Source: a virus
IMG/VR virus record: IMGVR_UViG_3300004881_000001
Span: 1-64,000 of that record
Length of the DNA stretch: 64,000 nt
Strand: one strand, 5' to 3'
Below the pieces are notes generated by a model. The model had not been told where the DNA came from, did no database searches, and saw nothing but the letters and a program-made list of their open reading frames with translations. Position numbers and translations under genes: made by a program. Positions within the stretch are counted from its first letter, which is position 1. Each line of letters opens with the position of its first letter. Positions 1 to 64,000 of this stretch are shown here, piece after piece.

Positions 1-1071
1 ACCAGGGCATTCGTTTGGACACATTAATGTCCAGTTTCCGTTTTCTTCAACACGTTTCATGAATAAATCTGGAATCCATAAAGCATAGAATAAATCCCTA
101 GCTCTCATTTCCTCCTTACCGTGATTCTTCTTTAAATCTAGGAAATCAAATATGTCAGCATGCCAAGGTTCTAGATAAATGGCAAAAGAACCTTTCCTAC
201 GACCTCCTCCCTGGTCTACATATCTAGCAGTCTCATTAAAATTCTTTAACATAGGTACAATGCCATTAGAAGTTCCGTTAGTTCCTTTAATATAAGATCC
301 TTTAGCTCTAATGTCATGGATAGATAGCCCGATACCTCCCGCTGATTGCGATATTTGGGCGCATTGTTTTAACGTGTCATAGATTCCATCAATACTATCC
401 TCCTTCATAGTCAATAAAAAACAAGAGGACATTTGAGGTTTTGGAGTTCCTGAGTTAAATAAAGTTGGTGTAGCATGAGTAAACCAACCCTCAGACATTA
501 AATTATAAGTCTCAATTGCTGAATCAATATCGTTTTGATGAATCCCTACAGCTACTCTCATAATCATGTGCTGCGGTCGTTCCGCTATCTCTCCCTTAAG
601 CTTAGTTAAATATGACCTCTCTAATGTTTTAAAGCCAAAGAAATCGTAATTAAAATCTCTGTCATAAATAATAGCAGAATCTAACACCTCTGAATTTTCT
701 TTGATTATCTTATAAACTTCCTCAGATAGTAGAGGAGCTTTTTCCCCTGTTTTAGGGTCTACATAATTATAAAAGCCTTTCATAGTACTGCTGAAAGACT
801 TTTTAGTGTTTTTATGTAGATTTGACACTGCTATTCTGGAAGCTAGTAGTGCGTAATCAGGATGTTGAATAGTATTTGTAGCCGATACCTCCGCAGCTAA
901 ATTATCCAACTCCGTTGTAGTTACTCCGTCATAGATCCCTTCCACAACTTTTTTAGCTACTTTCTCAGGGGATACCTTTTCATTGAGTCCATAGCAAAGT
1001 TTTTTAATTCGAGCTGTAATCTTATCAAATCTTACAGCTTCTTTTTTCCCATTTCGTTTAGTTACGTGCAT
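1..1071 (-). CDS. nrdA: ribonucleotide reductase large (alpha) subunit, class I; N-terminal 357 codons only, gene runs off the window start
   Basis: Own minus-strand translation from ATG at 1071..1069: [29 protein letters not shown] (ATP-cone-like), [79 protein letters not shown]. Frame is open to base 1, so it is absent from the ORF track. Confidence 0.85.
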
Positions 1072-1092
1072 ACTTTATTTTTAGTTTTTGTT

Positions 1093-1362
1093 TTAGCAAT
1101 ACTTCTCCATAACATCTATAGCTGCTATAATTTTTTGGAACTCAGGTATTTCTACTGTACTCTTGTCTTTATTGTTTTTAGCTATTTTCGTTAATTCACT
1201 GTATAGAATAACTGTAATATCCACCCGCGCTTTGTTTTTTAAGTGGTTATAAAACGTATCTAAAACGTCACTTAAGTATAAATCCACCTTATGGTTTTTA
1301 TCTAAGCTAAGGGCATTATCCTCTAACCCCTCTTTTTCTAACCATTTTTTAATTTCTTCCAT
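1093..1362 (-). CDS. hypothetical protein (89 aa)
   Basis: ORF track; co-oriented and tightly packed with neighbours; no motif recognised. Confidence 0.55.
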   Translation of the reverse strand: MEEIKKWLEKEGLEDNALSLDKNHKVDLYLSDVLDTFYNHLKNKARVDITVILYSELTKIAKNNKDKSTVEIPEFQKIIAAIDVMEKYC

Positions 1363-1369
1363 TTTGTTT

Positions 1370-1681
1370 TTAGTTTTGTTTAAGTTTTACCTCGTACTTC
1401 TTGGCTAGTTTAGCAGAGAAATCCTCTATACCCATAGGTTTTTTAACGTTTTCTAATGACCCGTAACTACTCCATTCGTGATTCCATTCCCTAGCTTCAT
1501 GAAGTATTTCGCATATCATTAGCTCGTTCTCTGTTATAAATTTTCTATTAAAAAAAGGTCCGCAACTTTTATGCAATTCACCAATAGCTTCAAATTTTTC
1601 ATTATCAGTAAATTTCTCATTATTCATGATTAACCTTAACTTGTGCCTAAATTTTTCCATTTTCTTTTGCTTTAGATTCAA
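1370..1681 (-). CDS. hypothetical protein (103 aa)
   Basis: ORF track; co-oriented and tightly packed; start uncertain (overlaps upstream ORF by 35 nt). Confidence 0.55.
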   Translation of the reverse strand: MNLKQKKMEKFRHKLRLIMNNEKFTDNEKFEAIGELHKSCGPFFNRKFITENELMICEILHEAREWNHEWSSYGSLENVKKPMGIEDFSAKLAKKYEVKLKQN

Positions 1682-1994
1682 ATTTTTCTTTTAGTTTTAA
1701 GTATTTTTTATACTCCTCTTCCTCTTTCTTTCCATCAGCTGTTTTCTTATACTTCTCTTCCTCTAATCTAGTCTCGTACTCCCAGTCGTACTCTTCCCTA
1801 GTTCCTCTCAGTACAGTAAGGAGTAATCCCCATCTTTGGTGTGATGAAACTTGTATATCTTCCCAACCATCCTCACTATAAAGCTTATAAAGTCTTTGTA
1901 ATTTTATTATAGCCTCTTCTATACCTCCTCCAAAAATATGTTCTGGCGATACAGCGTCTATCTCCTCCGTGATTTTAAGCCTCTTCTTCACCAC
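1647..1994 (-). CDS. hypothetical protein (115 aa), E/K-rich C-terminus
   Basis: ORF track; co-oriented and tightly packed. Confidence 0.55.
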   Translation of the reverse strand: MVKKRLKITEEIDAVSPEHIFGGGIEEAIIKLQRLYKLYSEDGWEDIQVSSHQRWGLLLTVLRGTREEYDWEYETRLEEEKYKKTADGKKEEEEYKKYLKLKEKFESKAKENGKI

Positions 1995-2172
1995 AACCTC
2001 CTTCCGATAAATAAAACTCCAACTTATGTCTCCGCATAAAGCCCTCCATAGAAGCTTTTGTTGTTACTGTAAACCTACCGTGTGTAGGCATAGCCCATTC
2101 ATACTGTCCATCTGGTAATCTACTTACCTTAATTTTACTTTTTTGTTCCATTTTTATTGATTTTATATCCAT
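1975..2172 (-). CDS. hypothetical protein (65 aa)
   Basis: ORF track; co-oriented; start uncertain. Confidence 0.45.
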   Translation of the reverse strand: MDIKSIKMEQKSKIKVSRLPDGQYEWAMPTHGRFTVTTKASMEGFMRRHKLEFYLSEGGCGEEEA

Positions 2173-2938
2173 TTAAATAAATTTCCTGTTTAACGATAAA
2201 GGGATCATATAGTTCACTATCCCTAGCTATTTTAATATCTAGGTCTTTTTCTAGCCTAGCTTTTCTACCATCTGATCTAGTTAGTACATTGTGAAGCCAA
2301 GACCCTGCTCCTAACCCGTGAAATTTTAGTATTTGATATCTAGTCTCTGAGGTAATCTTAGAATATTTCCCTCTCACTAACAAGTCAAAGTCCTCTCTAG
2401 CACCTTTAGGCACTGTAAACTCATATAATATATGGTAATCATCCACTTTATGGGCTTCTTTATACCAAGAATGAAATTGTAAACTAGATCTAAGCTCAGA
2501 GTATTTAGTTGAGGGGCTATGTCTATACAATAAGAATATGTTTTTTCCATAATCCTCCTTTACATTAGACTCTGTCCCTATAAAGCAGTTACAAAAGAAA
2601 GACTTCCATTTAAAATAATGACGATCTCTACCTAGTAGGGGCATTATGAAAGTAGAAGACTTAGATAATACGTGGGTTTTTAAATAGTATCCAGGCCCTC
2701 CGTCTGGAGTAGCTGTGGTTATCTTAGTAATGTTCATCACTCTGTAATCCTCCCCTAATTCCACTAATCCCTCCAACTCTACGCTAAATTGGCCATACAT
2801 ACTTAACCCTACAATATCTCCTTCAGAATTTAGTTTCTCAAAATTTTTATCTATAGGACAGACTCTTAGTGTTCTAGCATTATGAGCCTCCAACACAATA
2901 CTCTTACCTCCTACCTTAATAGTTTTATTCCTTATCAT
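2135..2938 (-). CDS. hypothetical protein (267 aa)
   Basis: Long ORF in the replication/nucleotide-metabolism arm; no motif recognised (checked for the ThyX RHRxxS signature; it does not fit). Confidence 0.65.
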   Translation of the reverse strand: MIRNKTIKVGGKSIVLEAHNARTLRVCPIDKNFEKLNSEGDIVGLSMYGQFSVELEGLVELGEDYRVMNITKITTATPDGGPGYYLKTHVLSKSSTFIMPLLGRDRHYFKWKSFFCNCFIGTESNVKEDYGKNIFLLYRHSPSTKYSELRSSLQFHSWYKEAHKVDDYHILYEFTVPKGAREDFDLLVRGKYSKITSETRYQILKFHGLGAGSWLHNVLTRSDGRKARLEKDLDIKIARDSELYDPFIVKQEIYLNGYKINKNGTKK

Positions 2939-3708
2939 AGCTCAACCTCCTTGGTAGTTACTGAAACCCCTGTAGACTTAAACTCTACTTTAGGAATATA
3001 CCCAACTTCCTGCATAAAGTCTTCGTCCGTTCTAAGTAGATATACCTGCCTAAAGTTTTTCTGAAACTCATATATACTCTGTCCTGGCTCTGGGAAATGG
3101 TGTAGGTAAATCTTAAGAATACTCCCCGCTAAGTCCTTAATGGATAGATCCTCCGAGTTTTGAAAATCGTTAATCATATCCCTAGCCTTTTTAGGCCCCA
3201 CTCCCTTAATACCTTTAATATTATCTCCATGATCTCCAGTTAATGTTTGTAACCATAAAAACATGAAAGCCTCGTTAAGATCTGTCTCAACCCACTCACC
3301 TTTACCATAATTATAGTGGCTACCTGGGATCTGTTTTAACACATCTTTATCCGCAGTGGCTATGACCATTTCGTTATCTGTATCGTTGAATTTATAGTAG
3401 GAAGCAATATCGTCTGCTTCAACCTCTTTATAGGACAATGCCCCCCAATCTGCTTTTATGTATTCCTTTAAGGTTTTCGTATAAGTGGGTATACCCCTAC
3501 CTTTCCTATTCCCTTTATAATCAGGATTAACTTCGTGCCTAAAATACTTTCCCTCAGATAAAACTAGAGTATAATCAGTTGCCTCAGTTACTTCTATAAT
3601 TTCCTGTATTCTAGAGTCTATAACTTCAATACTATCATACACGTTTCCTTTAGAACTCATATAACATAATGAGTCTGCGTCTATTATTACTTTTCTTTTA
3701 GTTCCCAT
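2935..3708 (-). CDS. 5'-3' exonuclease / flap endonuclease (FEN, RNase H-like)
   Basis: N-terminal acidic PIN-like segment VIIDADSLCY; H3TH-type motif LTGDHGDNIKGIKGVGPKKARDMI. Confidence 0.8.
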   Translation of the reverse strand: MGTKRKVIIDADSLCYMSSKGNVYDSIEVIDSRIQEIIEVTEATDYTLVLSEGKYFRHEVNPDYKGNRKGRGIPTYTKTLKEYIKADWGALSYKEVEADDIASYYKFNDTDNEMVIATADKDVLKQIPGSHYNYGKGEWVETDLNEAFMFLWLQTLTGDHGDNIKGIKGVGPKKARDMINDFQNSEDLSIKDLAGSILKIYLHHFPEPGQSIYEFQKNFRQVYLLRTDEDFMQEVGYIPKVEFKSTGVSVTTKEVEL

Positions 3709-3712
3709 TTTG

Positions 3713-4237
3713 TTAAGATTTATAGTTATACACTGCTAATTCGAATTGCCTTCTTTTCTCCAAAGATTTAGATTTTAAGACTATTTGCTTACCTCCTCTA
3801 TTAACCTTATAGTGGCAGTAGTTAAGTATTTTATTGATATTATCCCCGCAAAGAAGATTGTACTTATCAATGTAGTGCTTAACTTTACCCACCCCCATAT
3901 TATACGCCAACAACCCTAGTGCTAAAGATTTATTTCCTGTTAAATCCGTAGCCTTCTCTATTTCTAAGACTCTTTTGTCTAAATCCTTCTTTAAAAGGGC
4001 TGTAGCGTGATACTCCGTTATAGGAGTAGAAAAAGTTTCCCCCTCAAGTATATGGTGACCGTACCCTATTGTAGGGGAACCGTCATTATCCAAGTAAATC
4101 TCATCTCTAAAACCTTCATGCTTCTTTAGGTGTTTTATTACGTTATTGTAAAGAATCTCTTCTCGTATAGCCTCTGGGTCTATTGTCACGTTATTTAACA
4201 AAATCCCAATTCCTATTGCAAAAACTTGTCCTATCAT
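3713..4237 (-). CDS. T4-type (GH24) lysozyme with weakly hydrophobic N-terminus
   Basis: HEGFRDEIYLDNDGSPTIGYGH: E, D(+9), T(+15) spacing is identical to the T4 lysozyme E11/D20/T26 triad. N-terminus is MIGQVFAIGIGILLNNV. Confidence 0.75.
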   Translation of the reverse strand: MIGQVFAIGIGILLNNVTIDPEAIREEILYNNVIKHLKKHEGFRDEIYLDNDGSPTIGYGHHILEGETFSTPITEYHATALLKKDLDKRVLEIEKATDLTGNKSLALGLLAYNMGVGKVKHYIDKYNLLCGDNINKILNYCHYKVNRGGKQIVLKSKSLEKRRQFELAVYNYKS

Positions 4238-4238
4238 A

Positions 4239-4826
4239 TCATAATATTTTAATTGTAAAAACGAGTTTCCTATCTTTAGGATCTGAAACCCAGTGGTATT
4301 GTTTTCTACCGCTTTCTATTACGTGGTCTGGATCATCGTCTGCTATTATCCCACAATCTTGTAGGGAATCTTCAAAAAACTTTTCCAGTAACCACATATT
4401 ACTTACGTCAGGCATATTTCTTCTTTTTACCTCGTATATATCACAAGATACGGATAATAATTCATTTTCCAACAATTTTATAGGTTTTATTTGTTTTTTT
4501 ATATATTTAGAGAAGTATTCATGAAAAAATCCTGCCACTTTTTTTCTCATTCTCCAGTCTAGATTACCGTTGTATAGGTCTTGACCGTTTAGTATCCATA
4601 AATTAGGTTTACCTACAGACTTAGTGTTTTTCAAAAACCTTTCTCCACTACCATCGCAGCAATATTCTTTCTTACCTACCTTTACTGGGTGGGAGGCCAA
4701 CTTTAGAAGATGCTTACTGGGCAATCTTTCACGATCTCTCCATAACCAATACTTAGGCATGGTTCTCCCTGATTTTTGGTAATAATTTTGCCACTCAGGG
4801 ATTACTACTTTCCAACTCTTGCTCAT
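4239..4826 (-). CDS. RusA-like Holliday junction resolvase (putative)
   Basis: RRNMPDVSNMWLLEKFFEDSLQDCGIIADDDPDHV resembles the RusA D-x-D/S-N...D-x-L...G...DD..V signature; N-terminal WQNYYQ resembles RusA NNRYY. Confidence 0.45.
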   Translation of the reverse strand: MSKSWKVVIPEWQNYYQKSGRTMPKYWLWRDRERLPSKHLLKLASHPVKVGKKEYCCDGSGERFLKNTKSVGKPNLWILNGQDLYNGNLDWRMRKKVAGFFHEYFSKYIKKQIKPIKLLENELLSVSCDIYEVKRRNMPDVSNMWLLEKFFEDSLQDCGIIADDDPDHVIESGRKQYHWVSDPKDRKLVFTIKIL

Positions 4827-5847
4827 AACTGTAATTAATATTGTTTAAAAATGTTTTTAATTTATCGTACCCAAACTTTTCTACAAAGTCTGAAGGATCT
4901 TTCTCAGTGTCTTTAGGTAAAAAAATAGCCTTTATATGGTGTATACTCTCTAACTTCTTAGCTGCCTTCTCTCCCGCTTCATCGTTATCGTATAGAAATA
5001 CTATTTGAGAGAATCGATTTCTAAGTCCTTGAATAACTTCTTGCGGTATTCTCATAGCCTCCCCGTGAGGAGCAATAGCGGGTATTCCTAGTTTATGGAG
5101 AACCATTACATCTTTCAAAGACTTTGTGATTATAAGCCTTTCTCCCAACCTAGGTAATTGATCAAATCCCTGTAAGGTTTCTGAGGTGACGTTACTAAGC
5201 CACTTTTGCTTTTTGTTTTTAGCTAATGGTTGGTATATTTTCCAAGAATCTCTACCGTCACTTAGTTTGCCGAAATAATACCCATAACAAATCTTATCTC
5301 TGTTTATATTCTTAAAGCCTTTTCTACTATGCATAGTTAGGCTTTTGACGGGGAATATATTAAATTTTTTCAGTATCTTAACCCCTATACCATATTTATC
5401 CTTCCAGTAAGTGCCATCTATCTTCTCCCACTTCCTTCTATATACTTTTAAAGTTACGGGTACTTTGTACTCTTCTAAGTCCTCATCCTTTAGATTATAA
5501 GTCTTTGGATTAATATTAGGAGCAGTAGGTAAAGAGCCGCTATTTAGATTGTTAAAGCCTAGACAAAAATCTCTATTAATCATACACAAAGCCCCTATAA
5601 AATCTACTGCGTATCTCTTCATTATATAGTTGAAGCAATTTAAAGAATCCCCAGTACTAAAATCAAAGTAGTTAAGTTTTTTACCAGATAGATATATTTT
5701 ACAACTGGGATTATTATCCTTTCTTAATTCACTTCTAAAAAGAGTACCTATTTCTTTAAAGTTAGATATATATGCTTTAAAAATATCATACTCAGATACT
5801 TTACTTAAAATGTTTTCTTTACTTACAACTCTATTCCCGTAACTCAT
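4795..5847 (-). CDS. DNA primase, Toprim domain
   Basis: Toprim-like LIITKSLKDVMVLHKLGIPAIAPHGE ... IVFLYDNDEAGEKAAKKL. Confidence 0.7.
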   Translation of the reverse strand: MSYGNRVVSKENILSKVSEYDIFKAYISNFKEIGTLFRSELRKDNNPSCKIYLSGKKLNYFDFSTGDSLNCFNYIMKRYAVDFIGALCMINRDFCLGFNNLNSGSLPTAPNINPKTYNLKDEDLEEYKVPVTLKVYRRKWEKIDGTYWKDKYGIGVKILKKFNIFPVKSLTMHSRKGFKNINRDKICYGYYFGKLSDGRDSWKIYQPLAKNKKQKWLSNVTSETLQGFDQLPRLGERLIITKSLKDVMVLHKLGIPAIAPHGEAMRIPQEVIQGLRNRFSQIVFLYDNDEAGEKAAKKLESIHHIKAIFLPKDTEKDPSDFVEKFGYDKLKTFLNNINYSYEQELESSNP

Positions 5848-5849
5848 AT

Positions 5850-5879
5850 ATTTAAAGTAGTAAGGGGCTAAAAGCCCCC
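5850..5879 (-). terminator. possible intrinsic terminator after the SSB-like gene
   Basis: GGGGCT-AAA-AGCCCC 6-bp GC stem (5864..5878), followed on the minus strand by TTACTACTTT; the T-run is weak. Confidence 0.3.
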
Positions 5880-5904
5880 TACATTTTTAATTAATATTCA
5901 ACTC

Positions 5905-6522
5905 TTAAAACAAAAGATCATCGTCGCCTGCCGAACTAGAGCCTGCTGCGCCCATAGCTTCCTTCTCCTCCTCAGAAACTTCGTCTACAGGAGCCTCGTA
6001 TAGATCATACTTAGGATCTGTTTTAAATCTAGATTCCGAAGCACTAGTACCGCCTTTTTCTATAAATGCAGGGATGAACGGTAAAGAGGGTCTGTATTTA
6101 CCGTCTTTAGTGTTTAATTTTAAAACTACTTTTAAGTTAAACTTTTTACCAATAGCCTCATTGTCAGAAAGTAATTTAGAGACATTATCTATAAAGTCTG
6201 AAAACCCTAAAGAATTTTCCACTGCTTGATAATAAGTCTCTTCATCAACTACCTTTGTACAGATGTGGAGTACACTAGTATTCACCTTGTCTTGCAAAAA
6301 AGGATTATCTGAATCGAAGTACGAATGTCTAAAAGTAGCCCCATTAGGCTGCTTGAAAACAATCTCAGCCCTATTTTCAGACACTACTCCTTCCTTATTC
6401 ACTGCCATTCCAAAGCTAACTAATACGCAGCCTTCTACTCTTTCTCCCGTCATTACTGGGATTGAGGAATATCCTTCGGTAATCGCACTACCGTTTTCCC
6501 CCATTCTTGAACCGTAACCCAT
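5905..6522 (-). CDS. ssb: single-stranded DNA-binding protein (putative; T7 gp2.5 / SSB-like acidic tail)
   Basis: C-terminus ...SSAGDDDLLF, an acidic tail ending in an aromatic residue like bacterial SSB DDDIPF and T7 gp2.5; lies between primase and ERF recombinase. Confidence 0.45.
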   Translation of the reverse strand: MGYGSRMGENGSAITEGYSSIPVMTGERVEGCVLVSFGMAVNKEGVVSENRAEIVFKQPNGATFRHSYFDSDNPFLQDKVNTSVLHICTKVVDEETYYQAVENSLGFSDFIDNVSKLLSDNEAIGKKFNLKVVLKLNTKDGKYRPSLPFIPAFIEKGGTSASESRFKTDPKYDLYEAPVDEVSEEEKEAMGAAGSSSAGDDDLLF

Positions 6523-6629
6523 AATTTAAATGTGTTTTTAATTATTAATTTGTAGGACATTTGTCTAAACCTACTATAAAGATGCCCCGTTATCTCCGTA
6601 GTAGGATTGAAGTAATGGCTAAATACTTT

Positions 6630-7181
6630 TTATGTATTTAAAGCTTTAACTTCTTTCATTAAATTTTCTTCATCTTTAGCTAAAATAGTGAAGGATTTCT
6701 TAGCTTCCTCTATAGATTTACCTTTAGCTAAGAAAGCTATTACTTTCTTCCATTCAGGAGTTCCTTGCTTTAGTTGAGGTTTCTTTCCCGTGTTACCTGC
6801 TGATTGATTCCCATCGTCATCCTCTCCTTCAACAATTAAGTTTAAAAAGGCGCACTGTGCGTATCTTTTTTGGTACGTTAAAGATGAGCCTATACCTTGA
6901 GGATCGTTTTTTGAGGGAGTCATTATAAATGATTCCTCAACCCATTGAGAGGATTTAGCGTGAAGTATTCTAGTTGTTAGTCCATTCTCACCTGCTGGAG
7001 CTTGTATAACTATCAATCCATTCTTAACTAGATGAGGTTTTATAGCTTTCTGTATAAACTCTAGTTTAGCGTATTTTGTCTTAAAAAAAGGATTTTTAGA
7101 TTCCTTTACTATAGGCTCTACTTCCTCGCTAAATTTTAACAAAGCTAATCCTAGTTCTGATATTTCTTCTGTTTGTTTCAT
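6630..7181 (-). CDS. erf: ERF-family single-strand annealing recombinase
   Basis: KNPFFKTKYAKLEFIQKAIKPHLVKNGL ... DPQGIGSSLTYQKRYAQCAFLNLIVEGEDDDGN. Start moved to ATG 7181 (MKQTEEIS), 1 nt after the upstream stop; the track start is 7226. Confidence 0.7.
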   Translation of the reverse strand: MKQTEEISELGLALLKFSEEVEPIVKESKNPFFKTKYAKLEFIQKAIKPHLVKNGLIVIQAPAGENGLTTRILHAKSSQWVEESFIMTPSKNDPQGIGSSLTYQKRYAQCAFLNLIVEGEDDDGNQSAGNTGKKPQLKQGTPEWKKVIAFLAKGKSIEEAKKSFTILAKDEENLMKEVKALNT

Positions 7182-7182
7182 A

Positions 7183-7446
7183 CTATTTATTAATTTTAAG
7201 TGTGTCTCCAACTTGGTACTCTTCAAAAGTTACTAATTCCCAACCTCTTCCAGTTGCGTCAGTTATTGCGTACTTAAAAGCCCCATATTTAGACTCAGTA
7301 ATACGTTCAGCTTTGTAAACTACAAGGTTTTGCTTCCCCACCCAGACTTTGTGTGAAGGGTAACTATCACAAGCCATAAATAATACAGTAGCTAAGGTCA
7401 CGTATAAAAAATACTTAATTTTGTTTTTAATTTTAAATGTTTTCAT
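7183..7446 (-). CDS. small lipoprotein (87 aa)
   Basis: Signal peptide with lipobox-like LFMAC|DS. Confidence 0.55.
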   Translation of the reverse strand: MKTFKIKNKIKYFLYVTLATVLFMACDSYPSHKVWVGKQNLVVYKAERITESKYGAFKYAITDATGRGWELVTFEEYQVGDTLKINK

Positions 7447-7555
7447 TTTGTTTTAGTTTTTAAAAGTAGTAGAGGGTGAAGCAGAAACGAATTCTTACTT
7501 CTTAAAGACGTATTCCTTGTTTGCCCGTGTACACTGAGGCTCGCTTACCTCGACT

Positions 7556-7637
7556 CTACTACCAATAACCCTAATTTACATTAAATATATCATAACTCCA
7601 AATAAAATTCATTAAAACGTAATTTTACTCGGTCGTT
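7556..7637 (-). repeat. 82-bp promoter-plus-hairpin repeat, copy R1
   Basis: 80/82 identical (aligned by eye) to 9205..9286. On the minus strand: hairpin TAAAATT-ACGTTTTAATG-AATTTTA (7603..7627), then a TATATTTA -7-like box (7582..7589). Confidence 0.85.
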
Positions 7638-7650
7638 ATAGCCAATTAAA

Positions 7651-7767
7651 CTATTCGCCATTTATATACTCTTTTATTAAGTCGTCAAGTGCAAATTCAT
7701 CAAGGTTTCTAATCCAATCAAACAATACTTCTCGTTTTTCTTCTTCTGTCATTTCTTCTATATTCAT
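7651..7767 (-). CDS. small acidic ORF (38 aa), own call
   Basis: Own translation: MNIEEMTEEEKREVLFDWIRNLDEFALDDLIKEYINGE; sits between repeat elements; below the track size cutoff. Confidence 0.3.
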   Translation of the reverse strand: MNIEEMTEEEKREVLFDWIRNLDEFALDDLIKEYINGE

Positions 7768-7791
7768 TTTTATTTATTTAAAATAACTGGC

Positions 7792-7918
7792 TATAACAAC
7801 GTATAAAATTAATACGGGTTAAATGCCTAATTTCAGCGAATTACCATTTAATTAAGTTAAAGCAGTACGGATGGTTTTCGCATTCTATTCCCGTACTAAT
7901 CTTATACAAACCGTTAGC
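7792..7918 (-). repeat. long bracketed palindromic element (TATAAC...GTTAGC)
   Basis: tataacaacgtataaaa ... cttatacaaaccgttagc arms; inner hairpin agtacgg/ccgtact (7865..7897); ends 7 nt before the stop of gene 7925..8179. Confidence 0.6.
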
Positions 7919-7924
7919 GTGCAT

Positions 7925-8179
7925 TTAAGCCTTACCTAAAAACTTTAAGCCTACTTTAAGTCTTGCTCTTGCATTACATCTTTGTAAATAGTCTTTTTCA
8001 TATTGGTCAGTAACAGTTTCGATTTGGTATTTTAATAGACTTGTAGAATAGCTTATCATAGATTCTTTTTCATCTTCACTACAAGCATCACTACAATCAG
8101 TTCCTAAAGCAAACCTTAAAAGTCTTAAAGCGAAGGTCTTGTCTTTTACAATTCTGTTATCTTTTATTGGGTTGTCCAT
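7925..8179 (-). CDS. hypothetical protein (84 aa)
   Basis: ORF track; cassette-like gene flanked by repeat elements. Confidence 0.5.
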   Translation of the reverse strand: MDNPIKDNRIVKDKTFALRLLRFALGTDCSDACSEDEKESMISYSTSLLKYQIETVTDQYEKDYLQRCNARARLKVGLKFLGKA

Positions 8180-8193
8180 ATCTAAAAAAGCAC

Positions 8194-8322
8194 CCTAACA
8201 AATTATAAAAACAAAAGCTATTCAGGTGCTTATTTCTAAGGCTTTTGTCTGTTTGGTATATGCTACCCTTATTCGTGCGTGGAGCATATTTACACGCTTC
8301 AATTTTTATACAAACCGTTAGC
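8194..8322 (-). repeat. long bracketed palindromic element (CCTAAC...GTTAGC)
   Basis: cctaacaaattataaaaa ... tttatacaaaccgttagc, same arm pattern as 7792..7918. Confidence 0.55.
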
Positions 8323-8333
8323 TACAATGAAAA

Positions 8334-8564
8334 TTACTTAACAAAGTTTGGCTTACCATCAAATGCTTTCCAATATAAATACCTCCATCCACTTTGCACG
8401 TAAGGGCTTTTACCTTCCTTATCAAGCAACCTATGCCCACCACTTTTACTAACATTTAAATGTGTTGGATTTTTTATTGTAACCTCAAAGCCATCACTCC
8501 ATTTGTAAGTTCTGTATTCTTCACTTTGTATTTCTATAAAAAATAATCCGCTTTCGTTTATCAT
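8334..8564 (-). CDS. hypothetical protein (76 aa), downstream partner of the Panacea-domain gene
   Basis: ORF track; 56 nt downstream of 8621..9121 on the same strand. Confidence 0.5.
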   Translation of the reverse strand: MINESGLFFIEIQSEEYRTYKWSDGFEVTIKNPTHLNVSKSGGHRLLDKEGKSPYVQSGWRYLYWKAFDGKPNFVK

Positions 8565-8620
8565 ATCCGTAATTTTAAAAGATGACCAGCACCTATATTC
8601 AAACCTTTTTTTGCCATACT

Positions 8621-9121
8621 CTAAAAATTAGAATAATGACCTAAAGTATTTTGTGTATTTACTACTGGAATCCTATTGAAAGAATCTAATGCAAAATCAA
8701 CTGTAGTGTCTTTGTTGATAATTACTTCTTTATCACTCGGTTGATCGCTTAAAAGACCTTTTCTACTGTTTTTCCAAGGTAAATCATTATGAGTTAAATC
8801 AACTAAATCTGAACCTGTTAAATGACCATAAGACCTCCATATATCATTTAAATGATTTACAGTTATATCATCCACATCCAAATTCACAGCTCTATTACTT
8901 GGAATAATAGAACTTCTTTTCATAAACTTAAAATTAGCCCAAACATCATAAACCATAGGACCATATATCCAAGCTTGAATTCTGTCGTTAAACAACCTTT
9001 TGTTATTTTTAACAAAAAACCAAAGCTGAGAATAATACAGTAACTTCTGTAATTTCAACGGACTAACACCTTTCTTAATAAAGAAAGAAGAAATATCTAA
9101 TGCTCTATAATTTGTTTTCAT
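8621..9121 (-). CDS. Panacea / DUF4065 (SocA/GepA-like) antitoxin-domain protein
   Basis: VSPLKLQKLLYYSQLWFFV...IQAWIYGPMVYDVW and ...LTHNDLPWKNS match the DUF4065 hallmarks (KLQKLLYY, AW.YGPV, TH...PW). Confidence 0.7.
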   Translation of the reverse strand: MKTNYRALDISSFFIKKGVSPLKLQKLLYYSQLWFFVKNNKRLFNDRIQAWIYGPMVYDVWANFKFMKRSSIIPSNRAVNLDVDDITVNHLNDIWRSYGHLTGSDLVDLTHNDLPWKNSRKGLLSDQPSDKEVIINKDTTVDFALDSFNRIPVVNTQNTLGHYSNF

Positions 9122-9153
9122 TTTAGTTTTGAATTAGCAATTTCTTGCTTTTG

Positions 9154-9185
9154 CAAATGTACAATATTAATTAATATATAAAAAA
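9154..9185 (-). promoter_or_regulatory. Bacteroidota-type promoter for the Panacea-domain gene
   Basis: Minus strand: TTTT-N20-TACATTTG (-7 box = 9154..9161), about 33 nt upstream of ATG 9121. Confidence 0.45.
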
Positions 9186-9204
9186 CTATCTGAATATCAA
9201 AAAA

Positions 9205-9286
9205 CTACTGCCAATAACCCTAATTTACATTAAAAATATCATAACTCCAAATAAAATTCATTAAAACGTAATTTTACTCGGTCGTT
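9205..9286 (-). repeat. 82-bp promoter-plus-hairpin repeat, copy R2
   Basis: Direct repeat of 7556..7637 with 2 mismatches; hairpin 9252..9276; -7-like TATTTTTA (9231..9238). Confidence 0.85.
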
Positions 9287-9294
9287 GTAAACAA

Positions 9295-9546
9295 TTAAGT
9301 TGTAGTATTTGCATCACAATCTGTTCGCATGCAACTAAATCCTATGCCTTGTTCTCTTTTTAGCAGTCCACACTTACAACTTAACAGTTCAGCTTCGCTT
9401 TTACAACAATGCGTATAATTAATAGCTTCTTCCATAGCATCTATAAAGGTTTCGTTTGGCACATCATCAAATCTTGCTGTTGGTGCTTTTGCAAAAAACT
9501 TTTGTATGTGTTTATCTAATATTTCATTTAATTTTTTTCTGTCCAT
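9295..9546 (-). CDS. hypothetical Cys-rich protein (83 aa)
   Basis: ORF track; CCKSEAELLSCKCGLLKREQGIGFSCMRTDCD. Confidence 0.5.
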   Translation of the reverse strand: MDRKKLNEILDKHIQKFFAKAPTARFDDVPNETFIDAMEEAINYTHCCKSEAELLSCKCGLLKREQGIGFSCMRTDCDANTTT

Positions 9547-9595
9547 TTTTATTGTTTTAGTTATTATTCTAAGCTACTAATCATACACTTTCAAG

Positions 9596-9811
9596 TTAGC
9601 GGTAATTATTTAAAAACCATCTCCAATGCTCCGCTTTCCATAAGTTGGGATTTTTAATGTCTTCTAATTCTGTTGGTGGGTACTCGTTTTTTGTACTGTT
9701 AAACAGCTTGTTAACGTGATTTTTATGTAAGCAATACCACATATCAGCTTTTTCTAAAGCACTACCGCTAACACCACCTAAATTTAATTTATTCTCTTCG
9801 TTCATAAACAT
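9596..9811 (-). CDS. hypothetical protein (71 aa)
   Basis: ORF track; the stop codon lies inside a GCTAAC motif (CGC TAA CT). Confidence 0.5.
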   Translation of the reverse strand: MFMNEENKLNLGGVSGSALEKADMWYCLHKNHVNKLFNSTKNEYPPTELEDIKNPNLWKAEHWRWFLNNYR

Positions 9812-9839
9812 AATTTTAGCTTAAACGTTAGCAACAAGG

Positions 9840-10199
9840 CTACGTTACTGCCTTTAATTCAGATTCTAGTTCCGAAACTTGCTCCTCTAATTCGTCAATT
9901 CTATTATTTAAGTGTGTTATTTCACTTTCAGCATCAGAAGCCCTTTCCTCTGCATAATCTATTTGCCTACCAGCTTCTTTCCTCATACCCTCATTTGTTT
10001 TTCTAACATCTTCAAAGTTTAGTTCAAAGTCGTTATACATTCGGACAGCGTATTCTTTTACAAATACCTCTTTCGCTTCCCCTTCAAGTAAAGGACAACA
10101 ATCATCTACCATACTTTCAAGATAATTAGCTATATCGTTTTTAAATCTTTCTATACTTCTATCAATGTCAGGGCAAGTATGTCCGTAATCTAATGCCAT
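9840..10199 (-). CDS. hypothetical protein with C-terminal coiled coil (119 aa)
   Basis: ORF track; heptad-like ITHLNNRIDELEEQVSELESELKAV. Confidence 0.55.
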   Translation of the reverse strand: MALDYGHTCPDIDRSIERFKNDIANYLESMVDDCCPLLEGEAKEVFVKEYAVRMYNDFELNFEDVRKTNEGMRKEAGRQIDYAEERASDAESEITHLNNRIDELEEQVSELESELKAVT

Positions 10200-10246
10200 A
10201 ATTTTAGTTTTTATTTATTTTTCGTGTTTCATTGTTAACATGTTTA

Positions 10247-10381
10247 TTATCTGGTATATTTATTATAAATCTTAATAGCCTCGTTAATGTCTTCTTTGTT
10301 TTTGTGTTCTCCAATTAGGTCGCCAAATATGTATTCTTTCAATGAATCTAAGTTATTTAATTCCCAAGTTATATCTTCCAT
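10247..10381 (-). CDS. small ORF (44 aa), own call
   Basis: Own translation: MEDITWELNNLDSLKEYIFGDLIGEHKNKEDINEAIKIYNKYTR. Confidence 0.3.
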   Translation of the reverse strand: MEDITWELNNLDSLKEYIFGDLIGEHKNKEDINEAIKIYNKYTR

Positions 10382-10461
10382 ACTCGTTTAAATTTCTGTG
10401 TTTACGTTTAGCGTTGTAAGTCATATTTACACCTAACCGTACTTTTCTCCATTATGCTACT

Positions 10462-10650
10462 TTAATTATTTCTATTCGACCATTCATTGTATATTGAAAT
10501 CAATAACATTGAGAAGCCAAAAGTTCCCATCGCTAATATAATAATAATTTCTAACTTTGGCAACTTTTTTGGATATTCTTCTTGTAAAATTATCAAATTT
10601 GTACATAACCCTGTAGCTGCCCACACTAGTAAAAGTACTATCGCTTCCAT
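10462..10650 (-). CDS. small membrane protein (62 aa, 2 hydrophobic segments)
   Basis: ORF track; IVLLLVWAATGLCTNLIIL and IIIILAMGTFGFSMLLISI. Confidence 0.45.
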   Translation of the reverse strand: MEAIVLLLVWAATGLCTNLIILQEEYPKKLPKLEIIIILAMGTFGFSMLLISIYNEWSNRNN

Positions 10651-11135
10651 AATTGCTCTAAATTATTCCCTAAAATTTTATTTATGAGGAGGTCGATTTC
10701 TACCTTATGGTCTAACCTCTCCAGAAGTAACGAAGGAACTAATTGCCCTAATTTCCTTAAAGCCATGTTCTCGGACACATTCTCAGGAAATATTATCCTA
10801 TAATATGTACTTTCACCCTTTAGCTTTATCCCTACCCAACCTCGTTTCTTTTTACCCCCCAACTTAAAACTAGCTCCTATAAAACAGTTTGCTTCAGTAT
10901 CTTCCCCCAACTCTTCTAATATAGTCTGGGTAAAGGCAACATTGTCTTCGTTGACTCCGTGATTTAAATATTTCTTGTAGGGAGTTGGGTTACAATACAA
11001 CTCCCAACTCATTACATTTTTAGCGGCTTTAGTACTGTTTAACAGGCTATTAGCTATGGAACTACCCGTACCTTTCTCAAAACCCTTTATTTTCAGTTTA
11101 TGTTTAGTAATTTCTTCTATAATTCGATTGTTCAT
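10638..11135 (-). CDS. hypothetical protein (165 aa)
   Basis: ORF track; directly downstream of the helicase gene. Confidence 0.6.
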   Translation of the reverse strand: MNNRIIEEITKHKLKIKGFEKGTGSSIANSLLNSTKAAKNVMSWELYCNPTPYKKYLNHGVNEDNVAFTQTILEELGEDTEANCFIGASFKLGGKKKRGWVGIKLKGESTYYRIIFPENVSENMALRKLGQLVPSLLLERLDHKVEIDLLINKILGNNLEQLWKR

Positions 11136-11140
11136 ATTAG

Positions 11141-12259
11141 TTAAATTTTTTCAACCCAAACTCCGTTTTGTTTTCTATATTTAGCTCTATTGTTTTTATA
11201 ACTTTTTGCGTAATCGTAATGTGCTTCTCCCATTTCCGCTGCTGGGGGGAGTTCTCTAAAGGTTCCCGAGGGGGCTATAAAATTTAAACCTACATTAATC
11301 CCAGGCTCCCCATCTCTATTCTCCAAAATTTCAAAGTTTCTAAAACTGTTCCCCATTATGCCTACATTATAGTTTTGGAATCTATCTAATTTATGTTTAT
11401 AAGGACTAAATAAAGCCATAATCACGTTAGCGTCCCTAGTAGTATATTTTGAATCTCCAAAATCTTTTAGCGTAGGGGTCAGCCTGTTCTTAGTTTGTCT
11501 CTCCTCACTCTCCGCACTAAAAGATAACTGCTGAATAACTACGGGTATAGCTCTAAAGTTATTTCTCAAGCTTACTAAGTATTTACTCATCTTATCGATA
11601 TTTTGCTTAGTTGTGGAGCCTTTCTCATCCACCATTAAAGCAATATGATCTATAATTATAATCCAATATTTATTAGGGTCGTGAGGAGTGTAACTATCAA
11701 ACCTCATTATAGGAGTCCCATCAGGATCTTTATTAATGTTCTTTTTGTGTATTGTACCCATCTTTTCCGCTTTATCTCTAAGGTACTTATACATACCTGT
11801 AGGGTTGTCTGCCATATCATGGATGGTTACACAGTCTTGCATTTTTTCAAAATAATCTCTATAAGATAAAACTAATTCGTAAAGCTCGTCATTACAATGA
11901 TTTTTACCCCTGGATAGTATTGAGTTGACATCCGCTACTATCCCATAGTCATGCCATAACTTTCTAGCTATCCCTTTGATAATCTTAGTCTCTGAATCTA
12001 TCTCGTAAGAGAAGTAATCTATATCTAAGGTAATGCCTGAATCTGGATTATTGATTACATAGTCGTAAGCTCCATAGAAAAATATATCGTCAGCTAAAGA
12101 GGTTTTTCCTGCTTTTGTAGCTGCTCCTAAAAGATAATAAGTTTTTTGCTGTATATCAGGTAAATAACCTCGAAGCCTTTCAAAAGGTATGGGAATACCT
12201 TTATTATTACCGTCCCTACCTCTATTTATTTGTTCTACAGCTTTATCAAAAGTTCCCAT
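11141..12259 (-). CDS. replicative DNA helicase, DnaB/T7 gp4 C-terminal RecA-like fold
   Basis: Walker A YYLLGAATKAGKTSL; Walker B-like WIIIIDHIALM. Confidence 0.75.
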   Translation of the reverse strand: MGTFDKAVEQINRGRDGNNKGIPIPFERLRGYLPDIQQKTYYLLGAATKAGKTSLADDIFFYGAYDYVINNPDSGITLDIDYFSYEIDSETKIIKGIARKLWHDYGIVADVNSILSRGKNHCNDELYELVLSYRDYFEKMQDCVTIHDMADNPTGMYKYLRDKAEKMGTIHKKNINKDPDGTPIMRFDSYTPHDPNKYWIIIIDHIALMVDEKGSTTKQNIDKMSKYLVSLRNNFRAIPVVIQQLSFSAESEERQTKNRLTPTLKDFGDSKYTTRDANVIMALFSPYKHKLDRFQNYNVGIMGNSFRNFEILENRDGEPGINVGLNFIAPSGTFRELPPAAEMGEAHYDYAKSYKNNRAKYRKQNGVWVEKI

Positions 12260-12262
12260 AAG

Positions 12263-13018
12263 CTATTCTGTTGATTCATTAGGATATAATTCTTTTACCA
12301 AATCACTTTGCCAGTACTCTTTACTATTTATATCCATTATAGTAAGTTTCCCATTACGACCTCCTCCTGTATCTAAATTCCAAACATTGCATTTATGCAT
12401 AGGTTTATCTTCCTGCCAAGCCATTGTAGTAGTATGTCCTATGAATATCTCTGAATACGGTCTAAGTAACTTAGGTATAATACCTGTACCTTTATAATTA
12501 CTATGGCCCGATACAGCCTTTTTTTCCCAAAGATCTCTATCCCAATAATAGTTAGTTAAACTACTTTCGTCTCCTAAACCTTCTTCTGAGGTATACCCCC
12601 CATGAACAAAAGCCCTATTTTTATCGTCTACATAGTATAAATGTAAATACTTAAAAAATTTAACGTGCTTTTCCCAATCAAAATCATGATACATCTTAAA
12701 GTTTTCATAAGCTTCTTTAGTAGTGTTTCCTCCATTGTGAATCCAATTGGGATCTTCTACTGTAGTTTCTAACCACTTTTGGCACCATACATCATGATTG
12801 CCTTTTATAAAAATAGGCTTAAACTGAGATTCCTCCTTTATAGTTATAAGTAAATCTACACACTCTGGAGATTGACTCCATCCGTCTACATAATCTCCTA
12901 AGCATATTAACAAATCTTCTTTAGGATTATAATTACATCGATCCAAAACTTGCCGTAAAGCCTTGAAACCCCCGTGTAAATCTCCCATACATAATTCTCT
13001 TTTGGGTTTTAGTTCCAT
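12263..13018 (-). CDS. Ser/Thr-type metallophosphatase (lambda PP / ApaH-like)
   Basis: GDLHGGFKAL ... LICLGDYVDGW ... IKGNHD ... FVHGG ... IGHT motifs in canonical order. Confidence 0.8.
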   Translation of the reverse strand: MELKPKRELCMGDLHGGFKALRQVLDRCNYNPKEDLLICLGDYVDGWSQSPECVDLLITIKEESQFKPIFIKGNHDVWCQKWLETTVEDPNWIHNGGNTTKEAYENFKMYHDFDWEKHVKFFKYLHLYYVDDKNRAFVHGGYTSEEGLGDESSLTNYYWDRDLWEKKAVSGHSNYKGTGIIPKLLRPYSEIFIGHTTTMAWQEDKPMHKCNVWNLDTGGGRNGKLTIMDINSKEYWQSDLVKELYPNESTE

Positions 13019-13028
13019 AATTAAGGTC

Positions 13029-13214
13029 TTAATGATAAAAATCTTCTTTTATTGTTTCCTTTAGTATACTAGTAAATTCTAAAAAATCTTCTAGAGGACA
13101 CAAAGCGGCTATTAAACATAGTAAAGGCGTAAGTATTAAAAAAGCCCCTATCCTATAAATAATACCTCTCAAAATAGTTAGCACAATCGTTCCTATTATT
13201 TTAATTTTACTCAT
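13029..13214 (-). CDS. small membrane protein (61 aa)
   Basis: ORF track (13029..13250); start moved to ATG 13214 (MSKIKIIG), 4 nt after the upstream stop. Confidence 0.45.
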   Translation of the reverse strand: MSKIKIIGTIVLTILRGIIYRIGAFLILTPLLCLIAALCPLEDFLEFTSILKETIKEDFYH

Positions 13215-13218
13215 AATT

Positions 13219-13821
13219 TTAAATTTCTTTATGAAATAATCCTCCACCATTTTCCGTATTCTTTAACAAAGACCCCGTTTCTGCAATCTCCTCTAGCATC
13301 ATTTTAAGTACTGACACATCTTCACCCCTCTTAGCTTGTTTAGATATAAAGTAGTCTGCGCAAACCGTAGCCTCATAATTATCTTTACTCTTTTTGTAGA
13401 GATAGAGCCTAGTAGCATCGAAAATAGCCTCTTTACTCACTTCAGGGTTCTTGCCTACAAATTTACTCATCTTAACGCTACACCCTTGCTTATCTCCCCG
13501 AACAGGCCTTCCCATTGTATAAACTCCTTTAGGCCAAAGGTCTCTCCAAGAGTCTATCCAAGAGTCTACCGTGGTTATCTCCTCAAAAGTTTTAGTAAGT
13601 ATATGAAATTTTTTGGTTACTTCAAAATTATCTTCTACTTTTGTTACCCATTTATTCTTTAAGAGTTTATCTGTGAATGCGCTAGGTAAATTATAGGGAA
13701 ATTTTTCCCCTTTGTGTATGTACACCAAAAAACAGTATTCTGTAGGAGTAATTCCATTTTTATGTAGCTTTCCTAATCTACACATGATATCTAGTTCTTT
13801 TTGAATCACCTTTTCTTCCAA
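13219..13821 (-). CDS. hypothetical protein (200 aa)
   Basis: ORF track; replication-module position; SWIDSWRDLWPKG motif of unknown meaning. Confidence 0.6.
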   Translation of the reverse strand: MEEKVIQKELDIMCRLGKLHKNGITPTEYCFLVYIHKGEKFPYNLPSAFTDKLLKNKWVTKVEDNFEVTKKFHILTKTFEEITTVDSWIDSWRDLWPKGVYTMGRPVRGDKQGCSVKMSKFVGKNPEVSKEAIFDATRLYLYKKSKDNYEATVCADYFISKQAKRGEDVSVLKMMLEEIAETGSLLKNTENGGGLFHKEI

Positions 13822-13827
13822 ATCACT

Positions 13828-14010
13828 TTATTTTTTAAATTCCTCTACTTGTTCCTCTGTGCAGATAATATGGAAAAAATCCGATATTTTATCCGCTATT
13901 AATTTATTGTCTACTATTTCTGAATGTTCCCTTTCCATAAATTTCAACATAGTCTCCATAGCCTCAATTCGAGCTTTTGGTTTCTTCAATGGTATGACGA
14001 AGTTGTTCAT
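13828..14010 (-). CDS. hypothetical protein (60 aa; alternative start ATG 13959 gives 43 aa)
   Basis: ORF track; the longest form overlaps the helicase 3' end by 47 nt. Confidence 0.4.
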   Translation of the reverse strand: MNNFVIPLKKPKARIEAMETMLKFMEREHSEIVDNKLIADKISDFFHIICTEEQVEEFKK

Positions 14011-15085
14011 AGTTTGATGCGTTTATAACGTTAAAATTCCTCTGACTCTCTTGTACCCAATCCTCTTCTTTAGTTTTTCTAGCATATAATCTAATAGCTA
14101 TAGCATGTTTTCCCTCTATATCTGTACGTACAAGCCTCCCTAGTGTTTGTATAGCTTGTCTTTCCTTACTACTTCTAGCTAATAATACTCCAAAACTTAT
14201 TTCTGGTAGGGTAGCTCCCTCGTCAAAAATCTTAGGTGAAGCCAATAGACTAACTCCTTTTGTTTTATCGCTGAACAAGTCTAGCCTTTTCTTAGCCTCC
14301 TTCTTACTGTGTCCAGAATGTATAGCTACACAACCCTCTAGAGCCTGCTCCACCTCATCTGCTTGAGCTTTTCTCATTGTCAGAACTATACCTCTATCCT
14401 TTGGAAATAACTCCATTATATCTCTTAAAGCCCTTATTTTGTTTTCAGCAGTATAAAGTAAAGAAGTTCTCTTACTTATATTACCCCAATCCTGTCTATT
14501 GTATTTATGGTACACGTGATTTATCTTACTAGTGTAGGTATCATATAGTTTCTTTTCCTTTTTAGTTAGTGTTACTGGAAAATTTATAATAGTGAAAGGA
14601 GCTATAAAGCCTTTTTCCTCAGCTTCTTGTAAGCTTATTTTATCCACTACCTTCATATAAGGAGAAAGAATCTCTAACTGTTCTCTGGTTAAGGAAGCTG
14701 ATAATCCCAATACACTTGTATAAGAATTATTTTCAAAGTACGTCATTCTAAGCTCACTTGTAATATGATGAACTTCGTCCAGCACTACTATAGAATCTTC
14801 CCTACCTTGATTTTTATGTATTGAGTGGTAACACATAAAATCTACACTCTCTAACAAAGTCTCATGCCCAAATTTTATAAACTCTTTTGCTGTATTATCT
14901 ATTATAGTGTGGGTAGGGCTTACCCATAAGATTTTTTTCTTGGGAAATTTAGCTTGTACATGCTTAACTGCTAAGATAGCTCCAAAAGTTTTTCCTACTC
15001 CTGTGGCATAATTGAGAATACCTTTATAATCAGCTTTAACCCACTTGTTTAGCCCTCCCCTAATAACTTGTTCCCTCTCTGTCAT
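13964..15085 (-). CDS. SF2 DEAH-box DNA helicase
   Basis: Motif I ATGVGKT, motif II VLDEVHH, motif III SAS, motif VI QTLGRLVR. Confidence 0.8.
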   Translation of the reverse strand: MTEREQVIRGGLNKWVKADYKGILNYATGVGKTFGAILAVKHVQAKFPKKKILWVSPTHTIIDNTAKEFIKFGHETLLESVDFMCYHSIHKNQGREDSIVVLDEVHHITSELRMTYFENNSYTSVLGLSASLTREQLEILSPYMKVVDKISLQEAEEKGFIAPFTIINFPVTLTKKEKKLYDTYTSKINHVYHKYNRQDWGNISKRTSLLYTAENKIRALRDIMELFPKDRGIVLTMRKAQADEVEQALEGCVAIHSGHSKKEAKKRLDLFSDKTKGVSLLASPKIFDEGATLPEISFGVLLARSSKERQAIQTLGRLVRTDIEGKHAIAIRLYARKTKEEDWVQESQRNFNVINASNYEQLRHTIEETKSSN

Positions 15086-15089
15086 AATA

Positions 15090-17117
15090 TTAATGTTCCC
15101 AACTTTGTCCTATATGGACATCTGTGGTTAGTTTAACCCTACTGTAGAACCTTTCTCCAGCTTTTTCCATACATCTTTTAACTACTGTCCCCAACTCTTT
15201 ACTAAGCTCTTTAGGAGCTTCTAGCATAATCTCGTCATGTATAACGTTAGGCATAAAAACTTTAAAAAGCAAATCTTTTTCTTCTAGATGTTTGAAGATA
15301 TAAATTCCTGCTAGTTTAGTGATATCCGCAGAAGTCCCCTGCACAGGATAATTCAAAGCTTTCCTCTCTATCTGCCCTTTAAAATTAAAATATTTTTTAA
15401 CTAAAGGTTTTAGTTCGTTTTGAAACACTAGGGAGTTTTTCTCTTTATGTTCTCTGTAGTTTTTCCAAAATATATTGTTATTCACCTTAGTCTCTAAATC
15501 CGTAAATTGATGGAAGAAACCTACAAACGATTTCCTCTTTGTAACATCGTTAAATAATACGTACCCATTTTTAAGGGCCTCCTTCTTATTACCTTTCCAA
15601 TACTCTGATAAGCCTGGAAATGCTTTCATATAGGCATTGTAGAACCTTTCCCCTTCTTCCTCGGAAATGTTTAGGTTGGAAGCTACCGTGCTGCCGTTAC
15701 CTCCATAGTTAATAGCAAAACCTCCCATCTTAGCTATTTGTCGTTTGTCCTTGTGGTTTTTCTTAATCTCCTTAAGGTCTTCTCCCAGTTCAGGCCATAT
15801 CTTAGAAGCGTTAAAGCTATGCATATCTCCTAAACCGTTATCGTAAAACTCTAGTAAATCTTTATCCATAGATTGGTTAGCTAAAACTACTTGTTCCTGA
15901 CCAGAATAATCCGCTACTAGAAATTCATACCCCTCTTCTGGGATAAAGCAGTCTCTTTCGTATATTTTACCTTCTTCCCGATCTTCTGGGGTTGACGGTA
16001 TATTTTGAAAATTTATATATTCCTCCCCAGTAATTCTATTTTTACCCCCAGAAGAGAGCCTACCTGTATCCATTATTTGTGTGAAGTTTGTATGTATTCT
16101 TTCTGATACCTCACTAACCCCGTTTAAAAAGCTTTGTCCGTAAGTACTCACTACTTTTTCAGCAGCTTTGTACCTTAAATAGATCCCTACCGACTCGGAT
16201 TTTTCTTTTTGAGGCCTTAACACACTAGCGTCTACTGAGTTCTTTTCTATCCCCGTTTTCCTATCTAAAACGGTAGTGTTAACCCCTACTGTCTTAAAAA
16301 ACTGAGCAGCTTGTTTAGGGGACCCCCAGTTTATATTGCACTTAGCTCCCGTAGAAAATAAATCCATTTGACTTTCTATAAACCTAGTCATTTTATTATC
16401 TATAACCCAAGCATTTAATTCCTCCTCTAGTTTTTGCATATCAGCTAAGTTACTAGCCATCTTCTCTTTCCACTTGTACTGGTCTAACTTAAAACCAGAG
16501 TACTCTATATATGCTAAAACTTTTACATATAAATTATCCAGTTTAAGGGCTGATTCTAAATTTAAATTCTCGATTTGCGGAAGTTGCTTTTCCCTGATAG
16601 CCTGTAGATAGGCTACATCCTTAGCCGCGTATTTTATAACCTCTCTTGTAAGACCTAGTTTATGTATATCGTGACGAATACTTTTATCCATAGAAATTCC
16701 TAAGTACTTTTGGGTAAGAGCATTTAGTCCTTTTTTAGCTAGTTTGTCTCCCGTATGGAGAACACACTCCGCTAAGTAGGTATCGTAAATATTTGCGGGT
16801 ACTAGTCTTTTGTGGTAAAGGAACTTTAAATCAAACTTAGCGTGTTGCATTAAAAACACTTTTGACTTATCCGTAAACAAAGATTCAAACTTTTCTATAG
16901 GAACCGTTAAAGTATCCACCACAAATTGATTCTCTTTATCTCCAAACTGAGCTGATATAATTCTACAAGTGTAAGGATCAAACCCCTCAGTCTCTGTGTC
17001 AAAATCTATAAGATCGATATTTTTAAAGTAATCTAATAATTGAGTAGGGGTAGCTAACTTAATATCGTCGCCTAGCTCTTCCCATAGTTTTGTTTGATTT
17101 GTGACTAAATACACCAT
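15090..17117 (-). CDS. family A DNA polymerase with 3'-5' exonuclease domain
   Basis: Exo I DFDTETEG, Exo III YAAKDVAYL, Pol motif A LVADYSGQEQVVLA, motif B RQIAKMGGFAINYG, motif C VIHDEIMLE. Confidence 0.9.
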   Translation of the reverse strand: MVYLVTNQTKLWEELGDDIKLATPTQLLDYFKNIDLIDFDTETEGFDPYTCRIISAQFGDKENQFVVDTLTVPIEKFESLFTDKSKVFLMQHAKFDLKFLYHKRLVPANIYDTYLAECVLHTGDKLAKKGLNALTQKYLGISMDKSIRHDIHKLGLTREVIKYAAKDVAYLQAIREKQLPQIENLNLESALKLDNLYVKVLAYIEYSGFKLDQYKWKEKMASNLADMQKLEEELNAWVIDNKMTRFIESQMDLFSTGAKCNINWGSPKQAAQFFKTVGVNTTVLDRKTGIEKNSVDASVLRPQKEKSESVGIYLRYKAAEKVVSTYGQSFLNGVSEVSERIHTNFTQIMDTGRLSSGGKNRITGEEYINFQNIPSTPEDREEGKIYERDCFIPEEGYEFLVADYSGQEQVVLANQSMDKDLLEFYDNGLGDMHSFNASKIWPELGEDLKEIKKNHKDKRQIAKMGGFAINYGGNGSTVASNLNISEEEGERFYNAYMKAFPGLSEYWKGNKKEALKNGYVLFNDVTKRKSFVGFFHQFTDLETKVNNNIFWKNYREHKEKNSLVFQNELKPLVKKYFNFKGQIERKALNYPVQGTSADITKLAGIYIFKHLEEKDLLFKVFMPNVIHDEIMLEAPKELSKELGTVVKRCMEKAGERFYSRVKLTTDVHIGQSWEH

Positions 17118-17119
17118 AA

Positions 17120-17371
17120 TTACCTTACTGTTTTAGCGATTTGTCCCAACCTATCTAAATGTTCCTCGCACAAAGCCTCTATATTTGGGAAATGTTCAAA
17201 GGATAACTCAGATTCATTAATAATTTTATGTGTAAGCTCCCTACATTCTTCTATGCCTATTTTAAAATAAGTCTCCTGCTCTCTAGTTAAAGTTTCTTTA
17301 GATAGGAAGGACTCTTTTCTAACTGTAAATATCTCATTTACTTTACGGTAAAATTCATAAAAACTATCCAT
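17120..17371 (-). CDS. hypothetical protein (83 aa)
   Basis: ORF track; tight packing. Confidence 0.55.
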   Translation of the reverse strand: MDSFYEFYRKVNEIFTVRKESFLSKETLTREQETYFKIGIEECRELTHKIINESELSFEHFPNIEALCEEHLDRLGQIAKTVR

Positions 17372-17627
17372 TTTTGTCCTCCTTTTTTACTTTAATTATA
17401 CATAAAAGCCATACTAAATTTAAGACAACTACTAAGGAACCTCCAACGAAAGAATACCATTGTCCTAAGCTAGGGTAATAAAATAAGTTCCAAACTCCCC
17501 ACAAAGTAAAATACAAAGTAGGTATAGGATGAACTCCTTTTAGAGTTTTATGTTTAAGGATAGCTTTAATGTTTAATATCACTAATAATCCCCCAAAAAA
17601 TTCAAAAAACCCATTAACAATGTCCAT
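17364..17627 (-). CDS. small membrane protein (87 aa, about 3 TM)
   Basis: ORF track; three hydrophobic segments. Confidence 0.55.
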   Translation of the reverse strand: MDIVNGFFEFFGGLLVILNIKAILKHKTLKGVHPIPTLYFTLWGVWNLFYYPSLGQWYSFVGGSLVVVLNLVWLLCIIKVKKEDKNG

Positions 17628-17631
17628 AGTA

Positions 17632-17940
17632 TTAGTTTAAATGTATAAAACTCTTTTGCCCTAAAAAACCTAAAGTAACCATCTTTTCTTTGTCCTCTAT
17701 AGACTCTTGTACTTGGTTTAAGTTACTAATAACTCTTTTAACTTCCTCTTGATACTCCGATAAGGTTTTATTAGGAAACATTTTCTGCCAATCTCCATTT
17801 TTCTCTATAAAATCTAAATTAGATATGAATCTTTCCCCGAAGGCTACTAATTCCCATAGTTGCTTTAGAGGCCAATCTACTAAATCTATAGCGTACTTAT
17901 GATTTTCAATGTAAAAATCAAACATTTCTCCCTTTTCCAT
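17632..17940 (-). CDS. hypothetical protein (102 aa from ATG 17940; the track extends to GTG 18009)
   Basis: ATG (MEKGEMFDF) lies 1 nt after the stop of the small upstream ORF (TAAGATG), which favours the shorter form. Confidence 0.5.
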   Translation of the reverse strand: MEKGEMFDFYIENHKYAIDLVDWPLKQLWELVAFGERFISNLDFIEKNGDWQKMFPNKTLSEYQEEVKRVISNLNQVQESIEDKEKMVTLGFLGQKSFIHLN

Positions 17941-17941
17941 C

Positions 17942-18100
17942 TTAATTAGACTTTTTAGTTTTATTTCGTGTAACAGCTTTTTTAAAAACCTCTGAGATAT
18001 TACCCTCACTAAGATTAAAAGTGAGTTTCTTTTTCCCAGAAACCTCTTTCATCTCCTTAGAAATTTCTTCTGTAAAGTACAATCCTTTTTTAGTTTTCAT
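17942..18100 (-). CDS. small basic ORF (52 aa), own call
   Basis: Own translation: MKTKKGLYFTEEISKEMKEVSGKKKLTFNLSEGNISEVFKKAVTRNKTKKSN; about 28 nt downstream of a class B promoter. Confidence 0.35.
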   Translation of the reverse strand: MKTKKGLYFTEEISKEMKEVSGKKKLTFNLSEGNISEVFKKAVTRNKTKKSN

Positions 18101-18128
18101 AGTCTCTTTAATTAATCGTTATATGTAA

Positions 18129-18159
18129 ATATACAACTTATTTTTATAATAAACAAACT
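18129..18159 (-). promoter_or_regulatory. class B promoter (copy 1)
   Basis: Minus strand: AGTTTGTTTATTATAAAAATAAGTTGTATAT(TTA) = TTTG-N20-TATATTTA; 31/31 identical to 20498..20528. Confidence 0.6.
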
Positions 18160-18285
18160 ATTTACTGTTTTTTAGGTACTTCTTAGCTGCTTTTTTGAGT
18201 TTTTTATTAGGCCCTTTGTTTTTCCTAATAGCTTTTAGAAACTTTATTAAATCCTTTTTACTAATCTTTATCATGTCCACATCTG

Positions 18286-18498
18286 TTATCTAATATCCAC
18301 TAACCTAACTAACATTTTTTGGGCTACTCCTTCCTCAAAAAGATATTGGCAATCTTGTTTAAAAGCCTTCCACCAACTATATAAATACATCAGTTCTTTT
18401 ATGAATTTTTCATGATATCCATAGTCTATAGTAGATCCTAGAAATTCTTCTTCTACATAATCTGTTAAGATTTGGAAACAAGCATGCAACATTATCAC
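18286..18498 (-). CDS. hypothetical protein (70 aa)
   Basis: ORF track. Confidence 0.5.
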   Translation of the reverse strand: MIMLHACFQILTDYVEEEFLGSTIDYGYHEKFIKELMYLYSWWKAFKQDCQYLFEEGVAQKMLVRLVDIR

Positions 18499-18556
18499 GT
18501 CTCTATCTATCCAACCCTTGTTTAAACTATCTATTTTTAATTTCCTCGTATCTTTC

Positions 18557-18760
18557 TTATTTTACGTAAGCCCATTTTTTAACCTCAACAACACGATGAC
18601 TATCATTATCTCTCCACATATTAAAATCGTTATAGTAGACCGTCCTAATTGTGCCGTCTGTTAGTTCCGCTATGACATCGACAGATCCGAGAAGGTGGGA
18701 AGGATCCTTCTTAGGTGTTTTGTTCCTAGGTTTATGCCACTTTAGTTTTAACTTACTCAT
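18557..18760 (-). CDS. hypothetical protein (67 aa)
   Basis: ORF track. Confidence 0.5.
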   Translation of the reverse strand: MSKLKLKWHKPRNKTPKKDPSHLLGSVDVIAELTDGTIRTVYYNDFNMWRDNDSHRVVEVKKWAYVK

Positions 18761-18761
18761 G

Positions 18762-19253
18762 CTATCTTTGTCTATATTTTACTCTAAAATCTCCTACCTG
18801 AAATACGAGCGTGTAGTTAAAAAAACCTCCTAAAATACCTATAGAATGTACAAACTGCTTCTTCCTATCGGTACTATTCTGAAAAAACATCATGTAAGGC
18901 TCTAAATAAAGCCCTTTAGTATATCTATCCTCCACTACCCCTAATCTAGCCCCAAACCCAAAACCAAACCAGTCGTAATTAGGGGACATATTTGCCATTA
19001 AATCTACTCCAGTAACTTTATATTGATTGTCTTTTATATCAAGGTAAGAAAGGTTATGCTTATGAAATATAGAGATATACACAGCGTCTCTAACTTCTAA
19101 TCCTAAACCTAAGCCTAAATCTAAGCCGTACTTATTAACTTGAGCAATCCCATTACCGTAAACCGTAATCTTTTTAGATAGATGTTCACCTTGGCCCCAC
19201 GAAACTAACCCTAAGAGAATAGATAAGACTAACGTTGTTAATATTTTTTTCAT
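18762..19253 (-). CDS. secreted, outer-membrane-beta-barrel-like protein, paralog 2
   Basis: Signal peptide MKKILTTLVLSILLGLVSWGQ; alternating-hydrophobicity segments; shares GLDLGLGLGLEV / GLYLEPYMMF / HSIGILGGFFNY blocks with 19255..19743. Confidence 0.55.
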   Translation of the reverse strand: MKKILTTLVLSILLGLVSWGQGEHLSKKITVYGNGIAQVNKYGLDLGLGLGLEVRDAVYISIFHKHNLSYLDIKDNQYKVTGVDLMANMSPNYDWFGFGFGARLGVVEDRYTKGLYLEPYMMFFQNSTDRKKQFVHSIGILGGFFNYTLVFQVGDFRVKYRQR

Positions 19254-19254
19254 T

Positions 19255-19743
19255 TCATTTATTTTTAATTTTTAATACCTCTAAGTATATACTATAAGTG
19301 TATGTAAATAACCCCCTATAAGAACCTACGGAATGGGTATAAGTTAACCCTTTCTTAGAATTTCTTAAGTAGGCTACATAAGGCTCTAAGTACAAACCTC
19401 TATTTTCATTTAAAGTAAACCCTATCCTTGTACCGAAACCTATAGCGCACCAGTCCCAATAACATAAAGTTTGATAGCACACATCCCCCGTAACTAAATT
19501 ATAATGATTAAAAGAATTTTCAAAACTATTAGTTGTTTGTTTGTACAGTACTGATACATAAAAAGCCTTGTCTACGGTTAACCCTAAGCCCGCCCCTAAA
19601 TCTATACCGAACTCATTAAACTGAACTGTCGGGTAAACATATAAAGTATTTTTCTTCCTATTAGGTATAAAAACGTAGGACTGAGAAAATGTATCTACTA
19701 CCACAAAAAGTATTAGTATCAAAGCAACTACAAAAGATCTCAA
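19255..19743 (-). CDS. secreted, outer-membrane-beta-barrel-like protein, paralog 1
   Basis: Signal peptide MRSFVVALILILFVVVDTFSQ; GIDLGAGLGLTV / GLYLEPYVAY / HSVGSYRGLFTY blocks. Confidence 0.55.
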   Translation of the reverse strand: MRSFVVALILILFVVVDTFSQSYVFIPNRKKNTLYVYPTVQFNEFGIDLGAGLGLTVDKAFYVSVLYKQTTNSFENSFNHYNLVTGDVCYQTLCYWDWCAIGFGTRIGFTLNENRGLYLEPYVAYLRNSKKGLTYTHSVGSYRGLFTYTYSIYLEVLKIKNK

Positions 19744-20033
19744 GGATTTCCTCCCCTATTCTTCATACTATTCTCTTCAACCACGGCTTCTTTAAACTCT
19801 GCCAATAGTCTCTGTATCTCAGTTTTTATAGCTCTATTAGCGTAATTTCTGTATACCCACGTACAAGTAAACCCTGTTCCTAGAATTATCATATTATAGT
19901 CTCCTCTCTCTATACTTTGCAACATAGCAGCAGCTCCTATAGTAATCCCTAAAATTAACAAGGTTTTACCTACTATAGACCTATTTTTAACGTTAGCTAT
20001 ATTAGCCTCTATTATTTCTTTTATTAATCTCAT
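19740..20033 (-). CDS. membrane protein (97 aa)
   Basis: ORF track; ATGA overlap with the downstream gene; hydrophobic GKTLLILGITIGAAAML. Confidence 0.55.
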   Translation of the reverse strand: MRLIKEIIEANIANVKNRSIVGKTLLILGITIGAAAMLQSIERGDYNMIILGTGFTCTWVYRNYANRAIKTEIQRLLAEFKEAVVEENSMKNRGGNP

Positions 20034-20034
20034 A

Positions 20035-20217
20035 TTACTTTATTTTTTTACGATGAGGTACTTTAGTAAATGTCCAACCTTCCCAGTTAAAAGGAAATTT
20101 TTTAGTCTTTAAAGAATGGTAGGGAAACTCTGTATGTTCCCTACAACACTCTGTTAATGATCCCCACGTCTCTGTAATCTCATCCTTAGTTAGGACTATG
20201 ATGTTATCTCTCTTCAT
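20035..20217 (-). CDS. hypothetical protein (60 aa)
   Basis: ORF track. Confidence 0.5.
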   Translation of the reverse strand: MKRDNIIVLTKDEITETWGSLTECCREHTEFPYHSLKTKKFPFNWEGWTFTKVPHRKKIK

Positions 20218-20232
20218 AGATCTTTTTTTAAA

Positions 20233-20469
20233 TTAGTCTCTCACTTTCTCATACGCCCTAGACAGGGGGTTGTAAACTACTTGAGTATTAATTAAGCAGC
20301 TATCTTCCATTTCTAAAGTAGTGTGGTTCTTAGTTACTAAGGTACTTTTACCCTCCACTACAAAGCTCTCTGTAGACTCTGGGTCTAGGTTGATTATATT
20401 ATCCGCTCCCACCACAAAATGACCTTCATCTGAGGACGGGGCAACATTTACTTTTTTAACTGTTTCCAT
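20233..20469 (-). CDS. hypothetical protein (78 aa)
   Basis: ORF track; about 28 nt downstream of a class B promoter. Confidence 0.55.
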   Translation of the reverse strand: METVKKVNVAPSSDEGHFVVGADNIINLDPESTESFVVEGKSTLVTKNHTTLEMEDSCLINTQVVYNPLSRAYEKVRD

Positions 20470-20497
20470 TTTTATCTATTTTAAATTATTTATTTGA

Positions 20498-20528
20498 ATA
20501 TACAACTTATTTTTATAATAAACAAACT
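20498..20528 (-). promoter_or_regulatory. class B promoter (copy 2)
   Basis: Identical 31-mer to 18129..18159; TTTG-N20-TATATTCA. Confidence 0.6.
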
Positions 20529-20531
20529 TTT

Positions 20532-20924
20532 CTAATACTCATAAGTCAATTTATTAAAATATTCGTCACCACTTATTGTCACAACGTCTTCTACCGCCTT
20601 CTTACTAATTGTTTTAAGCGTCTGAGTACCTTTCTCATCAAATACAGTAGAGAATCGTTCTCCTTGCCTTTGTATATACTTTATATGGTCCCTCAACGGA
20701 CCTCTTAAACTGTTTTCCAAACTTCTAGTCTCTATAAACTTCTGAGCAGCCTGTTGAGAATCCACAAAAACTATTTCAGGTTTATCAAGTTTTAAGTACC
20801 TACTATAAACCCACTCAATACCTTCTCGACAAGCTTGTTTATCAATACCTTCGTTCTTATGAAATAAATCCAACCACTTTTGTTTAGTGATCTTCATTAA
20901 TTGTTCCTCTTTTTTAGTTTCCAT
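20532..20924 (-). CDS. hypothetical protein (130 aa from ATG 20924; the track extends to 20972)
   Basis: ATG (METKKEEQ) lies 1 nt after the upstream stop at 20926. Confidence 0.55.
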   Translation of the reverse strand: METKKEEQLMKITKQKWLDLFHKNEGIDKQACREGIEWVYSRYLKLDKPEIVFVDSQQAAQKFIETRSLENSLRGPLRDHIKYIQRQGERFSTVFDEKGTQTLKTISKKAVEDVVTISGDEYFNKLTYEY

Positions 20925-20925
20925 C

Positions 20926-21306
20926 TTAATCTTTAAATTTAAATCCTTTTTTAAGTTTGTCGCTAATTTCATCTACAGCGGTTTCGTGCATATCATTAGC
21001 TTCATCATCTGCGTCTATCTTATCTATACACCAATCAGATTCAAATACAATCTGCCTCGTAACATCCGCATCATTAAATCTAGCATCTTCTTTTTTAGTG
21101 TGGAAAGCCATAGTCTCAAAATATCTGCCTGGCCCTACGGTATCATAGCCAAACCCTTTAAAATTTCTTTGTAGCCCTACAGTGCTAACAACTATAGATA
21201 CTTTACCATACTGTAGGAGAGTGTTTCTTCTGAATAGACATCGGTGCGCACAAATATAATGCCCTCCCCAACCACGCTCTGTTCTCTTTAATTTCTTATT
21301 TCCCAT
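20926..21306 (-). CDS. hypothetical protein (126 aa)
   Basis: ORF track. Confidence 0.6.
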   Translation of the reverse strand: MGNKKLKRTERGWGGHYICAHRCLFRRNTLLQYGKVSIVVSTVGLQRNFKGFGYDTVGPGRYFETMAFHTKKEDARFNDADVTRQIVFESDWCIDKIDADDEANDMHETAVDEISDKLKKGFKFKD

Positions 21307-21315
21307 AATTAATTT

Positions 21316-21346
21316 TAAAAAAAGCCTTAAGATAACTCCTAAGGCT
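21316..21346 (-). terminator. intrinsic terminator
   Basis: Minus strand: AGCCTTA-GGAGTTATCT-TAAGGCT followed by TTTTTTT. Confidence 0.55.
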
Positions 21347-21355
21347 TCTGTCTAA

Positions 21356-21490
21356 CTAAAACCCCACTTCAGACAAATCTGCCTTAGTGGCTTTTCTCCA
21401 ATCACCGTTTTCTAATTCTACCCAAATCTCTGTACGGTAGAACCGTTTCTTCATTGTAAATTTTCCTGTTAATCTTTTCTTTTTCTTCAT
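21356..21490 (-). CDS. small basic ORF (44 aa), own call
   Basis: Own translation: MKKKKRLTGKFTMKKRFYRTEIWVELENGDWRKATKADLSEVGF; bracketed by a class A promoter and a terminator. Confidence 0.3.
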   Translation of the reverse strand: MKKKKRLTGKFTMKKRFYRTEIWVELENGDWRKATKADLSEVGF

Positions 21491-21508
21491 AGCTCCAATC
21501 TTATACTA

Positions 21509-21539
21509 TAAAGATACGATTTATTTTTCTAATTTCCAA
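21509..21539 (-). promoter_or_regulatory. class A promoter (minus-strand copy)
   Basis: Minus strand: TTGGAAATTAGAAAAATAAATCG-TATCTTTA. Confidence 0.5.
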
Positions 21540-21542
21540 CTA

Positions 21543-21983
21543 TTATTCATATAAAATATGAAATAATTCATAAGGGTCGTCTCCCCTGTCTGAGAACACC
21601 TTCCAAATTAAATTTATATCTAATTTAATCCGATCGTTATGCTCGAAGATTATGAATTTAAACTCATTTCCAATAATTTTAAGAACTATATAGTTATTTA
21701 CGTTAGTTTTTAACTTCACTAATTTACCGTATTCCCTATCTGGGTCATATAGATAGAGTCCTAACCCGTCCTTACAATATTTCCAACCTACGGATACGGG
21801 ACAGCCTAAGTCCCTAACTACTATTTTATTTAAATCTCCAAAATCGTTGTGGTTACAGTAGGAAGTGTCGTCTAATTTAAGTGAGTCAAAATACACCGCA
21901 AACACATAAGTATTAATTGAGTCTGTTTGGGCTACTACAAGCGATGTAATAGCTAAAAATATTATTGTTATTATCTTCTTCAT
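21543..21983 (-). CDS. secreted protein (146 aa); paralog family with 28961..29494
   Basis: Signal peptide MKKIITIIFLAITSLVVAQ; shared YC.D.L.LYLY and PY.LF.L blocks. Confidence 0.55.
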   Translation of the reverse strand: MKKIITIIFLAITSLVVAQTDSINTYVFAVYFDSLKLDDTSYCNHNDFGDLNKIVVRDLGCPVSVGWKYCKDGLGLYLYDPDREYGKLVKLKTNVNNYIVLKIIGNEFKFIIFEHNDRIKLDINLIWKVFSDRGDDPYELFHILYE

Positions 21984-21987
21984 AATT

Positions 21988-22054
21988 CTAATTTACATTA
22001 AATATATCATAACTCCAAATAAAATTCATTAAAACAGAATTTTACTCGGTCGTT
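21988..22054 (-). repeat. promoter-plus-hairpin repeat, copy R3 (67 nt)
   Basis: 65/67 identical to 7571..7637; hairpin 22020..22044; -7-like TATATTTA (21999..22006), 15 nt upstream of ATG 21983. Confidence 0.8.
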
Positions 22055-22064
22055 AGCATTAATA

Positions 22065-22712
22065 CTAACCCCACTGGTTGGCAATAGCTTCTGCCATACC
22101 TTTAAATGTTTTACTTCTTAATGTTCTTAAATGTTCTTTGCTTGTTGCTTGGGCTAAACATTCATAAATCCAAGTAGCTTGTCTTTTAGTTTTACCAGTT
22201 TTTTTATCTACCCACTCTTTAAATTCTCCCTTTTCAACCACATTTGTATGCTTTAATTTTGGTAAGTTCTTTAACCATAAACAAGTAGCTTTACTCGCTT
22301 TGTCGCCAAAATGATAAGGATGTACTATTTGGTCAGGTTTTCTTATTTGGCTACTAATTACGCTCACAGGGTTTTCAATAGCTATTTTTTCTATTGGTAC
22401 ATCCATTAATTTTCTAACAAAATCAAGTGCATCTTCTTGGTTTTTCTTTCTAACCTCATTTATTACTTTATTGCCATTTTCGTCTTTCTTATACATAGCC
22501 CAAGCACCTGCTACACTTAAATATGTACAAGGTGGGTGTGCTATCATCATATCCCAACCTTTATCTATCACTTCAAAAACATCTTGTTGGTAATGCCATT
22601 CAGGATGTCCTCCGCTACAAGGTAATAAATCACAACTGTATGCTTCGTGTCCTAATTTTCTAAATTCTTTTGTTATTGCTTGGCTCTCTTCACAAGCTAC
22701 TAATATTCTCAT
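22065..22712 (-). CDS. C5-cytosine DNA methyltransferase-like protein (putative)
   Basis: Motif IV-like HPPCTYLS (PC dipeptide), motif VI-like IENPVS (ENV-like), C-terminal FKGMAEAIANQW. No canonical FxGxG SAM loop (ILVACEESQ instead). Confidence 0.4.
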   Translation of the reverse strand: MRILVACEESQAITKEFRKLGHEAYSCDLLPCSGGHPEWHYQQDVFEVIDKGWDMMIAHPPCTYLSVAGAWAMYKKDENGNKVINEVRKKNQEDALDFVRKLMDVPIEKIAIENPVSVISSQIRKPDQIVHPYHFGDKASKATCLWLKNLPKLKHTNVVEKGEFKEWVDKKTGKTKRQATWIYECLAQATSKEHLRTLRSKTFKGMAEAIANQWG

Positions 22713-22747
22713 TCTATTTAATTTATTCGTTAATAATCCGTACTAAT

Positions 22748-22797
22748 GCTAACAACGTATAAAGTGCATTAAAACGCACCATACACAATGCGTTAGC
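22748..22797 (-). repeat. 50-nt GCTAAC...GTTAGC bracketed palindromic element with conserved-loop hairpin
   Basis: gctaacaacgtataaa-GTGC-attaaaac-GCAC-catacacaatgc-gttagc; lies between the stop of 22803..22958 and the start of 22065..22712. Confidence 0.75.
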
Positions 22798-22802
22798 AAC
22801 AA

Positions 22803-22958
22803 TTACTCGCTGTTTAAGTAATCATCAACTACCCCCTCTTCTACTTCTTTGTCAAGGTTTCCATACAGCCCCCCTGCGAAAGCAAGTAACAGTTCCCTTT
22901 GGTTGCTAACATTGACTAAATCAAATTCTTCGTTACAATCTTTACAATACCAACTCAT
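22803..22958 (-). CDS. small ORF (51 aa), own call
   Basis: Own translation: MSWYCKDCNEEFDLVNVSNQRELLLAFAGGLYGNLDKEVEEGVVDDYLNSE; stop followed 5 nt later by GCTAAC. Confidence 0.35.
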   Translation of the reverse strand: MSWYCKDCNEEFDLVNVSNQRELLLAFAGGLYGNLDKEVEEGVVDDYLNSE

Positions 22959-22974
22959 AATCTTAATTTTAAAT

Positions 22975-23397
22975 CTACCTATTATACGAAATTTTTTCCT
23001 TTAACTCCACCCAAGCTCTACATGCTACTATATCTCCCGTAAAAACCGTTTTGTTTTCTATTACTATTTTATATAGCCCTGTTCTTAACTCTTCTATATA
23101 CAGTTGCTGGTTTTCATCTTCAAAAACATCGTCAATTATGAGTTCATCATGACTATTTTCACTCATTTCTTTGGATTTTTGCCTCCAACCTTCTCTAGGT
23201 TTTTTAACCCTTTCTTTGTCCTTCTTATAGTCTAGATACATAAGCCTTACTATGAGAATACCACAAGTAATCCCACACAATCCAGAAATACCTAATAAAA
23301 CCCCAGACTTAATTAGTAAAGCCGCGGATTGGAGTATAATAAATCCTCCGAAAGTAATTCCAGATATATTAGTTAAAATTTTAGTTTTATTTCTCAT
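22975..23397 (-). CDS. membrane-anchored protein (140 aa)
   Basis: ORF track; two N-terminal hydrophobic segments. Confidence 0.55.
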   Translation of the reverse strand: MRNKTKILTNISGITFGGFIILQSAALLIKSGVLLGISGLCGITCGILIVRLMYLDYKKDKERVKKPREGWRQKSKEMSENSHDELIIDDVFEDENQQLYIEELRTGLYKIVIENKTVFTGDIVACRAWVELKEKISYNR

Positions 23398-23429
23398 ACC
23401 GTCAGTATATAACTTATTTTTATTAATTC

Positions 23430-23987
23430 CTAATCCAATATTTTAATCTGAAGTGAAATATCGTGAGGAGCGTATTCCCCGAGAGCCTTATCTCCGTAGT
23501 ACAACCACAATGTATACCCCTGACACTTACAATCGTTAGCCTCCATCTCCACATGAACCCCATCTACCCAAAAGTGGTACTTATCGCCCTTTCTAGTTAT
23601 TAACCCTCGAATAGGAGTGTCTAGAGGTATAGACTTTATTGTTTTGTAATCTCTTTTCTTATTGGTATAGGTGTATGTTTTAAGCTCTAACTTTTCGCCT
23701 GTCCATCTGAACCCTACTCTAGCTGAATTTACGTGGTGGAAATTACCGCAGTCGGAAAACCCTATTAATTTCTGAGTGTCCATCTGATTTTCAGGCAACC
23801 TCGTCTTATATTTAGCTGTATGATTAAAAATAGCTTCAAACTCAATCTTACAGTCATTTATTAAACGAATGGTATTAACAGATCTGTTTTCGCCTTTTTT
23901 AACTGTAAATATTTTATATTCATTCTCAAACTTGTTACAGGAAAATAGCAGAGGTAGTAGTATTACCCCCAGAAGTAGCTTTTTCAT
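23430..23987 (-). CDS. lipoprotein (185 aa)
   Basis: MKKLLLGVILLPLLFSC|NK lipobox. Confidence 0.6.
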   Translation of the reverse strand: MKKLLLGVILLPLLFSCNKFENEYKIFTVKKGENRSVNTIRLINDCKIEFEAIFNHTAKYKTRLPENQMDTQKLIGFSDCGNFHHVNSARVGFRWTGEKLELKTYTYTNKKRDYKTIKSIPLDTPIRGLITRKGDKYHFWVDGVHVEMEANDCKCQGYTLWLYYGDKALGEYAPHDISLQIKILD

Positions 23988-23997
23988 AGTTTTTGTT

Positions 23998-24537
23998 TTA
24001 TTTTTGGTATGTTTCTGGGTGGATAATTCTTCCAGATAGGTAGCGGCGAATTATTATAGGTTTTATTACCTTAAGAACCCTTTTCTCTAAATCTTCTAAC
24101 GTACCGCTGTTAGGAATTACAAAATCAGCGTAATCAAATAGATTAAAACCAAAAGAATCTCCTTCTAGAGGTTTTCTAGGATCGTACACTCCTACTATAT
24201 AATCAAATAATTTTAGAGATAGAGCGTCCTCAATCTGGTCTTTAGCTCTCATTCCTATATACATATCAACTTTTTCAAGTATACTTTTAGCTAATCTAGA
24301 TGGGTCTTCTTTACAATAGTCTGCAATGAGATTGTACCATTCTTTCCTGTGATTATACCTATCTTTAAAGCATTCTTCAGAATTTTTATATCCGTATTTA
24401 CCTTTAAGCTCTTCGTATATGAAAGTATCACAAGCATATTGAGATGAATTTGTTTTTGTAAGACCTATATGGTTTGTAATCATAGCGGCTATAGTGTCTT
24501 TACCGTGTCGGCCATGTCCTATTATTAATAATTTCAT
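23998..24537 (-). CDS. P-loop kinase, dNMP-kinase-like (T4 gp1 type)
   Basis: MKLLIIGHGRHGKDTIAAMI resembles the T4 gp1 N-terminus MKLIFLSGVKRSGKDT. Confidence 0.55.
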   Translation of the reverse strand: MKLLIIGHGRHGKDTIAAMITNHIGLTKTNSSQYACDTFIYEELKGKYGYKNSEECFKDRYNHRKEWYNLIADYCKEDPSRLAKSILEKVDMYIGMRAKDQIEDALSLKLFDYIVGVYDPRKPLEGDSFGFNLFDYADFVIPNSGTLEDLEKRVLKVIKPIIIRRYLSGRIIHPETYQK

Positions 24538-24546
24538 ATTTTTTGT

Positions 24547-24738
24547 TTATTTAGTCCAGCCACAATTTCTACAGTGGGTAGGATATTTACTTCCTACGTT
24601 ATTCTCTACAGTACTCCTGCATTGAGGACATTGAGTTGTCTTAAAACAATCTTTATATTGTGTGGGATGTTCTTGGAAAAGTTCTTTCAACTTTTTAGCA
24701 AATTCTGATTGGCCGTAATGTTCTCTATTGTTTTCCAT
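24547..24738 (-). CDS. zinc-ribbon protein (63 aa)
   Basis: CPQC ... CRNC cysteine pairs. Confidence 0.55.
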   Translation of the reverse strand: MENNREHYGQSEFAKKLKELFQEHPTQYKDCFKTTQCPQCRSTVENNVGSKYPTHCRNCGWTK

Positions 24739-24739
24739 T

Positions 24740-25171
24740 TTATTCCTCGTTTATATAATTTTCTAATTCTGGTGAAGTGTAGTCTTTACCTATAAAGTAT
24801 TCATTACCACTTTCATCTATATAATATAGTGTTGTACTTTGAATTTCTTTAACTTTAATACTTGGTTGGTGGGAGTTACCATAGAGGTCTACATCCCTAA
24901 CAACTTCTACCTCAACTTCATCGTACTCTACGTTAAAAGAAAACGAATCATCTCCATCATCTACTATAAAAGAAAGGCCGTAGTCTGTTTCCTCAAAATG
25001 TCCCCATTTATTAGCTAGTACATCCTCCACAGAGTAATGGACTAAGCCTTCTAGCTTCTCTACAGGACTACCTTCCATAAACTCTCCTTTAGAATTTACC
25101 TTTCTAAAAAAACCATCCTCTCCTTTAACTAGAAAGTCATTTGTGCCGTCTTTTATGATTATCAGTTCCAT
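24740..25171 (-). CDS. hypothetical acidic protein (143 aa)
   Basis: ORF track; about 23 nt downstream of a class B promoter. Confidence 0.6.
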   Translation of the reverse strand: MELIIIKDGTNDFLVKGEDGFFRKVNSKGEFMEGSPVEKLEGLVHYSVEDVLANKWGHFEETDYGLSFIVDDGDDSFSFNVEYDEVEVEVVRDVDLYGNSHQPSIKVKEIQSTTLYYIDESGNEYFIGKDYTSPELENYINEE

Positions 25172-25194
25172 AGTTGTTGTTTTAATATACTACA

Positions 25195-25224
25195 ATATAC
25201 AACTTATTTTTATAAAAACAAATT
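25195..25224 (-). promoter_or_regulatory. class B promoter (copy 3)
   Basis: Minus strand: AATTTGTTTTTATAAAAATAAGTTGTATAT(TGT). Confidence 0.55.
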
Positions 25225-26155
25225 AAAATAGGTGTGAAAGTTTATTTCTAACCTCAACAAACACAAAATGTTTTAAAGTGCCGAAATTAATAGTGGGATT
25301 TTTATATTTTTTAATAAAATTCCAACAGTCCTCCTTAACCACATCATAGTAAATGGTATTGAGAAGTTGGGGAATGTTTTTACTGCTAAAACCTCTTTGC
25401 TCTAACTCTATCTTAGCTTGCACTTTCTCGCATAAAGCTTTAGTTACAAATTCTTCAGCTATCTTCTCTTCTATAAGTTTCTTACCTTTGTTTAATTCAG
25501 TAGCCCCATGAACTTTAGTATGTTTCTCCTTAAACTCAGAGGTCACTATTTTAGCCCATGTTTGTCTATTGTATTTATTTTTAAAATCATAATTTTTAAT
25601 GACAATACCTTCCCCAACGCCTTTACCGTCTTCTATTAAGAATACGTTTTTAATTAATTGGTTAATCAGTTGTTCGTAGGAAGCGTTATTAATAGCGCAT
25701 ATAGGCACAATATAGTCTAAACCCTTTTCTTCCAATTTACCGCAATAATCTTCATAGTGCAAATATTTAATAGTGCTATCCCCTTCGTGAGTAATCTCTT
25801 CAGCATTTTTTTCTACCGATATATCAAAAATATAAAAGCGTCTCCACGCATCTTCTCTATAAGTTTTTAACGCATGAGGTACTAACCACTCTCCATGGAG
25901 TCTGTGGGTAGGATTCTCCTTTAAATACTTTATTAAAGAACTTTGTTGTTTAGCCCACTCATAAAAACCCGCATTGTCTTTATCTAAGGTTAAGTGCCTA
26001 TTTCTGCTCCCTGCTTGTATTTTTCCATCTTTGTCTAGCCAAACGCTGGCATTAGTTCCATCTAATTTAGGAAAAATATAGCATAATCCTAATTCTATGT
26101 TCTGAACTTCTGGTGTTCCAAACCTTTCTAAATGTTGATATTTTTTAAATTCCAT
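25223..26155 (-). CDS. ATP-dependent RNA ligase (Rnl2 / PF09414-like nucleotidyltransferase)
   Basis: Motif I FPKLDGTN (KxxGxN type), motif III LHGEW, motif IV EGIVIK, motif V KIVTSEFKEK. Confidence 0.6.
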   Translation of the reverse strand: MEFKKYQHLERFGTPEVQNIELGLCYIFPKLDGTNASVWLDKDGKIQAGSRNRHLTLDKDNAGFYEWAKQQSSLIKYLKENPTHRLHGEWLVPHALKTYREDAWRRFYIFDISVEKNAEEITHEGDSTIKYLHYEDYCGKLEEKGLDYIVPICAINNASYEQLINQLIKNVFLIEDGKGVGEGIVIKNYDFKNKYNRQTWAKIVTSEFKEKHTKVHGATELNKGKKLIEEKIAEEFVTKALCEKVQAKIELEQRGFSSKNIPQLLNTIYYDVVKEDCWNFIKKYKNPTINFGTLKHFVFVEVRNKLSHLF

Positions 26156-26429
26156 ATTTATCTTTTATTCGTTTAAAAACTTCTTCAGTGCTATAGTAAT
26201 GTTTCATTTTAATTTGGGCAGACCCTTTTAGTATTTTTTTAAGATTTTCTCCCTCAACGAAAAAGTACTTATCTGTATCTACTACCTTCCCATTTTTAAT
26301 CTCTGTCTCCCTTATCTTTATAGGGAAGAAAATAGTGTGCCATAAGTATTTAATAGGTATCAACAATAACCATCTCCGTCGCCATAATTGATGTATTGGA
26401 TTACATTCTTGGTATCTTTTTTCTTTCAT
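26145..26429 (-). CDS. hypothetical protein (94 aa)
   Basis: ORF track. Confidence 0.55.
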   Translation of the reverse strand: MKEKRYQECNPIHQLWRRRWLLLIPIKYLWHTIFFPIKIRETEIKNGKVVDTDKYFFVEGENLKKILKGSAQIKMKHYYSTEEVFKRIKDKYGI

Positions 26430-26430
26430 T

Positions 26431-26607
26431 TTAAATACACTTTTCTATAAACTCTCTAGCTTTAGTTCTAACATCGTATTTACATTTCTCACACACCTTA
26501 TTTAAACCCTCTTTAAGAAGCTCTTTACTACCGTCAAAGTGGGTTATTATAGCCCCGTACCCTACAAATTCCCCTTTAGCTAGTAGATCAATTATTTCAT
26601 AACTCAT
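26431..26607 (-). CDS. small ORF (58 aa), own call
   Basis: Own translation: MSYEIIDLLAKGEFVGYGAIITHFDGSKELLKEGLNKVCEKCKYDVRTKAREFIEKCI; its stop abuts the next start (TAAAATG). Confidence 0.4.
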   Translation of the reverse strand: MSYEIIDLLAKGEFVGYGAIITHFDGSKELLKEGLNKVCEKCKYDVRTKAREFIEKCI

Positions 26608-26608
26608 T

Positions 26609-26770
26609 TTAATTGTATATTAGTTCTCTTTTTACCTTGTTTAGATAATGTAAATCTTTATGTGATTGGATTGTTTTCCACCCCCTGTACCATAAAAACC
26701 TAGTCCGTTGTTGGAGCAGGAAAGTCTTCTCCTTAGTAAACATACTCTTAATTACCCTATACTTTTCCAT
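26609..26770 (-). CDS. small ORF (53 aa), own call
   Basis: Own translation: MEKYRVIKSMFTKEKTFLLQQRTRFLWYRGWKTIQSHKDLHYLNKVKRELIYN; its stop is 1 nt before the next start. Confidence 0.3.
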   Translation of the reverse strand: MEKYRVIKSMFTKEKTFLLQQRTRFLWYRGWKTIQSHKDLHYLNKVKRELIYN

Positions 26771-26903
26771 AATCTTATTTAGTTTATTATCAATCCTAGT
26801 ATATTATCAAGAAGGAGAGCTAGTAATAGGCTCATACCGTCGTGTTTTTTGTTTTTACCTAGAATACCTCTTACTAAAAACCATCCTATCCATACGTATA
26901 CTA

Positions 26904-27398
26904 TCATATTTCATCCATTAAATACAATAAATGATACGGTTTTACGCAATATTGTGAAGTGTTAATGTCTATAACCCAAGGAATAAAAGAATTAATAGAA
27001 TACCTACTCTTAAAATCTCCTAACCCTAATATTTTAAATCCCCAAGTCTTTTTGTTTTTGTATATACATATAGTCAAGGGTTCCCCATGAGTTAATTTTA
27101 CGTATTTAGTGTTTATCTTACCCCTACCCTCTGCATAAGTCACCCCTAAATTTAGCCCATTACTTCGGACTTGGTACGTAAAATAAATCTGAGGTCCTGA
27201 TCTAGAAGTTCCTGCAGCTGTATAAGTTATTATTTTTTTAGATAGATCAGTGTAATTAACCTTAGTAGTATCAAACACTATCCCAAAAGCAGCTTTTAAA
27301 GGCTTACTAGGGGCTATTTTTTTACCTTGTTTTTTGCCTACTGACAAGCCTATTATAAACATTGCGGCTATAAGAATTATTGTTTGTGATGTTCCCAT
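26904..27398 (-). CDS. membrane-anchored protein (164 aa)
   Basis: N-terminal TM QTIILIAAMFIIGLSVG; C-terminus KPYHLLYLM resembles the secreted paralog family. Confidence 0.55.
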   Translation of the reverse strand: MGTSQTIILIAAMFIIGLSVGKKQGKKIAPSKPLKAAFGIVFDTTKVNYTDLSKKIITYTAAGTSRSGPQIYFTYQVRSNGLNLGVTYAEGRGKINTKYVKLTHGEPLTICIYKNKKTWGFKILGLGDFKSRYSINSFIPWVIDINTSQYCVKPYHLLYLMDEI

Positions 27399-27427
27399 TA
27401 TTTTAGTTTTTGTCTGTTTTTAATTTA

Positions 27428-27649
27428 TTATGAATCCTTTTTAAGTTTACCCTCTATAGAATTTGAATCCTCTAAAGGCTTTAAAGCCTCTGTAACCTCT
27501 TCCCTTAAAGTTTGTATAAAACTCTCTTTAAGCTCCTTTATTTCTTCAGACGATATGTTTGCTTTCCCTACTCTAACTCCTATATCAAATGATTTTTCCG
27601 CCATCACTACAAACTGTTTCAGTGCATTTTTAATTGATTTATACCTCAT
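27428..27649 (-). CDS. hypothetical protein (73 aa)
   Basis: ORF track. Confidence 0.5.
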   Translation of the reverse strand: MRYKSIKNALKQFVVMAEKSFDIGVRVGKANISSEEIKELKESFIQTLREEVTEALKPLEDSNSIEGKLKKDS

Positions 27650-27881
27650 CTTCGTCTATTTTTTTAATTTCTAGTAAACTCTCTTTAATCTCGTAAATAT
27701 CTTTGGCAAAAATCTCGCCTTTATCTATTATTTCAAAAAGAGGTCTTTCAGGATTAACGTCTCTACAAAAAACCCCGTCTCGATAAGCCAACTCTAATAA
27801 GAATAGTATCTCATCCTTGCTTAAATTGGTAAACTTTTTACAAACAAGCTCTTTGATCTGTTGCTTAGTTAATGCTTTCAT
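27639..27881 (-). CDS. hypothetical protein (80 aa)
   Basis: ORF track. Confidence 0.5.
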   Translation of the reverse strand: MKALTKQQIKELVCKKFTNLSKDEILFLLELAYRDGVFCRDVNPERPLFEIIDKGEIFAKDIYEIKESLLEIKKIDEDEV

Positions 27882-27886
27882 AATTT

Positions 27887-28261
27887 CTATTTTAAAGCCT
27901 CTAATTCCTTTTGAAGCAATTCTAAAATTGATTTGTTGTTGATAGTAGTATGGTGTTCACTACCTGCCTTTACTAACTCTATCCCGTTAATGGTGTCTTG
28001 GTCGTCAATATCAGCCTTGATAACTACGTAACAGTCTTTTCCGATTACAATAAACTCATCTCCCAGACTATTAAATTCAACGTTACCTTTGATAATCTGC
28101 TTTTCAATATCAATAGTTTGATACACTCCTACTGGAACTATACTACTACCTCGCCATTCTTTATCAAGGGGTTGGATCATTTGAAATATACCTTCTTTGT
28201 GAGATAGTTCCGCGAGGTAATTTTCCCCCCTGTTAAATATTGCTACTGTCTTGTGTACCAT
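27887..28261 (-). CDS. hypothetical protein (124 aa)
   Basis: ORF track; 22 nt downstream of a class A promoter. Confidence 0.55.
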   Translation of the reverse strand: MVHKTVAIFNRGENYLAELSHKEGIFQMIQPLDKEWRGSSIVPVGVYQTIDIEKQIIKGNVEFNSLGDEFIVIGKDCYVVIKADIDDQDTINGIELVKAGSEHHTTINNKSILELLQKELEALK

Positions 28262-28283
28262 AACTTTGCTGTTTTAATTTATA

Positions 28284-28314
28284 TAAAGATACGATTTATT
28301 TTTACAATTCCAAA
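28284..28314 (-). promoter_or_regulatory. class A promoter (minus-strand copy)
   Basis: Minus strand: TTTGGAATTGTAAAAATAAATCG-TATCTTTA, same extended -33 block as the plus-strand copies. Confidence 0.55.
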
Positions 28315-28317
28315 TTT

Positions 28318-28662
28318 TTATTTATTTTCTTTCCTCCATTTCCTAAACTCGCTGACTGTCATATGACTTAATTCCCTCTTCAAGGATCTGTAGGCGCTTT
28401 GCGCTTCCTCTAGTTGTATTTTTAAACTTAAATTTTTCTCTATTAAAGATTCTCTACTCTCTACAAAATACTTTAGTTCCTTCGTTATCGCTAAAACCGC
28501 TTCTGACCCTGTTAAATACTCTCTACCTAAGGTACTTCGTCCCTGTTCTATGATTACTGATTTTTTATCTTTAGATACTTTCTTTAAACCTTCCTCTAGA
28601 CGGTTTATTTTATCTTCCAATCCTTTAAACTCCTCAAGAGTTATTGTTACTGTTGCTGCCAT
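28318..28662 (-). CDS. coiled-coil protein (114 aa)
   Basis: ORF track. Confidence 0.55.
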   Translation of the reverse strand: MAATVTITLEEFKGLEDKINRLEEGLKKVSKDKKSVIIEQGRSTLGREYLTGSEAVLAITKELKYFVESRESLIEKNLSLKIQLEEAQSAYRSLKRELSHMTVSEFRKWRKENK

Positions 28663-28664
28663 AA

Positions 28665-28955
28665 TTAATATTTAATGTTATACTTTTGTTTAATTTTTCT
28701 ATGAACCTCCTCACTACTGATAACAGAGTTGGGATTATTTTCGTAGTCTTCTAATCTCTTGTTTAGTGTATCCGCATGGGATTTAGATATTTTAGTAGTT
28801 GTTATTTCTTCGGAACATTTCTTATACTTATCCACTAAACTCTTTTTAATTTGAGCGTAAACCTTCTTATCACGCTCCCCTGTTTCGGGATCTATTGAAT
28901 CGATAGCTGCTTGTGCGCCTGCTTCAAATATTTCTTTGATTATCTTTATTTTCAT
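28665..28955 (-). CDS. hypothetical protein (96 aa)
   Basis: ORF track. Confidence 0.55.
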   Translation of the reverse strand: MKIKIIKEIFEAGAQAAIDSIDPETGERDKKVYAQIKKSLVDKYKKCSEEITTTKISKSHADTLNKRLEDYENNPNSVISSEEVHRKIKQKYNIKY

Positions 28956-28960
28956 AGTTT

Positions 28961-29494
28961 TTATTTTACAAGTTGGAATAAATGGTAAGGTGCGGTATAC
29001 TTATATTCTGGTATCGCGTATGCATGGGGCTGTAATATAACACATTTATTAACTTTTTTATGTATTTTACCAAATTCTCCCTCACTTATTATAATGTTAT
29101 ATTTACTACGCTTGAATGATATTTTAATATAATAGGGTGTGTATGGTTTAATCATAGAAATTGCACGGGTTGGTGTAATATCTTGGGCAGTATATAGATA
29201 TAATTTTAAGCTATCATTACAATACTGATATAGTATAGTTGGATCATCGGGTTTTCTATTACGATCTCCATCTTTAAATATTGCGTCAACGGCGTCTTGT
29301 ATAGGCTCTTTATATTCACGCATAGTTGAAATATGTAAGAATGTATAGTACTGACACTCATTTACCATATTTGCAATATTATGATGGAAGAATGTTTCAA
29401 ATTTGTATGTTTTTTTAAATACTTGTGCGTTTACGTTTCTCGCACGTAGAAAGAATATTCCTACTAATAATATACTTATTGTTTTTGCCCTCAT
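28961..29494 (-). CDS. secreted protein (177 aa); paralog family with 21543..21983
   Basis: Signal peptide ...FFLRARNVNAQ; QYCNDSLKLYLYT and APYHLFQLVK blocks. Confidence 0.55.
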   Translation of the reverse strand: MRAKTISILLVGIFFLRARNVNAQVFKKTYKFETFFHHNIANMVNECQYYTFLHISTMREYKEPIQDAVDAIFKDGDRNRKPDDPTILYQYCNDSLKLYLYTAQDITPTRAISMIKPYTPYYIKISFKRSKYNIIISEGEFGKIHKKVNKCVILQPHAYAIPEYKYTAPYHLFQLVK

Positions 29495-29496
29495 GA

Positions 29497-30342
29497 TTAT
29501 TGTTTTTTAAACCCAATTGTTTTTTCTTCTGGTTCGTAGTTATCTATATTCATTAGTTCATCAAGACAACGATGTTTTATCTGGTCCAAAGTTTTACCTT
29601 TTAATTTTTTAACCATAGAATCAATATCAACATTCTTTACCGAGCCTTTAAGAACATTACTGATAATTGCTTTTATATCTTCCTCAGATTCTACACCCTT
29701 TATTTTTAAAGAGTATTTAAATCTACTGGGTCTATTCTTCATTGCTTTCGGAATCTCATCAATATAATTAGTTGCTGCAAAAAATATACAGTTACTAATG
29801 CTCATATTGCCGTCAATAGCTGTCTTTAAAAACCCTTCATTTTCATTCATTTGTTGGTCAAACTCGTCAAAGACAACAATTATAGGGTTTGATTGTATTC
29901 CTCTTATACTCTGTATAAACTCCCAACATTTAGAAATGTAAGAACCTTTGTATATTAAGTGGAAAACAATTGCTTTGTTATCCTTAATAGCCTTAGAGCA
30001 GTAATGCTTTATTATAGTACTCTTACCCGTTCCTTCTGTCCCATATAGCAAAACCCCTACTTTATGACAAAACCCCATACTTTCTACCGTCTCTAGAATC
30101 TTCTTATCAAAGAAAGAGGAGAACAATGTATCTAATTTCTTTTTACCTGAGAAACTATGTGTTTTAGGCGTTTCAAAATCAGAGTCTACTTTTAGTGTGA
30201 CTATGTGGTCTGGATATTCTTCATAGTTTACACGATAAGAACCTTGTTCTAATTTCTTTGTAGATTTAATAGTATCATATTCTGAAAAAAGAACCTCTCC
30301 ATTTTCAAGATAGGAAAAACTTTTGTAGTCTGATGTTTTCAT
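29497..30342 (-). CDS. AAA+ ATPase
   Basis: Walker A LLYGTEGTGKST, Walker B IIVVFDEFD. Confidence 0.75.
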   Translation of the reverse strand: MKTSDYKSFSYLENGEVLFSEYDTIKSTKKLEQGSYRVNYEEYPDHIVTLKVDSDFETPKTHSFSGKKKLDTLFSSFFDKKILETVESMGFCHKVGVLLYGTEGTGKSTIIKHYCSKAIKDNKAIVFHLIYKGSYISKCWEFIQSIRGIQSNPIIVVFDEFDQQMNENEGFLKTAIDGNMSISNCIFFAATNYIDEIPKAMKNRPSRFKYSLKIKGVESEEDIKAIISNVLKGSVKNVDIDSMVKKLKGKTLDQIKHRCLDELMNIDNYEPEEKTIGFKKQ

Positions 30343-30472
30343 AATTTTTATTGATTAATATTTAATTAAGATATTTGCTTCAATTTTGTACTATACTCTA
30401 TACAATTCCGCTTATTCTGTATCAGATATGATTCAAATAACGAGTTTTTAGATGTTAATGAATTATTTATCA

Positions 30473-30730
30473 TTAAAAATGAATACTTGGGTAATGTTTG
30501 CGAACTAACTTTGTACATTGAATGTATAAGTTAACTCCAGTCAAGCAGCACAAACAAAACATCATCGAGTGATACCACCAGTATCTAGCCGTGAATAATG
30601 TATGACCTTGTTCGTTAACCCCGTTAGTGATGTGTGGGTGAATATAATCCCCAATAAACGACCATAGAAATCCAGTCATACAGAATACTATTATCCTTGT
30701 CGCTAATCCTAAATATACCTCTCTTTTCAT
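30473..30730 (-). CDS. membrane protein (85 aa)
   Basis: ORF track; hydrophobic segments; ATGA overlap with the upstream gene. Confidence 0.5.
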   Translation of the reverse strand: MKREVYLGLATRIIVFCMTGFLWSFIGDYIHPHITNGVNEQGHTLFTARYWWYHSMMFCLCCLTGVNLYIQCTKLVRKHYPSIHF

Positions 30731-31659
30731 TGTCTTATGATTTTAATTGTTTTACTTGTCCCATCACTATATCTTACAATATATGGTTGTGTTTGTGTGT
30801 GGTATTGTGATTTACTAATCTTTTGTCCTGATAAATTCCATCTACCAATTTCTCTTTTCTGTACAACAACATTTTTAATTGACATAATATCAAAGTATTC
30901 ATACTGACCGTCAAAATCAACTTGCTTTATTCTATAGTAATTAATCCCTGCTCCATAGCTGTTATCTTCAGCTCTATAGGTTATCTCTGTAGTTGTGTTA
31001 CCGCTCCCATCAACTGTAGCGATGGTTGACCAGTTAAAGCCGTCTGTAGATCGTTCTATTAAGAAATAATCGTTATTAATCTCAGAAGCTGTGGTCCATT
31101 CCACAATATTAGTGTTATTTTCGTTATACACATTCATATCTAACATTTCTACAGGTAAAATTCCTGAGCAACTGATGTGTACTGATGTTATATCATAAAA
31201 ATAGAGAAAGTTACCAATAGAATTATTGAATCTACTGGTTTCCATTCTAAACCTAAGCCTTGTGGCTGAATTAGGGATCGTCTCAAAAGAATAAAAATTA
31301 TTTTGTCTACCTGTATATGTCCCTACAACATTCCAAGAACCAGAATCGTAATACTCAAAATAAACAAAGTCTCTATTACGCTCTATAAGCCCGTATAATT
31401 CAAAAGATATAGATAGACCCTCAACACATGTGGATAAGTCTAGCACGGGGCTGGTAATAAGTATAGTGGATGAATTAGGGTAAGGAGTATTACCCACATT
31501 AAAAGTGCCGTAATTCTCACCCCCTCCATAGTTCTGTATTCCTGCTCCGTTGGTGAAAGCCCAAGTTGTACCTGGGTCGAACTCCTCATTAATTGGAAAT
31601 TGACCGAATGTCGTTATCGCTATTAAAACGATTGTTAGTGTTGTGATTAGTTTTTTCAT
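30727..31659 (-). CDS. secreted protein with T9SS-like C-terminal sorting domain
   Basis: Signal peptide MKKLITTLTIVLIAITTFGQ; middle block NIVEWTTASEINNDYFLIERSTDGFNWSTI...YYRIKQVDFDGQYEY; C-terminus ...NLSGQKIS...PYIVRYSDGTSKTIKIIRQ resembles the type A Por/T9SS CTD. Confidence 0.6.
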   Translation of the reverse strand: MKKLITTLTIVLIAITTFGQFPINEEFDPGTTWAFTNGAGIQNYGGGENYGTFNVGNTPYPNSSTILITSPVLDLSTCVEGLSISFELYGLIERNRDFVYFEYYDSGSWNVVGTYTGRQNNFYSFETIPNSATRLRFRMETSRFNNSIGNFLYFYDITSVHISCSGILPVEMLDMNVYNENNTNIVEWTTASEINNDYFLIERSTDGFNWSTIATVDGSGNTTTEITYRAEDNSYGAGINYYRIKQVDFDGQYEYFDIMSIKNVVVQKREIGRWNLSGQKISKSQYHTQTQPYIVRYSDGTSKTIKIIRQ

Positions 31660-31701
31660 GGTTTGTTTTTTATTTGAGTATACGTGTTGAGTTTATAAAA
31701 G

Positions 31702-31753
31702 GTTACAACGCAACCTAAAATTCATTAAAACGTAATTTTAGGTTGTTGTTAGC
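31702..31753 (-). repeat. bracketed palindromic element with 11-bp stem and conserved loop
   Basis: aacctaaaatt-cattaaaacgt-aattttaggtt (31712..31744), outer ggttacaacg / gttgttagc; GTTAGC overlaps stop codon 31753..31755. Confidence 0.75.
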
Positions 31754-31950
31754 TACAATAAACTATCTATAACAATGTCAAGTATCTTTTTACTTGCTTT
31801 GTAATCATTCCACGCTTTTAGTACTTCGGGTTTTTCTTTTTCAAGAATAGGCATGAGTCTTTCAAAAGTACTTAACCTTTCTAAATCTTCTTTTGCTTGC
31901 CAAAAATATTTTAAGTCGTTTAAGTCTTGTTCTGTTAATTTATTTTCCAT
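31753..31950 (-). CDS. hypothetical protein (65 aa)
   Basis: ORF track; cassette-like. Confidence 0.5.
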   Translation of the reverse strand: MENKLTEQDLNDLKYFWQAKEDLERLSTFERLMPILEKEKPEVLKAWNDYKASKKILDIVIDSLL

Positions 31951-31986
31951 TTTATTTAATTTTAGTTTATTAATCCGCTTACAGTA

Positions 31987-32037
31987 GCTAACAATGTGTG
32001 TAGCACATTAAAACGATGCCATACACAAACCGTTACC
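31987..32037 (-). repeat. bracketed palindromic element (GCTAAC...GTTACC), homolog of 22748..22797
   Basis: gctaacaatg-TGTGTA-GCA-cattaaaacga-TGC-ca-TACACA-aaccgttacc. Confidence 0.7.
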
Positions 32038-32040
32038 CAC

Positions 32041-32080
32041 AATAAAATTCATTAAAACAGAATTTTACTCGGTCGTTAGC
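32041..32080 (-). repeat. partial promoter-plus-hairpin repeat, copy R4 (hairpin half only)
   Basis: aataaaattcattaaaacagaattttactcggtcgttagc; identical over 37 nt to the matching part of copy R3 (22018..22054); lacks the -7 box part. Confidence 0.75.
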
Positions 32081-32291
32081 GTTCATTTGCCAACGCTTCT
32101 TGTTTTCTAATAATTAGCTTTGCTTCCATCCTTTGAGCGTCAAACCTAATATCATCTATTAAGTATATTGCATCAACTACATTTCCTTTCTTTATTAAAT
32201 CTGTAAGCAAATCTAATTTTCCGCAAATCAACTCATCTCTTGGCGTATCTATTGTTTTAGGCATTTTATTGGTTTTATTGTCAACGCACAT
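32076..32291 (-). CDS. hypothetical protein (71 aa)
   Basis: ORF track; the stop TAA is embedded in GCTAAC (CGC TAA CG). Confidence 0.5.
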   Translation of the reverse strand: MCVDNKTNKMPKTIDTPRDELICGKLDLLTDLIKKGNVVDAIYLIDDIRFDAQRMEAKLIIRKQEALANER

Positions 32292-32299
32292 AAACGAAC

Positions 32300-32350
32300 G
32301 CTAACAAAATTTAAAATTCATTAAAACGAAATTTTACTTTCGGCATTAGC
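32300..32350 (-). repeat. bracketed palindromic element (GCTAAC...ATTAGC) with conserved-loop hairpin
   Basis: Hairpin taaaatt-cattaaaacga-aatttta (32312..32336). Confidence 0.7.
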
Positions 32351-32351
32351 A

Positions 32352-32570
32352 TTAATTAGTCTCGTACTTTAAAACTATCTCAATGCTTTTAACGTCCATC
32401 ATTGTTTTTTCTTTGTCTCTAATATAAGAAGGCAGGGTGTAACTTATCCATTTTAAATCTTCCTGTAAATCGTGTTCTTTTATACCAGAAGAACTACCTG
32501 TACTTTCCATTTTAGTACTGTCATTAAACGTCACCACTATTTTATTTCGTTGTTCGTAATTCATAATCAA
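32352..32570 (-). CDS. hypothetical protein (72 aa)
   Basis: ORF track; cassette-like. Confidence 0.5.
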   Translation of the reverse strand: MIMNYEQRNKIVVTFNDSTKMESTGSSSGIKEHDLQEDLKWISYTLPSYIRDKEKTMMDVKSIEIVLKYETN

Positions 32571-32575
32571 CTAAT

Positions 32576-32665
32576 GCTAACACAGGCTATAAATAAAAGC
32601 CTATTAAGTTTTGTAATAAAATTGAACATTTTTACTTGGCTTCAATTCATAGCCAAACCGTTATA
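32576..32665 (-). repeat. degenerate long bracketed element (GCTAAC...GTTATA)
   Basis: Contains hairpin aggct-ataaataaa-agcct and a decayed aaaat-tgaac-atttt hairpin. Confidence 0.45.
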
Positions 32666-32666
32666 T

Positions 32667-32912
32667 TTAATACTCAATTTCTTTCTTATCTATAACGTAC
32701 TTTTTAAATTCGTCAGCGGTTAAATAGTGCTTTAATACATCATCAAAGTGGCTCATATCACTGCGTGCATTTACGTCAGAGTTTCTAATTCTAATAAGTG
32801 CATTAACTACAATTCTATCTTCTTCATCTCTTGGTATTTTAACAAGCACACGCATACTTCTTTCTATTTCTCTAACATTATCTAAAACCGCTTCGTGCAT
32901 TTTCATATCCAT
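32667..32912 (-). CDS. hypothetical protein (81 aa)
   Basis: ORF track; cassette-like. Confidence 0.5.
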   Translation of the reverse strand: MDMKMHEAVLDNVREIERSMRVLVKIPRDEEDRIVVNALIRIRNSDVNARSDMSHFDDVLKHYLTADEFKKYVIDKKEIEY

Positions 32913-32943
32913 AATATTCTGTTTTTATTAACCCGTACTAAAA

Positions 32944-33005
32944 TATAACAATGTATAAAATACACCCTACGGGTCACTGCGTTGCATCTTATACTAAACG
33001 TTAGT
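32944..33005 (-). repeat. degenerate bracketed element (TATAAC...GTTAGT)
   Basis: tataacaatgtataaaa ... cttatactaaacgttagt, same arm pattern as 7792..7918. Confidence 0.45.
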
Positions 33006-33255
33006 AAACTAAATCATATATCTATGTTAATTACTTCACTTTGTTTATTTATTTAATGTTAACTGCTTGAATTTAAAGTCCCTATAGTTTGTTATTTTTC
33101 ACAAGAGCTTAATAAATTTGTATATTGATCTTGGATTGTTAATATAGTACTCTACAGTCTCGTTAATAATTTCTATTTCTGTTAGTTGTTTAAGTGTTTG
33201 CATCTCTTTTTTTTCTTTTCTGTTTTTTGGGCCCCCTAGGTCATTCTCCCAGATT

Positions 33256-33456
33256 TTATAGTTCTTTTTCCGTGTAATCGTCTCTATCCTGTAATATCTG
33301 TATCAATCTTTTAGGAGTTAGTACGTAGTGATCTAGCGTTTCTTCTGTACCAAACTTACCACAATCCGCTGTAAAACCTAATATTATCTTACCCTCTTCT
33401 TGCTTTATGTGACAAGTTATTTTTACGTCTTTAGGGTCTTTGTATAATAAACTCAT
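33256..33456 (-). CDS. hypothetical protein (66 aa)
   Basis: ORF track. Confidence 0.5.
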   Translation of the reverse strand: MSLLYKDPKDVKITCHIKQEEGKIILGFTADCGKFGTEETLDHYVLTPKRLIQILQDRDDYTEKEL

Positions 33457-33557
33457 AATTTCTGTTTTTAGTTATGGTTCGGAAACCTTTTTGTAGGTTT
33501 TTGAGTGTTTTGATGAGGCTTGAAAATGGGTTGGAAGGTCTACATCCCCCGTCTCAC

Positions 33558-33746
33558 TTATCTTTCAGTTTTTCCTTTCAAAAGTTCATAAGCTTTTATT
33601 TTAAACTGCATTTCCCTTATTATAATAAGGGCTTCATTTATTCCTGTATGTATTCCTATTTCAAAGGTGTTTAATTGTTCTTTATGTACTTTTTTTTCTT
33701 CAATTCTTTCAACGATTTGTTTAAGTATTTGTTTAGTATTTTCCAT
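33558..33746 (-). CDS. hypothetical protein (62 aa)
   Basis: ORF track. Confidence 0.5.
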   Translation of the reverse strand: MENTKQILKQIVERIEEKKVHKEQLNTFEIGIHTGINEALIIIREMQFKIKAYELLKGKTER

Positions 33747-33751
33747 TTTAT

Positions 33752-33835
33752 TTATTTTTGGTTAAACATTTCAGGGTTATTAACGACTAGTTGTACGATG
33801 CACATCCAAATAAATGTTATAATTATTGCTACCAT
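33752..33835 (-). CDS. tiny hydrophobic ORF (27 aa), own call
   Basis: Own translation: MVAIIITFIWMCIVQLVVNNPEMFNQK; its start lies in a duplicated attattgctaccat block. Confidence 0.25.
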   Translation of the reverse strand: MVAIIITFIWMCIVQLVVNNPEMFNQK

Positions 33836-33836
33836 T

Positions 33837-33917
33837 TTATTTGTTTTTATTTTTGGTTACTATACTCATAATAATAGCTACTACTACCATTGTTGTTATA
33901 TATATTATTGCTACCAT
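33837..33917 (-). CDS. tiny hydrophobic ORF (26 aa), own call
   Basis: Own translation: MVAIIYITTMVVVAIIMSIVTKNKNK; same duplicated start block. Confidence 0.25.
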   Translation of the reverse strand: MVAIIYITTMVVVAIIMSIVTKNKNK

Positions 33918-34036
33918 AATATTTGTTTTTAATTGTTAGTCGCATAAAAGTGGTTCGAACACTAAAACGGGCTATCATCCGTTGCCTTCCGTTGGCTATG
34001 CGATATACTTAGTATACGTTGGTTGTTTGTTAAAGG

Positions 34037-34405
34037 TTACAGTTTATCAAAAAACTCTGTGATTTCCTCTCTCCATTCTTCAAAATCTTCTCTACATTTT
34101 TGACTAGCTAACAAAGAGGCTAGTACTTCACTATTAAGATTTTCAGCTGTATACCCCATTTCCTGTGCAATATCTAGACTATCAGTCAACGAAGGGTCAT
34201 GTTCCAATAAATAATCCATAGCTACATGGTAATAAATTATTTCTATATCAAAAGCCCTTGCATCTTCTAAACGTGATTGGATAAGATCAAAAGCGTTATC
34301 ATAATCTTCGATATCTGAGGTAGTTATATAATCTACTAGTGCTAGGTGGGTTGATTCAAACTTTTTTAAAAAGTCGGTAATCTTTTTGTCGTTTGTAGTT
34401 GTCAT
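34037..34405 (-). CDS. strongly acidic early protein (122 aa)
   Basis: ORF track; D/E-rich throughout; second gene of the leftward arm. Confidence 0.6.
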   Translation of the reverse strand: MTTTNDKKITDFLKKFESTHLALVDYITTSDIEDYDNAFDLIQSRLEDARAFDIEIIYYHVAMDYLLEHDPSLTDSLDIAQEMGYTAENLNSEVLASLLASQKCREDFEEWREEITEFFDKL

Positions 34406-34454
34406 AATCTTTGTTGTTGGTTATATTAATTATACGTTATTTATTTGTTAAAGG

Positions 34455-34604
34455 TTACAAAGTTTCGCAATATTCTTTAAGTATTTCATATTGCTGCTGT
34501 GTAATAGCCTTATCTTGCCTCCACATATCAAGAAGTTCATCCTGCATATGACTACAAACTGTCAACATCATCATCTTATCGTATAGTGTGTTATCTTTAA
34601 TCAT
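34455..34604 (-). CDS. small ORF (49 aa), first gene of the leftward arm, own call
   Basis: Own translation: MIKDNTLYDKMMMLTVCSHMQDELLDMWRQDKAITQQQYEILKEYCETL; the ATG is 3 nt after a -7 box. Confidence 0.35.
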   Translation of the reverse strand: MIKDNTLYDKMMMLTVCSHMQDELLDMWRQDKAITQQQYEILKEYCETL

Positions 34605-34607
34605 ACT

Positions 34608-34640
34608 ACAATATACGACTTATCTTTATAACTACCAAAC
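34608..34640 (-). promoter_or_regulatory. class B promoter (copy 5), leftward early promoter
   Basis: Minus strand: TTTG-GTAGTTATAAAGATAAGTCG-TATATTGT-AGT-ATG. Confidence 0.5.
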
Positions 34641-34960
34641 ATTTGAACAACTTTATTTACCATATCCATACCATAAAGTAAATTATACAACCACCAAACA
34701 AATAACAATGTAATACAATTAACCACTTTCCCATTTTCCCCACAAACAAGAGCGAGAGCTGACGCATAAGCCCTCAACATAGCCGATAGATACCACCACC
34801 CCATATACACATACAATACATAAGATGTAATCAAAGGATCATCAAGCTCAACAACCCAACTTCAAATCCCTAATCCCAATTTCCTTTTGCACGGGGGGTA
34901 TGACCCCTCAATAATTAAAAGGGGGGGAGTTGTATAGGTGGTCTCCACTCTCACTTTCTC

Positions 34961-35016
34961 ACAAAAAATTTAAAAATCCCCACTTCCCCAAAAAATTTTA
35001 AAAAAATTAAAAAACG
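34961..35016. repeat. phased A-tracts (bent-DNA signature)
   Basis: A5-7 runs begin at 34963, 34972, 34990, 35000 and 35009 (spacing 9, 18, 10, 9). Confidence 0.6.
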
Positions 35017-35056
35017 TCAATAAATAAAACAACTGGCAATAATTGGATTAAGAGTC

Positions 35057-35120
35057 TGTCCCAACTATACGATATATACGGGACAAAAAATGTCCACTAA
35101 ATCCCATAATAAACTGGACA
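35057..35120. promoter_or_regulatory. four TGTCC/GGACA half-sites (operator- or iteron-like)
   Basis: TGTCCC 35057..35062, GGGACA 35080..35085, TGTCCA 35091..35096, TGGACA 35115..35120, alternating in orientation. Confidence 0.45.
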
Positions 35121-35196
35121 CTCTTCATTCTATAACCTTTACAGTATAACTCTACCAGAATATGCACCTACTAACTAAAATCTTTATAGGTAAATA

Positions 35197-35228
35197 CTTG
35201 CCTACTAGAAAGAAAAGTTGTATATTTG
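35197..35228 (+). promoter_or_regulatory. rightward early promoter
   Basis: CTTG-N20-TATATTTG; the ATG is 3 nt after the -7 box. Confidence 0.55.
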
Positions 35229-35231
35229 TAT

Positions 35232-35432
35232 ATGGAAAAGGATAAACTACTAGCAGAGATAAAGAAGCTCTACAGTGAGAGGTGCAATTACTCTATAGAA
35301 AAAATATATTTAATGGAGACTGCTGACGACCTCTTAGAAAACAAAGATAAGTTAATAGCTCTCTTTAAAAAGGAAGAAGACCTTGGGAGAGAGATTTGTA
35401 AATTACTAAACAATAAACAAGATGGAAAATAA
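35232..35432 (+). CDS. hypothetical protein (66 aa from ATG 35232; the track uses TTG 35226)
   Basis: ORF track; first gene of the rightward arm. Confidence 0.55.
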   Translation: MEKDKLLAEIKKLYSERCNYSIEKIYLMETADDLLENKDKLIALFKKEEDLGREICKLLNNKQDGK

Positions 35433-36441
35433 AAGATTAGAGTTTAATATTAAACAGACTGATTTAGGAGACTGTGGAGCGACTCTCTGCCAGAAATATG
35501 GCGAAACAGATGGAGACTTCTTTGAAAGGTGTATTTCAGAACTTTCATATATGATATTGGAAAACGGTGTAAAGAAGGGAGACCTACCTAGATATACTTT
35601 GGAGGGGATGGCTGTACACGGTCATAAGTGCAATATAGCTGATATAGTACCTCCATTTCCTCCTTTCTATAACTACAACCTTTCTGAAAAGGAGAATAGA
35701 GAAGCAAGAGAAAACCACTACAAACAGTGGGAAAAAAGAAATCCTATTATAGAATCTAAGGAGTTTTTAGTTGAAGGAGTAGAAAAATATTTAAAGTATA
35801 TAGGATTTACAGAGATACCTGAAGGTTTCAATATGAAAAGCCTGATGAACTTTATGGAGGGGTACCACCAACATAAATTAAAAACATGGAGTCCTTTTGA
35901 ACACGAAGATACAGAAAACCCTACTATAGAAGAAATAAGAGACGCTGTACCGAACTACTCAAAAACTATGGAATCTAGTAGGTTCTTATTTAAAGACATA
36001 GGAAACCCCTCAGACGACAGCAACTATACAAACCCTCTAGATTCATGGCGAGAAGTGGGAATGGGAGACCCTGAAGATTCGCAACTAAGTGAAGACTTCA
36101 TAAAAGAAATACGGGGAGCTATAAAAAAGTCACCAAAAACTGCGGGAGAGATTATATCCAATATCCACTTAGAAACTTTAATTGCTGGACAAGAAGGTGT
36201 TTCCACAGAACAAGGTATGACGGGGGAAAGCGGGGGTATAGGAGATGTAGGGTTAAACGAAGGGGAAATACTACAAGCTCTTATTAACGATCTACAAGAT
36301 TTACACAGCGTAGAGTCAGGAGATCTTGGTCCTAAAGATTTAAATATAAACCCTTTAAATGCTAGACTAAAAGAATGTGTACTAGACTTCTTAAAAGAAC
36401 GTATACAAAGTCATATAAAAGCTTTAGGCCTGCAAAAATAA
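35422..36441 (+). CDS. hypothetical acidic protein (339 aa)
   Basis: ORF track; no motif recognised. Confidence 0.65.
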   Translation: MENKRLEFNIKQTDLGDCGATLCQKYGETDGDFFERCISELSYMILENGVKKGDLPRYTLEGMAVHGHKCNIADIVPPFPPFYNYNLSEKENREARENHYKQWEKRNPIIESKEFLVEGVEKYLKYIGFTEIPEGFNMKSLMNFMEGYHQHKLKTWSPFEHEDTENPTIEEIRDAVPNYSKTMESSRFLFKDIGNPSDDSNYTNPLDSWREVGMGDPEDSQLSEDFIKEIRGAIKKSPKTAGEIISNIHLETLIAGQEGVSTEQGMTGESGGIGDVGLNEGEILQALINDLQDLHSVESGDLGPKDLNINPLNARLKECVLDFLKERIQSHIKALGLQK

Positions 36442-36524
36442 GCAGGTTTAAAGCCCTCTATTAAATCTTATAATAGAGAATATTAACCATTCACCTAGGT
36501 ATTTCTGCCTATAGTCGAAAATAA

Positions 36525-36555
36525 TTGCAATTTTCTAAAAAAAGCCTTATATTTG
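36525..36555 (+). promoter_or_regulatory. Bacteroidota-type promoter
   Basis: (A)TTG-N20-TATATTTG, 22 nt upstream of ATG 36578. Confidence 0.5.
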
Positions 36556-36577
36556 TTTTTTAACTAAAACAAAAGGC

Positions 36578-36964
36578 ATGAGACTAAAAACAATTAAAGC
36601 TGCTTTCAATAAATACTTCCTACCTATAATAAATTCCAACAATACTAAGTACCAAGTAAGGATCTCTGACATTGTTAAACCTTTTCCTAGTATAGGAGAA
36701 AAGATTATATTAGAGGAATACAACGATGGTACGAAAAGATATTTAGAAAGATTTGCGGGAGATTCTTTCAATACCGCTAATAATTTTGGCTACATAGAAC
36801 ATGGTTTAGGATCTCATAAATTAATAAGTTTATCAGGAACAGTCTCTCAAGGTCCTTTTCAATACTCTACTCATTCCTATTATACTGACGAAACGTATTT
36901 AGCTTGGTTTTGGAGTGGGGCTAGCGAAAACCCTTATGATTTAGTTGTAGAATACCTCAAATAA
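36578..36964 (+). CDS. hypothetical protein (128 aa)
   Basis: ORF track. Confidence 0.6.
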   Translation: MRLKTIKAAFNKYFLPIINSNNTKYQVRISDIVKPFPSIGEKIILEEYNDGTKRYLERFAGDSFNTANNFGYIEHGLGSHKLISLSGTVSQGPFQYSTHSYYTDETYLAWFWSGASENPYDLVVEYLK

Positions 36965-36993
36965 AAATAAATATAAAAAAATGTGTTAAATAA

Positions 36994-37025
36994 TTTGGAA
37001 TTGTCAAATATTCTTCGTATCTTTA
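36994..37025 (+). promoter_or_regulatory. class A promoter (copy 3)
   Basis: TTTGGAATTGTCA...TATCTTTA, TTTG-N20 spacing; embedded in the 31-nt exact repeat 36976..37006 = 37198..37228. Confidence 0.6.
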
Positions 37026-37030
37026 TATTA

Positions 37031-37105
37031 AGAATTTTTAGTTCCCACCAATCACCAAATACCTCTCAAGACCCTTTAGGATTCCCTAGAGGGTTTTGTT
37101 ATTTT
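37031..37105 (+). ncRNA. candidate small RNA (about 75 nt): promoter directly followed by a terminator, no ATG
   Basis: Predicted start about 6 nt after the -7 box; no ATG anywhere in 37031..37105; ends in a 10-bp stem plus T-run. Confidence 0.35.
37071..37105 (+). terminator. intrinsic terminator
   Basis: ACCCTTTAGG-ATTC-CCTAGAGGGT (10 bp, one G-U pair) followed by TTTGTTATTTT. Confidence 0.6.
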
Positions 37106-37141
37106 AGAGTTATTTTACGCTAATTGTAAAAGCAGGATCTG

Positions 37142-37174
37142 TTTAAAGGATTATTTTACGATTAATCCTTTAAA
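37142..37174. repeat. perfect 12-bp inverted repeat
   Basis: tttaaaggatta-ttttacgat-taatcctttaaa. Confidence 0.7.
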
Positions 37175-37215
37175 TTCTCACCTTAGACTATGTTCTCAAA
37201 AAATGTGTTAAATAA

Positions 37216-37247
37216 TTTGGAATTGTCATTTATTATGATTATCTTTA
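37216..37247 (+). promoter_or_regulatory. class A promoter (copy 4)
   Basis: TTTGGAATTGTCA-N-TATCTTTA with 20-nt spacer; no convincing ORF for about 800 nt downstream. Confidence 0.6.
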
Positions 37248-37547
37248 CTTTATAATTCCTTGTTAGTTCAAGGTTCTCTTCTCATAAGAACAGGGCAGCA
37301 CTTATAACACCTAAAAAAGTTGGACGTTATTTGGATCAGGTACATATGAAATATCAAAACTTTAGAAGATGCGGATGAAGGTTCTAGTTTTGTTCTGAGA
37401 GAAATTCCAGTTGTTTTTTGTGGCTGACACGATTGAAAATCAAAAATTAATAATTTTCCAAAGCTTTTTAAGTTTTGGACGGGCTGGAGAGGAGAGATTT
37501 TCAAATAGGATTGTATGAATTTTACTTAAAGAAGATTTATATAAGTT

Positions 37548-37597
37548 TTGTATAAGGTTGTATAGATTGTATAGTATCTGTAAGCATTTGTAGTGAT
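37548..37597. repeat. five helically phased 10-bp TGTA(T/A)AG-type repeats (iteron-like)
   Basis: ttgtataagg ttgtatagat tgtatagtat ctgtaagcat ttgtagtgat. Confidence 0.55.
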
Positions 37598-37716
37598 TAC
37601 GGGAATTATGTTTAAGATTTGGCTATAAAAGAGATTAAAAAGGCTATGTCTCAGTGGTAGTAAGGGATACAGAAGAAATAGAGTTATAGATTTTTTAGCT
37701 ATTATTTATATAGAAG

Positions 37717-37797
37717 CACCTAACGCGGGTTACCTGCGGGGATATATCGAAGTAAAGCCTCTACGAGAGTACGTAACGGGAATATCCTTCTGAGGTG
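37717..37797 (+). other. GC-enriched segment with nested stems (candidate structured RNA)
   Basis: Outer cacct/aggtg; hairpin cgcggg-tta-cctgcg; ggatat/atatcc enclosing ctct-acg-agag. Folded by eye only. Confidence 0.25.
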
Positions 37798-37801
37798 TTC
37801 A

Positions 37802-37833
37802 TTTGGTAGATAAGGTATTTTTTAGTATATTTG
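37802..37833 (+). promoter_or_regulatory. consensus Bacteroidota promoter
   Basis: TTTG-N20-TATATTTG, followed 3 nt later by ATG of a 7-codon ORF (MSKLKLK). Confidence 0.55.
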
Positions 37834-37878
37834 TGTATGAGCAAGTTAAAATTAAAATAGCGCAAGCTAGAGAAGAAG

Positions 37879-37968
37879 ATGCCTAAGATACTAATCGATA
37901 GCGGCACTAGTGACCTCGTTATTTTTTTGTGTCCAAAAAAACAAAAACCATATAAGGGTTTACTTTAA
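37879..37968 (+). CDS. small ORF (29 aa), own call, doubtful
   Basis: Own translation: MPKILIDSGTSDLVIFLCPKKQKPYKGLL. Confidence 0.2.
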   Translation: MPKILIDSGTSDLVIFLCPKKQKPYKGLL

Positions 37969-38055
37969 ACTAACAAATGAGTGGTATTCAGTAAATAAAG
38001 CCTCTTTTTTGCGAGTGAAGATATTATTGAATGGACTTACGTAAAATAAAAAGAT

Positions 38056-38286
38056 ATGAACAAATTTCAAATAGACACCGATGAAAAGATAATTACGGTA
38101 GAACCGACAACCACCGTAGGAGAGGTACTTAGTTTGCTCCAAAGAAATGACCACACCAAGGATGATTGGCGAGAATATACTATAAAGTACTTCACAGATA
38201 AGTGTAATCTAACCTTTGAACAGTGGATGATAGTTAACTCCCCAACAATATTCCCAGACCCTCTGCATGGAAGTGCTTGGAGGTAA
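38056..38286 (+). CDS. hypothetical protein (76 aa)
   Basis: ORF track. Confidence 0.5.
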   Translation: MNKFQIDTDEKIITVEPTTTVGEVLSLLQRNDHTKDDWREYTIKYFTDKCNLTFEQWMIVNSPTIFPDPLHGSAWR

Positions 38287-38356
38287 AGGTAAATACTAGT
38301 AATTTTCCTTTACCCTGTTTTTTGTTTTATTTAAAATTTATTTGTAACTTTATAGT

Positions 38357-38518
38357 ATGGATACAGCGGAAAAGAAACAAAAAAGGAAATCTAATTTTGA
38401 AATTAGCTTTAATGACAGTCCTGAATACTTTATAGTGAAGAACGCTAAAATGATTATGGAAGACCCTGTGGTTAGATTTATGGTTTTTGACGGGGATGGG
38501 CTTAAAGAAGATATTTGA
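38357..38518 (+). CDS. small ORF (53 aa), own call
   Basis: Own translation: MDTAEKKQKRKSNFEISFNDSPEYFIVKNAKMIMEDPVVRFMVFDGDGLKEDI; fills the gap on the coding strand (the track only lists an antisense ORF here). Confidence 0.35.
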   Translation: MDTAEKKQKRKSNFEISFNDSPEYFIVKNAKMIMEDPVVRFMVFDGDGLKEDI

Positions 38519-38531
38519 TACCCTTTGGTAA

Positions 38532-38789
38532 ATGTATATAGAATTAAAAGATACTATTAAAATGAAGAAGTGGGAAAAATTTAAAAAAAGTAAATTAGGC
38601 ACTACGATATTAATAATTATACATGTAGTAGTGGGACTTCAATTTTTACTAGCTCCCAGCACTGTGTTACCTATAGTTATCAGATTATTAGGATTTTTAT
38701 GGTTTGCGGACGCTATGAATTTATTTGTTTCTTATAAGTTAAGAGAAGAAAAAGAGCGTCTTAGTAATTTAAAAGATAAATTAAAATGA
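38532..38789 (+). CDS. membrane protein (85 aa; possible later start MKKWEKF at 38562)
   Basis: ORF track; two hydrophobic segments. Confidence 0.5.
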   Translation: MYIELKDTIKMKKWEKFKKSKLGTTILIIIHVVVGLQFLLAPSTVLPIVIRLLGFLWFADAMNLFVSYKLREEKERLSNLKDKLK

Positions 38790-38977
38790 AAAAACTTAAC
38801 AAACTTAAAATAGCAGCAATTTTTGCTTCCCTATTTACTTTAGGGGTTGTAGTATCCACTATAAATCAATGGGGAGATAATGAGTACCCTAATCAAAATT
38901 TACATATGGCTATACTGGGGTTAGTACCTTTGGGGGCTACTATAGCACTTATAGCCTTAGCTAGTAAACGTAAATAG
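38786..38977 (+). CDS. membrane protein (63 aa)
   Basis: ORF track; ATGA overlap; two hydrophobic segments. Confidence 0.5.
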   Translation: MKKLNKLKIAAIFASLFTLGVVVSTINQWGDNEYPNQNLHMAILGLVPLGATIALIALASKRK

Positions 38978-39322
38978 ATGGTACTTTACGTTATAATAAT
39001 AATAATAGCAGCTATAGCTAACTCTATAATGGATTTAAGCTCTGAGGATAGGTTTAAAAAGCCTTGGTGGAATAAAAACGAGTCTTGGAGAAATAAATGG
39101 AGCTATAGAGAGGACGGTAGTAGGAAGGAAAAGTTTCCACTATCTTCTACTGTGTTAGTATTTCTTACCGATGGGTGGCATCTAAGCCAATTCATCTTCC
39201 ATTCTTGTTGGCAACTTGTAATTGCCTTAATCTTACCTTACTCTACTATTATATCTTTTTTAGTAGTCAAAACACTTTTTTCTTTAATCTTCGAAGCCGC
39301 CTATAGAGGGCTTAAGAAGTAA
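38978..39322 (+). CDS. membrane protein (114 aa)
   Basis: ORF track; hydrophobic N-terminus and C-terminal half. Confidence 0.55.
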   Translation: MVLYVIIIIIAAIANSIMDLSSEDRFKKPWWNKNESWRNKWSYREDGSRKEKFPLSSTVLVFLTDGWHLSQFIFHSCWQLVIALILPYSTIISFLVVKTLFSLIFEAAYRGLKK

Positions 39323-39347
39323 TTAGCTTGATTTTTTTAAACAAAAG

Positions 39348-39379
39348 CTTGGTAATAACAAAAATTTTTACTATCTTTG
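39348..39379 (+). promoter_or_regulatory. Bacteroidota-type promoter
   Basis: CTTG-N20-TATCTTTG, 8 nt upstream of ATG 39388. Confidence 0.5.
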
Positions 39380-39387
39380 ATATATAG

Positions 39388-39762
39388 ATGGAGGTAAAGA
39401 GACTTACTATACAAACAACAGAGAAGAAATTCTTTCTAGAGCTACTGAGGTTACTACAACCCATGACGGGCATCAAAGGAAGACCTTTGAAGGTGTTTGC
39501 GGAGTTACTTTACGAGGCTTATCTAAGAAAGCATATAGTTGATACCAAAGACAGATTTAAATTAGTCTTCGACTACGATACTGGTATAAAGATCCAGAAT
39601 AGTCTTAATATATCTTCTACAGCTTATAGATGTGCTTTAACTCAATTGAGAAAACTAGGGGCTATTAAGGAGGGTAATACGATTCCTTCTTATTTTTTAC
39701 AGGACCCTACTCAAAACATCTCAATACAATTTGATTTTGTATTAAAGAGGGAAGAAAGTTAA
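39388..39762 (+). CDS. hypothetical protein, possible winged-helix DNA binder (124 aa)
   Basis: ORF track; SSTAYRCALTQLRKLGAIKEG is reminiscent of a wHTH recognition helix (weak). Confidence 0.55.
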   Translation: MEVKRLTIQTTEKKFFLELLRLLQPMTGIKGRPLKVFAELLYEAYLRKHIVDTKDRFKLVFDYDTGIKIQNSLNISSTAYRCALTQLRKLGAIKEGNTIPSYFLQDPTQNISIQFDFVLKREES

Positions 39763-39772
39763 CTATACAGTT

Positions 39773-39958
39773 ATGAACAAGGGAGAGGATCAGGAGTACG
39801 ACTTTATTTACGATGAGGGCTTTATGTTGGAAGGGATTAGCGAAGAAGAATTAAAGGCAGCTAAAAAAGCAGCAAATGAAGACATGCGGAAAGAAAACAG
39901 CGGTACTAACATTCCTATCTCTAGACCTTCTTCTACAGGAACACCTAAGGATAAGTAA
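39773..39958 (+). CDS. hypothetical protein (61 aa)
   Basis: ORF track. Confidence 0.5.
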   Translation: MNKGEDQEYDFIYDEGFMLEGISEEELKAAKKAANEDMRKENSGTNIPISRPSSTGTPKDK

Positions 39959-40050
39959 TATACTTAGGGATTGGAGAATAGACAACCCTACTTGGGAAGT
40001 AGATCTCCACATCAAAGTAGGGAGAGAAGAGTTTATATTAGTGATAGAGT

Positions 40051-40362
40051 ATGCAGAGAAAGGTACAAAAGATAATTAAACAATTAGCGGAGAAGTACGG
40101 ACTTGAGGAGAAAGTAGTTGAAGCCATTAGTAATTCACAGTTTCTGTGTACTAAAGAGTCGTGTAAGAAAGGAGTGAAGTGGAAGTCCGATACTTTTCTT
40201 AATATTAGGTGGAAGAGACTGGGATTACTGGTAGCTAAACCTTCCAAAATATACATTTTAAAGCAGGCCCATGAAAGAAGATTATTTAAAGCAGAGGATT
40301 TGGATAGAGGAAGACTCGGTATCGGGAGAGAGGACGAAGAGGATAACGTGGACATACGTTAA
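40051..40362 (+). CDS. hypothetical protein (103 aa)
   Basis: ORF track; overlaps the next ORF by 92 nt, so one boundary is probably wrong. Confidence 0.45.
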   Translation: MQRKVQKIIKQLAEKYGLEEKVVEAISNSQFLCTKESCKKGVKWKSDTFLNIRWKRLGLLVAKPSKIYILKQAHERRLFKAEDLDRGRLGIGREDEEDNVDIR

Positions 40363-40552
40363 TCTTGCGGATGTACTAGACTTCGAAGAGTATAATGGTT
40401 CTTTACTAGCAGATGTAGATAAACCTATGATTACTATCAACACTCCTCATGATGCTAAGATAATTTTTTGGGATATACAAGATTTTTTTAAGATATACGG
40501 ACAGTATAAAATCTATAAGAAAAGACAAGATGGGATATTTAACGGAAACTAA
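40271..40552 (+). CDS. hypothetical protein (93 aa)
   Basis: ORF track; see the overlap note for 40051..40362. Confidence 0.45.
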   Translation: MKEDYLKQRIWIEEDSVSGERTKRITWTYVNLADVLDFEEYNGSLLADVDKPMITINTPHDAKIIFWDIQDFFKIYGQYKIYKKRQDGIFNGN

Positions 40553-40733
40553 TATACCATACGATTACAGTGGTATTAAATGGACGCATTTTTTTGAAGA
40601 AGTTCCTAGTTGGGCTGTTAAATGCATAGTACTTAAAGAAGGAAAAGGTTTGAGAGCGGGAAAGGTTAAGATATTAGATGTAATCGGCACAAAGCCTTAT
40701 TGGATACACAAAAAATATTTAGTAGAGATATGA
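40530..40733 (+). CDS. hypothetical protein (67 aa)
   Basis: ORF track. Confidence 0.5.
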   Translation: MGYLTETNIPYDYSGIKWTHFFEEVPSWAVKCIVLKEGKGLRAGKVKILDVIGTKPYWIHKKYLVEI

Positions 40734-41002
40734 GCGAAGCACAAAAACAATCATCCCCAGAGAAGGTACTTACTCCAGGAGGTATGGAGGCTATACAAAT
40801 AGAAGGTCTATTTATTAGAAATTCTTACGTAGGGTCGAGGCTAGAATCTGACGGAGAAACTTTTGAAGAGTATAAATTTCGTCAAAAAATGGTTCAGGCT
40901 CACAAAAAGAGAAATAAAAAAGGGAATTTAGTTTTTACTTCTGTACTATATAGTAGTTCAGGCCAGAAACTTTATGCCCAATCATATGTTAAACCTAAAT
41001 AA
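40730..41002 (+). CDS. hypothetical protein (90 aa from ATG 40730; the track starts at 40700)
   Basis: ATGA overlap with the preceding stop favours MSEAQKQSS as the start. Confidence 0.5.
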   Translation: MSEAQKQSSPEKVLTPGGMEAIQIEGLFIRNSYVGSRLESDGETFEEYKFRQKMVQAHKKRNKKGNLVFTSVLYSSSGQKLYAQSYVKPK

Positions 41003-41008
41003 ATTAAG

Positions 41009-41320
41009 ATGGAAGTGGACAAATTGCCAGTACCTTACTGGGACAACGTAGTAATTAAGAATCCTTTGTCGGGAGAGTTTATGGAGAAGTTTGAAGACGA
41101 ACTTTCTTTAATTCCTGAGAAGGACAGGGAAGAATACAAAAGAGAACATCTACAAGGGGTTTGGGATAATATAGAGATCCTTTCTGTAGGTCCAGATTGT
41201 TCTGCGGCTAAAAAAGGAGACGTAGTGATTATAAAGAACGCAAACCCTAATAAATGGACGTTTGTTTCTGAGGAGAAGTACATAATGTTAAGCGAAAGAG
41301 ATTTTATTGGAAGATGGTAA
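41009..41320 (+). CDS. GroES-like co-chaperonin (putative)
   Basis: 103 aa; N-terminal VPYWDNVVIK and SVGPDCSAAKKGDVVIIK ... IMLSERDFIG resemble GroES P..DRVLVK / AVG.G....VKVGD.V.F / L.L.E.DIL; its 3' end overlaps the chaperonin gene. Confidence 0.5.
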   Translation: MEVDKLPVPYWDNVVIKNPLSGEFMEKFEDELSLIPEKDREEYKREHLQGVWDNIEILSVGPDCSAAKKGDVVIIKNANPNKWTFVSEEKYIMLSERDFIGRW

Positions 41321-42789
41321 ACTTACAGGGAGAGTACACGGAAGTTTTTATTGGAGAGAAAGTGAAGGAAGGTCTTTTAAAGGGCTGTCAAACTATTATA
41401 GATGTAGTAGGCACTACTTACGGACCTTTGGGGAACAACGTAGCTATAACAAAGTGGCTAAACACTCCTCACGTAACTAAAGACGGGGTAACTACTTTAG
41501 CTGATTTAAGAGCTAAGGATCCTATAGAGAACGTAGCAATTGAGATTATTAAGCAAGCAGCTAAAGCTACCGCTGAATTAGCAGGAGACGGGACAACTAC
41601 AACTTCTTTATTAACAGCTTTGTTAGTTAAGAATTGTATGGATCTATCTCTATCTGCTGGAGAGCTTAGTAGAGAGTTAGCTAGTATTTGTGAGAGTTTT
41701 ATATCTCAAGTAGACGCTATAACTAAGAAGGTGGCCACTAAAGAAGATTTGATTAATGTAGCTACAATATCCTCTAACGGAGATGAGCAGTTAGCGGCAT
41801 TGGTTATCGAGGCTTATGAGATGGTAGGAGAAGATGGAGTAGTATCTGTTAAGAACTCTAAGGAGTATAAGACCTACATAGAAACTACTGAAGGTATTAG
41901 ACTTGAAGTTTCTAACATAGTTCCTGAACTAAGGAATCAAGACGGAACTTCTTCTCTCTATGAAAACCCTAAAGTGTTAGTAACTAATCTAGATATTAAG
42001 GGTAGAGAAGACGCTATAAAGTTAGTAACATTAGCGGGAAGTCTAGAGAGTCCTTTAGTAATAGTAGCTAATGATATGGATAAAGGGGCTTCTGAAGTTA
42101 TAGCTTATAACAAGTACACCCAAAGTATTCCTATAGACGTTATACGTGCGCCAGGGATCTCTCAGGCTAGGCAAGACGCTTTTAAAGACATTGCAGTAGC
42201 TACGGGAGCAACTTTGCTTGATAAAGCTACAGGTTGGAGTATATCAGGTTTAAATGAGAAGTTACTAGGGGAGGCAGACTCTATTGAGATAAAATCTCAG
42301 GAGACTATTATTTTAGGCCATAAAGGAGATATTTCTGAAAGGCTTAAATATTACCAAACAAAGATAGAGCAAGATAAAGACGGCCTAGCTCCTAATTATA
42401 AAAAAAGATTAGCTATGTTGACGGGAGGGTCTGCTATTATTTATGTAGGAGGGTCTAATGAGGTTGATGTTATGGAGAAGAAGGATAGGTTAGACGACAC
42501 TGTTAGAGCTACCTATGCGGCTATTAACGGAGGTGTAGTACCTGCGGGAGGGTTGACCTTAGATTCTTTGGCTATCTCAGGTGACGATGTTGAAGCGGTT
42601 GTTTTGTGCGCTATCGAAGATCTTTTAAGCTTGTTGTTTAAAGGATCTGCTGAGGAAATAATTACTAATGTGGAGGAAAAAGGTTTAGTAGACCCCGCGA
42701 TGGTTTTAAAAACCTCAATTAAAAACGCTTTCTCCGCAGCTAATATGATATTAACCACTAAGACTGTGGTAGCAAAAATAGACAAATAA
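41314..42789 (+). CDS. groEL: GroEL-like chaperonin (Cpn60 family, 491 aa)
   Basis: VVGTTYGPLGNNVAI...TPHVTKDGVTTLADL...DPIENVAIEIIKQAAKATAELAGDGTTTTSLLTA aligns with GroEL TLGPKGRNVVL..P.ITKDGVSVA...FENMGAQMVKEVASK..D.AGDGTTTATVLA. Confidence 0.85.
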   Translation: MVNLQGEYTEVFIGEKVKEGLLKGCQTIIDVVGTTYGPLGNNVAITKWLNTPHVTKDGVTTLADLRAKDPIENVAIEIIKQAAKATAELAGDGTTTTSLLTALLVKNCMDLSLSAGELSRELASICESFISQVDAITKKVATKEDLINVATISSNGDEQLAALVIEAYEMVGEDGVVSVKNSKEYKTYIETTEGIRLEVSNIVPELRNQDGTSSLYENPKVLVTNLDIKGREDAIKLVTLAGSLESPLVIVANDMDKGASEVIAYNKYTQSIPIDVIRAPGISQARQDAFKDIAVATGATLLDKATGWSISGLNEKLLGEADSIEIKSQETIILGHKGDISERLKYYQTKIEQDKDGLAPNYKKRLAMLTGGSAIIYVGGSNEVDVMEKKDRLDDTVRATYAAINGGVVPAGGLTLDSLAISGDDVEAVVLCAIEDLLSLLFKGSAEEIITNVEEKGLVDPAMVLKTSIKNAFSAANMILTTKTVVAKIDK

Positions 42790-42790
42790 T

Positions 42791-43000
42791 ATGAGTAGTT
42801 CTCTAGATAAAAAAACTTGCCCAGTCTGTAAGGATGGTATGGATATTAAATCATTTAACACCGATACTACTATGGGGGGAGTGAACTATGTAGGGATTAG
42901 ATACTACTATGAATGCTCTAGCTGTGATTTAACTTTTACTACTGATCAGAGTGATACTCTATGGAGAGATGGATTAACAGGAATTAACGAAGAAGACTAA
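42791..43000 (+). CDS. zinc-ribbon protein (69 aa)
   Basis: CPVC ... CSSC cysteine pairs. Confidence 0.55.
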   Translation: MSSSLDKKTCPVCKDGMDIKSFNTDTTMGGVNYVGIRYYYECSSCDLTFTTDQSDTLWRDGLTGINEED

Positions 43001-43002
43001 TA

Positions 43003-43575
43003 TTGGAATCCTTAATTAAAAATTTTAATACAGATTTAAACTTTTGGGAGATAAATCCTATGATGAAGACTGTAAAGGCTTTTAAAGATCTTTACGATAA
43101 GGATAGGACTAAGAGCAAGAAGACATCATCCACTATGATGTGGGCAATAGTACTATACTGCGACCCTAACGAAGAAAACCCTTGGAGAAACGAATCTGAT
43201 AAAATTAAGAAGCAACTAATTTCTAGTGACTTTTTATTGGATAAGGCTTTTGACTGGGAACACCAAGATACTGTCCTTCTAATAGAGGAATATACAAATA
43301 GATGTCTAACCATAGCAGAGAAGGAATTAGTGAGAATACAGAAGAAAATGTCAGAGAGAGGGGACTTCATTGACAAGACAAAGTACTCTCTAGATACTTA
43401 CGTAGAAGGTAGAACTATAAAAGGTACGGCAGATCAACTAGATAAGATGATGGTTAGTACTATTAAAATCTACGAGCAATTAGACAAGATCAAAGGTATG
43501 TTGGCAGAGGAGAGCAATAAAACGAGATTACGTGGGAATGAGTCAGAGTCAGCAACCGATGAAGGAATTGTTTAA
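43003..43575 (+). CDS. hypothetical protein; small terminase subunit candidate by position only
   Basis: Directly upstream of and abutting the large terminase; TTG start in the track, first ATG at 43060. Confidence 0.5.
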   Translation: MESLIKNFNTDLNFWEINPMMKTVKAFKDLYDKDRTKSKKTSSTMMWAIVLYCDPNEENPWRNESDKIKKQLISSDFLLDKAFDWEHQDTVLLIEEYTNRCLTIAEKELVRIQKKMSERGDFIDKTKYSLDTYVEGRTIKGTADQLDKMMVSTIKIYEQLDKIKGMLAEESNKTRLRGNESESATDEGIV

Positions 43576-45890
43576 TGAGTTTCATAACAATAAATAACCG
43601 CAATAATTTTCTAATAGGAGAGATACCTTCTCTCCATCCCCAGTCTATGGACTATAGAAGGTACTGGAGATTACATAAACGAAGATGTATTGAAGGTTTT
43701 TGGAGTATAGATAGCCAAGAGGTTAAATGCTCTATAGACCATAAAGAACCTAAAGAGTCTCACAAAGGCTCTTGGAGATATATGCCTTCTAATCTTTACT
43801 TCTACTGTAACTTCGGGGTTATTGAACTTAACGATGATAATGATGAAGAAACGGCTCCTAAAATATTAGCCCGACCCCACCTAAGAGACTTTGAGTGGGA
43901 ATTTTTCTATAATTGGGCAGAGGCTAGGGGTTTCTCAGGGTTTGAGGATGATAAAGAATTTACATGTGATAGACGAGTTTCGGCTCTTGAGAAGTTGGAG
44001 GCACAAAAATTCAACATGGACATCAAGAAGTACAGGAAGAAGGAGACTAGAATAAAGAAGAGATTAAGGGAATTTAATTACAAGAAAGATGGAACTTTAA
44101 AAACGTACGTACCAGCTAGAGAATATTTAAGACAATTATTTGACAAACCTTTAGGGAAGGCAATGTATTCTAATGAGGCGAGAGATATATTACTTCTAGG
44201 AGCTAGGGGCGGTGGTAAATCTTACTTAGTGGGGGTAGGAGTATTACTTCATGAATTTTTATTTGATGGAGTTAAGACCTACACTTTAGGGGCAAAAGCA
44301 CCTAGAGCGCAGCTTTGTATTGGAGCCGCTTTAACATCTAAGTCTTCAGAGATTTTAGAGAAGTTTAAAATTGCCCACGATAATCTGTCGGGAGATTTTG
44401 CCCCTGGGACTTATGACTATAAACCTGCACCTTTTAAGAAAAAGACTTCAGGTACTTTAGAGCCTAATAATGTTAAGAATCCATATAGGTGGGAATATGA
44501 AGCTAAAAAAGGTAGAGAGAGGAGTAAGAAAGGTTCGGGAACTTCGCTAAAGCATGTTTGTTACAAAGATAATAGTGAAGCTGCCGCAGGGGGACGTTAT
44601 AGTGTCCACGCGATAGAAGAGATAGGGCTTTTAGATAATGCGTTAACGGTACATGGTTCTAATGAAGCAACTATGATGAAAGATGGTACAGTTAAATTTG
44701 GATCGGCTGTTTACATTGGGACTGGAGGTAACGTAGAAAAAATTCAGGAGACTGAGATACTGTTTAGAGATCCAGGAGGGTTTAATATACTACCTTTTGA
44801 CGATGAGTGGGAAGGGACTGGTCAAGTAGGTTGGTTTGTACCTGCTTACTATATGGATGGTAATTATAAGGACGAACTAGGTAATACGGATGTAGAAAGT
44901 GCGTTGGAGCATTATAAAGATAGGCGAGAGGAGAAAAGAAAGGCTACAGATCAGTCTGCTTTGTCTTTAGAGATGATGAACTATCCTTTAGTACCTTCTG
45001 AGATGTTTCTAAATGCTCATGGATCCATGTTCCCACAAGCTGAACTAAAAGCGAGACTAGCTGAACTTAGAGCTAACCCTCATAAATATCAAAATGCTCA
45101 TTGGTATGGAGAGTTAGTATTTAAATCTGACGGTACTTTAAAATGGACTAACACTAACGCTACCCAAGTTGTTAGAGAGTTCCCTATAAAAAACAATAAA
45201 GATAAGCCAGGGGTTATAGAGATTTTTGAAATGCCCAAGAAAACAGCTTCTGGGGAGGTATATAAGAATAGATACTTACAAGGTACAGATACCTACGATG
45301 ATGATGAGTCTCAAACTAATTCTTTAGGGTCTACTTTTATTTTGGATATGTGGACTAATAGAATTGTGGCTGAGTATACAGGGCGTAGAGGGGCAAGTGA
45401 ATTTTATGAAATAACTAGGAAGCTAAATATTTTTTATAAAACTACCCATAACTACGAACAAAATAAGAAAGGTCTTTATTCTTATTATGATATAAAGAAA
45501 TCTACTCACTTACTATGCGATACTCCAGAGTCTTTGAAGGATGTGGCGGATATAACGATAAGTAAGGTGGGAAACAGGAGGAAAGGTACAGTAGCTTCTG
45601 CCCCAATAAATGCCCATGGATTAAGATTAATATTAGACTGGCTACTAGAACCGGCTTATGGGGAGGAAGAGGGTAGCGAGATATTAAACCTCCACACAAT
45701 ATCCTCAGAAGGGTTATTGCAGGAATTAATGAATTTCCACCCAAAGAATGGTAACTTTGATAGAGTATCTGCAATGATAATGGTGATGATCATTAAGGAG
45801 GATAAAACATTAACTTTCGAGAAAACGCAAGTAGAAAAGGTAGAAACATTAGCTAATGACGATTTTTTTAAAAGAAATTATAAAAAATAG
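43575..45890 (+). CDS. terL: terminase large subunit
   Basis: Walker A LLLGARGGGKSYLVG; acidic nuclease-type segment LQGTDTYDDDES; size and position upstream of the portal candidate. Confidence 0.75.
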   Translation: MSFITINNRNNFLIGEIPSLHPQSMDYRRYWRLHKRRCIEGFWSIDSQEVKCSIDHKEPKESHKGSWRYMPSNLYFYCNFGVIELNDDNDEETAPKILARPHLRDFEWEFFYNWAEARGFSGFEDDKEFTCDRRVSALEKLEAQKFNMDIKKYRKKETRIKKRLREFNYKKDGTLKTYVPAREYLRQLFDKPLGKAMYSNEARDILLLGARGGGKSYLVGVGVLLHEFLFDGVKTYTLGAKAPRAQLCIGAALTSKSSEILEKFKIAHDNLSGDFAPGTYDYKPAPFKKKTSGTLEPNNVKNPYRWEYEAKKGRERSKKGSGTSLKHVCYKDNSEAAAGGRYSVHAIEEIGLLDNALTVHGSNEATMMKDGTVKFGSAVYIGTGGNVEKIQETEILFRDPGGFNILPFDDEWEGTGQVGWFVPAYYMDGNYKDELGNTDVESALEHYKDRREEKRKATDQSALSLEMMNYPLVPSEMFLNAHGSMFPQAELKARLAELRANPHKYQNAHWYGELVFKSDGTLKWTNTNATQVVREFPIKNNKDKPGVIEIFEMPKKTASGEVYKNRYLQGTDTYDDDESQTNSLGSTFILDMWTNRIVAEYTGRRGASEFYEITRKLNIFYKTTHNYEQNKKGLYSYYDIKKSTHLLCDTPESLKDVADITISKVGNRRKGTVASAPINAHGLRLILDWLLEPAYGEEEGSEILNLHTISSEGLLQELMNFHPKNGNFDRVSAMIMVMIIKEDKTLTFEKTQVEKVETLANDDFFKRNYKK

Positions 45891-45899
45891 CGTTAAAAA

Positions 45900-45931
45900 T
45901 TTGGAATTGTCAAATTAAATTATTATCTTTA
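45900..45931 (+). promoter_or_regulatory. class A promoter (copy 5)
   Basis: TTTGGAATTGTCA-N-TATCTTTA with 20-nt spacer, 15 nt upstream of ATG 45947. Confidence 0.6.
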
Positions 45932-45946
45932 GTAATTGATTAAGAT

Positions 45947-48355
45947 ATGAGTCACGAAAGTAAGTCCGATTTCCCTTCCCAGAAAAAATCTCTAGCGCAA
46001 AAAAATAAGCAATGGAGAAAGAATTGCGTAGACGCGGGAGAGAACTCTTGTTTGTTTATAAACGATGGGATTAGAAAATCTTATAGAAACAAAAGGATTA
46101 ATTATGACCTATACTCAGACATATTAGACCAGTCTGATATAGAGCAGGTTTGCAATCCTTTAGGTGTCCTAGGGATGGAAGCTCCTGCTAAGGTACAAAA
46201 TTACCCTATATGTAACCCTAAGATAGATCTATTAGTTGGGGAAGCTATTAACCGTAAATTTGATTGGAAGGTAAGAGTTTTAAATGACGATGCGATTAGC
46301 CAAAAAGAGGTAGAGTTAAAAGAGCAGTTTTCTAAAATGATGCAGTCCCACTTGCAAGATCAGAATCTTACTGAGGATAAGATGCAGGAGGAACTTAAAA
46401 GATTTAGCAATTATGCTAACTACGAGTACCAAGATTTAAGAGAAGTAACTTCCACTAGAATATTACAATACCTGACTAAGCATTTGAGAATGGACTATAA
46501 GTGGTCTAAGGGTTTAAAGGACGCTTTTATTTGCGCGGAAGAGATTTATCAAGTAGATATAGTTGCAGGAGAACCTGTTTTTAATAGATTAAACCCTTTA
46601 AATGTAGCTACAGCTAGATCGGGGGATTCTCCGTATATAGAAGACTCTGATGTTATTACTATTACAGGATACCATTCTCCAGGAAAGATTATAGACGATT
46701 ATCACGAGTATCTAACTCCCGCCCAAGTAACTCAAATAGAGCAGGGTTCGGGTAGAACCACAGGATCTTCCAAGGGTCTTGATATTGGGCGTAAATCAGA
46801 CTTAGCTTTAAATGTAGATGACGCTATAGATTTAGCCTTACTAGAAAATAACTTAGACTACGGCTCTCCTTTTGATAAAGACGGTAATATAAGAGTTAGT
46901 AAGGTATATTGGAAATCTTTACGTAAGATGCTAAAGGTAAAGTTCTACGATGAGTTTGGGGATGAGCAGTACGAGCTTTTTGATGAAACTTACAAGGTAA
47001 AAGAGGATAAAGGAGAAGAGGCTGAAATTTTGTGGGTAAATGAGTGGTGGGAAGGCCATAAAATTGGAGGAGGCTCTAGCGATGTAGATGATGAAAGTGC
47101 TATCTACGTTAGAATGCAGCCTAGACCTTTACAATTTAGATCTTTAGAGAACCCTTCTAAATGCTATCCTGGGATTATAGGTACTATCTATAATACTAAC
47201 GATAATGTAGGAGTCTCTCTTATGGATAGAATGAAGCCCTACCAATACCTCTATAATATATTAGCATACAACACTGAGTTAGCTATTGCTAAAAATAAAG
47301 GTAAGATAATGCGGCTGGATCTTGCTCAAATTCCCGAAAACTGGGATGTAGATAAATGGATGTCTTTTGCTCAGGGTATGAGTATAGGGGTGTATGATTC
47401 CTTCAAAGAAGGTAATAAAGGGGCTTCGCAAGGTAAACTAGCGGGAGGTATGAGCGCACAGTCTCCAGTAATTGATATGGAAATGGGTAATACTATCCAA
47501 CTATATATGAACATGATGAGCTTTATCAAGCAGGAGATGGGGGAGATAGCTGGGGTAGATAGATCTAGGCAGGGTCAAATTCAAGCTAGAGAGGCGGTAG
47601 GTAATGTGGAACGATCTATGACTCAATCATCCCACATAACGGAGTATTGGTTTTTAGAGCATGACCAACTAAAGATAAGATGTTTAGAAGCTCTTCTAGA
47701 GACTGCTAAGTTTGCTTGGAGAGATAAAAAGAATAAGAAGGTGCAGTATGTATTAGACGAAGGGTCTACAGTCATACTAAATATAGATGTACAAAAGGTT
47801 AATGAGTGTGAGTACGGACTTAATATTAATAATAGCTCTAATAACGCTGAGTTGTTAAATTCTATGAAGCAGTTAGCCCACGCCTCTATACAGAATGGTA
47901 TATTAAACTTTTCTCAATTAATTGATATATTCTCTACGGATTCTATGGCCTCTATTAGACGTAAAATTCAAAAGAGTGAAGTAGAGAAAGAGCAAAGAGA
48001 TGCTGAGCAGGCTAAGCAAGCTGAGAAAATGCAAGAACAGCAAATAGCCGCAGCTGCGCAAGCCGCTGAGAAAGAAAGAGCTTTTAAACGAGAAGAGTGG
48101 GATAGAGAGGATGCCAGAACTAAAGCCGAACTAGAGACTAAACTAGAGATAGAGCGAATGAGGCAAGATAATGTAGAAGGTAAACACTTTGACGGAGGAG
48201 ACTCCGAAAGTACTCTAGAATCTCTTAAGCTGCAAGCTGAAAAAATTGATAAAGATTATAAAGCTAAGGAGGACGATCTTCGGGAAAAGATACGTCATAA
48301 TAAAGCTACTGAGGAGATAAGTAGAAGTAAAAAATCTTCTACAGAGAAAAAATAG
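45947..48355 (+). CDS. portal protein (putative)
   Basis: 802 aa, directly after terL; highly charged coiled-coil C-terminus (EKEQRDAEQAKQAEKMQEQQIAAAAQAAEKERAFKREEWDRED). Called by position and size only. Confidence 0.55.
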   Translation: MSHESKSDFPSQKKSLAQKNKQWRKNCVDAGENSCLFINDGIRKSYRNKRINYDLYSDILDQSDIEQVCNPLGVLGMEAPAKVQNYPICNPKIDLLVGEAINRKFDWKVRVLNDDAISQKEVELKEQFSKMMQSHLQDQNLTEDKMQEELKRFSNYANYEYQDLREVTSTRILQYLTKHLRMDYKWSKGLKDAFICAEEIYQVDIVAGEPVFNRLNPLNVATARSGDSPYIEDSDVITITGYHSPGKIIDDYHEYLTPAQVTQIEQGSGRTTGSSKGLDIGRKSDLALNVDDAIDLALLENNLDYGSPFDKDGNIRVSKVYWKSLRKMLKVKFYDEFGDEQYELFDETYKVKEDKGEEAEILWVNEWWEGHKIGGGSSDVDDESAIYVRMQPRPLQFRSLENPSKCYPGIIGTIYNTNDNVGVSLMDRMKPYQYLYNILAYNTELAIAKNKGKIMRLDLAQIPENWDVDKWMSFAQGMSIGVYDSFKEGNKGASQGKLAGGMSAQSPVIDMEMGNTIQLYMNMMSFIKQEMGEIAGVDRSRQGQIQAREAVGNVERSMTQSSHITEYWFLEHDQLKIRCLEALLETAKFAWRDKKNKKVQYVLDEGSTVILNIDVQKVNECEYGLNINNSSNNAELLNSMKQLAHASIQNGILNFSQLIDIFSTDSMASIRRKIQKSEVEKEQRDAEQAKQAEKMQEQQIAAAAQAAEKERAFKREEWDREDARTKAELETKLEIERMRQDNVEGKHFDGGDSESTLESLKLQAEKIDKDYKAKEDDLREKIRHNKATEEISRSKKSSTEKK

Positions 48356-48364
48356 TAGATTTTA

Positions 48365-48396
48365 TTTGGATTTTTAAATAATTTTGTTTATATTTG
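48365..48396 (+). promoter_or_regulatory. consensus Bacteroidota promoter
   Basis: TTTG-N20-TATATTTG; ATG 48403 is 6 nt after the -7 box. Confidence 0.55.
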
Positions 48397-48402
48397 TATG
48401 TT

Positions 48403-48738
48403 ATGACAATTCCAGTAATTGAAGAAAGAGACTTAGATGCGTCCGTTGACCAAGAATCAAGGGTTATAACGGTGCCTGAGGGAGTAGCTTGGAGTGTTCA
48501 GCTTAATGGGAAGGGATTAACAGCAGGGGATGGTGAGTTTATGGTTTTGGGGTCTAATGATGAATTACAGTACGATAATTGGAATACTGTTTACACTAAA
48601 ATAATGGATTCTGGAAATGTAACCACCAGCGTGGGGTCTAACGAATGGCACCATAGGTATCTTAAAGTGGTTTTTGTTTCTAATTCAAATTCTGGTGGGA
48701 CAGTAGATTTTCTAACAAGATATAACCAAGCTAGATAA
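48403..48738 (+). CDS. hypothetical virion-module protein (111 aa from ATG 48403; the track uses TTG 48394)
   Basis: ORF track. Confidence 0.55.
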   Translation: MTIPVIEERDLDASVDQESRVITVPEGVAWSVQLNGKGLTAGDGEFMVLGSNDELQYDNWNTVYTKIMDSGNVTTSVGSNEWHHRYLKVVFVSNSNSGGTVDFLTRYNQAR

Positions 48739-50651
48739 TGCCCATAGGAATTCACGTAGATTTAGATAAATTACCAGCCGCAGCCTTTTTGTGGAAGTAT
48801 TCTGCATCTAACTATACGGATTTAGTTACTAACGTGGCTCCTGTAGCAAATGAGGGGGAATTGGCTGTCGTGTACTCAAGTCAAGGTGTATGGCCTAATA
48901 GGAAACTTTCAGGTGTTTACATATATCAATCAGGTGTTTGGGAATATGGTAACCAAGAACTTCAAGATATTCTAGCTGCCAAGATAGACAGTGTTGTGGG
49001 AGGGATGGATATTACCGTAGATAATACTGACCCTCTTAATCCAGTGATTAATTATACAGGTTCCTCAGCGCAAAGTGTTCAATCAGATTGGGCACAAACT
49101 GATGATTTAGAGGGTGATTATATCCAAAACAAACCTTCAGATATTACAGACCTCTCCGTGCATTCAGCTACGGAGCTTTTTGATCTAGATAATGTAGGGA
49201 GTGGGCAGATTATAACTGATGGAGAAAGATTAAATTTAAACAACCAATCGGGAACTAATACAGGGGATGAGGATACAGCTTCTATACAAAGTAAAAGGCC
49301 TTTAAAAACTATCGAAGGACAAAGCTTAGAGGGGGTAGGCGATATAGATTTAAGTAGTAAGTATGATGCCTCTAACCCAAGCGGATACATAGATGCAGCG
49401 GGTGCCCCTGTTCAACCTTCAGATATAGCTAATTTTGAAACCTCAACCGAACTAGACGCAAGAGACGTAACAAACAGAGATAGATCCAACCACTTAGGAA
49501 CTCAAACGGTTTCTACAATAAGTGATTTTGATAGTGGAGTAGCTACTAATCCAGATGTATTAGCGAACACATCAAAACAAACTAACGCTACTCATACTGG
49601 GGATGTAACAGGAGCTCAAGCGTTAACAATATCAGACAACGCTGTTAACAATGATAAAGCAGCTGATATGCCTCCTAATACAGTTAAAGTTAATAACACG
49701 GCTTCCTTAGGTAACCCAGTAGACATTGAGGTTGGAGAGAGAGAAATACTACTTAGATTGGTAGGTGAAGAGCTAAAATCAGGAACAAAGGAAGAAGCTC
49801 TGAGTGTTGTTTTTTCAAGCTCTAACGAAGGAGCTTACGATTTAGACACCCTTATCACTCCTGGGCTATATACTGGTAATGGAAATATAACTAATCAGCC
49901 CTTAGGGTTTAATACATTCAGTAGATTAAAGGTTTTTGAAACAAGCGGTTTTATTGTTCAGCAAATATACGATGGACTAGGTACTAATGTAGCGACACGT
50001 AGAAGACACGCGATTACGTTAGATTGGAATCCTTGGTTTGTAATAGGGTCAATACGAACAGGTTCGGACCCTGATCAAACATTCAATAATGATGACTATA
50101 TCATAACCCAAGAGTGGATTAATACTGTTAGTGGTAGGGTATGGAAGTATTTTGGAGAAACAAGTAATGATTCTGGTTTTTGGCTTTCAATGTTTGATAA
50201 ACTTAAATTCAGAGTTACTCAGGACGTATCTCAAGACGTAATAACATCTGCATCAACAGATATAGTTTATTCAGCTACCCCATCCATTAACGACGCGATG
50301 CTAGATATAACACATTCAGCTGCATCAGCAGGAATATCTATAGGTGTAAAGGGTATATATGATATATCAGCTAAGACAGATATACAGAGACTAGTGGGTA
50401 CAAGAAGGGGCTTTAAGGCTCATATAACAGTGAACGGAAGTATAGTTGATGAGTCAGTAGACAGCAAGTATTTAAGGTCTGACTCCAGTACCTCATGTGT
50501 AATAAATCCATCGCTAGATCAATATGTTTTAGATGTTGGAGATTCGGTTGGTTCTAGGATACTTAGATTAGTAGGTAACGTAACATCAACATCTACATTT
50601 ATAAATACAACAGAATTATCAATAAAATTAATTAGACCAATACTAGACTAA
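48738..50651 (+). CDS. structural protein, tail-fibre-like (putative)
   Basis: 637 aa, T/S/N/G/D-rich; short repeated GDxxT-like motifs (SGTNTGDEDT, NATHTGDVTG). No firm motif. Confidence 0.55.
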   Translation: MPIGIHVDLDKLPAAAFLWKYSASNYTDLVTNVAPVANEGELAVVYSSQGVWPNRKLSGVYIYQSGVWEYGNQELQDILAAKIDSVVGGMDITVDNTDPLNPVINYTGSSAQSVQSDWAQTDDLEGDYIQNKPSDITDLSVHSATELFDLDNVGSGQIITDGERLNLNNQSGTNTGDEDTASIQSKRPLKTIEGQSLEGVGDIDLSSKYDASNPSGYIDAAGAPVQPSDIANFETSTELDARDVTNRDRSNHLGTQTVSTISDFDSGVATNPDVLANTSKQTNATHTGDVTGAQALTISDNAVNNDKAADMPPNTVKVNNTASLGNPVDIEVGEREILLRLVGEELKSGTKEEALSVVFSSSNEGAYDLDTLITPGLYTGNGNITNQPLGFNTFSRLKVFETSGFIVQQIYDGLGTNVATRRRHAITLDWNPWFVIGSIRTGSDPDQTFNNDDYIITQEWINTVSGRVWKYFGETSNDSGFWLSMFDKLKFRVTQDVSQDVITSASTDIVYSATPSINDAMLDITHSAASAGISIGVKGIYDISAKTDIQRLVGTRRGFKAHITVNGSIVDESVDSKYLRSDSSTSCVINPSLDQYVLDVGDSVGSRILRLVGNVTSTSTFINTTELSIKLIRPILD

Positions 50652-51439
50652 TGTTTTTTAAAATTAACAGTATAACTAATAAGGTTGAGGAAGCCAGTAA
50701 TTTCCCTGTAGCTGAGGAGGAAAATTATTATATTGTGGAGAGCTTCAACTCTTATGTTTATAATTATTGGTATAATCACAGTTACATTAATGGGGATTTT
50801 ATAGAAAATATTGATACAGTAAATCCGCAATTTTTTATATATAACGATTCTTTAGTTATAGGTAAGGATAATTTTAAAAACACTTTTAATTATAATTTAA
50901 AGAGCGTAGTAGCTGATTCTGATATAAACTCAAGAGGGGATTTAATACATCAAAAATGGTATAGAGGAGATGTTTTAGCTATCGAGGAATTTAGGGATTA
51001 TACTAGAACTCTTTCTATAGAGTCTCATGTGGAAAATTTCACTTTATCTAAAGAAACTACAGTGAGATTTTTCAAATGGGGAGGGGGTTATGTGGATATT
51101 GACTTAGATACCAGGGTCTATAATGATAATGATAGAAAAATAAGAGACAGTAAAGCTAGGGATAATATAATAGAAAAAACTAGAAAAGCTACAGGTGAGT
51201 ATATAAAACAGAAATTAATAGCAAATAATACTCCTGAGTTGATATTACAAACAGTAGAAGAAGCTAAACTCATCTTTGGAATTTTAAATTCAGAGATAGC
51301 TCAATATAGAAAAGATAGGTTAAGCGAGCCTTTATTAGAAGCTTTAGCTGTATACCCTTTAACAGCTTTTATGACTCAGGATATATTACAGTATATAGCA
51401 AGTATTTTAGATGTTGAATATTATGACATTTTATTATAA
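50651..51439 (+). CDS. hypothetical virion-module protein (262 aa)
   Basis: ORF track. Confidence 0.6.
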   Translation: MFFKINSITNKVEEASNFPVAEEENYYIVESFNSYVYNYWYNHSYINGDFIENIDTVNPQFFIYNDSLVIGKDNFKNTFNYNLKSVVADSDINSRGDLIHQKWYRGDVLAIEEFRDYTRTLSIESHVENFTLSKETTVRFFKWGGGYVDIDLDTRVYNDNDRKIRDSKARDNIIEKTRKATGEYIKQKLIANNTPELILQTVEEAKLIFGILNSEIAQYRKDRLSEPLLEALAVYPLTAFMTQDILQYIASILDVEYYDILL

Positions 51440-51470
51440 TAATTTAGGGAGAATAATTAAAAAATAGAGT

Positions 51471-52688
51471 ATGGAAAAGGATAATTTATTTGATGGGATA
51501 GACTTATCAGAGCTTGCAGGTTCAGAAAGTCCTATTATAAAGGAAGAACAGTTAGAAACTAAAGAAACTGTTTCGGTTACCACGGAAGATTCTACTGGTA
51601 AGGAAAACTCTGTAGAGGAAGATGTAGATTCTTTAGTAGGGGAAATAAGTTTAGAAGATATTGCTAACATAGGAGGTAACGAAGAAGATTTAGATAAGGA
51701 TTTAGAAGATGGGGAAGCAGACGAAATTATTTCAAAAGCTCCTGCCCAAAGTGATGAGGCTTCTCCCACTTCTAACGAAGAATCCACTCTAACTTTTCTA
51801 GCCTCAGCACTCCAAGAGGCAGGAGTATTTTCTTCCCTAGAGGAAGAGGATTTAGAAAACATTGTAGATGCTGATAGTTTGATCTCAGCAGTTGAAAAGC
51901 AAATTAAAAGTAATGAGTTAGCTGACTTAACTGAAGATCAAAAAGAATATATAACAGCATTAAGAAGTGGCGTACCTCACGCAGATTACGCCCAAAGAAA
52001 ATATAACACCGCAGAGTATGAGTCTATTTCAGATGAAATTATTTCTGAAGAAGGTAAAGACCAACTTAGAGCGGAGTTAATTAAAAGAAGTTTCCTTATC
52101 AAAGGGTTTGATGAGAAAACGTCTAAAGAGTATGCCCTTTTGGCACTTCAGTCACCTGACGCAGTTGATAAAGCGATCGCAGCGAAAAATGCCCTTGTTG
52201 CTCAAGGTAAAAAAGCGATGCAAGATGAGATTGATAATAAGGCGGCTGAATTACAAAATAGACGTAAGAAAGAAGAGGATCTGTTAAGCTCTCTAAAATC
52301 CAAAGTTAATGAAACATCTGAAATTATACCAGGAATAAAGGTAAACTCCAGAACTAAAGACAAGATATTCTCGTCCATGACAGTCCCTGTCAAGGTAAAT
52401 GAGACAGGAGACCCTTTAAACGAAGTTATGGATGAATATGCTACCAATTCCGAGTATAAGCTTAAGGTCCACGCTTTACACATTCTTACTAACGGTTTTA
52501 CTGATTTCAGTAAAATTTCAAAGAGTTCGAAGAGCAAGGCCGTAAAAGAGTTAGACGCTAAATTAAAAAGTAATACAAGCTCAGGAGGATCTGGGAGAGT
52601 TCGCTCTTCTAACAAAGTAACTACTGGTCAAACCAGTAGAGATATCGCTGAGAGTTTAAGAAAAATTAATTTGAAGAATAACTCCTAG
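51471..52688 (+). CDS. scaffolding protein (putative)
   Basis: Acidic low-complexity N-terminal third, K/E-rich helical remainder, directly upstream of the capsid candidate. Confidence 0.45.
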   Translation: MEKDNLFDGIDLSELAGSESPIIKEEQLETKETVSVTTEDSTGKENSVEEDVDSLVGEISLEDIANIGGNEEDLDKDLEDGEADEIISKAPAQSDEASPTSNEESTLTFLASALQEAGVFSSLEEEDLENIVDADSLISAVEKQIKSNELADLTEDQKEYITALRSGVPHADYAQRKYNTAEYESISDEIISEEGKDQLRAELIKRSFLIKGFDEKTSKEYALLALQSPDAVDKAIAAKNALVAQGKKAMQDEIDNKAAELQNRRKKEEDLLSSLKSKVNETSEIIPGIKVNSRTKDKIFSSMTVPVKVNETGDPLNEVMDEYATNSEYKLKVHALHILTNGFTDFSKISKSSKSKAVKELDAKLKSNTSSGGSGRVRSSNKVTTGQTSRDIAESLRKINLKNNS

Positions 52689-52723
52689 TTAATCTTAATT
52701 TAAATTATGTAAAAACAAAGTAA

Positions 52724-54205
52724 ATGGCAACAGGAAGAATATCACCATTACAGATGACAGATGCTACCCAATGGAAAGGTTTAACGACTGAGAACCACCT
52801 TGGGGCTATCTGGGAAGCGGCTCCTAATAAAGTCTCTGATATGATTATGACTGTTCAACAGAATTACTTCGGTAATAATATTGACAGCGTTTTAAATCAG
52901 TTTCCAGTATTAGAAATGAAAGACGACGCATCTTTTACTTGGGATCTCCAATCACAAGGATTAGATAACATACCTCTAGTTGAAGCTCGTATAGACGGGA
53001 CTGCTGTAGTTCCTACAGATCAACCAGGGAAGAATCACACTACTTTTGAATTAGTTTTCGGAAAAAATTGGTTTTCTGATACGGAACGGATAGTAGGTGA
53101 GCAGAATGAAACTTATCCAATAATTATTATTGAGGAACCTAAACAAGAAGGTGTAAATTGGGTATACACTTGCCAAATGGATACAGGCGATGCTAATATG
53201 TTTATCCCTTACGATGAGCTTTTAGGCGGGAAAGTGTTTTCTGGGGAATACTCTCCAGTAGAAAGAACTCTTTCTAGGAAAGGTAGACAGCTTAGATATA
53301 AGTCTAAAATCACGATGAGAAATGATTTCTCTCAAATCCGTATTGAGAAGAAAACCCCAGGTAACCTATCTGGTAAAAAAATGGGTAGTTATTTTAAAGA
53401 TGCTGAAGGAAACATTGTTAAATTCTGGCAAGCTTACGAATCTTTTATGTTTGATAATGCTTTTAGAGAGGATATCAACAAACTATTAATGTTTGGAACT
53501 TCTAATAGAAGTGCAGATGGTACTTATAAAATTGCAGGTAAATCTAAATATAAGATTCAAGAAGGTGCAGGTATTAGACAACAAATGGAGTCTGCTAACT
53601 CTTCTTTCTACAACACTTTTGACATTAATGAATTAGCAAAACGTCTTTTAGATTTATCTGAAGGGAAGTTAGGTTACGATGAGAGAGAGTTTGTACTTAG
53701 AACAGGAGAGCGTGGGGCTTATGAGTTCCATAAGGCTTTAGAGAAGTATTCTCAATTATTTACTCCTTTGGAGGATAATTCTAGAATGTACAAAACTTCT
53801 AAAGGAATCAGCCAAATGGAGTACGGTTATGGAGGTCAGTTTGTAGAGTATAAAGGCCCTAATAACATTAAAGTTTGTTTATCTATTGATTCTATGTATG
53901 ATGACAGAGAGCGTAATAAACTAGTTCACCCTAACGGTGGGGTAGTTGAGTCTTATAGGTACGATATCATGGATATTGGTACTACAGACGGTGCGCCTAA
54001 TATCCAAAAAGTTAAAGTTGCGGGACAGCCTATTATTCACAAGTATATAAAAGGGATGAGAAATCCTTATAGCCCTGACGGAGAGTTTTCTTCGGTAGGT
54101 ACTGCTGAGGATGCTTGGGAAGAGCATAAGATGTACTGTGGAGCGGCTATCGTAAGAGACCCTTCTAGAACAGCTTCTTTTATTCATAATATGCAAGCAC
54201 ATTAA
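52724..54205 (+). CDS. major capsid protein candidate (493 aa)
   Basis: Position after the scaffold-like gene; followed by the strongest intrinsic terminator in the window. Confidence 0.5.
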   Translation: MATGRISPLQMTDATQWKGLTTENHLGAIWEAAPNKVSDMIMTVQQNYFGNNIDSVLNQFPVLEMKDDASFTWDLQSQGLDNIPLVEARIDGTAVVPTDQPGKNHTTFELVFGKNWFSDTERIVGEQNETYPIIIIEEPKQEGVNWVYTCQMDTGDANMFIPYDELLGGKVFSGEYSPVERTLSRKGRQLRYKSKITMRNDFSQIRIEKKTPGNLSGKKMGSYFKDAEGNIVKFWQAYESFMFDNAFREDINKLLMFGTSNRSADGTYKIAGKSKYKIQEGAGIRQQMESANSSFYNTFDINELAKRLLDLSEGKLGYDEREFVLRTGERGAYEFHKALEKYSQLFTPLEDNSRMYKTSKGISQMEYGYGGQFVEYKGPNNIKVCLSIDSMYDDRERNKLVHPNGGVVESYRYDIMDIGTTDGAPNIQKVKVAGQPIIHKYIKGMRNPYSPDGEFSSVGTAEDAWEEHKMYCGAAIVRDPSRTASFIHNMQAH

Positions 54206-54220
54206 ACAATAGTAATAACA

Positions 54221-54248
54221 GGGGGGGATATCTCTCCCCCTTATTTTT
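54221..54248 (+). terminator. strong intrinsic terminator
   Basis: GGGGGGGA-TATC-TCTCCCCC (8 bp, one G-U pair) followed by TTATTTTT. Confidence 0.75.
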
Positions 54249-54269
54249 AAATTTATAAATTAAACAAAA

Positions 54270-55136
54270 ATGGAACAGGGAGTAGAAGTTAGTACATTTG
54301 AAATACCTAAAGGAAATATAATTATTAAACCCGTGATGCGGATGAGAAACCCTCAAATATCCGACCCAAGTCATGAGGCTTATTTTCTTTTTTCAGGATC
54401 TACAATAGATTACTGTTTACCTATGGACAAAATGGGTAATTTATATAACCCTTTTAGCTCTACACAGGAGAAAGAGTGGTTAGAAAAGGAACTAGATTTG
54501 GATTTAAACTACCATAAAAATAAAGATAATTATTGGAAAAAAGCTAAAGTTAAGTTAGGAAAAGAAGACACTAAGCTTGATTTATCTAATCCTAAGCATT
54601 ACATCCAATATTTAATATTGAAAGCTAATAAAAACTTTATTGCGCCTTCAGGAGATAAAATGCTTGATAGAGCTACTTATAGGTACGCAATAGTTAGTGA
54701 GCAATTTGAAACTAGAGTTAAGGTTAGCTCTGCGGATAAAAAGAAGAGAGCTTATAAATCCGCAGCTAAGTTAGAAGCTAAAGGTAAACAAGCTATGTTG
54801 GATTTCCTAAGAGTTTACGGAAATAAAGTAGATGATGGAAGCTCTTTAGACTTCTTAATTGGAAAGATTGATGATATTATAGAGGATAATATAGATAAGT
54901 TTTTGGCGATCACCGTAGACTCTGAGAACTATGAAATTAAGCTTTTAATAGCTAAAGCGGTAGATGCAGGAGCTGTAGTTAAACGAGGTAGGGAATACAC
55001 TCTTCCAGGAGGCGACACTCTTTGTGAGCAAGGAGATGTATCAACATTAGATAATGTGGTTGAGTACTTAAAAGCTACTAGAAATCAAGATATATTAACA
55101 TTACTCAAAGCTAGAGTAGATAAAGCAGGAGAATAG
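54270..55136 (+). CDS. hypothetical virion-module protein (288 aa)
   Basis: ORF track. Confidence 0.6.
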   Translation: MEQGVEVSTFEIPKGNIIIKPVMRMRNPQISDPSHEAYFLFSGSTIDYCLPMDKMGNLYNPFSSTQEKEWLEKELDLDLNYHKNKDNYWKKAKVKLGKEDTKLDLSNPKHYIQYLILKANKNFIAPSGDKMLDRATYRYAIVSEQFETRVKVSSADKKKRAYKSAAKLEAKGKQAMLDFLRVYGNKVDDGSSLDFLIGKIDDIIEDNIDKFLAITVDSENYEIKLLIAKAVDAGAVVKRGREYTLPGGDTLCEQGDVSTLDNVVEYLKATRNQDILTLLKARVDKAGE

Positions 55137-55141
55137 TATAT

Positions 55142-55849
55142 ATGACAGCCTTAGAAATGAAAAAAGAGTTTTTAGTACTCTATGATAAAATCACTAATTT
55201 TGATGCTCCAGGGTATCAAGACGATGAAATTAGTATTTTCTTAACTAAGGCCCAAGAAAGAATAGTATTACATTATTATCACCCTTTAGGGAATAAGTAC
55301 CGAGAGGGTTTTGAAGAGACTGAGGGTAGGAGAAAAGATCTAAAAGAATTAGTAGTAGGGGTGACTCTATCCGCTAGCTCATCGGATCAAATTAATAGTC
55401 TACCTAACGGAGTTTTCTATGACCTTCCCACTGATTGTTTATATGCGATTAGTGAGGAGGCTACTTTAAGTTCTAGTGACACTTGTATAAACGGAACTAG
55501 AGTTAGAGTAAAACCAATCACTCATGACGAGTATAGTATTAATCTAGATAACCCTTTCAAGAAACCTTCGGGAAAGCTTGTTTGGAGATTAGATTATAAC
55601 ACCACTAGGCATGAGTTAATAACTAACGGTTCTTACACTGTAGGGGAATATCACTTACGATATATTAAAAGACCTAGACCGATTATTATAGATTCATCTG
55701 TGATAGACGGGGTTACAGGGCCGTTAGATTCAGAGCTAGACCCTATTACTCATAAGAGGGTAGTAGATTGGGCTGTGAAGATAGCAACAGGAATTACTGA
55801 TCCTCAACAATACCAAATAAAAAGTATAGAGCAACAAGAAGGCGAGTAA
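55142..55849 (+). CDS. hypothetical virion-module protein (235 aa)
   Basis: ORF track. Confidence 0.6.
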   Translation: MTALEMKKEFLVLYDKITNFDAPGYQDDEISIFLTKAQERIVLHYYHPLGNKYREGFEETEGRRKDLKELVVGVTLSASSSDQINSLPNGVFYDLPTDCLYAISEEATLSSSDTCINGTRVRVKPITHDEYSINLDNPFKKPSGKLVWRLDYNTTRHELITNGSYTVGEYHLRYIKRPRPIIIDSSVIDGVTGPLDSELDPITHKRVVDWAVKIATGITDPQQYQIKSIEQQEGE

Positions 55850-55878
55850 TTTAAGTTTAATTTTAAACAACATTAAAA

Positions 55879-57087
55879 ATGGCAACATTTAATCAGAGAG
55901 ACATTGGACTCTTGTTTTTAGGCGCAGCAGCAGATATTACTACTGGTGGTATCGACACCCTTAATGAGGGGGAAGTTGGTATATTTACACCTGCTGGTAC
56001 TAGGCTTACCGAGGCTACAGCCGCAACAGCAACTGAGTTCATTATTGTAGCTTCCAGAGGAAGCTCAAATCCCCCAACTGTTTCTGGTATCATCAAAAAA
56101 GCTGACATCAAGAGCGCAAGTTTAAAAACTTACGAAGCTGCTGTAGAGCAAGTAGATCATATTGGATTCAACGGGAGTGCAGGTGCTATAACTGTTATTA
56201 ACGACAATAACTATACAATTAGATTGTCTTTAAGACAGAATTTAGTATCTAATCATGGAGGATTATATATCAAACATGGTTTGTATAAATCGGACGCTAC
56301 GGCAACGCAGGAAGAGATCGCAGCAAAACTTCATGAAGCGTTAGTGGCAGAATTTTCTAAAGAAGCTGACGACCTCGTTAAGGTAGAAAGACTTTGCGCG
56401 GCCACAACTGCGGCTGTAGCAGAAACTTATAGCCCTCGTAAGGGTAGTCAATATGTATTAGCTTCAGCAGCTCCTACTGTAGTAGTGGGGGAGATAATTC
56501 GTTTTGGAGCAGCTACTACGGACGCTTCTTACTTAGTTACGGCTGTAGATACAACCCACAATATCGTTACTTTGGATGTAAAATTCCAAGGAGAAGACGC
56601 TGACGCTGTAGCGGTTACAAACGCTGCGGCAGGTACAGACTGGGGTCTTAAAATCTCAGGGGTTCCTTTGAAGTTTGTTACAGGTAAATTACACTATAAC
56701 AAAGTAGCTTGGGATCTTAGTATTGAGGATTTTGGAGCTACAGCTATCACTAAAGCTTCTTCTGCTAAAGCGGGTTCAGGTACTGCTGAACAAGTTAAAG
56801 AGCTAGAGTTTTTCCTTCAAGGAAATGAAGGGGAGCATTACAGAGTAGGAGAACCTAATATTTTCCCTGCTAGGAAAGATGCTACAGGTAACTATAGTTT
56901 GATTCACATTAATACCGAGGAAATCGCTACAGATTCAATAGTGGCTGGCCCTATAAAGGCAGTTTACACTTTAGCTATTCCCGAAACAACTCCTAATTAT
57001 GCCCTAACAGCTACGGCTGAGGACATAACAGATGTACTTGAAGTACTAGCTTTTGGCAGTGCTACGGGAGATCTAGATCTAGGATAA
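55879..57087 (+). CDS. abundant structural protein candidate (402 aa; alternative capsid or decoration candidate)
   Basis: A/T/G-rich; followed by a second strong terminator. Confidence 0.55.
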   Translation: MATFNQRDIGLLFLGAAADITTGGIDTLNEGEVGIFTPAGTRLTEATAATATEFIIVASRGSSNPPTVSGIIKKADIKSASLKTYEAAVEQVDHIGFNGSAGAITVINDNNYTIRLSLRQNLVSNHGGLYIKHGLYKSDATATQEEIAAKLHEALVAEFSKEADDLVKVERLCAATTAAVAETYSPRKGSQYVLASAAPTVVVGEIIRFGAATTDASYLVTAVDTTHNIVTLDVKFQGEDADAVAVTNAAAGTDWGLKISGVPLKFVTGKLHYNKVAWDLSIEDFGATAITKASSAKAGSGTAEQVKELEFFLQGNEGEHYRVGEPNIFPARKDATGNYSLIHINTEEIATDSIVAGPIKAVYTLAIPETTPNYALTATAEDITDVLEVLAFGSATGDLDLG

Positions 57088-57093
57088 AATAAC

Positions 57094-57119
57094 GGAGGGG
57101 CTGGTCCCCTCCCTTTTTT
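57094..57119 (+). terminator. strong intrinsic terminator
   Basis: GGAGGGG-CTGGT-CCCCTCC followed by CTTTTTT. Confidence 0.75.
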
Positions 57120-57142
57120 ACTAACTAACTAAAACAATAAAA

Positions 57143-58570
57143 ATGGCTCGTAGTAACTATTTTCCAGCTAAAAAAGAACTAAAGAAATTAGATTCATCTT
57201 ATAGATGGATTGAGGTAGGAAACACTGATAGAGACGGAATTGGTAGGAGAATTACAATTGAAGATTTTTTAGAGGAAGCTGGGGTGGCTACAGGTGGGGA
57301 CACTACTTCAGATACTTCAGGAGGTATTACCTCTATTTTGTTAGGAAATATTATATATGTTGATAGTTCTTCTGGCAATGATGGGAATGCTATAACCGCA
57401 GGTAATTATGATTTTACTAAGCCTTTTGCTACCTTACAAGCAGCTTACGCGGCAGCGGTTGCGGGAGACACTATATTTGTTAGGCCTGGCACATATAGTA
57501 CCTATGACGCATCAACATCAACGTATGATGCTACTATAGGAACAAAGTCAGGGGTTAATATCCATGTCCAAGACGCTACCATTGACTGGTATTTTAATGC
57601 TGAAGGACAAGATGACGCTATTTACAATATTACTGGTAATGGTGTTTTTACTAAAACTGAAGACGATGGTTTTAATACTTTCAGAATAAGAGCTGATAGA
57701 CAAGTATTTTCATTACAATGTAAGAGTGTTTTAAATACATCGGACTCTGGTGATTGTTTTAGTTTCGCATCCACTTCTTCTGCAGAAGCAGACGCGGTAA
57801 CCATTAGATTAAGGGTTTCTGACAGTATACATTCCGAGCCTCAATACGCTATTGGACTCACTAGAGCTGTAAAAGGAACGGTACACTGCCCAATGATTAG
57901 TGCTCTAGGAGTGGGAGGGACTTTGTTTGTATCTTCTTTAATGGGTGATGTAGAGGTTAACGGGGACGTACTTAGCAGTACTGGAGATAATGGATTCACC
58001 TCATGTGTGACAATGTCAGCAGGAACTCACACTAAAACCTTAACAATCAACGGAGATCTTATTTACGACGGACCTAGTGACGATGCAACAGCGGGCGCTA
58101 TATCGGGGATTAGCGGTACTTTAGTGTTAAATGGAAGTATTAGAACACCTCACCACGCTGTTAATCAGCAATTCCAAGGTAGCAACATAACAGTTAACGG
58201 AGATATAGAAACAACAGGATCTTCTGACCCAGTTGTGGTCAACAGTTCTAGTGCTTCATTTACGCATAAAGGGAAAATAATCTCCCAAGGATCAAGTAAT
58301 ATAATCAATATAGTTAACGCTACTAAAGTTAAATTAACGGGTACATATACTAATAATGGTACTGGGGCTACAGATCAAGGTATAAATCTTAATGCAACTA
58401 CTACAGATATTCTAGAATTAGACTCTGTTCATGTTGAGTTAGCATCTGCTTCAGCAGATAGCATCACATCAACAGCGGTAACCTCTATAAGTTATATCAG
58501 AGGATTATCTTTATCAAATTCAGTTAGCCCTAATATAACAATAAACAGACCTCATATAATTAACCCATAA
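57143..58570 (+). CDS. tailspike / depolymerase candidate with right-handed beta-helix (pectate-lyase-like) features
   Basis: YVDSSSGNDGNAITAGNYDFTKPFATLQAAYAAAVAGDTIFVRPGTYS resembles the beta-helix N-terminal cap; the remainder is G/N/T/S/V-rich and repetitive. Confidence 0.5.
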   Translation: MARSNYFPAKKELKKLDSSYRWIEVGNTDRDGIGRRITIEDFLEEAGVATGGDTTSDTSGGITSILLGNIIYVDSSSGNDGNAITAGNYDFTKPFATLQAAYAAAVAGDTIFVRPGTYSTYDASTSTYDATIGTKSGVNIHVQDATIDWYFNAEGQDDAIYNITGNGVFTKTEDDGFNTFRIRADRQVFSLQCKSVLNTSDSGDCFSFASTSSAEADAVTIRLRVSDSIHSEPQYAIGLTRAVKGTVHCPMISALGVGGTLFVSSLMGDVEVNGDVLSSTGDNGFTSCVTMSAGTHTKTLTINGDLIYDGPSDDATAGAISGISGTLVLNGSIRTPHHAVNQQFQGSNITVNGDIETTGSSDPVVVNSSSASFTHKGKIISQGSSNIINIVNATKVKLTGTYTNNGTGATDQGINLNATTTDILELDSVHVELASASADSITSTAVTSISYIRGLSLSNSVSPNITINRPHIINP

Positions 58571-58579
58571 AAATAAAGT

Positions 58580-59176
58580 ATGCCTACAGGATTTAAAATA
58601 AGTGCTTGCGTAGCAAAGTGCTGCACGAGATTAAAAATTAAGGATATAAGTGGAGTTTTTGAGGCCTCAGACAATCCCGATGGTTGGGAAGCTGTAGGAA
58701 GAGAGTCTGCTAACGTAACAACCGCTACCATTACTATTACTTTACCTACGGGAAGCGTTTTAGAGCCTGTAGATGTGACTAGTGTTATCCCTTCCCCTGT
58801 TACAGGTTCTTTTAATTTACCTAATATAGAGATTGAAGCCGAGGATGGGGAATATAGGATAGAGTACTGCGTAACTATAGGCTCTGTTAAGTATTTAAAA
58901 GTGTTAAAGATTTATTTAACATGTAACACAAGGTGTTGTCTAGATAAGTATTGGGCTAAAGTGGGTTTAGAGGAAGGTTCTGAAGAGCCTAGTGCAGATT
59001 GTGGTTGTAATGAGGTAACTACTTCAGGAAGTGGGAAAGCCGAGACAGCTTTATTTATGGAAAGTCTTCATAGATCTTTGGAGGTAAGTGCTGCCCACAA
59101 TAAAACTTCGGTGAGAGATAATTTATTAAAAAAAATAAAGAGGTTTTGTGAATTAGAGAAATGTAACTGTAATTAA
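58580..59176 (+). CDS. Cys-rich virion-module protein (198 aa)
   Basis: ORF track; cysteines clustered at both ends. Confidence 0.55.
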   Translation: MPTGFKISACVAKCCTRLKIKDISGVFEASDNPDGWEAVGRESANVTTATITITLPTGSVLEPVDVTSVIPSPVTGSFNLPNIEIEAEDGEYRIEYCVTIGSVKYLKVLKIYLTCNTRCCLDKYWAKVGLEEGSEEPSADCGCNEVTTSGSGKAETALFMESLHRSLEVSAAHNKTSVRDNLLKKIKRFCELEKCNCN

Positions 59177-59196
59177 TAACGTGTAAAAAGATTAAT

Positions 59197-60078
59197 ATGT
59201 GCGAAAAATGTGGAGACGATTGCTTCAATAAGTGTATAATAACTATTCCTGAAGGACCCGTGGGGGAGTCAGGCCTAGAGGGAGCTGTTGGACAAGAAGG
59301 TCCTCCTGGTCAAGACGGCCAAGATGGAAATGACGGACTTGACGGGCTTGATGGGAATGATGGACAAGATGGTAATGATGGAGCTGACGGGCTTGATGGG
59401 AATGATGGACAAGATGGTAATGATGGAGCTGACGGGCTTAATTTCCACCAAGGTAACGGAGTACCTTCCCCAGCTTTTGGCGAGGAGAATGAAAGTTATT
59501 TAGACGCTCTTACAGGAGACATTTACAAAAAAATAGGAGGGTCTTGGATCTTAACTGGTAGTATCAGTAATTACGTAGGAGGGAGTTCTACTACGGAGAA
59601 GAATATAGATTGTTATGGGTTCTCCGCCTATAAAACAACAGACCAACCTACTATAACTGCAGCCGACTACCAAGAAGATTTTCTAATTTTTGAGGACGAT
59701 ATAAACGCTCCTTATTATGACAATGGTAACTGTATGTTTATTACTAAGTATATCGTGCCTAAAGAAGGACTACCTCAACGATTTGTTCTGGAGAATTTAG
59801 TAATAACTATGGATGCTGACTATTTTAATGACTTGACAATTACGTTGGCTATAAGAGCAAATACCACTGTACTAGCTTCCGAAGTTATAGTATTTGATCC
59901 ATCCTCTTCTGGGGAAGAAATTTTAGTACCTACGTTATCAACTTCAGAAGTAACTTTAAATAAAGGGGATATTGTAAATGTTATAGTACAGTCTATAGCA
60001 CTTGGGGGAACCCCTATAGGGGAAGCACTAACTACTCTCAAAGCGGGAGCTAAGTTTAGTAATACTTTTGGGGATTAA
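59197..60078 (+). CDS. collagen-like repeat tail fibre protein
   Basis: About 20 consecutive G-X-Y triplets (GESGLEGAVGQEGPPGQDGQDGNDGLDGLDGNDGQDGNDGADGLDGNDGQDGNDGADGL). Confidence 0.7.
   Translation: MCEKCGDDCFNKCIITIPEGPVGESGLEGAVGQEGPPGQDGQDGNDGLDGLDGNDGQDGNDGADGLDGNDGQDGNDGADGLNFHQGNGVPSPAFGEENESYLDALTGDIYKKIGGSWILTGSISNYVGGSSTTEKNIDCYGFSAYKTTDQPTITAADYQEDFLIFEDDINAPYYDNGNCMFITKYIVPKEGLPQRFVLENLVITMDADYFNDLTITLAIRANTTVLASEVIVFDPSSSGEEILVPTLSTSEVTLNKGDIVNVIVQSIALGGTPIGEALTTLKAGAKFSNTFGD
59341..59440 (+). repeat. perfect 45-bp tandem duplication (2.2 copies) inside the collagen-like region
   Basis: 59341..59385 = 59386..59430 (gacgggcttgatgggaatgatggacaagatggtaatgatggagct), then a partial third copy. 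Confidence 0.9.
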
Positions 60079-60676
60079 TATGGTAGAGCGAGATTTTTCA
60101 AATACCATTCTAGAACTTCAAGAGGGGTTAACTACTTTAGTGAAGAAGGTAGAGAAAGCTTTGTCTCTAAACGGTAAATGCTCTAAGAAATTACAGCAAG
60201 AACTTTCTTCTGTAATTTCTATTATAAACATATTCTATAGGTACAAAACTTTTACTTCTGAAGTTACAAACGCAGCTAAAATAGAGTTTTCATCTATAGA
60301 GGCTACAGGAAACCCTTTAGGTTTAGATATAATAGTTAACGGAGTAACTATAGGTAGTTTTTCGGCAGAGTTTAAATCTATAAGTGCTACTATAAAAGAA
60401 CTGTCTAACAATATAAACAGCGGTACAGATACTCATAATTATTTATCTGAGTATTGTGGGGATGTTTTATATATTTATTCGTACGACTCTTCAGTTTCGT
60501 TTTCTCATTTACCTACAATAACGACTACGTCTGGAAATACTACTACAACTATAACTACCTTACAAAATACAACTTGTGAAATACTGAATTTATGGAATTG
60601 TTTAAAATTAGAGGATTTATGCGTTTTGCAAAACTATTTATTAAAAATATATCAAAAACACGGATGTCTAAGATGA
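60068..60676 (+). CDS. hypothetical virion-module protein (202 aa)
   Basis: ORF track. Confidence 0.55.
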   Translation: MGINMVERDFSNTILELQEGLTTLVKKVEKALSLNGKCSKKLQQELSSVISIINIFYRYKTFTSEVTNAAKIEFSSIEATGNPLGLDIIVNGVTIGSFSAEFKSISATIKELSNNINSGTDTHNYLSEYCGDVLYIYSYDSSVSFSHLPTITTTSGNTTTTITTLQNTTCEILNLWNCLKLEDLCVLQNYLLKIYQKHGCLR

Positions 60677-61260
60677 AAAAAGTTACCTATAATAAATTAA
60701 AGAAAGTGGTTGAGAGTAAAGGATACAAATTTTTTACTGGAAAGTTGAATGTGAATTTAATAGGAGTTAGGACTGAGAGAGTTGCTACTAATGAATGGGA
60801 CGATAGCTTGTATGTAGCCTACGAAGATGAGGCTGGGAAAAAAGTAGTTATAAACTTTGGAGAGTTTACTACAGACCCAGGTTTTAAATATCTACAAGAA
60901 ACTTTACTAAATAAGTTAGGTTGCGCAATTCTTAAAGAAGACCAGCATAGAGGAATTTGGCAACTAGGAAAGCACCAAGGTAAATACAGCGCACTAGTTC
61001 AGAGAAAGGCTTGTGAAGTCTATAGAGATAAAAATAGAGACACTATCCTAGATACAGGCGTTTTAATGTTTGGTATTTTTGGGATTAATCTACACCACGG
61101 AGCAAGTAGAGAGGAAGTCGGGCCGTATTCAGCAGGTTGCCAAGTATTAAAAAAGGAAAAAGATTTAGAAAAACTTTTGGATATTTGTAAAAAATCAGCT
61201 ACCTTGTATGGAAATTCGTTTTCTTACACCCTTTTATTAAAAGAGGATCTTAACATATGA
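60673..61260 (+). CDS. cell-wall hydrolase / endolysin candidate, YkuD-like (L,D-transpeptidase fold) signature
   Basis: NLIGVRT...WDDSLYVAY...FTTDPG...GIWQLGKHQGKYSALVQ...VYRDKNRD...GINLHHG...VGPYSAGCQV (His ... S-x-G-C). Start moved to ATG 60673 (ATGA overlap). Confidence 0.5.
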   Translation: MKKVTYNKLKKVVESKGYKFFTGKLNVNLIGVRTERVATNEWDDSLYVAYEDEAGKKVVINFGEFTTDPGFKYLQETLLNKLGCAILKEDQHRGIWQLGKHQGKYSALVQRKACEVYRDKNRDTILDTGVLMFGIFGINLHHGASREEVGPYSAGCQVLKKEKDLEKLLDICKKSATLYGNSFSYTLLLKEDLNI

Positions 61261-61841
61261 TAACTAAAAAAACAATGAGTAGTTTATTAAAAATAGTAGG
61301 AGTACTTTTTATAGTAGTTCTAGGGATAAAACAATGCTCTAAGGATAAACACTATAATCCAGTGATTAAGGAGGAAACTAAAGTTATTTATAAAACACAT
61401 GTAGACACAGTTTCTTTCTACGATACTATACCTAAAATTGTAGAGATACCTATATTAGTACCAGACACTGTTAAAGTATATGACACTACTTATTATGTGT
61501 ATAATAATAAAGTAGAGGACTCTCTTATATCAGGAAGTATTTATTCTAAGGTTAGAAAAGATGGCACTTTAGTTAAGCAGAAACTAACCTATAAACCTAA
61601 ATTCCCTAAATACATTCGTAAAGTAGACAGTGTTTTTATTAAAACTACTAGAACTATAAAGGAGTTTAAATGGTCTATTTATGGAGGTACAAAGATAAAT
61701 TCAGGGGATAGGCTGACTATTTCTCCTACTATGACTGTTAAAACTAAGAAGGATAGACTATTCTCAGTAGGGTATAATGTAAATAGGAAGGAAGTTGAGG
61801 TAGGCGCGCAATTACGAATATTACAAAAAAGAAATAAATAA
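61257..61841 (+). CDS. membrane-anchored protein in the lysis cluster (194 aa)
   Basis: N-terminal TM SLLKIVGVLFIVVLGI; ATGA overlap with the endolysin candidate. Confidence 0.55.
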   Translation: MITKKTMSSLLKIVGVLFIVVLGIKQCSKDKHYNPVIKEETKVIYKTHVDTVSFYDTIPKIVEIPILVPDTVKVYDTTYYVYNNKVEDSLISGSIYSKVRKDGTLVKQKLTYKPKFPKYIRKVDSVFIKTTRTIKEFKWSIYGGTKINSGDRLTISPTMTVKTKKDRLFSVGYNVNRKEVEVGAQLRILQKRNK

Positions 61842-62197
61842 TGAAAAATATAATATCTAGATTAAAGTATGGAGACCCAGAACTAGTTGAAGTTATTTTA
61901 GTAGTATTATTAATAACACTAGGGTTTGATACTTTGAAAGTTTCGGGCAATTTTTTTGTGCCTATTTTAATTTGGATACTAGGTTTATCGCAATTAATAA
62001 GTGTTTTAGCGGATTTTCTAAAAATTAAAGTTGTTTTAAGTTTGATTATTGGGATATTTTTCGTATATTTAGGGTTTACATTAATAAAAGACTTTAAAGT
62101 TATACACAGTGGGGTGTTTTGGTTTATAAAAGGGTTGTTTTCCTTTTGGTGTGTGTACAGAGTTCAAAGTGAGTTAACCCTAAATAAGAAGAAGTAA
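61841..62197 (+). CDS. holin candidate (118 aa, 3-4 TM)
   Basis: Hydrophobic segments LVEVILVVLLITLGF, FFVPILIWILGLSQLISVL, VVLSLIIGIFFVYLGFTLI and FWFIKGLFSFWCVY; adjacent to the endolysin candidate. Confidence 0.4.
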   Translation: MKNIISRLKYGDPELVEVILVVLLITLGFDTLKVSGNFFVPILIWILGLSQLISVLADFLKIKVVLSLIIGIFFVYLGFTLIKDFKVIHSGVFWFIKGLFSFWCVYRVQSELTLNKKK

Positions 62198-62198
62198 G

Positions 62199-62534
62199 AT
62201 GGAAGAAACCTTAGCAAATCCAGATAAGTGGAGCGTACTTTATGCGCTTGTTTCCTTTTTAATTGGAGGAGGTTTATTAAAGCTGGTCCAATTTATAAGT
62301 AAAAATAAAAAAGAAAAAACAGAGGAGCTTAAAGAGGACGGGCTTGCTTTTAGAGCAAATCTTATAGGTAGGATACAGGACTTAGAAGCTAAAGTTAAAA
62401 TTAGCGACGAACAATTGCAAGAAAATATGCAAAGAATAATAGAACTATCTAAAGAGAATTCAGCTTTAGAGGTGAAAGTAGAAGCTTTAGACAGGGAAAA
62501 CAAAGCTTTAAAGAAGAGGTTAAATAATAAATAA
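62199..62534 (+). CDS. TM plus coiled-coil protein (111 aa), spanin- or antiholin-like
   Basis: TM VLYALVSFLIGGGLLKLVQFI followed by coiled coil LEAKVKISDEQLQENMQRIIELSKENSALEVKVEALDRENKALKKRL. Confidence 0.5.
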   Translation: MEETLANPDKWSVLYALVSFLIGGGLLKLVQFISKNKKEKTEELKEDGLAFRANLIGRIQDLEAKVKISDEQLQENMQRIIELSKENSALEVKVEALDRENKALKKRLNNK

Positions 62535-62542
62535 ATATAAAA

Positions 62543-63016
62543 ATGGTGAGAGAATTAACAAATGAAGAACTAGAAAGATTACTAGTAGGCGTGGACGCAG
62601 CCTTTAGAAGCGGTAAAAGTCCTATTAAAACTCCTTTAAAGGAAGCTGCGGAAGCTGTTAAGCCTTTGGTTGAGAAGTACGCTAAGGAGCGAGATATACT
62701 ATTCAACGAGTACGTAGAAGTTACAGATAAAATGACTCCTAAAGTAAAGGAAGACGTTATTAAACTGCAAAAGCCTTCTCATTTATTAACTTACGAGGAT
62801 TTTGATTATAAGGATGAGGATAAATTTTACGATTTATTAGAGAAATTATCTAATATGAAATCTTCTGTGGAAATTCCACAAGTAGATAAAGATAGGGCAG
62901 TTATTATAACAACCCCTGAAGGTGAGGAGAAAGTACCTATGATAGACTACCTAGAGATGTCTACTTCAGTACCTCCTAATTTGGCGATTTTTATTAATGA
63001 ATATTTTATAAAGTAA
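62543..63016 (+). CDS. hypothetical protein (157 aa)
   Basis: ORF track. Confidence 0.55.
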   Translation: MVRELTNEELERLLVGVDAAFRSGKSPIKTPLKEAAEAVKPLVEKYAKERDILFNEYVEVTDKMTPKVKEDVIKLQKPSHLLTYEDFDYKDEDKFYDLLEKLSNMKSSVEIPQVDKDRAVIITTPEGEEKVPMIDYLEMSTSVPPNLAIFINEYFIK

Positions 63017-63972
63017 TGGGAAAGAAGGAACTTAAAAAATTACTGAAAGAGAGGCAAGGCTATTTAAAGTCTGGAACCCCTAAGTTATCTATATTATTTG
63101 GAGTAACTAGGGAAGAAGCTAAACAAGCTGTTAAGGAAGTTAAGAAAGAACTTGCTACGACGGATAACGGTAAACCTAGTCACATAGAGACAGCTTTGTG
63201 GAAAGAGTTTACTCAATGGAAGAAAAAGAAAGTAAAGAAGTCTAAAACTAAATTCAAGGGCAGAGGTAAATTACCTAAACCTTTCTTAGGAGGAGATATA
63301 GGCAATGTTTTAATTGTGGGGGATATTCATGAGCCTTTTTGCTTAAAAGAGTATTTGTTTTTCTGCCGAGAGGTACAAGAGTTGCATAATTGCGGTACGG
63401 TTGTGTTTATAGGAGATTTAGTAGATAATCATTTTAGCTCTTACCATGAAAGTGAGCTAGAGGCTTACGGACCTAATGAGGAGTTTGACCTAGCTGCTGC
63501 TAAGATAGCAGAGTGGTATAAGGTTTTTCCTGAAGCCTATGTTACTATAGGAAATCATGATAGACTAGTTCATAGAAAGTGTAAGACAGCGGGATTGTCA
63601 GATAGATGGCTAAAATCTTATGGGGAAGCGTTAAAAACCCCTAATTGGGAATACATAGATAGTGTAGACCTTTACGGGGTTAACTACAATCATGGTGAGG
63701 GAGGAACTGCTAAAACAAGAATGAAGAATGAATTTCAGTCTCAAGTTCAAGGGCATTTACATAACCAAGCTTATGTAGATTTCTCCGTAGGAAGTAGGCA
63801 TATAATATTTGGTATGCAAGTAGGTTGTGGTATAGATGGTAAAGCTTATGCGTTTTCTTACGGTAAAAACTATAAGAAATCTTTTATAGGTTGTGGGGTA
63901 GTTAAAAATAAAGGAACATTACCTTTAATTTTACCTATGAATCTAGAAACTAAATATAGTTCAAAAACTTAA
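63016..63972 (+). CDS. calcineurin-like metallophosphoesterase with basic N-terminal extension
   Basis: LIVGDIHEP ... FIGDLVDNH ... IGNHD ... GHLH motifs in canonical order; N-terminal ~90 aa is K-rich. Confidence 0.75.
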   Translation: MGKKELKKLLKERQGYLKSGTPKLSILFGVTREEAKQAVKEVKKELATTDNGKPSHIETALWKEFTQWKKKKVKKSKTKFKGRGKLPKPFLGGDIGNVLIVGDIHEPFCLKEYLFFCREVQELHNCGTVVFIGDLVDNHFSSYHESELEAYGPNEEFDLAAAKIAEWYKVFPEAYVTIGNHDRLVHRKCKTAGLSDRWLKSYGEALKTPNWEYIDSVDLYGVNYNHGEGGTAKTRMKNEFQSQVQGHLHNQAYVDFSVGSRHIIFGMQVGCGIDGKAYAFSYGKNYKKSFIGCGVVKNKGTLPLILPMNLETKYSSKT

Positions 63973-63978
63973 GAATAT

Positions 63979-64000
63979 ATGGCAAGCTTAAACCAACTGA
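63979..64000 (+). CDS. start of a further ORF (MASLNQL...), truncated by the window end
   Basis: ATG 6 nt after the previous stop; only 7 codons are visible. Confidence 0.25.

Follow-up and report, generated by a model that had tools for sequence, protein, structure and literature searches.

The three long repeats R1, R2 and R3 in the window (the whole stretch of phage DNA analysed, 64,000 nt) are best read, with a probability of roughly 0.55, as instances of a portable hairpin module situated between cistrons, with recombination between R1 and R2 moving the gene cassette that they enclose. The hairpin belongs to a large, widespread and previously uncatalogued family with more than 120 distinct instances, located between co-oriented, mostly small, genes in marine Flavobacteriia phages. 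In this family the hairpin marks points of gene exchange among related phages, and the R1/R2 pair would, by extension, act in the same way.

Long repeats, their cargo and the surrounding slot

The preliminary description had counted 2 differences over 82 positions between 7556-7637 and 9205-9286 (80/82 matching); this proved correct, and the identity even extends to 94 nt (R1 7556-7649 against R2 9205-9298, 95%). The 67-nt third copy named there was likewise recovered, with 65/67 nt of the R3 core (21988-22054) identical to R1. In the three-way alignment the common core opened precisely with the hairpin's AACG foot and closed at ...AAATTAG. The three copies also have a 27-43-nt 3' tail in common, and therefore R1 and R2 form a 94-nt direct repeat. 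The repeats and the leader next to R1 were located as follows:

7556..7649, minus strand: R1, hairpin module plus a 43-nt 3' tail; 3' of the stop of ORF 7651..7767 and 5' of the leader of 7183..7446
9205..9298, minus strand: R2, matching R1 at 95% over 94 nt; 3' of the stop of 9295..9546 and 5' of the Panacea gene 8621..9121
21988..22060, minus strand: R3, with the same 67-nt core (foot to ...AAATTAG) as in R1 and R2; immediately 5' of 21543..21983
7447..7560, minus strand: long leader from R1 to the ATG of 7183..7446, with a predicted terminal helix AGUAGAG...CUCUACU; fold not significant against shuffles (z = -1.3)

As described earlier, four small genes, including the one with the Panacea domain, are located between R1 and R2 (166, 76, 84 and 38 aa), while the second gene downstream of R1 encodes a single-strand annealing protein:

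8621..9121, minus strand: cargo gene 1, 166 aa, Panacea domain (PF13274, E = 5.9e-17)
8334..8564, minus strand: cargo gene 2, 76 aa, weak match to phrog_27874, no assigned function
7925..8179, minus strand: cargo gene 3, 84 aa, phrog_24038, no assigned function
7651..7767, minus strand: cargo ORF 4, 38 aa, putative coding ORF with no family match
6630..7226, minus strand: ERF-family single-strand annealing protein gene

Panacea is a SocA-like antitoxin domain. The cargo had no match in the PADLOC defence annotation, the ORFs flanking the repeats matched either no Pfam family or only PHROGs without known function, and neither tRNA nor tmRNA genes were found in the window.

The interval from the helicase gene to the gene of a 205-aa protein measured 4.6 kb here versus 1.2-1.8 kb in most of the 26 relatives (57-71% amino-acid identity of the helicase), which contained no homologues of the genes at 6630-11135. 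The earlier designation of the segment as accessory is upheld by these differences in slot length and content, which also make the slot hypervariable. The hairpin was not found within +/-10 kb of the helicase gene in these 26 phages, the most similar in that gene, nor were comparable repeat families present in the 26 helicase-related loci. Searches for closer relatives gave negative results with megablast of 5000-12000 against the INPHARED phages (no match), exact-protein look-up of the two repeat-flanking genes (no record), an IMG/VR search with the ERF and Panacea proteins (no relatives) and a pattern specific for the tail of the R copies (0 matches in IMG/VR and the JGI metagenomes). Recombination at the R1/R2 pair is what we infer here, since the collections searched yielded no phage related closely enough to reveal whether the R1-R2 cargo is present or absent there.

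Hairpin structure and copies in the window

All hairpin copies in the window are intergenic and have the same sense as the early genes, whose coding strand is the minus strand. This strand assignment had been made before. The fold is strand-specific: the repeat hairpins reached about -17 kcal/mol as sense RNA and about -5 as antisense. The R1 hairpin runs from a TAAC foot through a GA bulge, a 12-bp stem with 2 G.U pairs, the loop A-CGUUUUAAUG and the 3' arm to a GUUA foot. The pattern AAAATTCATTAAAACNNAATTTT occurred in 6 exact copies in the window versus 0.05 expected. The hairpin copy previously placed at 32041-32080 was confirmed; the exact cores at 31717-31739 and 32313-32335 had been overlooked, as had the cross-phage family. 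Two hairpins carried the same loop on a different stem (loops 22767-22775 and 32006-32014), and several further elements were framed by the same foot:

7591..7640, minus strand: hairpin within R1, sense RNA -17.7 kcal/mol, antisense -5.3
9239..9290, minus strand: hairpin within R2, from RNA folding
22010..22055, minus strand: hairpin within R3, from RNA folding, z = -3.8
31700..31756, minus strand: hairpin copy 4, apex unchanged, compensatory change AACCUAAAAUU/AAUUUUAGGUU in the lower stem
32027..32083, minus strand: hairpin copy 5, the TAA of its foot being the stop codon of 32076..32291
31985..32045, minus strand: tandem hairpin, loop unchanged (UCGUUUUAAUG), stem different (GUGUAUGGCA/UGCUACACAC)
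32296..32352, minus strand: hairpin copy 6, foot GCUAAUG...UGUUAGC
22744..22799, minus strand: variant hairpin with the same foot and loop and a different stem, -22.9 kcal/mol
32940..33007, minus strand: element that has the TAACG...TGTTA foot and the lower stem in common with the hairpins and a different apical insert
7793..7917, minus strand: long foot-framed hairpin CTAACGGTTTGTATAA...TTATACGTTGTTAT within the cargo, between 7925..8179 and 7651..7767, -34.9 kcal/mol, z = -2.6
8195..8321, minus strand: second foot-framed cargo element, between 8334..8564 and 7925..8179, terminating in the terminator-like GGGTGCTTTTTT
32571..32666, minus strand: foot-framed element ATAACGGTTTGGCTAT...ATAGCCTGTGTTAGC

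In the architecture of the family, a TAACG...UGUUA foot is followed by an internal loop, small and asymmetric, then by ~12 bp of covarying stem and by a conserved apex (geometry: 4-6 bp foot, bulge, 12 bp stem, 3 bp apex). The apex, (N)CGUUUUAAUG, comprises one bulged base, the pairs C-G, G.U and U-A, and then a UUUA loop. Covariation was evident at pairs 14-44, 15-43 and 16-42 across 127 distinct sequences, with changes on both sides in 113 cells versus 46 in shuffles (0/500 shuffles as high). Most members were recovered with an exact 22-23-base pattern, and because of this the invariance of the apical stem in the pattern-found set is an ascertainment effect. The copies recovered by the covariance model, which had not been selected through the search pattern, retained CGTTTTAATG on wholly different apical stems (for example AACAGG/CCTGTT, AAAACC/GGTTTT and AAGGTG/CACTTT). 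Such conservation of loop and foot goes beyond a pure homology-patch role and implies an additional RNA-level or protein-binding function. A mini-ORF starting at the loop AUG (MNFIWSYDIFNVN and a stop in R1-R3, ending where the R3 similarity ends) was rejected as a conserved peptide: length and sequence vary freely elsewhere, with, for example, MNFK-stop, MNFKPC-stop or read-through in other copies.

Distribution and genomic context of the family

IMG/VR contributed 23 contigs with the hairpin and metagenomes at least 120. Four MAG contigs assigned to Flavobacteriaceae, Flavobacteriales and Bacteroidales also carried it, these four being the only matches in a scan of 185,579 bacterial and archaeal genomes with one genome per species. 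Maribacter phage Panino had one variant copy, at 42393-42459. Rfam 15 gave no match in the window at the gathering threshold, the hairpins in the region 7300-9400 were without match at E <= 10, and the prior descriptions found in the literature were limited to the PeSL papers.

The sites were intergenic in 117/124 cases, at a median distance of 8 nt past the stop codon and 37 nt ahead of the start codon, and the neighbouring genes were mostly co-oriented with the hairpin (upstream ORF at 96/105 sites, downstream ORF at 93/107). The genes beside the hairpin were unrelated from contig to contig and unrelated to those of the window. Because the module recurs in such otherwise unrelated gene contexts, it provides a patch of common sequence, and thereby of homology, at gene boundaries.

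Gene exchange at the hairpin

Three contigs (L006, L010 and L023) were 99.5-100% identical downstream of the hairpin; on the upstream side nested indels (385, 736 and 1123 nt, one or two genes apiece) set them apart, with the junctions within or beside the TAACGA foot. In four more contig groups the identity began at the 5' foot or the 5' arm of the hairpin. The upstream flank differed in 7/17 of the groups with a common downstream flank, and the hairpin was linked to the downstream flank in 7/17 versus 0/14 groups. The exact position of the junction varied between an 8-nt repeat TAGTATTG, TAACGA and sites inside the 5' arm. Mosaicism at control boundaries 250 nt away was also high (6/19) and many of the compared contigs were duplicates or close kin, so that the breakpoint enrichment at the hairpin is suggestive but not statistically secure; besides, with just a few nucleotides separating the hairpin from the stop codon, any viable intergenic junction would fall near the foot.

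According to the portable-module reading, whole-gene exchanges, insertions and deletions take place at these homology patches in the family. Recombination between R1 and R2, as a 94-nt, 95%-identical direct repeat around the four-gene cassette (Panacea and three ORFans), would lead to deletion, circularisation or duplication of the cassette, with the phage's own ERF protein (6630..7226) as the likely catalyst of annealing, and the same homology might allow capture of cassettes from co-infecting hairpin-bearing phages. With low confidence, the hairpin may also punctuate the polycistronic early transcript, the candidate RNA roles being attenuation, transcript processing or stabilisation, or the binding of a putative loop-specific factor.

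Promoter and terminator signals

The repeats had been likened to the PeSL cassettes of T4-type phages, for which stem-loop-mediated gene shuffling and mini-circles are described (Arbiol et al., 2010, PMC2839356; Comeau et al., 2014, PMC4122927). The gene-shuffling half of this analogy was supported by the indels and breakpoints at hairpins in other phages; the promoter half was not, in view of the missing -33 TTTG at the proper spacing and of -7-like boxes at chance level in the family. The applied Bacteroidota consensus consisted of -33 TTTG and -7 TAnnTTTG, about 19 nt apart, and the -7-like boxes of the repeats were located as follows:

7582..7589, minus strand: box TATATTTA in R1, no -33 TTTG at 17-21 nt
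9231-9238, minus strand: box TATTTTTA in R2
21999-22006, minus strand: box in R3

A true PeSL-type cassette, that is, a self-contained terminator-promoter module with TATATTTA as a working -7 element and the hairpin as upstream terminator, is possible but unlikely. The box fits TAnnTTTA, the best canonical promoter in the window (18126-18157) has the identical octamer as its -7 element, the only difference between R1 and R2 within it falls on an 'n' position, and in R3 it is indeed located 15 nt 5' of the ATG of 21543..21983, as previously claimed. Nevertheless, R1-R3 were not among the TTTG-N17-21-TAnnTTTR matches in the window, the only TTTG near their box being 9 nt distant, and with 21 occurrences versus 15 expected the octamer was not enriched in the window, which is AT-rich. 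Hairpin copy 4 adjoins another repeated promoter-like motif (GTAACCTTTTATAAA...ACGTATAC), and PeSL stem-loops may overlap promoter boxes (PMC2839356); yet among 110 family members -7-like boxes 3' of the hairpin were at chance level (18 versus 19 +/- 3.9 by shuffle), a full promoter was present in 0/110, and many members are just 20-30 nt ahead of the next ATG, which leaves no room for a promoter. As to termination, T-runs within 16 nt past the 3' foot were enriched in the family (52/111 versus 3/111 in a control window), but in about half of the family they are 2-11 nt away from the stem and not adjoining it, no adjacent U-tract was found at R1 or R3, and canonical GC-stem/U-tract terminators exist elsewhere in the same phage (5864-5879 and 21317-21347). 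The hairpin is not demonstrably a promoter, and the promoter claim for the repeats is not sustained.

In common with PeSLs, the hairpins are repeated intergenic motifs of ~50-100 nt with a stable stem-loop, clustered in hyperplastic regions beside ORFans, beginning where the preceding gene has its stop codon and bounding indels between close relatives (the latter seen for the hairpin family in other phages); by analogy, an ORFan cassette enclosed by two direct repeats would yield a deletion and a mini-circle. In contrast to PeSLs, the module is without a demonstrable host-type promoter, its stem is AU-rich with no G/C-tract terminator, and it occurs in a non-T4-like phage of the Flavobacteriia host clade. 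Furthermore, PeSLs have a promoter consensus and variable stem-loops, while the loop and foot of the hairpin are conserved across many unrelated phages; a cross-phage family with these properties exceeds what the PeSL descriptions cover.

Possible RNA-level and site-specific functions

A purely regulatory RNA operator, with the hairpin as the site of a putative loop-specific protein (antiterminator, translational repressor or endoribonuclease) co-regulating early genes, is a clearly unlikely explanation; the likeness of the copies would then result from constraint and the mosaic junctions would be a by-product. It would suit the retention of the loop on many different stems and of the foot, the G.A mismatch recurrent at pair 16-42, the strictly sense orientation, and the tandem hairpin or second CGTTTT motif near 17/110 members (~15%) versus 0/110. 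On the other hand, no candidate partner protein common to the neighbourhoods of the hairpin-bearing loci was found, no RNA-binding family was recognised among the early ORFs of the window, and the 95% R1/R2 identity over 94 nt, 43 nt of them outside the hairpin, is left unaccounted for. The operator and the portable module are compatible with each other.

Early genes of T7 have intercistronic RNase III processing hairpins of ~20 bp with an internal loop, several per genome. The present family is similar in being composed of related intercistronic hairpins with an internal loop in a polycistronic early transcript, several copies per genome, and its geometry would be compatible with putative cleavage. 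The T7 sites are not known to depend on conservation of the apical loop or to serve as recombination junctions.

More speculatively, and with a still smaller likelihood, the hairpin with its TAACG foot and CGUUUUAAUG loop may be the recognition element of a putative dedicated factor, forming an active cassette system in marine Flavobacteriia phages. Such a factor might be a loop-specific RNA- or ssDNA-binding protein, a nuclease or a recombinase, and units of the hairpin and its downstream gene would enter and leave at the foot, analogous in function to integron cassettes, with opposite polarity and no IntI.

An integron-like site-specific system, in which the TAAC...GTTA-footed hairpins serve as attC-like folded sites for a dedicated recombinase acting at the foot, is highly improbable. 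The succession of stop, YTAAC, imperfect bulged hairpin and GTTAR resembles RYYYAAC...GTTRRRY, the feet, YTAAC(G)...(T)GTTAR, show conservation, though just 4-5 nt of them match the attC cores, the interior is variable, a structured imperfect hairpin directly follows each small ORF in cassette-like gene-hairpin-gene arrays of one orientation (7.4-9.3 kb and 31.7-33.0 kb), and a duplicated TAACGA flanks one natural indel. However, no tyrosine recombinase or transposase was found among the ORFs of the 64-kb window scanned with PHROGs and Pfam, the junctions are variable as given above, the hairpin moves with the downstream gene, opposite to ORF-plus-attC cassettes, and the bias for G.U over A.C in the family stems (20 versus 6), with the G.U (G.T) on the sense strand, points to the sense strand or RNA and not to a bottom-strand DNA fold. 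The reading was rejected on the polarity, the absence of an integrase in the window and the folding strand.

A neutral local duplication or gene conversion, with the 94-nt identity as a recent accident and no function of the repeats, would fit the presence of just two or three long copies with no relatives to reveal selection, and is extremely unlikely given three copies in three gene contexts with sharp edges at the hairpin foot and the conservation and covariation across the family. A MITE-like element was rejected as well, the terminal inverted repeat being just 4 nt and a target-site duplication absent.

REP/BIME elements are short imperfect intergenic palindromes of chromosomes multiplied by RAYT transposases. 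The hairpins resemble them as short imperfect palindromes just 3' of stop codons in many copies, and differ in being essentially absent from the bacterial and archaeal genomes scanned (the four MAG-contig matches among 185,579) and in the lack of a transposase in the window.

Implications for modular phage evolution

Botstein's module theory is said to have postulated boundary or 'linker' sequences for modular phage evolution, and such boundary sequences reportedly exist in lambdoid phages. The hairpin is similar to them as a short conserved intergenic sequence that serves as a site of module exchange and is common to phages with no other relationship, and differs in being structured and strand-specific with a conserved loop of its own, which implies an additional function at the RNA level.

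Independently of any linker role, the family represents an abundant uncatalogued structured RNA motif with conserved loop and foot and clear covariation. If the portable module does function as a recombination linker, it would provide a sequence-defined handle on the movement of accessory genes between unrelated marine phages, the genes moved here including a Panacea-domain antitoxin-like gene, plausibly anti-defence, and the 'linker' idea of modular evolution could be put to the test in culture, for instance with Maribacter phage Panino. The dedicated-factor reading, if true, would make the hairpin a physical instance of this long-postulated 'linker'. For the phage itself, the 7.6-9.2 kb segment of the window should be genetically unstable.

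Hairpin Repeats in the Window

Pairwise comparison confirmed the repeats reported in the preliminary description: 7556-7637 (R1) and 9205-9286 (R2) differed at 2 of 82 positions, R3 (21988-22054) was identical to R1 at 65 of 67, and a hairpin-only copy was present at 32041-32080. The gapless R1/R2 match extended to 94 nt at 95% identity (7556-7649 and 9205-9298), while a three-way alignment placed the core common to R1-R3 exactly from AACG of the hairpin foot (the paired base TAACG...TGTTA) to ...AAATTAG, beyond which R1 and R2 had about 11 nt more in common 5' and 16 nt 3'. The hairpin core AAAATTCATTAAAACNNAATTTT occurred in six exact copies, against 0.05 expected by chance, two of them additional to the earlier list (31717-31739 and 32313-32335); the loop GTTTTAATG was also found on two other stems (22767-22775 and 32006-32014). 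Every gene between about 1 and 34.8 kb lies on the minus strand, and all hairpin copies were intergenic and sense to these genes. Further hairpins in the window were:

31700-31756, minus: copy 4, apex kept, lower stem compensated (AACCUAAAAUU/AAUUUUAGGUU)
32296-32352, minus: copy 6, lower stem different again
22744-22799 and 31985-32045, minus: variants, foot and loop kept, stems unrelated

The minus-strand order in R1 was UAAC-GA-CCGAGUAAAAUU-[A-CGUUUUAAUG]-AAUUUUAUUUGG-A-GUUA, and the repeats had predicted folding energies of about -17 kcal/mol for the sense RNA and about -5 for the antisense, which is weaker because two G.U pairs turn into A.C mismatches. Tandem hairpins, both with the CGUUUUAAUG loop, occupied 31985-32083, and a second hairpin with this loop lay about 30 nt upstream of the canonical one in contig L006 (minus-strand orientation). 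The leader between R1 and the next gene (7447-7560, minus) was unusually long at about 110 nt; it contained a predicted terminal helix, its fold being no better than shuffles (z = -1.3).

A Hairpin Family Beyond the Window

The pattern TAAAATTNNGTTTTAATGAATTTTA matched 23 IMG/VR contigs and, in a set of one genome per species (185,579 species), only four contigs, all from MAGs of Flavobacteriaceae, Flavobacteriales or Bacteroidales. A slightly shorter pattern matched at least 120 metagenome contigs, with TARA Oceans scaffolds among the matches listed, and the cultured Maribacter phage Panino had one variant hairpin with an extended apex. No Rfam 15 family matched the hairpin in searches with the window and the hairpins.

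Among 127 distinct family sequences, covariation was found at three stem pairs below the pattern-fixed part (pair 14-44: G-C 59, A-U 26, U-A 19, G.U 7), and doubly changed cells numbered 113, compared with 46 in shuffles, 0 of 500 shuffles reaching as high; slid controls collapsed, and G.U was counted 20 times versus 6 for A.C. The apical stem was set by the search pattern, making its invariance in the pattern-found set uninformative; conservation of the loop is real, however, because covariance-model copies kept CGTTTTAATG on differing apical stems (AACAGG/CCTGTT, AAAACC/GGTTTT, AAGGTG/CACTTT). In one subfamily the loop was extended by a small extra helix (UCGUG-NGAGG-NACGA-GNAAUG), foot and stem being kept:

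L175, 2393-2459 (PP540027.1, 42393-42459, minus): extended loop
L018, 5140-5205: extended loop
L007, 11840-11902: extended loop

Family sites were intergenic in 117 of 124 distinct cases and co-oriented with the nearest ORF upstream (96/105) and downstream (93/107). The foot began at a median of 8 nt past the stop codon and ended 37 nt before the next start, its TAA serving as the upstream stop codon in 27 of 85 cases. Flanking genes were unrelated between contigs, with essentially nothing in common with the window. Together, these features make the hairpin a portable intercistronic element, strand-specific and carried by Flavobacteriia phages.

Two further short motifs were observed nearby. 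A TAGTACGG(A/G)TTA-like motif followed several hairpins by a few nt, with the next ATG about 20-30 nt further on; it recurred in L004, L009 and L019 and in about 10% of family members, and could be a processing site or phage-specific signal. The other, GTAACCTTT(A/T)A(C/T)AAA...ACGTATA, was repeated in intergenic DNA close to where the early block starts, and one of its copies directly adjoined hairpin copy 4.

22737-22745, 32932-32940 and 7890-7898, minus: TAGTACGG(A/G)TTA-like motif
31971-31980, minus: its variant AAGCGGATTA
31692-31706, 34026-34040 and 34444-34458, minus: GTAACCTTT motif

Possible Terminator or Promoter Function

A role of the hairpin as transcription terminator is possible: T-runs followed the 3' foot in 52 of 111 family members, against 3 of 111 in a control window, but they sit 2-11 nt away from the stem, their excess reflects in part a second CGTTTT motif, and ordinary GC-stem/U-tract terminators are present elsewhere in the phage. 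This second motif was located 10-50 nt downstream in 17 of 110 members and further away in none of the 110.

The proposal that R1-R3 are promoters driven by the -7-like TAnnTTTA box in the repeat tail was not supported, although R1-R3 in particular might still act in this way: the R3 box lies 15 nt before an ATG, as described, and the one R1/R2 difference within the box lands on an 'n' position. However, R1-R3 were not among the window matches to the full Bacteroidota-type pattern, TTTG-N19/20-TAT(A/C)TTTA, which does occur in the window, and their sole TTTG sits 9 nt from the box. TATATTTA by itself was found 21 times in the window versus 15 expected; downstream of the hairpin, TAnnTTTR occurred in 18 of 110 family members (shuffles 19 +/- 3.9) and the full pattern in 0 of 110, the next ATG in many members being only 20-30 nt away. 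Repeats that fit or nearly fit the full pattern, with conserved spacers, are probably the promoters that host RNAP actually uses in this phage:

18126-18157 and 28284-28314, minus: examples of canonical promoters
36994, 37216 and 45900, plus: examples of canonical promoters
18122-18162, 20491-20531, 25188-25228, 21507-21550 and 28282-28325, minus: promoter-like repeats
36976-37030, 37198-37252 and 45882-45936, plus: promoter-like repeats with TTTGGAATTGTCA in common

The window yielded neither an integrase nor a transposase or HNH protein; an integron-like reading was rejected on the grounds of polarity, strand and this integrase result.

The Accessory Segment and Its Surroundings

As previously noted, four ORFs, the Panacea-domain gene among them, lie between R1 and R2; none was matched by PADLOC.

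ORF 1: Panacea domain (PF13274, E = 5.9e-17)
ORF 2: 76 aa
ORF 3: 84 aa, phrog_24038
ORF 4: 38 aa, doubtful

Of the three intergenic regions within the segment, two held larger structures inside a TAACG...TGTTA foot (7793-7917 and 8195-8321), so that the segment forms an array in which foot-framed elements and genes alternate; the 31.7-33.0 kb region is organised likewise. The second gene downstream of R1 encodes an ERF annealing protein. G+C was 27-33% across the segment and its borders (7400-9600) versus 34-38% in the flanking replication genes.

Elsewhere, one of 50 small early ORFs carried a second antitoxin-like domain (Unstab_antitox, Pfam, E = 8e-6). An RNA ligase (phrog_548, 25223-26155) and a NinI-like phosphoesterase (phrog_246, 12263-13018) in the early block suggest RNA-repair capacity, e.g., against anticodon nucleases. 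Among the portal, terminase and major head protein genes of the late block (plus strand, 35-64 kb) is one for a GroEL-like chaperonin (phrog_5725, E = 3e-87); GroEL and GroES genes are present in phage Panino as well.

Twenty-six IMG/VR relatives (helicase identity 57-71%), the closest in any collection searched, conserved the order PolA, helicase, 200-aa gene, DnaB-type helicase, gap, 205-aa gene, primase and RusA-like gene. The gap measured 4.6 kb in the window, against 1.2-1.8 kb in most of the relatives and 6.5 kb in L049. None of these relatives had homologues of the genes at 6630-11135 of the window (ERF, cargo and neighbours), the sole similarity being weak 23-26% matches of 10638-11135 in two loci. 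By this comparison, the slot that holds R1 and R2 is hyperplastic.

Exchange Junctions at the Hairpin

Nucleotide-level junctions at the hairpin were clear. L006, L010, L021 and L023 were 99.5-100% identical over 3.4-5.8 kb downstream of it and differed just upstream by nested indels: 1123 nt of L023 (two genes) were missing from L010, with the repeat TAGTATTG at the junction, and 736 nt (a methyltransferase-like gene) from L006, with a duplicated (T/G)TAACGA foot. In four further groups (L102/L132/L170, L004/L124, L065/L145 and L097/L143) near-perfect identity started at the 5' foot or within the 5' arm, the upstream sequence being unrelated. A common downstream flank with differing upstream flanks was found in 7 of 17 groups and the converse in 0 of 14; these counts are non-independent, and 7/17 is only modestly above control boundaries 250 nt away (6/19, 1/14, 2/14 and 0/13). 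Because the crossover positions vary, exchange within short stretches of shared sequence is favored over cleavage at one fixed site. As judged from these contigs, the family elsewhere does show the predicted gene-shuffling behavior, and its junctions match the model for promoter-early stem-loop (PeSL) cassettes (Arbiol et al., PMC2839356).

The best description of R1 and R2 is as two copies of an intercistronic module that is structured and portable. Such a module would supply homology for gene shuffling, and the pair would be a ready-made substrate by which the four-gene accessory cassette could be deleted, circularised or duplicated. Of the proposed analogy with PeSL cassettes of T4-type phages, the shuffling part was borne out by the family junctions elsewhere, while the promoter part was not supported, the full consensus being missing; the module works like a PeSL as to shuffling but lacks the promoter consensus that would make it a member. 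It also differs in its loop and foot, whose conservation across unrelated phages points to a function at the RNA level.

Follow-up and report, generated by a model that had tools for sequence, protein, structure and literature searches.

A crAss-like phage carries the antitoxin-type gene of a bacterial Panacea cassette beside a predicted toxin gene cut after six codons

We analysed a minus-strand locus within 64 kb of phage DNA (the window, that is, the whole stretch that was studied), which is part of a contig of 91,824 bp. The locus contains a complete gene for a 166-aa protein of the Panacea (DUF4065) antitoxin type, panA, and a co-oriented ORF of 76 codons that begins 56 nt past the panA stop codon. 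An earlier note had placed the two genes in this arrangement, and a direct reading of the sequence agreed with it in position, strand and spacing. Between them lies the beginning of a third gene, and upstream of panA are a promoter-like box and a repeated intergenic element (Table 1). Panacea antitoxins have dozens of unrelated toxins as partners.

Table 1. Features of the panA locus, in window coordinates
Feature	Position	Strand	Basis
panA, intact 166-aa Panacea/DUF4065 antitoxin-type gene	8621..9121	-	Pfam PF13274, 63 bits
Bacterial-cassette segment: promoter region, panA and first 18 nt of toxin gene	8600..9219	-	blastn
Toxin gene remnant	8561..8617	-	codons 1-6 same as start of the 181-aa partner gene
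Gene for 76-aa all-beta protein, an independent mobile phage gene	8334..8564	-	homologues in many phages without Panacea
TACATTTG, Bacteroidetes-type -7-like box that came in with the cassette	9154..9161	-	direct sequence reading
Dispersed phage intergenic element, copy directly upstream of the captured segment	9205..9298	-	repeat search, ends read
Second copy of the intergenic element, 95% identical	7556..7649	-	repeat search

The PanA protein was searched against Pfam and matched PF13274 (SocA_Panacea) with an E-value of 5.9e-17, at a score well above the gathering cut-off of 25.7. The match extended over residues 24-117 and covered the whole profile (1-113), and the motifs KLQKLLYYSQ, AWIYGPMVYDVW and LTHNDLPW, from which the domain had been proposed on reading the sequence, were all present, so that the HMM search confirmed the assignment. 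Matches were also obtained to PHROG 1281 (3.7e-35) and PHROG 10390. The phage protein is full-length, with start and stop codons intact. A protein search returned homologues in >110 clusters, many of them exactly 166 aa long, from Flavobacterium psychrophilum, F. segetis, Aquimarina, Psychroflexus, Winogradskyella, Polaribacter and other Bacteroidota. Bacterial PanA proteins identical in length to the phage protein shared 81-92% of its residues.

In related genomes panA is never alone. At all 32 related loci, which comprise Flavobacteriia chromosomes, MAGs, metagenome contigs and two temperate-phage or prophage contexts, a PanA homologue (49-92% aa identity) is followed by a conserved partner of ~181-200 aa that lies within 13 nt or overlaps it. 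For the bacterial, MAG and metagenome loci (30/30; PanA identity 69-92%) the partner is of ~181 aa and begins 2-13 nt downstream of PanA, while the genes flanking the pair vary from locus to locus. A constant pair with variable flanks is what would be expected of a mobile cassette of two genes. More distant PanA homologues (49-53% identity) occur in the Riemerella phages vB_RanS_PT33/PT03/PT15/CRP12 and on IMG/VR contig 2562617179. PanA of the temperate Riemerella phages (49% identity) adjoins the integrase gene and is overlapped by a 200-aa ORF, which hhalign related to the 181-aa family (probability 92%, E-value of 6e-7). On the prophage-like IMG/VR contig (L054), PanA is 53% identical, and the partner downstream of it has 185 aa and 36% identity (tblastn).

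One of these pairs had already been catalogued. The F. segetis proteins WP_072992157.1 and WP_072992154.1 are listed in Dataset S1 of Kurata et al. (2022; PMC8832971) as a predicted entry of PanAT family T77, with the order A|T and a gap of 3; the toxin cluster is given as pT99/T77, and the family representative is annotated there as 'NoHit' in HHpred (PMC8832971). The window PanA and WP_072992157.1 share a sequence cluster; they are 87% identical and both are 166 aa long. Our own searches with the 181-aa partner gave no sequence-profile match in the PDB and no PADLOC match, and Pfam returned nothing consistent across 29 members. An AF2 model of the partner (pLDDT 85.5) was compared with the PDB using Foldseek, and showed weak GNAT acetyltransferase-like matches (E-value of 0.03-0.07, TM ~0.4), which we treat as a lead only. 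We infer that the partner is the toxin of the pair, as predicted for T77, and that the bacterial pair may defend its host against phage. The F. psychrophilum cassette adjoins genes matching the PADLOC models PDC-S01 (6e-167) and PDC-S22 (1e-113), that of Psychroflexus adjoins a PD-Lambda-2_B match (9e-47) and that of Aquimarina a mad3/PtuA/AriA-like ATPase; this proximity to defence-gene matches is an association only.

Nucleotide comparison identified the segment of the window that is shared with these cassettes. By blastn, positions 9219..8600 aligned to the F. psychrophilum, Aquimarina and Psychroflexus cassettes with 82-87% identity, and no other part did so. The homology starts at TTGGCAGTAG, ~98 nt upstream of the panA ATG, which is also the point from which the bacterial cassettes begin to resemble one another. 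It ends exactly after ATGGCAAAAAAAGGTTTG (8617..8600), which encodes MAKKGL, the first six codons of the toxin gene. From there the toxin reading frame runs on into phage DNA, so that the remnant reads MAKKGLNIGAGHLLKLRI; its TGA stop and the start codon of the 76-aa ORF overlap as ATGA (8564..8561). The window sequence past the breakpoint, from 8599 (AATATAGGTGCTGG...CTTTTAAAATTACGGATATG), resembles by eye, in an unscored comparison, the native leader (aattatagatggtgttagctatcttttaaaattgctattATG) that the 76-aa gene has on phage contig L004, a contig without a Panacea gene; scored blastn homology to L004 begins at 8583, 16 nt beyond the breakpoint. These alignments show that panA and the 76-aa gene came from different sources that meet at 8600/8599.

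The rest of the toxin gene was absent. We searched the 64-kb window by tblastn with four partner sequences as queries and, as a six-frame translation, with an HMM of the toxin family (best E-value of 0.35); neither search detected a toxin homologue, be it a further remnant or a second copy. The 76-aa protein was itself considered as a truncated toxin and was ruled out, since blastp against the 181-aa toxins showed no similarity (best E-value of 0.3). As the toxin gene is missing from the window, the locus is not a toxin-antitoxin module.

The captured segment brought its promoter region with it. The box TACATTTG sits 32 nt upstream of the panA ATG and is invariant in the window and in all four aligned bacterial cassettes. 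A consensus-like promoter had been proposed here earlier; the -7-like box stands, but the full two-box Bacteroidetes consensus (TTTG-N18-22-TAnnTTTG) was not matched upstream of panA, as there is no exact TTTG at -33. A scan for sigma-70 promoters found 13 sites against 11 expected, which is the background level, and a terminator scan found none. Directly upstream, the segment abuts one copy of a 94-nt direct repeat. The earlier note had taken panA to lie in a repeat-bracketed accessory segment, and the repeat is real; however, it belongs to a family with at least 5-6 intergenic copies dispersed over the minus-strand early region, and so its presence alone does not mark the bounds of an accessory island. 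The upstream copy shares its last ~10-14 nt (GGTTATTGGCAGTAG) with the 5' end of the cassette, and this junction microhomology may have guided the capture. The other copy ends in GGTTATTGGTAGTAG and is followed by unrelated phage sequence. The upstream copy also contains TTTG-N20-TAAATTAG, a possible promoter. No Rfam family was detected in 7000-10000, and no tRNA in the window.

What lies beyond the breakpoint has a history of its own. The 76-aa protein gave no Pfam or PADLOC match and a weak match to PHROG 27874 (E-value of 3.5e-4), and in terms of curated families the earlier description of it as having no recognisable family holds; an exhaustive search of a representative library, in contrast, recovered homologues in 429 clusters at E<=1e-3. 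They are stand-alone proteins or C-terminal domains of proteins of 100-326 aa, and include one fusion to an HD domain and a 2,883-aa protein with eight copies; among the larger proteins, the HD fusion was the sole pointer to a function. Homologues with 35-44% identity were found in T4-like phages of Sinorhizobium and Rhizobium, in Caulobacter Autographiviridae and in phages of Erythrobacter, Vibrio and Tunturiibacter, and none of the isolated-phage records with a homologue was among the Panacea matches. Fifteen IMG/VR contigs, jumbo phages included, carry a homologue, and a relative of Panacea was found within 4 kb of it on none of them. An AF2 model predicted a small all-beta domain (pLDDT 91) without a fold match in the PDB; its matches in BFVD were all uncharacterised phage proteins.

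We examined the neighbourhoods of both genes. Across 24 loci with a 76-aa homologue, from T4-like, Autographiviridae, jumbo, crAss-like and Terminase_3 phages, a Panacea gene was present at none within flanks of 2.5-8 kb (0/24), and a 76-aa homologue was present at none of the 32 loci of close PanA homologues (0/32). The closest copies of the 76-aa protein (87-89% aa identity) have other genes as neighbours: in a Terminase_3 phage (contigs L004 and L050-53) the copy lies between a 208-aa gene and HNH/Erf genes, and on the crAss-like contig L049, whose structural proteins are only 27-40% identical to those of the window, it lies upstream of the terminase gene, beside a SegE-type GIY-YIG gene. 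Nucleotide homology of the gene to unrelated phages (84-87%) was confined to 8583..8324 and 8566..8317 (blastn). The 76-aa gene is thus a mobile phage gene in its own right and has no conserved partnership with Panacea, and the locus is, as judged from these alignments, a junction between two unrelated mobile genes.

The carrier encodes a major capsid protein of the Crass_capsid family (PF23898, E-value of 3e-136), and its PolA is nearest to that of a Leptolyngbya phage (46%), followed by crAss-like phages (33-40%). The minus-strand block around panA includes genes for a primase, helicases, PolA, a 5'-3' exonuclease, Erf, an RNA ligase and a DnaB-like helicase, and a plus-strand block carries the terminase, portal and capsid genes. 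The GC content is ~33%. No integrase was found among the ORFs tested in the window. Together with the crAss-like capsid protein and the phage-encoded replication genes (primase, helicases, PolA and Erf), this makes the phage look like a virulent type. The hosts of this crAss-like marine phage are probably marine Flavobacteriia. A megablast search of 6000-12500 against GenBank phages gave no match. We looked for the same arrangement elsewhere: a single-sequence scan of IMG/VR found no relatives of the window PanA, an exact-sequence look-up found it on no other contig, and a profile scan of IMG/VR gave 80 loci, of which only L054 belongs to the window PanA subfamily. Since this sole member is paired, no second orphan phage copy was found.

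Because panA was copied together with its promoter and the toxin gene was cut after six codons, the gene is probably an antidote stolen against a toxin-antitoxin defence of the host. We favour the interpretation that phage PanA is an orphan antitoxin that neutralises the host T77 toxin during infection, and hold it to be reasonably probable. An orphan anti-defence factor had been among the readings of the earlier note, and the cassette origin (82-92% protein identity to the cassette antitoxin), the promoter copied from the cassette and the retention of only 18 nt of the toxin gene argue for it. According to this model, a crAss-like phage would have acquired the antitoxin half of a bacterial PanAT T77 cassette from its host or from a prophage, as a copy consisting of the promoter, the complete panA and six toxin codons, with a breakpoint that borders on the leader native to a small, unrelated phage gene. 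Lying within the early/replication gene block and in the same orientation, panA would be transcribed in infected cells, with the promoter captured from the cassette, the upstream phage intergenic element, or both driving it. Infection would halt the resupply of host antitoxin and would otherwise release the cognate ~181-aa PanT toxin; phage PanA would bind and neutralise this toxin, and an abortive-infection defence based on the toxin-antitoxin pair would thereby be blocked. PanA proteins are known to neutralise by direct binding and to be specific for the cognate toxin (PMC8832971), and we infer that the phage copy is expressed and acts on the host toxin in this way.

The phage copy has diverged in ways that bear on this model. 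[quoted passage not shown] At this position the window PanA reads G54-P55-M56, and valine is present in 17/17 close bacterial homologues; V56M and L83V are the only residues specific to the phage protein relative to these 17 copies. Single substitutions in the GPV motif were tolerated in the work of Kurata et al., among them V64S in PanA of Vibrio harveyi, but the double substitution G62A V64S was inactivating (PMC8832971). V56M could be a functional defect, and it counts against an active antitoxin. We estimated dN/dS between the phage gene and each of the 17 bacterial copies and obtained values of 0.08-0.23, within the bacterial range (bacterial median 0.116). With the three nearest cassettes as a proxy for the ancestor, we could place 16 substitutions on the phage branch, of which 5 were synonymous and 11 non-synonymous (ratio ~0.52). 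So few substitutions do not separate constraint from neutrality.

These data could mean that panA is a functionless relic, a neutral passenger that has yet to decay after a recent illegitimate recombination that brought in all or part of a PanAT cassette and in which the toxin was lost or never entered. The phage-branch ratio, indistinguishable from neutrality, would fit such a passenger, as would the change in the conserved GPV motif in the phage copy alone, the presence of the orphan arrangement on a single contig with no sister phage found that shares it, and the microhomology at the left junction, which is compatible with accidental capture. Against this, the ORF, the start and stop codons and the conserved -7 box are all intact, and the deletion took precisely the toxin and spared the whole antitoxin with its promoter. 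Phage genomes are compact, panA is aligned with the direction of early transcription, and its pairwise dN/dS values lie inside the range of the bacterial genes. We consider a relic, the main rival of our interpretation, unlikely, though with a chance that deserves to be taken seriously. Another possibility is that PanA serves the phage in a different role. It could be a SocA-like adaptor that hands a host or phage protein to ClpXP for degradation, or it could counteract toxins that are encoded by competing prophages or satellites and not by the host chromosome. SocA, a Panacea protein, does act as a proteolytic adaptor (PMC8832971), and complete pairs are found next to the integrase gene on temperate Riemerella phages and on a prophage-like contig, making resident prophages a plausible source of toxin. 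However, ClpXP and Lon were dispensable for the PanA proteins tested by Kurata et al. (PMC8832971), we saw no sign of a different target, and an antidote to prophage toxins is a sub-case of the orphan-antitoxin model and no true alternative to it. A distinct role of this kind seems improbable.

The earlier note had also proposed that PanA and the 76-aa protein are partners in a novel module of the toxin-antitoxin or abortive-infection type. This proposal, here taken to include a nascent exchange of partners, fared poorly. The two genes are adjacent, co-oriented and 56 nt apart, the ATGA overlap of the remnant ORF with the 76-aa start could link their translation on one transcript, and Panacea antitoxins often swap partners (PMC8832971). 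The co-occurrence check, however, was negative in both directions (0/24 and 0/32), and nucleotide homology that sets 8583..8324 apart as a separate mobile unit points to separate origins. The 76-aa family, with its 429 clusters, was without Panacea at 24/24 of the loci examined, its nearest copies (87-89% aa identity) have other neighbours, the PanA subfamily always has a different partner, and it is improbable that a gene which this many phages carry by itself depends on an antitoxin. Such a pair is hardly credible. We also entertained a more speculative scenario, in which a partner swap is in progress: PanA, freed from its toxin, would have been joined to a new gene through the remnant ORF with its ATGA overlap, V56M would have retuned or broadened its specificity, and PanA would now neutralise toxins beyond that of T77 or control the 76-aa protein. 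We regard this as very unlikely.

The orphan-antitoxin model has precedents in phages. T4 Dmd, which counters RnlA/LsoA, and the NADAR protein AdfN, which counters DarTG1, are antitoxins carried without a toxin (Johannesman et al., 2025; PMC11825919), and like these phages, the phage in the window has an antitoxin-type gene and no toxin homologue in the 64 kb searched. AdfN, like the window panA, was apparently co-opted from a bacterial toxin-antitoxin system, whereas T4 Dmd, unlike the window PanA, is unrelated in sequence to the antitoxin of the host. An enzymatic, type IV mechanism sets AdfN apart; the window PanA, in contrast, is a near-identical copy of a binding-type (type II-like) Panacea antitoxin, and the truncated toxin gene can still be seen beside it.

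The closest known system is the predicted PanAT T77 of F. segetis, of which the window retains a homologous promoter region and the first six toxin codons along with panA. The phage locus departs from this pair in lacking the toxin gene, in being carried by a crAss-like phage where the pair is chromosomal, and in having GPM for GPV. The temperate Riemerella phages keep both genes by the integrase, while the phage in the window has the antitoxin only, in its early replication region. A position next to the integrase is classic for a prophage-borne defence or addiction module. PF13274 is named after SocA of Caulobacter, a type VI antitoxin and the ClpXP adaptor for SocB, with which the window PanA has the Panacea domain in common; the similarity is at the level of the domain only, and the window has neither a SocB-like partner nor an indication of an adaptor function.

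In the literature searched, no paper linked Panacea/DUF4065 to phage orphan antitoxins or to anti-defence. Counter-defence by an orphan antitoxin is a known strategy; the present candidate adds a Panacea antitoxin, a crAss-like phage as its carrier, and the remains of the toxin gene as a scar. Few records show so cleanly how a crAss-like phage of virulent type took the antidote half of a host cassette alone, as the severed start of the toxin gene can still be read. Since binding-type antitoxins lack an enzymatic signature, orphan type II antitoxins are hard to recognise in phages, and comparison with bacterial cassettes at the nucleotide level offers a practical route to spotting them. If PanA is active, the T77 family of PanAT pairs in Flavobacteriia, including that of the fish pathogen F. 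psychrophilum, would be a phage-defence system, and one that this phage defeats with a stolen cognate antitoxin.

The 76-aa gene downstream of the phage Panacea gene panA recurs at 84-87% nucleotide identity (positions 8324-8583 of the window) in otherwise unrelated marine phages, namely on two contigs of the Terminase_3 type (L004 and L050) and one from another crAss-like phage (L049). The gene is a mini-cassette common to phages that share little else. All three of its genomic contexts are different, and in two of them it is adjoined by homing-endonuclease-type genes (SegE GIY-YIG, HNH). The encoded domain carries the invariant motif LNVSKSGGHR along with conserved W and Y residues; it was also found fused behind an HD domain, and one 2,883-aa protein includes eight copies of it.

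Directly 3' of both the 76-aa ORF and an 84-aa ORF lies a copy of an exact 17-nt repeat, GCTAACGGTTTGTATAA on the minus strand (8306-8322 and 7902-7918, respectively). A related motif, CAAACCGTTA, occurs again in the element at 32020-32069. The minus-strand early region contains a family of dispersed intergenic elements (see table). Their core reads AGTAAAATTnnGTTTTAATGAATTTTA on that strand and comes with an AT-only hairpin; longer copies have an additional part, TTTG-N20-TAAATTAG. These elements might work as early promoters or terminators in the crAss-like phage, and they might also serve as recombination sites by which genes are shuffled. Two other intergenic repeat families, containing ATATACAACTTATTTTTATAA and TTTGGAATTGTCAAAT, are possible promoters belonging to other temporal classes. 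A terminase gene is located just downstream of the phage GroEL-like chaperonin gene.

Features of the phage window and genes flanking bacterial PanA-181-aa cassettes
Feature	Positions	Remarks
GroEL-like chaperonin gene	41314-42789	PHROG 5725, E 3e-87
Dispersed intergenic element family	7556-7649, 9205-9298, 21973-22066, 31695-31759, 32022-32086, 32289-32338	minus-strand early region
41-nt intergenic repeat	18122-18162, 20491-20531, 25188-25228, 34604-34644	contains ATATACAACTTATTTTTATAA
55-nt intergenic repeat	36976-37030, 37198-37252, 45882-45936	contains TTTGGAATTGTCAAAT
Cassette-flanking genes, L019 (F. psychrophilum LT670843.1)	1055-2173, 5046-5729	PADLOC matches
Cassette-flanking genes, L026	415-1512	PADLOC matches
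Cassette-flanking genes, L023	480-1562	PADLOC matches

A Panacea match in GenBank OQ791282.1 ('Shigella phage Henu10') lies at 40209-40676. Both match and coordinates are identical in Riemerella phage vB_RanS_PT15. The OQ791282.1 entry has probably been mislabelled or contaminated.

The AF2 model of P0117, the F. psychrophilum member of the 181-aa partner family, was confident (pLDDT 85.5), with the topology four beta, alpha, beta, alpha, two beta, alpha and a weak resemblance to acetyltransferases of the GNAT fold, SpeG and PseH among them. In the family alignment, R69 is invariant; together with G73 and G75 of the P0117 sequence it lies directly ahead of the first helix (74-89), a position which we take to be the putative acetyl-CoA binding place of the GNAT fold. 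One possibility is that the partner is a toxin of the GNAT type, comparable to TacT or AtaT. Genes flanking the bacterial cassettes matched PADLOC candidate defence models strongly (PDC-S01, 6e-167; PDC-S22, 1e-113; PD-Lambda-2_B, 9e-47), and a mad3/PtuA/AriA-like ATPase was also among the matches at these loci (L019, L026 and L023). These neighbours suggest that the bacterial PanA-181-aa cassettes sit in a defence-island setting.

Follow-up and report, generated by a model that had tools for sequence, protein, structure and literature searches.

How single genes pass between unrelated phages is poorly understood outside the T4-type group, and phages gain anti-defence and other accessory genes very quickly. 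The 64,000-nt stretch of viral DNA analysed here, which we call the window, raises this question on its minus strand, where small genes are separated by imperfect palindromes. A first reading of the letters without database searches (the sequence-only reading) likened these palindromes to the attC sites of integrons and their genes to cassettes, with homologous exchange of the kind proposed for T4-type phages as the conservative alternative. Are the palindromes recombination sites, RNA signals, terminators or mobile elements, and do genes move at them?

The window phage and its genes

The window has a G+C content of ~33% and is part of a crAss-like phage, as identified by Pfam matches. A Crassvirus major capsid protein is encoded at 52724..54205 (E 3e-136), and a tail ring protein and an auxiliary capsid protein were also matched. 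Structural genes occupy the plus-strand arm (35.2-64 kb), and replication and accessory genes occupy the minus-strand arm (1-34.8 kb). Pfam matches in the minus-strand arm include an ERF annealing protein, a 5'-3' exonuclease, a Toprim primase, a DnaB-like helicase, a family A polymerase, a ligase and a lysozyme. The ERF-family single-strand annealing protein (6630..7226, minus strand; PF04404, E 1e-24) adjoins the first island of palindromes and is a candidate catalyst of short-homology exchange.

In agreement with the sequence-only reading, which had seen no recombinase, we found no integrase, resolvase or HUH domain in the ORFs of at least 250 amino acids within the 64-kb window of the 91.8-kb source contig. 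A search of IMG/VR with the ERF protein for close relatives of the window phage gave no match. The protein database returned the source contig itself (P0001, 91.8 kb), and the next-best matches had at most 55% identity over at most two-thirds of the protein. Because the window phage has no close relative in these searches, the cassette behaviour described below was established for the family of elements as a whole and not for the particular copies in the window.

Twelve full and two half copies of one element in the window

The window contains 12 full and two half copies of one element, all of them on the minus (coding) strand, all intergenic, and held in three islands. On folding, each full copy forms a single long hairpin closed by TAAC and GTTA, and this includes every other copy that the sequence-only reading had listed. 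On the coding strand eight of the full copies are short, one is mid-sized (33005..32944) and three are long. A covariance model (CM R1) was built from family copies and run on the window and then on both sets of loci described below. In the window it detected eight copies with E-values of 1e-10 to 1e-14 and a further one at 32941..33006 (E 1e-5), all on the minus strand; it thus recovered every short copy plus one outside its training set.

The archetype at 22748..22797 (minus strand; CM 53 bits, E 2e-10) has exactly the sequence claimed for it, GCTAACG...CGTTTTAATG loop...TTGTTAGC, and folds as a hairpin at -20.5 kcal/mol in the sense direction versus -10.3 antisense (z = -4.5 versus shuffles). 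It lies 5 nt past the stop of 22803..22958 and 35 nt ahead of the ATG of a DNA methyltransferase-like gene (22065..22712, minus strand; phrog_757). Three other short copies belong to a repeat unit, D3, in which the hairpin is followed by a conserved 3' tail. Copy 1 is at 7556..7649 (hairpin 7592..7641; 64.1 bits). Copy 2, at 9205..9298 (hairpin 9241..9290; 62.5 bits), sits between the stop of 9295..9546 and the downstream Panacea-domain gene. Copy 3, at 21973..22058 (hairpin 22009..22057; 58.5 bits), comes after the stop of the methyltransferase-like gene and has TATATTTA in its tail; within the window only the three D3 copies carry a TATATTTA. All three units are on the minus strand.

The remaining short copies, also on the minus strand, lie close together. 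The element at 31987..32037 (57.9 bits) has the same CGTTTTAATG loop as the archetype. Its neighbour at 32040..32080 has its 3' outer arm cut off by the next element and is matched in its inner part only (32.9 bits); its TAA, within CGC TAA CG, is the stop codon of 32076..32291. The element at 32300..32350 (GCTAATG...GTTAGC; 66.9 bits) begins 1 nt past the stop of 32352..32570, and that at 31702..31753 (56.8 bits) is right behind the TAG stop of 31753..31950, with a 3' arm that runs into the repeat GTAACCTTT...ACGTATA (family D7).

The mid-sized element, 32944..33005 (minus strand; 35 bits, E 1e-5, outside the training set), has the same frame, ACTAACG...ATTGTTATA, around a different apical hairpin; it opens the 32.9 kb island and is followed by TAGTACGGGTTAATAA. 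The three long copies, again on the minus strand, have a common frame with large apical inserts. These are 7792..7918 (GCTAACGGTTTGTATAAG...TTTTATACGTTGTTATA; -33.3 kcal/mol sense versus -24.4 antisense), which has a close analogue in locus L019, 8194..8322, in which the insert is branched, and 32576..32665 (TATAACGG...TGTGTTAGC). Finally, two minus-strand half-elements have no 3' arm. At 9573..9600 the 5' arm is fused to a ATTAGTAGC motif and its TAA is the stop of 9596..9811, an arrangement also found in Polaribacter phage P12002S and in locus L104. The other, 9812..9832 (GCTAACGTTTAAGC...), is 7 nt past the stop of 9840..10199.

The sequence-only reading had defined the elements by the brackets GCTAAC and GTTAGC. 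These are present at the archetype but fail as a defining feature. Exact pairs delimit elements only twice (22797..22748, one element; 32080..31987, two adjacent ones), and a third exact pair, 9832..9767, extends into coding sequence. Since the bare hexamer GCTAAC is not enriched (37 matches versus 27 expected), we regard it as the local spelling of a broader frame. By comparison with an expectation of 1.5, GTTTTAATG occurs eight times on the minus strand, always between genes. The claimed link to stop codons was borne out: GCTAA(C/T) is found from -5 to +16 nt of the stop in nine of ~74 minus-strand ORFs, versus ~1.1 expected and a maximum of 6 in 5000 randomisations. This count comprises seven ORFs in the range -4..+16 together with 9596 and 32076 (offset -5), which were added by reading the sequence.

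A widespread hairpin family

The element belongs to a family that is widespread in phages of Flavobacteriia-type hosts and was previously uncatalogued. Its members are defined by AATTG-N4-TAACG, a covarying hairpin that usually has a C-GTTTTAAT-G loop, and TGTTA. The covariance search that had been proposed for collecting all copies recovered the short copies of the window and the mid-sized one and, with the pattern scans, placed the family in more than 110 IMG/VR contigs as well as in the cultured Polaribacter phages P12002L and P12002S and the Cellulophaga phage phi12:1. An exact-pattern scan of IMG/VR for the inner stem and loop gave 24 loci, all of which have the TAAC(G)...(T)GTTA outer frame around differing middle stems, and a looser pattern added 87 loci with quite different inner stems. 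CM R1 gave 43 matches (E up to 0.01) in the first of these sets and 114 (E up to 0.001) in the second, and as many as nine copies in one locus. In locus L058 eight copies are found among ~35 ORFans. P12002L carries six copies by the covariance model, which flank every DNA methyltransferase gene and a Mom-like gene, and the model also found copies in P12002S and phi12:1.

A logo of 135 copies is conserved at AATTG (positions -9..-5), TAACG, the loop and TGTTA. T is found at -7 in 91% of copies, and there is no pairing between the AATTG block and the 3' flank. Little or no variation is seen in TAACG, the closing C-G pair, the GUUUUAAU loop and UGUUA.

Non-crAss siphoviruses also carry the element, and the crAss-like phage phi14:2 gave no match to the covariance model over its first 60 kb; on these two grounds we rejected a link to the crAss-type virion RNA polymerase. 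Among the genomes of 185,579 bacterial and archaeal species the strict pattern had only four true matches, all on Flavobacteriales or Bacteroidales MAG contigs. This distribution indicates that the family is phage-borne and patchy across unrelated phage lineages. Rfam 15 gave no match at gathering thresholds over the whole window, and only chance-level ones (E at least 0.1) in 31600..33100. BLAST of the element consensus against cultured phages found P12002L only, a search too insensitive for a hairpin family of this kind. In the literature we found no description of the hairpin family as such, and a search on the loop sequence returned unrelated primers only.

Inverted-repeat termini, many copies per genome and copies that supply stop codons are also what a self-spreading miniature transposable element of the MITE, REP or PATE type would show. 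We consider this explanation extremely improbable. Copies differ by compensated stem changes and not by random decay, target-site duplications are absent, no HUH or DDE transposase was found, and presence/absence always covers a gene together with its element; near-absence from the cellular genomes also argues against it. Similar to REPs, the elements are imperfect palindromes past stop codons in which a short motif is conserved at the 5' foot and G·T pairs are tolerated. However, REPs reside in the host chromosome in high copy number and have a Y1 HUH (RAYT) transposase as partner, whereas the hairpin family is phage-borne and rare in bacterial genomes, and no HUH family is among the recurrent neighbours of the elements at 119 loci.

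Selection on the coding-strand hairpin

The hairpin is under selection, and it is selected on the coding strand. For 31 copies aligned with MAFFT, 85.6% of cells pair in a 19-pair structure versus 36-45% when the pairing is slid, and double changes occur in 12 pairs. In 114 further copies 89.4% of cells pair versus 34-57% slid, a figure that is somewhat favourable because these copies were fitted to the model, and compensatory changes are found in 15 of the 19 pairs. For example, pair 24-94 is GC in 32 copies, UA in 24, CG in 20 and AU in 9 with none broken, and several pairs use four Watson-Crick types among the 114 copies without any broken cell. In 78 of 83 informative cases the G of TAACG lies opposite the U of UGUUA. 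Unpaired bases are more numerous in the 5' arm than in the 3' arm, by 2-3, and some copies have a different or enlarged apex, as in CGTT[hairpin]AATG.

Wobble pairs are one-sided: G·U outnumbers A·C by 41:2 in the inner helix and by 78:0 at the TAACG/TGTTA base. With RNA parameters 131 of 140 elements are more stable as the sense strand (-15.5 versus -11.2 kcal/mol), and with DNA parameters the coding strand folds better in 113 of 131. Taken together with the co-orientation of elements and genes, the wobble bias and sense-strand stability point to folding of the transcript or of coding-strand single-stranded DNA, and argue against a symmetric double-stranded site. This strand asymmetry suggests an RNA-level function for the hairpin, probably exerted by way of the invariant loop and base. 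Replication might also use the coding strand as the lagging-strand template, in which case it could fold as single-stranded DNA.

Other structural readings of the element were tried and rejected. A longer lower stem, in which AATTG pairs with the downstream T-rich block, showed covariation in no more than one pair. A mini-ORF starting at the AUG of the loop is not conserved, and the covariation pattern is RNA-like. Mimicry of the tRNA-Lys anticodon loop, mimicry of a CRISPR repeat and a sigma-54 -24 box (TGGCACGG) were each without consistent support.

Position relative to genes and cargo

A same-strand ORF lies upstream of 115 of 151 elements and downstream of 105 of 151. Of 120 elements that have an ORF upstream, 40 supply its stop codon with the TAA of TAAC; stop positions peak again at +7 and +9, where a TAA or TAG lies inside the AATTG block or just ahead of it. 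On the other side, the next ATG is a median of 30 nt beyond the element, with an A-rich leader between them.

The elements head small accessory genes, namely methyltransferases, a Panacea-domain protein and ORFans. In the window the flanked genes encode the methyltransferase-like protein, the SocA/Panacea-domain protein (8621..9121, minus strand) and ORFans. Over the family the commonest neighbour is a DNA methyltransferase with a DPPY motif (43 ORFs in 30 loci); in 18 cases this gene comes directly after an element and in 8 ahead of one. In loci L115 (49% amino-acid identity) and L083 (41%), homologues of the methyltransferase-like gene of the window each have a family hairpin upstream; the stems of these hairpins differ but are compensated, and the motif after the hairpin is unchanged. 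Additionally, some copies have no co-directional upstream gene, including P12002L 15190..15243 and the window copy at 33005. Hairpins kept ahead of diverged homologues, and copies without a co-directional gene upstream, indicate that the hairpin belongs with the gene that follows it.

The position of many hairpins just past stop codons, together with T-richness at +4..+8 after GTTA, would suit ordinary intrinsic terminators behind small genes, but several observations make this very unlikely. A terminator scan of the window gave no site at any element. The stems are AT-rich without an abutting U-run, and the conservation of loop and base among unrelated phages is not something a terminator requires. 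The loci L001, L104, L045 and L046 have a canonical GC-rich terminator directly after the element. The hairpin often begins at the stop codon, where the terminating ribosome would melt the stem, and copies such as P12002L 15190..15243 have no co-directional gene upstream to terminate.

Two further candidates were rejected. A Bacteroidetes promoter with its start site at TAACG would have its ATTG box at the right distance, but there is no -33 element and an AATGA variant is common. A small RNA gene composed of the hairpin and a terminator does not fit, with a terminator within 90 nt in only 2 of 135 elements.

Junctions of gene exchange at the 5' edge of the element

Comparison of close relatives revealed that accessory genes are exchanged between related phages at the conserved 5' edge of the element. 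In five sets of closely related phages, ~10 junctions of insertion, deletion or replacement are no further than ~15 nt from TAACG. Loci L010, L006 and L024 differ by nested indels of 389 and 725 bp in otherwise 99-100% identical sequence; the crossovers are in TAACGA and TAGTATTG. Between L049 and L069 the gene between two copies has been deleted, leaving a 57-nt overlap. In L001, L104, L045 and L046 a common upstream gene ending ...GGAATAAC(G) is followed by three unrelated cassettes, and three unrelated cassettes end ...CC|TAACGTTGAAAT ahead of common downstream sequence, with the break at CC|TAACG.

The isolates P12002L and P12002S share a backbone of 99% identity and differ at four sets of junctions, at TAAC(G) or no more than 15 nt away. 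One has an additional methyltransferase cassette, inserted exactly at TAACG, whose homologue occupies another position in the other phage. CAACG| and TAAC| are the break points of two replacements, and a further break lies within the 5' arm, 10-15 nt in. Not all indels in pairs of related contigs are at detected elements, L049/L111 and L086/L087 being exceptions.

The crossovers fall in TAGTATTG, TAACG or TGTAT, so that the break point varies over ~27 nt, and none of the mapped junctions is at the 3' edge. Because the junctions are near TAACG, the hairpin stays with the downstream gene, and exchange at this conserved edge makes the moving unit 'hairpin + gene + next TAACG', reaching from just past one TAACG to the following one. 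The cassette-like layout noted from the sequence was supported, with co-oriented small genes, stop codons overlapped or closely followed by elements, and elements at the junctions where genes are present or absent, replaced or permuted in relatives. In family-carrying phages other than that of the window, the elements are conserved between relatives and breakpoints do fall inside them.

A break point that varies over ~27 nt is most simply read as homology-guided exchange in the 5' block. Approximately 7 of 10 junctions are nevertheless on the 5-nt TAACG rather than on the longer identical loop block. This concentration could mean a site-specific cut and could equally reflect selection against chimeric hairpins.

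The strand evidence and the junctions bear differently on the suggestion that the hairpin is purely an RNA element (a processing site, stabiliser, attenuator or protein-binding hairpin) and that its coincidence with junctions is incidental. Covariation with a sense-strand bias, co-orientation of elements with genes, and retention of the hairpin ahead of diverged homologous genes all favour it, and the coincidence could arise because viable recombinants must break between genes. However, the junctions cluster in one 27-nt zone at the 5' edge and are not distributed across the 100-150 nt spacers, and unrelated cassettes are joined by identical edges. We therefore consider an RNA function with no part in exchange to be unlikely. 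A possible parallel for transcript-level action is found in T7-type phages, where RNase III processing hairpins lie between the early genes. Similar to the present family, these are repeated related hairpins with internal loops between co-transcribed genes, and they act on the transcript strand, as the family hairpins would. To our knowledge the T7 sites have no conserved apical loop and are not known as gene-exchange junctions.

Comparison with attC sites

The likeness to attC that the sequence-only reading noted is real in outline. Both are imperfect palindromes of 50-130 nt with ..TAAC / GTTA.. closure, placed between co-oriented small ORFs. Attention has already been drawn to attC-like 'CALINs' in virulent phages (2023 paper, PMC9892861), with which the family also has in common an occasional stop codon inside the site and methyltransferase genes as common cargo. 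One of the six phage sites in that study, P12002L_attC1, was predicted by HattCI only and was the sole one without verified IntI1 recombinants (PMC9892861); its primer sequence is identical to the element at L120 30005..30059. Thus at least one 'attC/CALIN' call in the literature is to be corrected, since the site belongs to the hairpin family and behaves unlike attC.

At the level of sequence, the attC cores RYYYAAC and GTTRRRY are reproduced only in part. The family logo of 135 copies conserves only TAAC and GTTA, 4 of 7 nt in each core; the cores call for Y at position -1, which is A in 53% of copies, and for R directly after GTTA, where 54% have T. In the window, GCTAAC/GTTAGC agrees with the cores at 5 of 7 positions. 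The structural signs differ as well: attC folds as its bottom (antisense) strand with extrahelical bases, whereas the family folds best as the coding strand. Folding both strands, as had been suggested for detecting bottom-strand features, gave the opposite result, with the coding strand more stable and, if the sense strand is taken as the attC 'bottom', the extra unpaired bases on the wrong (5') arm. In attC, crossover is at G|TT in the 3' core and the site is behind its own ORF; family junctions are at the 5' TAACG, and the hairpin consequently goes with the downstream ORF and not the upstream one. Finally, the loop of the family is conserved, there is no attI, and no integrase was found in the window ORFs of at least 250 amino acids. 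With the stable strand being the coding one, crossovers at the 5' edge, no integrase found in these ORFs and a tested member that failed with IntI1, membership of the family among attC sites is not supported.

Is the element then a structure-specific recombination site of another kind? In such a scheme, coding-strand single-stranded DNA would fold and a phage or host enzyme would cut at TAA|CG at the 5' foot and exchange cassettes. We consider this unlikely. In its favour are the attC-like layout (a TAAC/GTTA-closed 50-130 nt imperfect palindrome with a variable apex and an asymmetric internal loop), the majority of mapped junctions being on TAAC(G), and the patchy distribution over unrelated phage lineages. 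IntI cuts the folded strand at AA|C in the 5' foot, and the position of the junctions is the same. The HattCI call of one family member as attC (PMC9892861) also counts in its favour. Against it, tyrosine, serine and HUH enzymes are absent from the large ORFs of the window, and no recombinase family recurs beside the elements among 119 loci. The spread of junctions over ~27 nt, the invariant loop, for which attC has no counterpart, the lack of IntI1 recombinants for P12002L_attC1, and extra unpaired bases on the 5' arm, the mirror image of the attC bottom strand, argue in the same direction. A bolder proposal appears quite improbable: a mirror-image analogue of the integron in virulent phages, in which the coding-strand hairpin, either as single-stranded DNA or read through its loop, would direct a cut at TAA|CG and unrelated phages would trade 'hairpin + gene'.

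PeSL modules and a proposed mechanism

In T4-type phages, PeSLs (promoter-early stem-loop) are composite modules of promoter and stem-loop that flank ORFans (Arbiol et al. 2010, PMC2839356; Comeau et al. 2014, PMC4122927). Recombination between PeSLs explains indels and yields mini-circles (PMC2839356, PMC4122927). The hairpin family is similar in being a repeated intergenic stem-loop module among small non-essential genes or ORFans, usually just upstream of the gene it accompanies. Additionally, in both cases the indel or replacement crossovers of close relatives are inside the module, at slightly varying points, and no dedicated recombinase appears to be involved. There is no sequence relationship between the two, the hosts of the hairpin family are Bacteroidota, and a recognisable host promoter is absent from the family. 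Indeed, the Bacteroidetes motif TAnnTTTG was found in 5 of 131 downstream flanks, and no -33 TTG is enriched upstream. The family therefore lacks the promoter half of a PeSL, with no canonical promoter inside the element or behind it. The hairpin family is also distinguished by its AT-rich stem, its invariant loop and base, and covariation kept across unrelated phage families. Terminator and promoter activity and the formation of mini-circles have been shown for PeSLs. By analogy, the PeSL module is the best fit as closest counterpart of the element, as a portable structured joint for swaps of accessory genes, and the homologous, PeSL-like exchange offered earlier as the conservative alternative best fits the evidence.

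The interpretation we favour, with about an even chance of being correct, is that the elements are a conserved intergenic joint for accessory-gene exchange in phages of Flavobacteriia-type hosts, in which exchange is guided by homology and the hairpin acts at the RNA level. At its 5' edge the joint has AATTG-N4-TAACG, with TAA often terminating the upstream gene. Its middle is a hairpin of ~20 bp with two small internal loops and an invariant C-GUUUUAAU-G apex, for which a different or enlarged one is sometimes substituted, and its 3' edge is UGUUA, then ~30 nt of A-rich leader and the next start codon. In the transcript, the hairpin may be a portable signal that governs expression of the cassette behind it, through processing, stability or translation for example, and the invariant loop and base may be read by a factor common to the hosts or to the phages. 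Exchange would be guided by homology during co-infection, through phage annealing and repair proteins such as ERF and a FEN-like exonuclease. A dedicated integrase would be unnecessary, in the mode proposed for PeSL modules of T4-type phages.

The family provides a sequence-defined joint, AATTG-N4-TAA|CG plus hairpin, which crAss-like, Polaribacter and Cellulophaga phages have in common and on which natural exchanges can be located at the nucleotide level. It can serve annotation by pointing to accessory-gene cassettes, above all those of orphan methyltransferases, in viromes of Bacteroidota from the sea and elsewhere. A specific partner that binds the invariant loop and base is predicted, and its identity would reveal a new layer of expression control in hosts without Shine-Dalgarno-driven initiation. 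Cultured systems with the element are available in P12002L/S and phi12:1. As a separate observation on the sequence beyond the hairpin, the motifs TAGTACGGAT and GGCACTTTTAA recur downstream of elements.

Motifs flanking the family elements

We compared the flanks of about 130 family elements, the covarying hairpins that lie between small phage genes, taken from the loci and the window. Two recurrent motifs were found at +5 to +15 after GTTA, each in ∼28% of copies, and they are mutually exclusive. The first is (T/C)AG(T/C)ACGGAT(T), in some copies reading TGGCACGG, which resembles a sigma-54 -24 box. The second motif is GGCACTTTTAA(AAA). On the other side of the element, the upstream block TTTAAT(T)G (-12 to -5) and the apical loop TTTTAATG are almost one word, and in some loci (L006, L098) this block lies within a mini-hairpin of its own, GCTTTCGTTTTAATGAAGC, immediately 5′ of TAACG. 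Because the block matches the loop so closely and is in places presented in a mini-hairpin, a single word may be read twice at each joint.

Additionally, a terminator of the canonical G+C-rich type (GGGTAGTTATTAGCTACCC followed by T6) lies 10 nt behind an element in locus L001 (2540..2584, minus strand), and likewise in L104, L045 and L046. The presence of such a terminator just behind the element suggests that the element is not by itself an efficient terminator.

Elements in gene arrays and at probably transferred genes

The densest array that we observed is L058 (1..12942, IMG/VR), in which eight elements are scattered among about 35 co-oriented ORFan genes of 55–180 amino acids, none with homologues among the other loci.

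Two methyltransferase genes, gp36 of Polaribacter phage P12002L (L120 30078..30848) and gp6 (L122 1899..2702) of phi12:1, an unrelated Cellulophaga phage, share about 90% DNA identity over a stretch that extends from the start codon almost to the stop. A family hairpin precedes each gene, and the two hairpins are much less alike than the genes themselves. Closely similar genes behind such divergent hairpins point to a recent transfer, as judged from these sequences, between phages of different host genera.

P12002L also carries P12002L_attC2, an attC call that is recombined by IntI1 (PMC9892861). Its sequence is an exact 68-nt repeat present in two copies (L120 29172..29239 and 37198..37265), one of which forms a junction relative to the close relative P12002S. 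On the gene-sense strand, P12002L_attC2 starts with AATTG-N4-TAAC, the edge of the family elements, yet it does not contain their hairpin.

Identity and non-coding features of the window phage

The phage of the window is crAss-like as indicated by its predicted capsid and tail ring proteins: the region 52724..57087 contains a match to the Crassvirus major capsid protein (E 3e-136), and tail ring protein 3/4 and an auxiliary capsid protein are also encoded there. The gene at 41314..42789 specifies a chaperonin of the Cpn60/GroEL type, and that at 59197..60078 a protein with collagen repeats.

Four further repeat families occupy its intergenic DNA. Three fit the Bacteroidetes promoter pattern TTTG-N19-20-TAnnTTTA: D5 (18122, 20491, 25188 and 34604), D6 (36976, 37198 and 45882) and D12 (21507 and 28282). 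The fourth, D7 (GTAACCTTTAACAAAC..ACGTATA; 31670, 34004 and 34422), is found close to the divergent region and could represent a separate promoter class, possibly early.

This divergent region, 420 nt of non-coding DNA between the two arms (34805..35225), contains G-runs and C-runs and has strong predicted structure. Since it is close to the cumulative GC skew minimum at about 36 kb, we consider it a candidate replication origin. A second non-coding stretch, of ∼100 nt (7460..7560, minus strand), immediately follows the element at 7592..7641 and has a long-range closing stem, GGTAGTAGAG...CTCTACTAC, with several hairpins inside. No Rfam family matches this stretch, which may correspond to a small RNA or else to a structured leader for 7183..7446.
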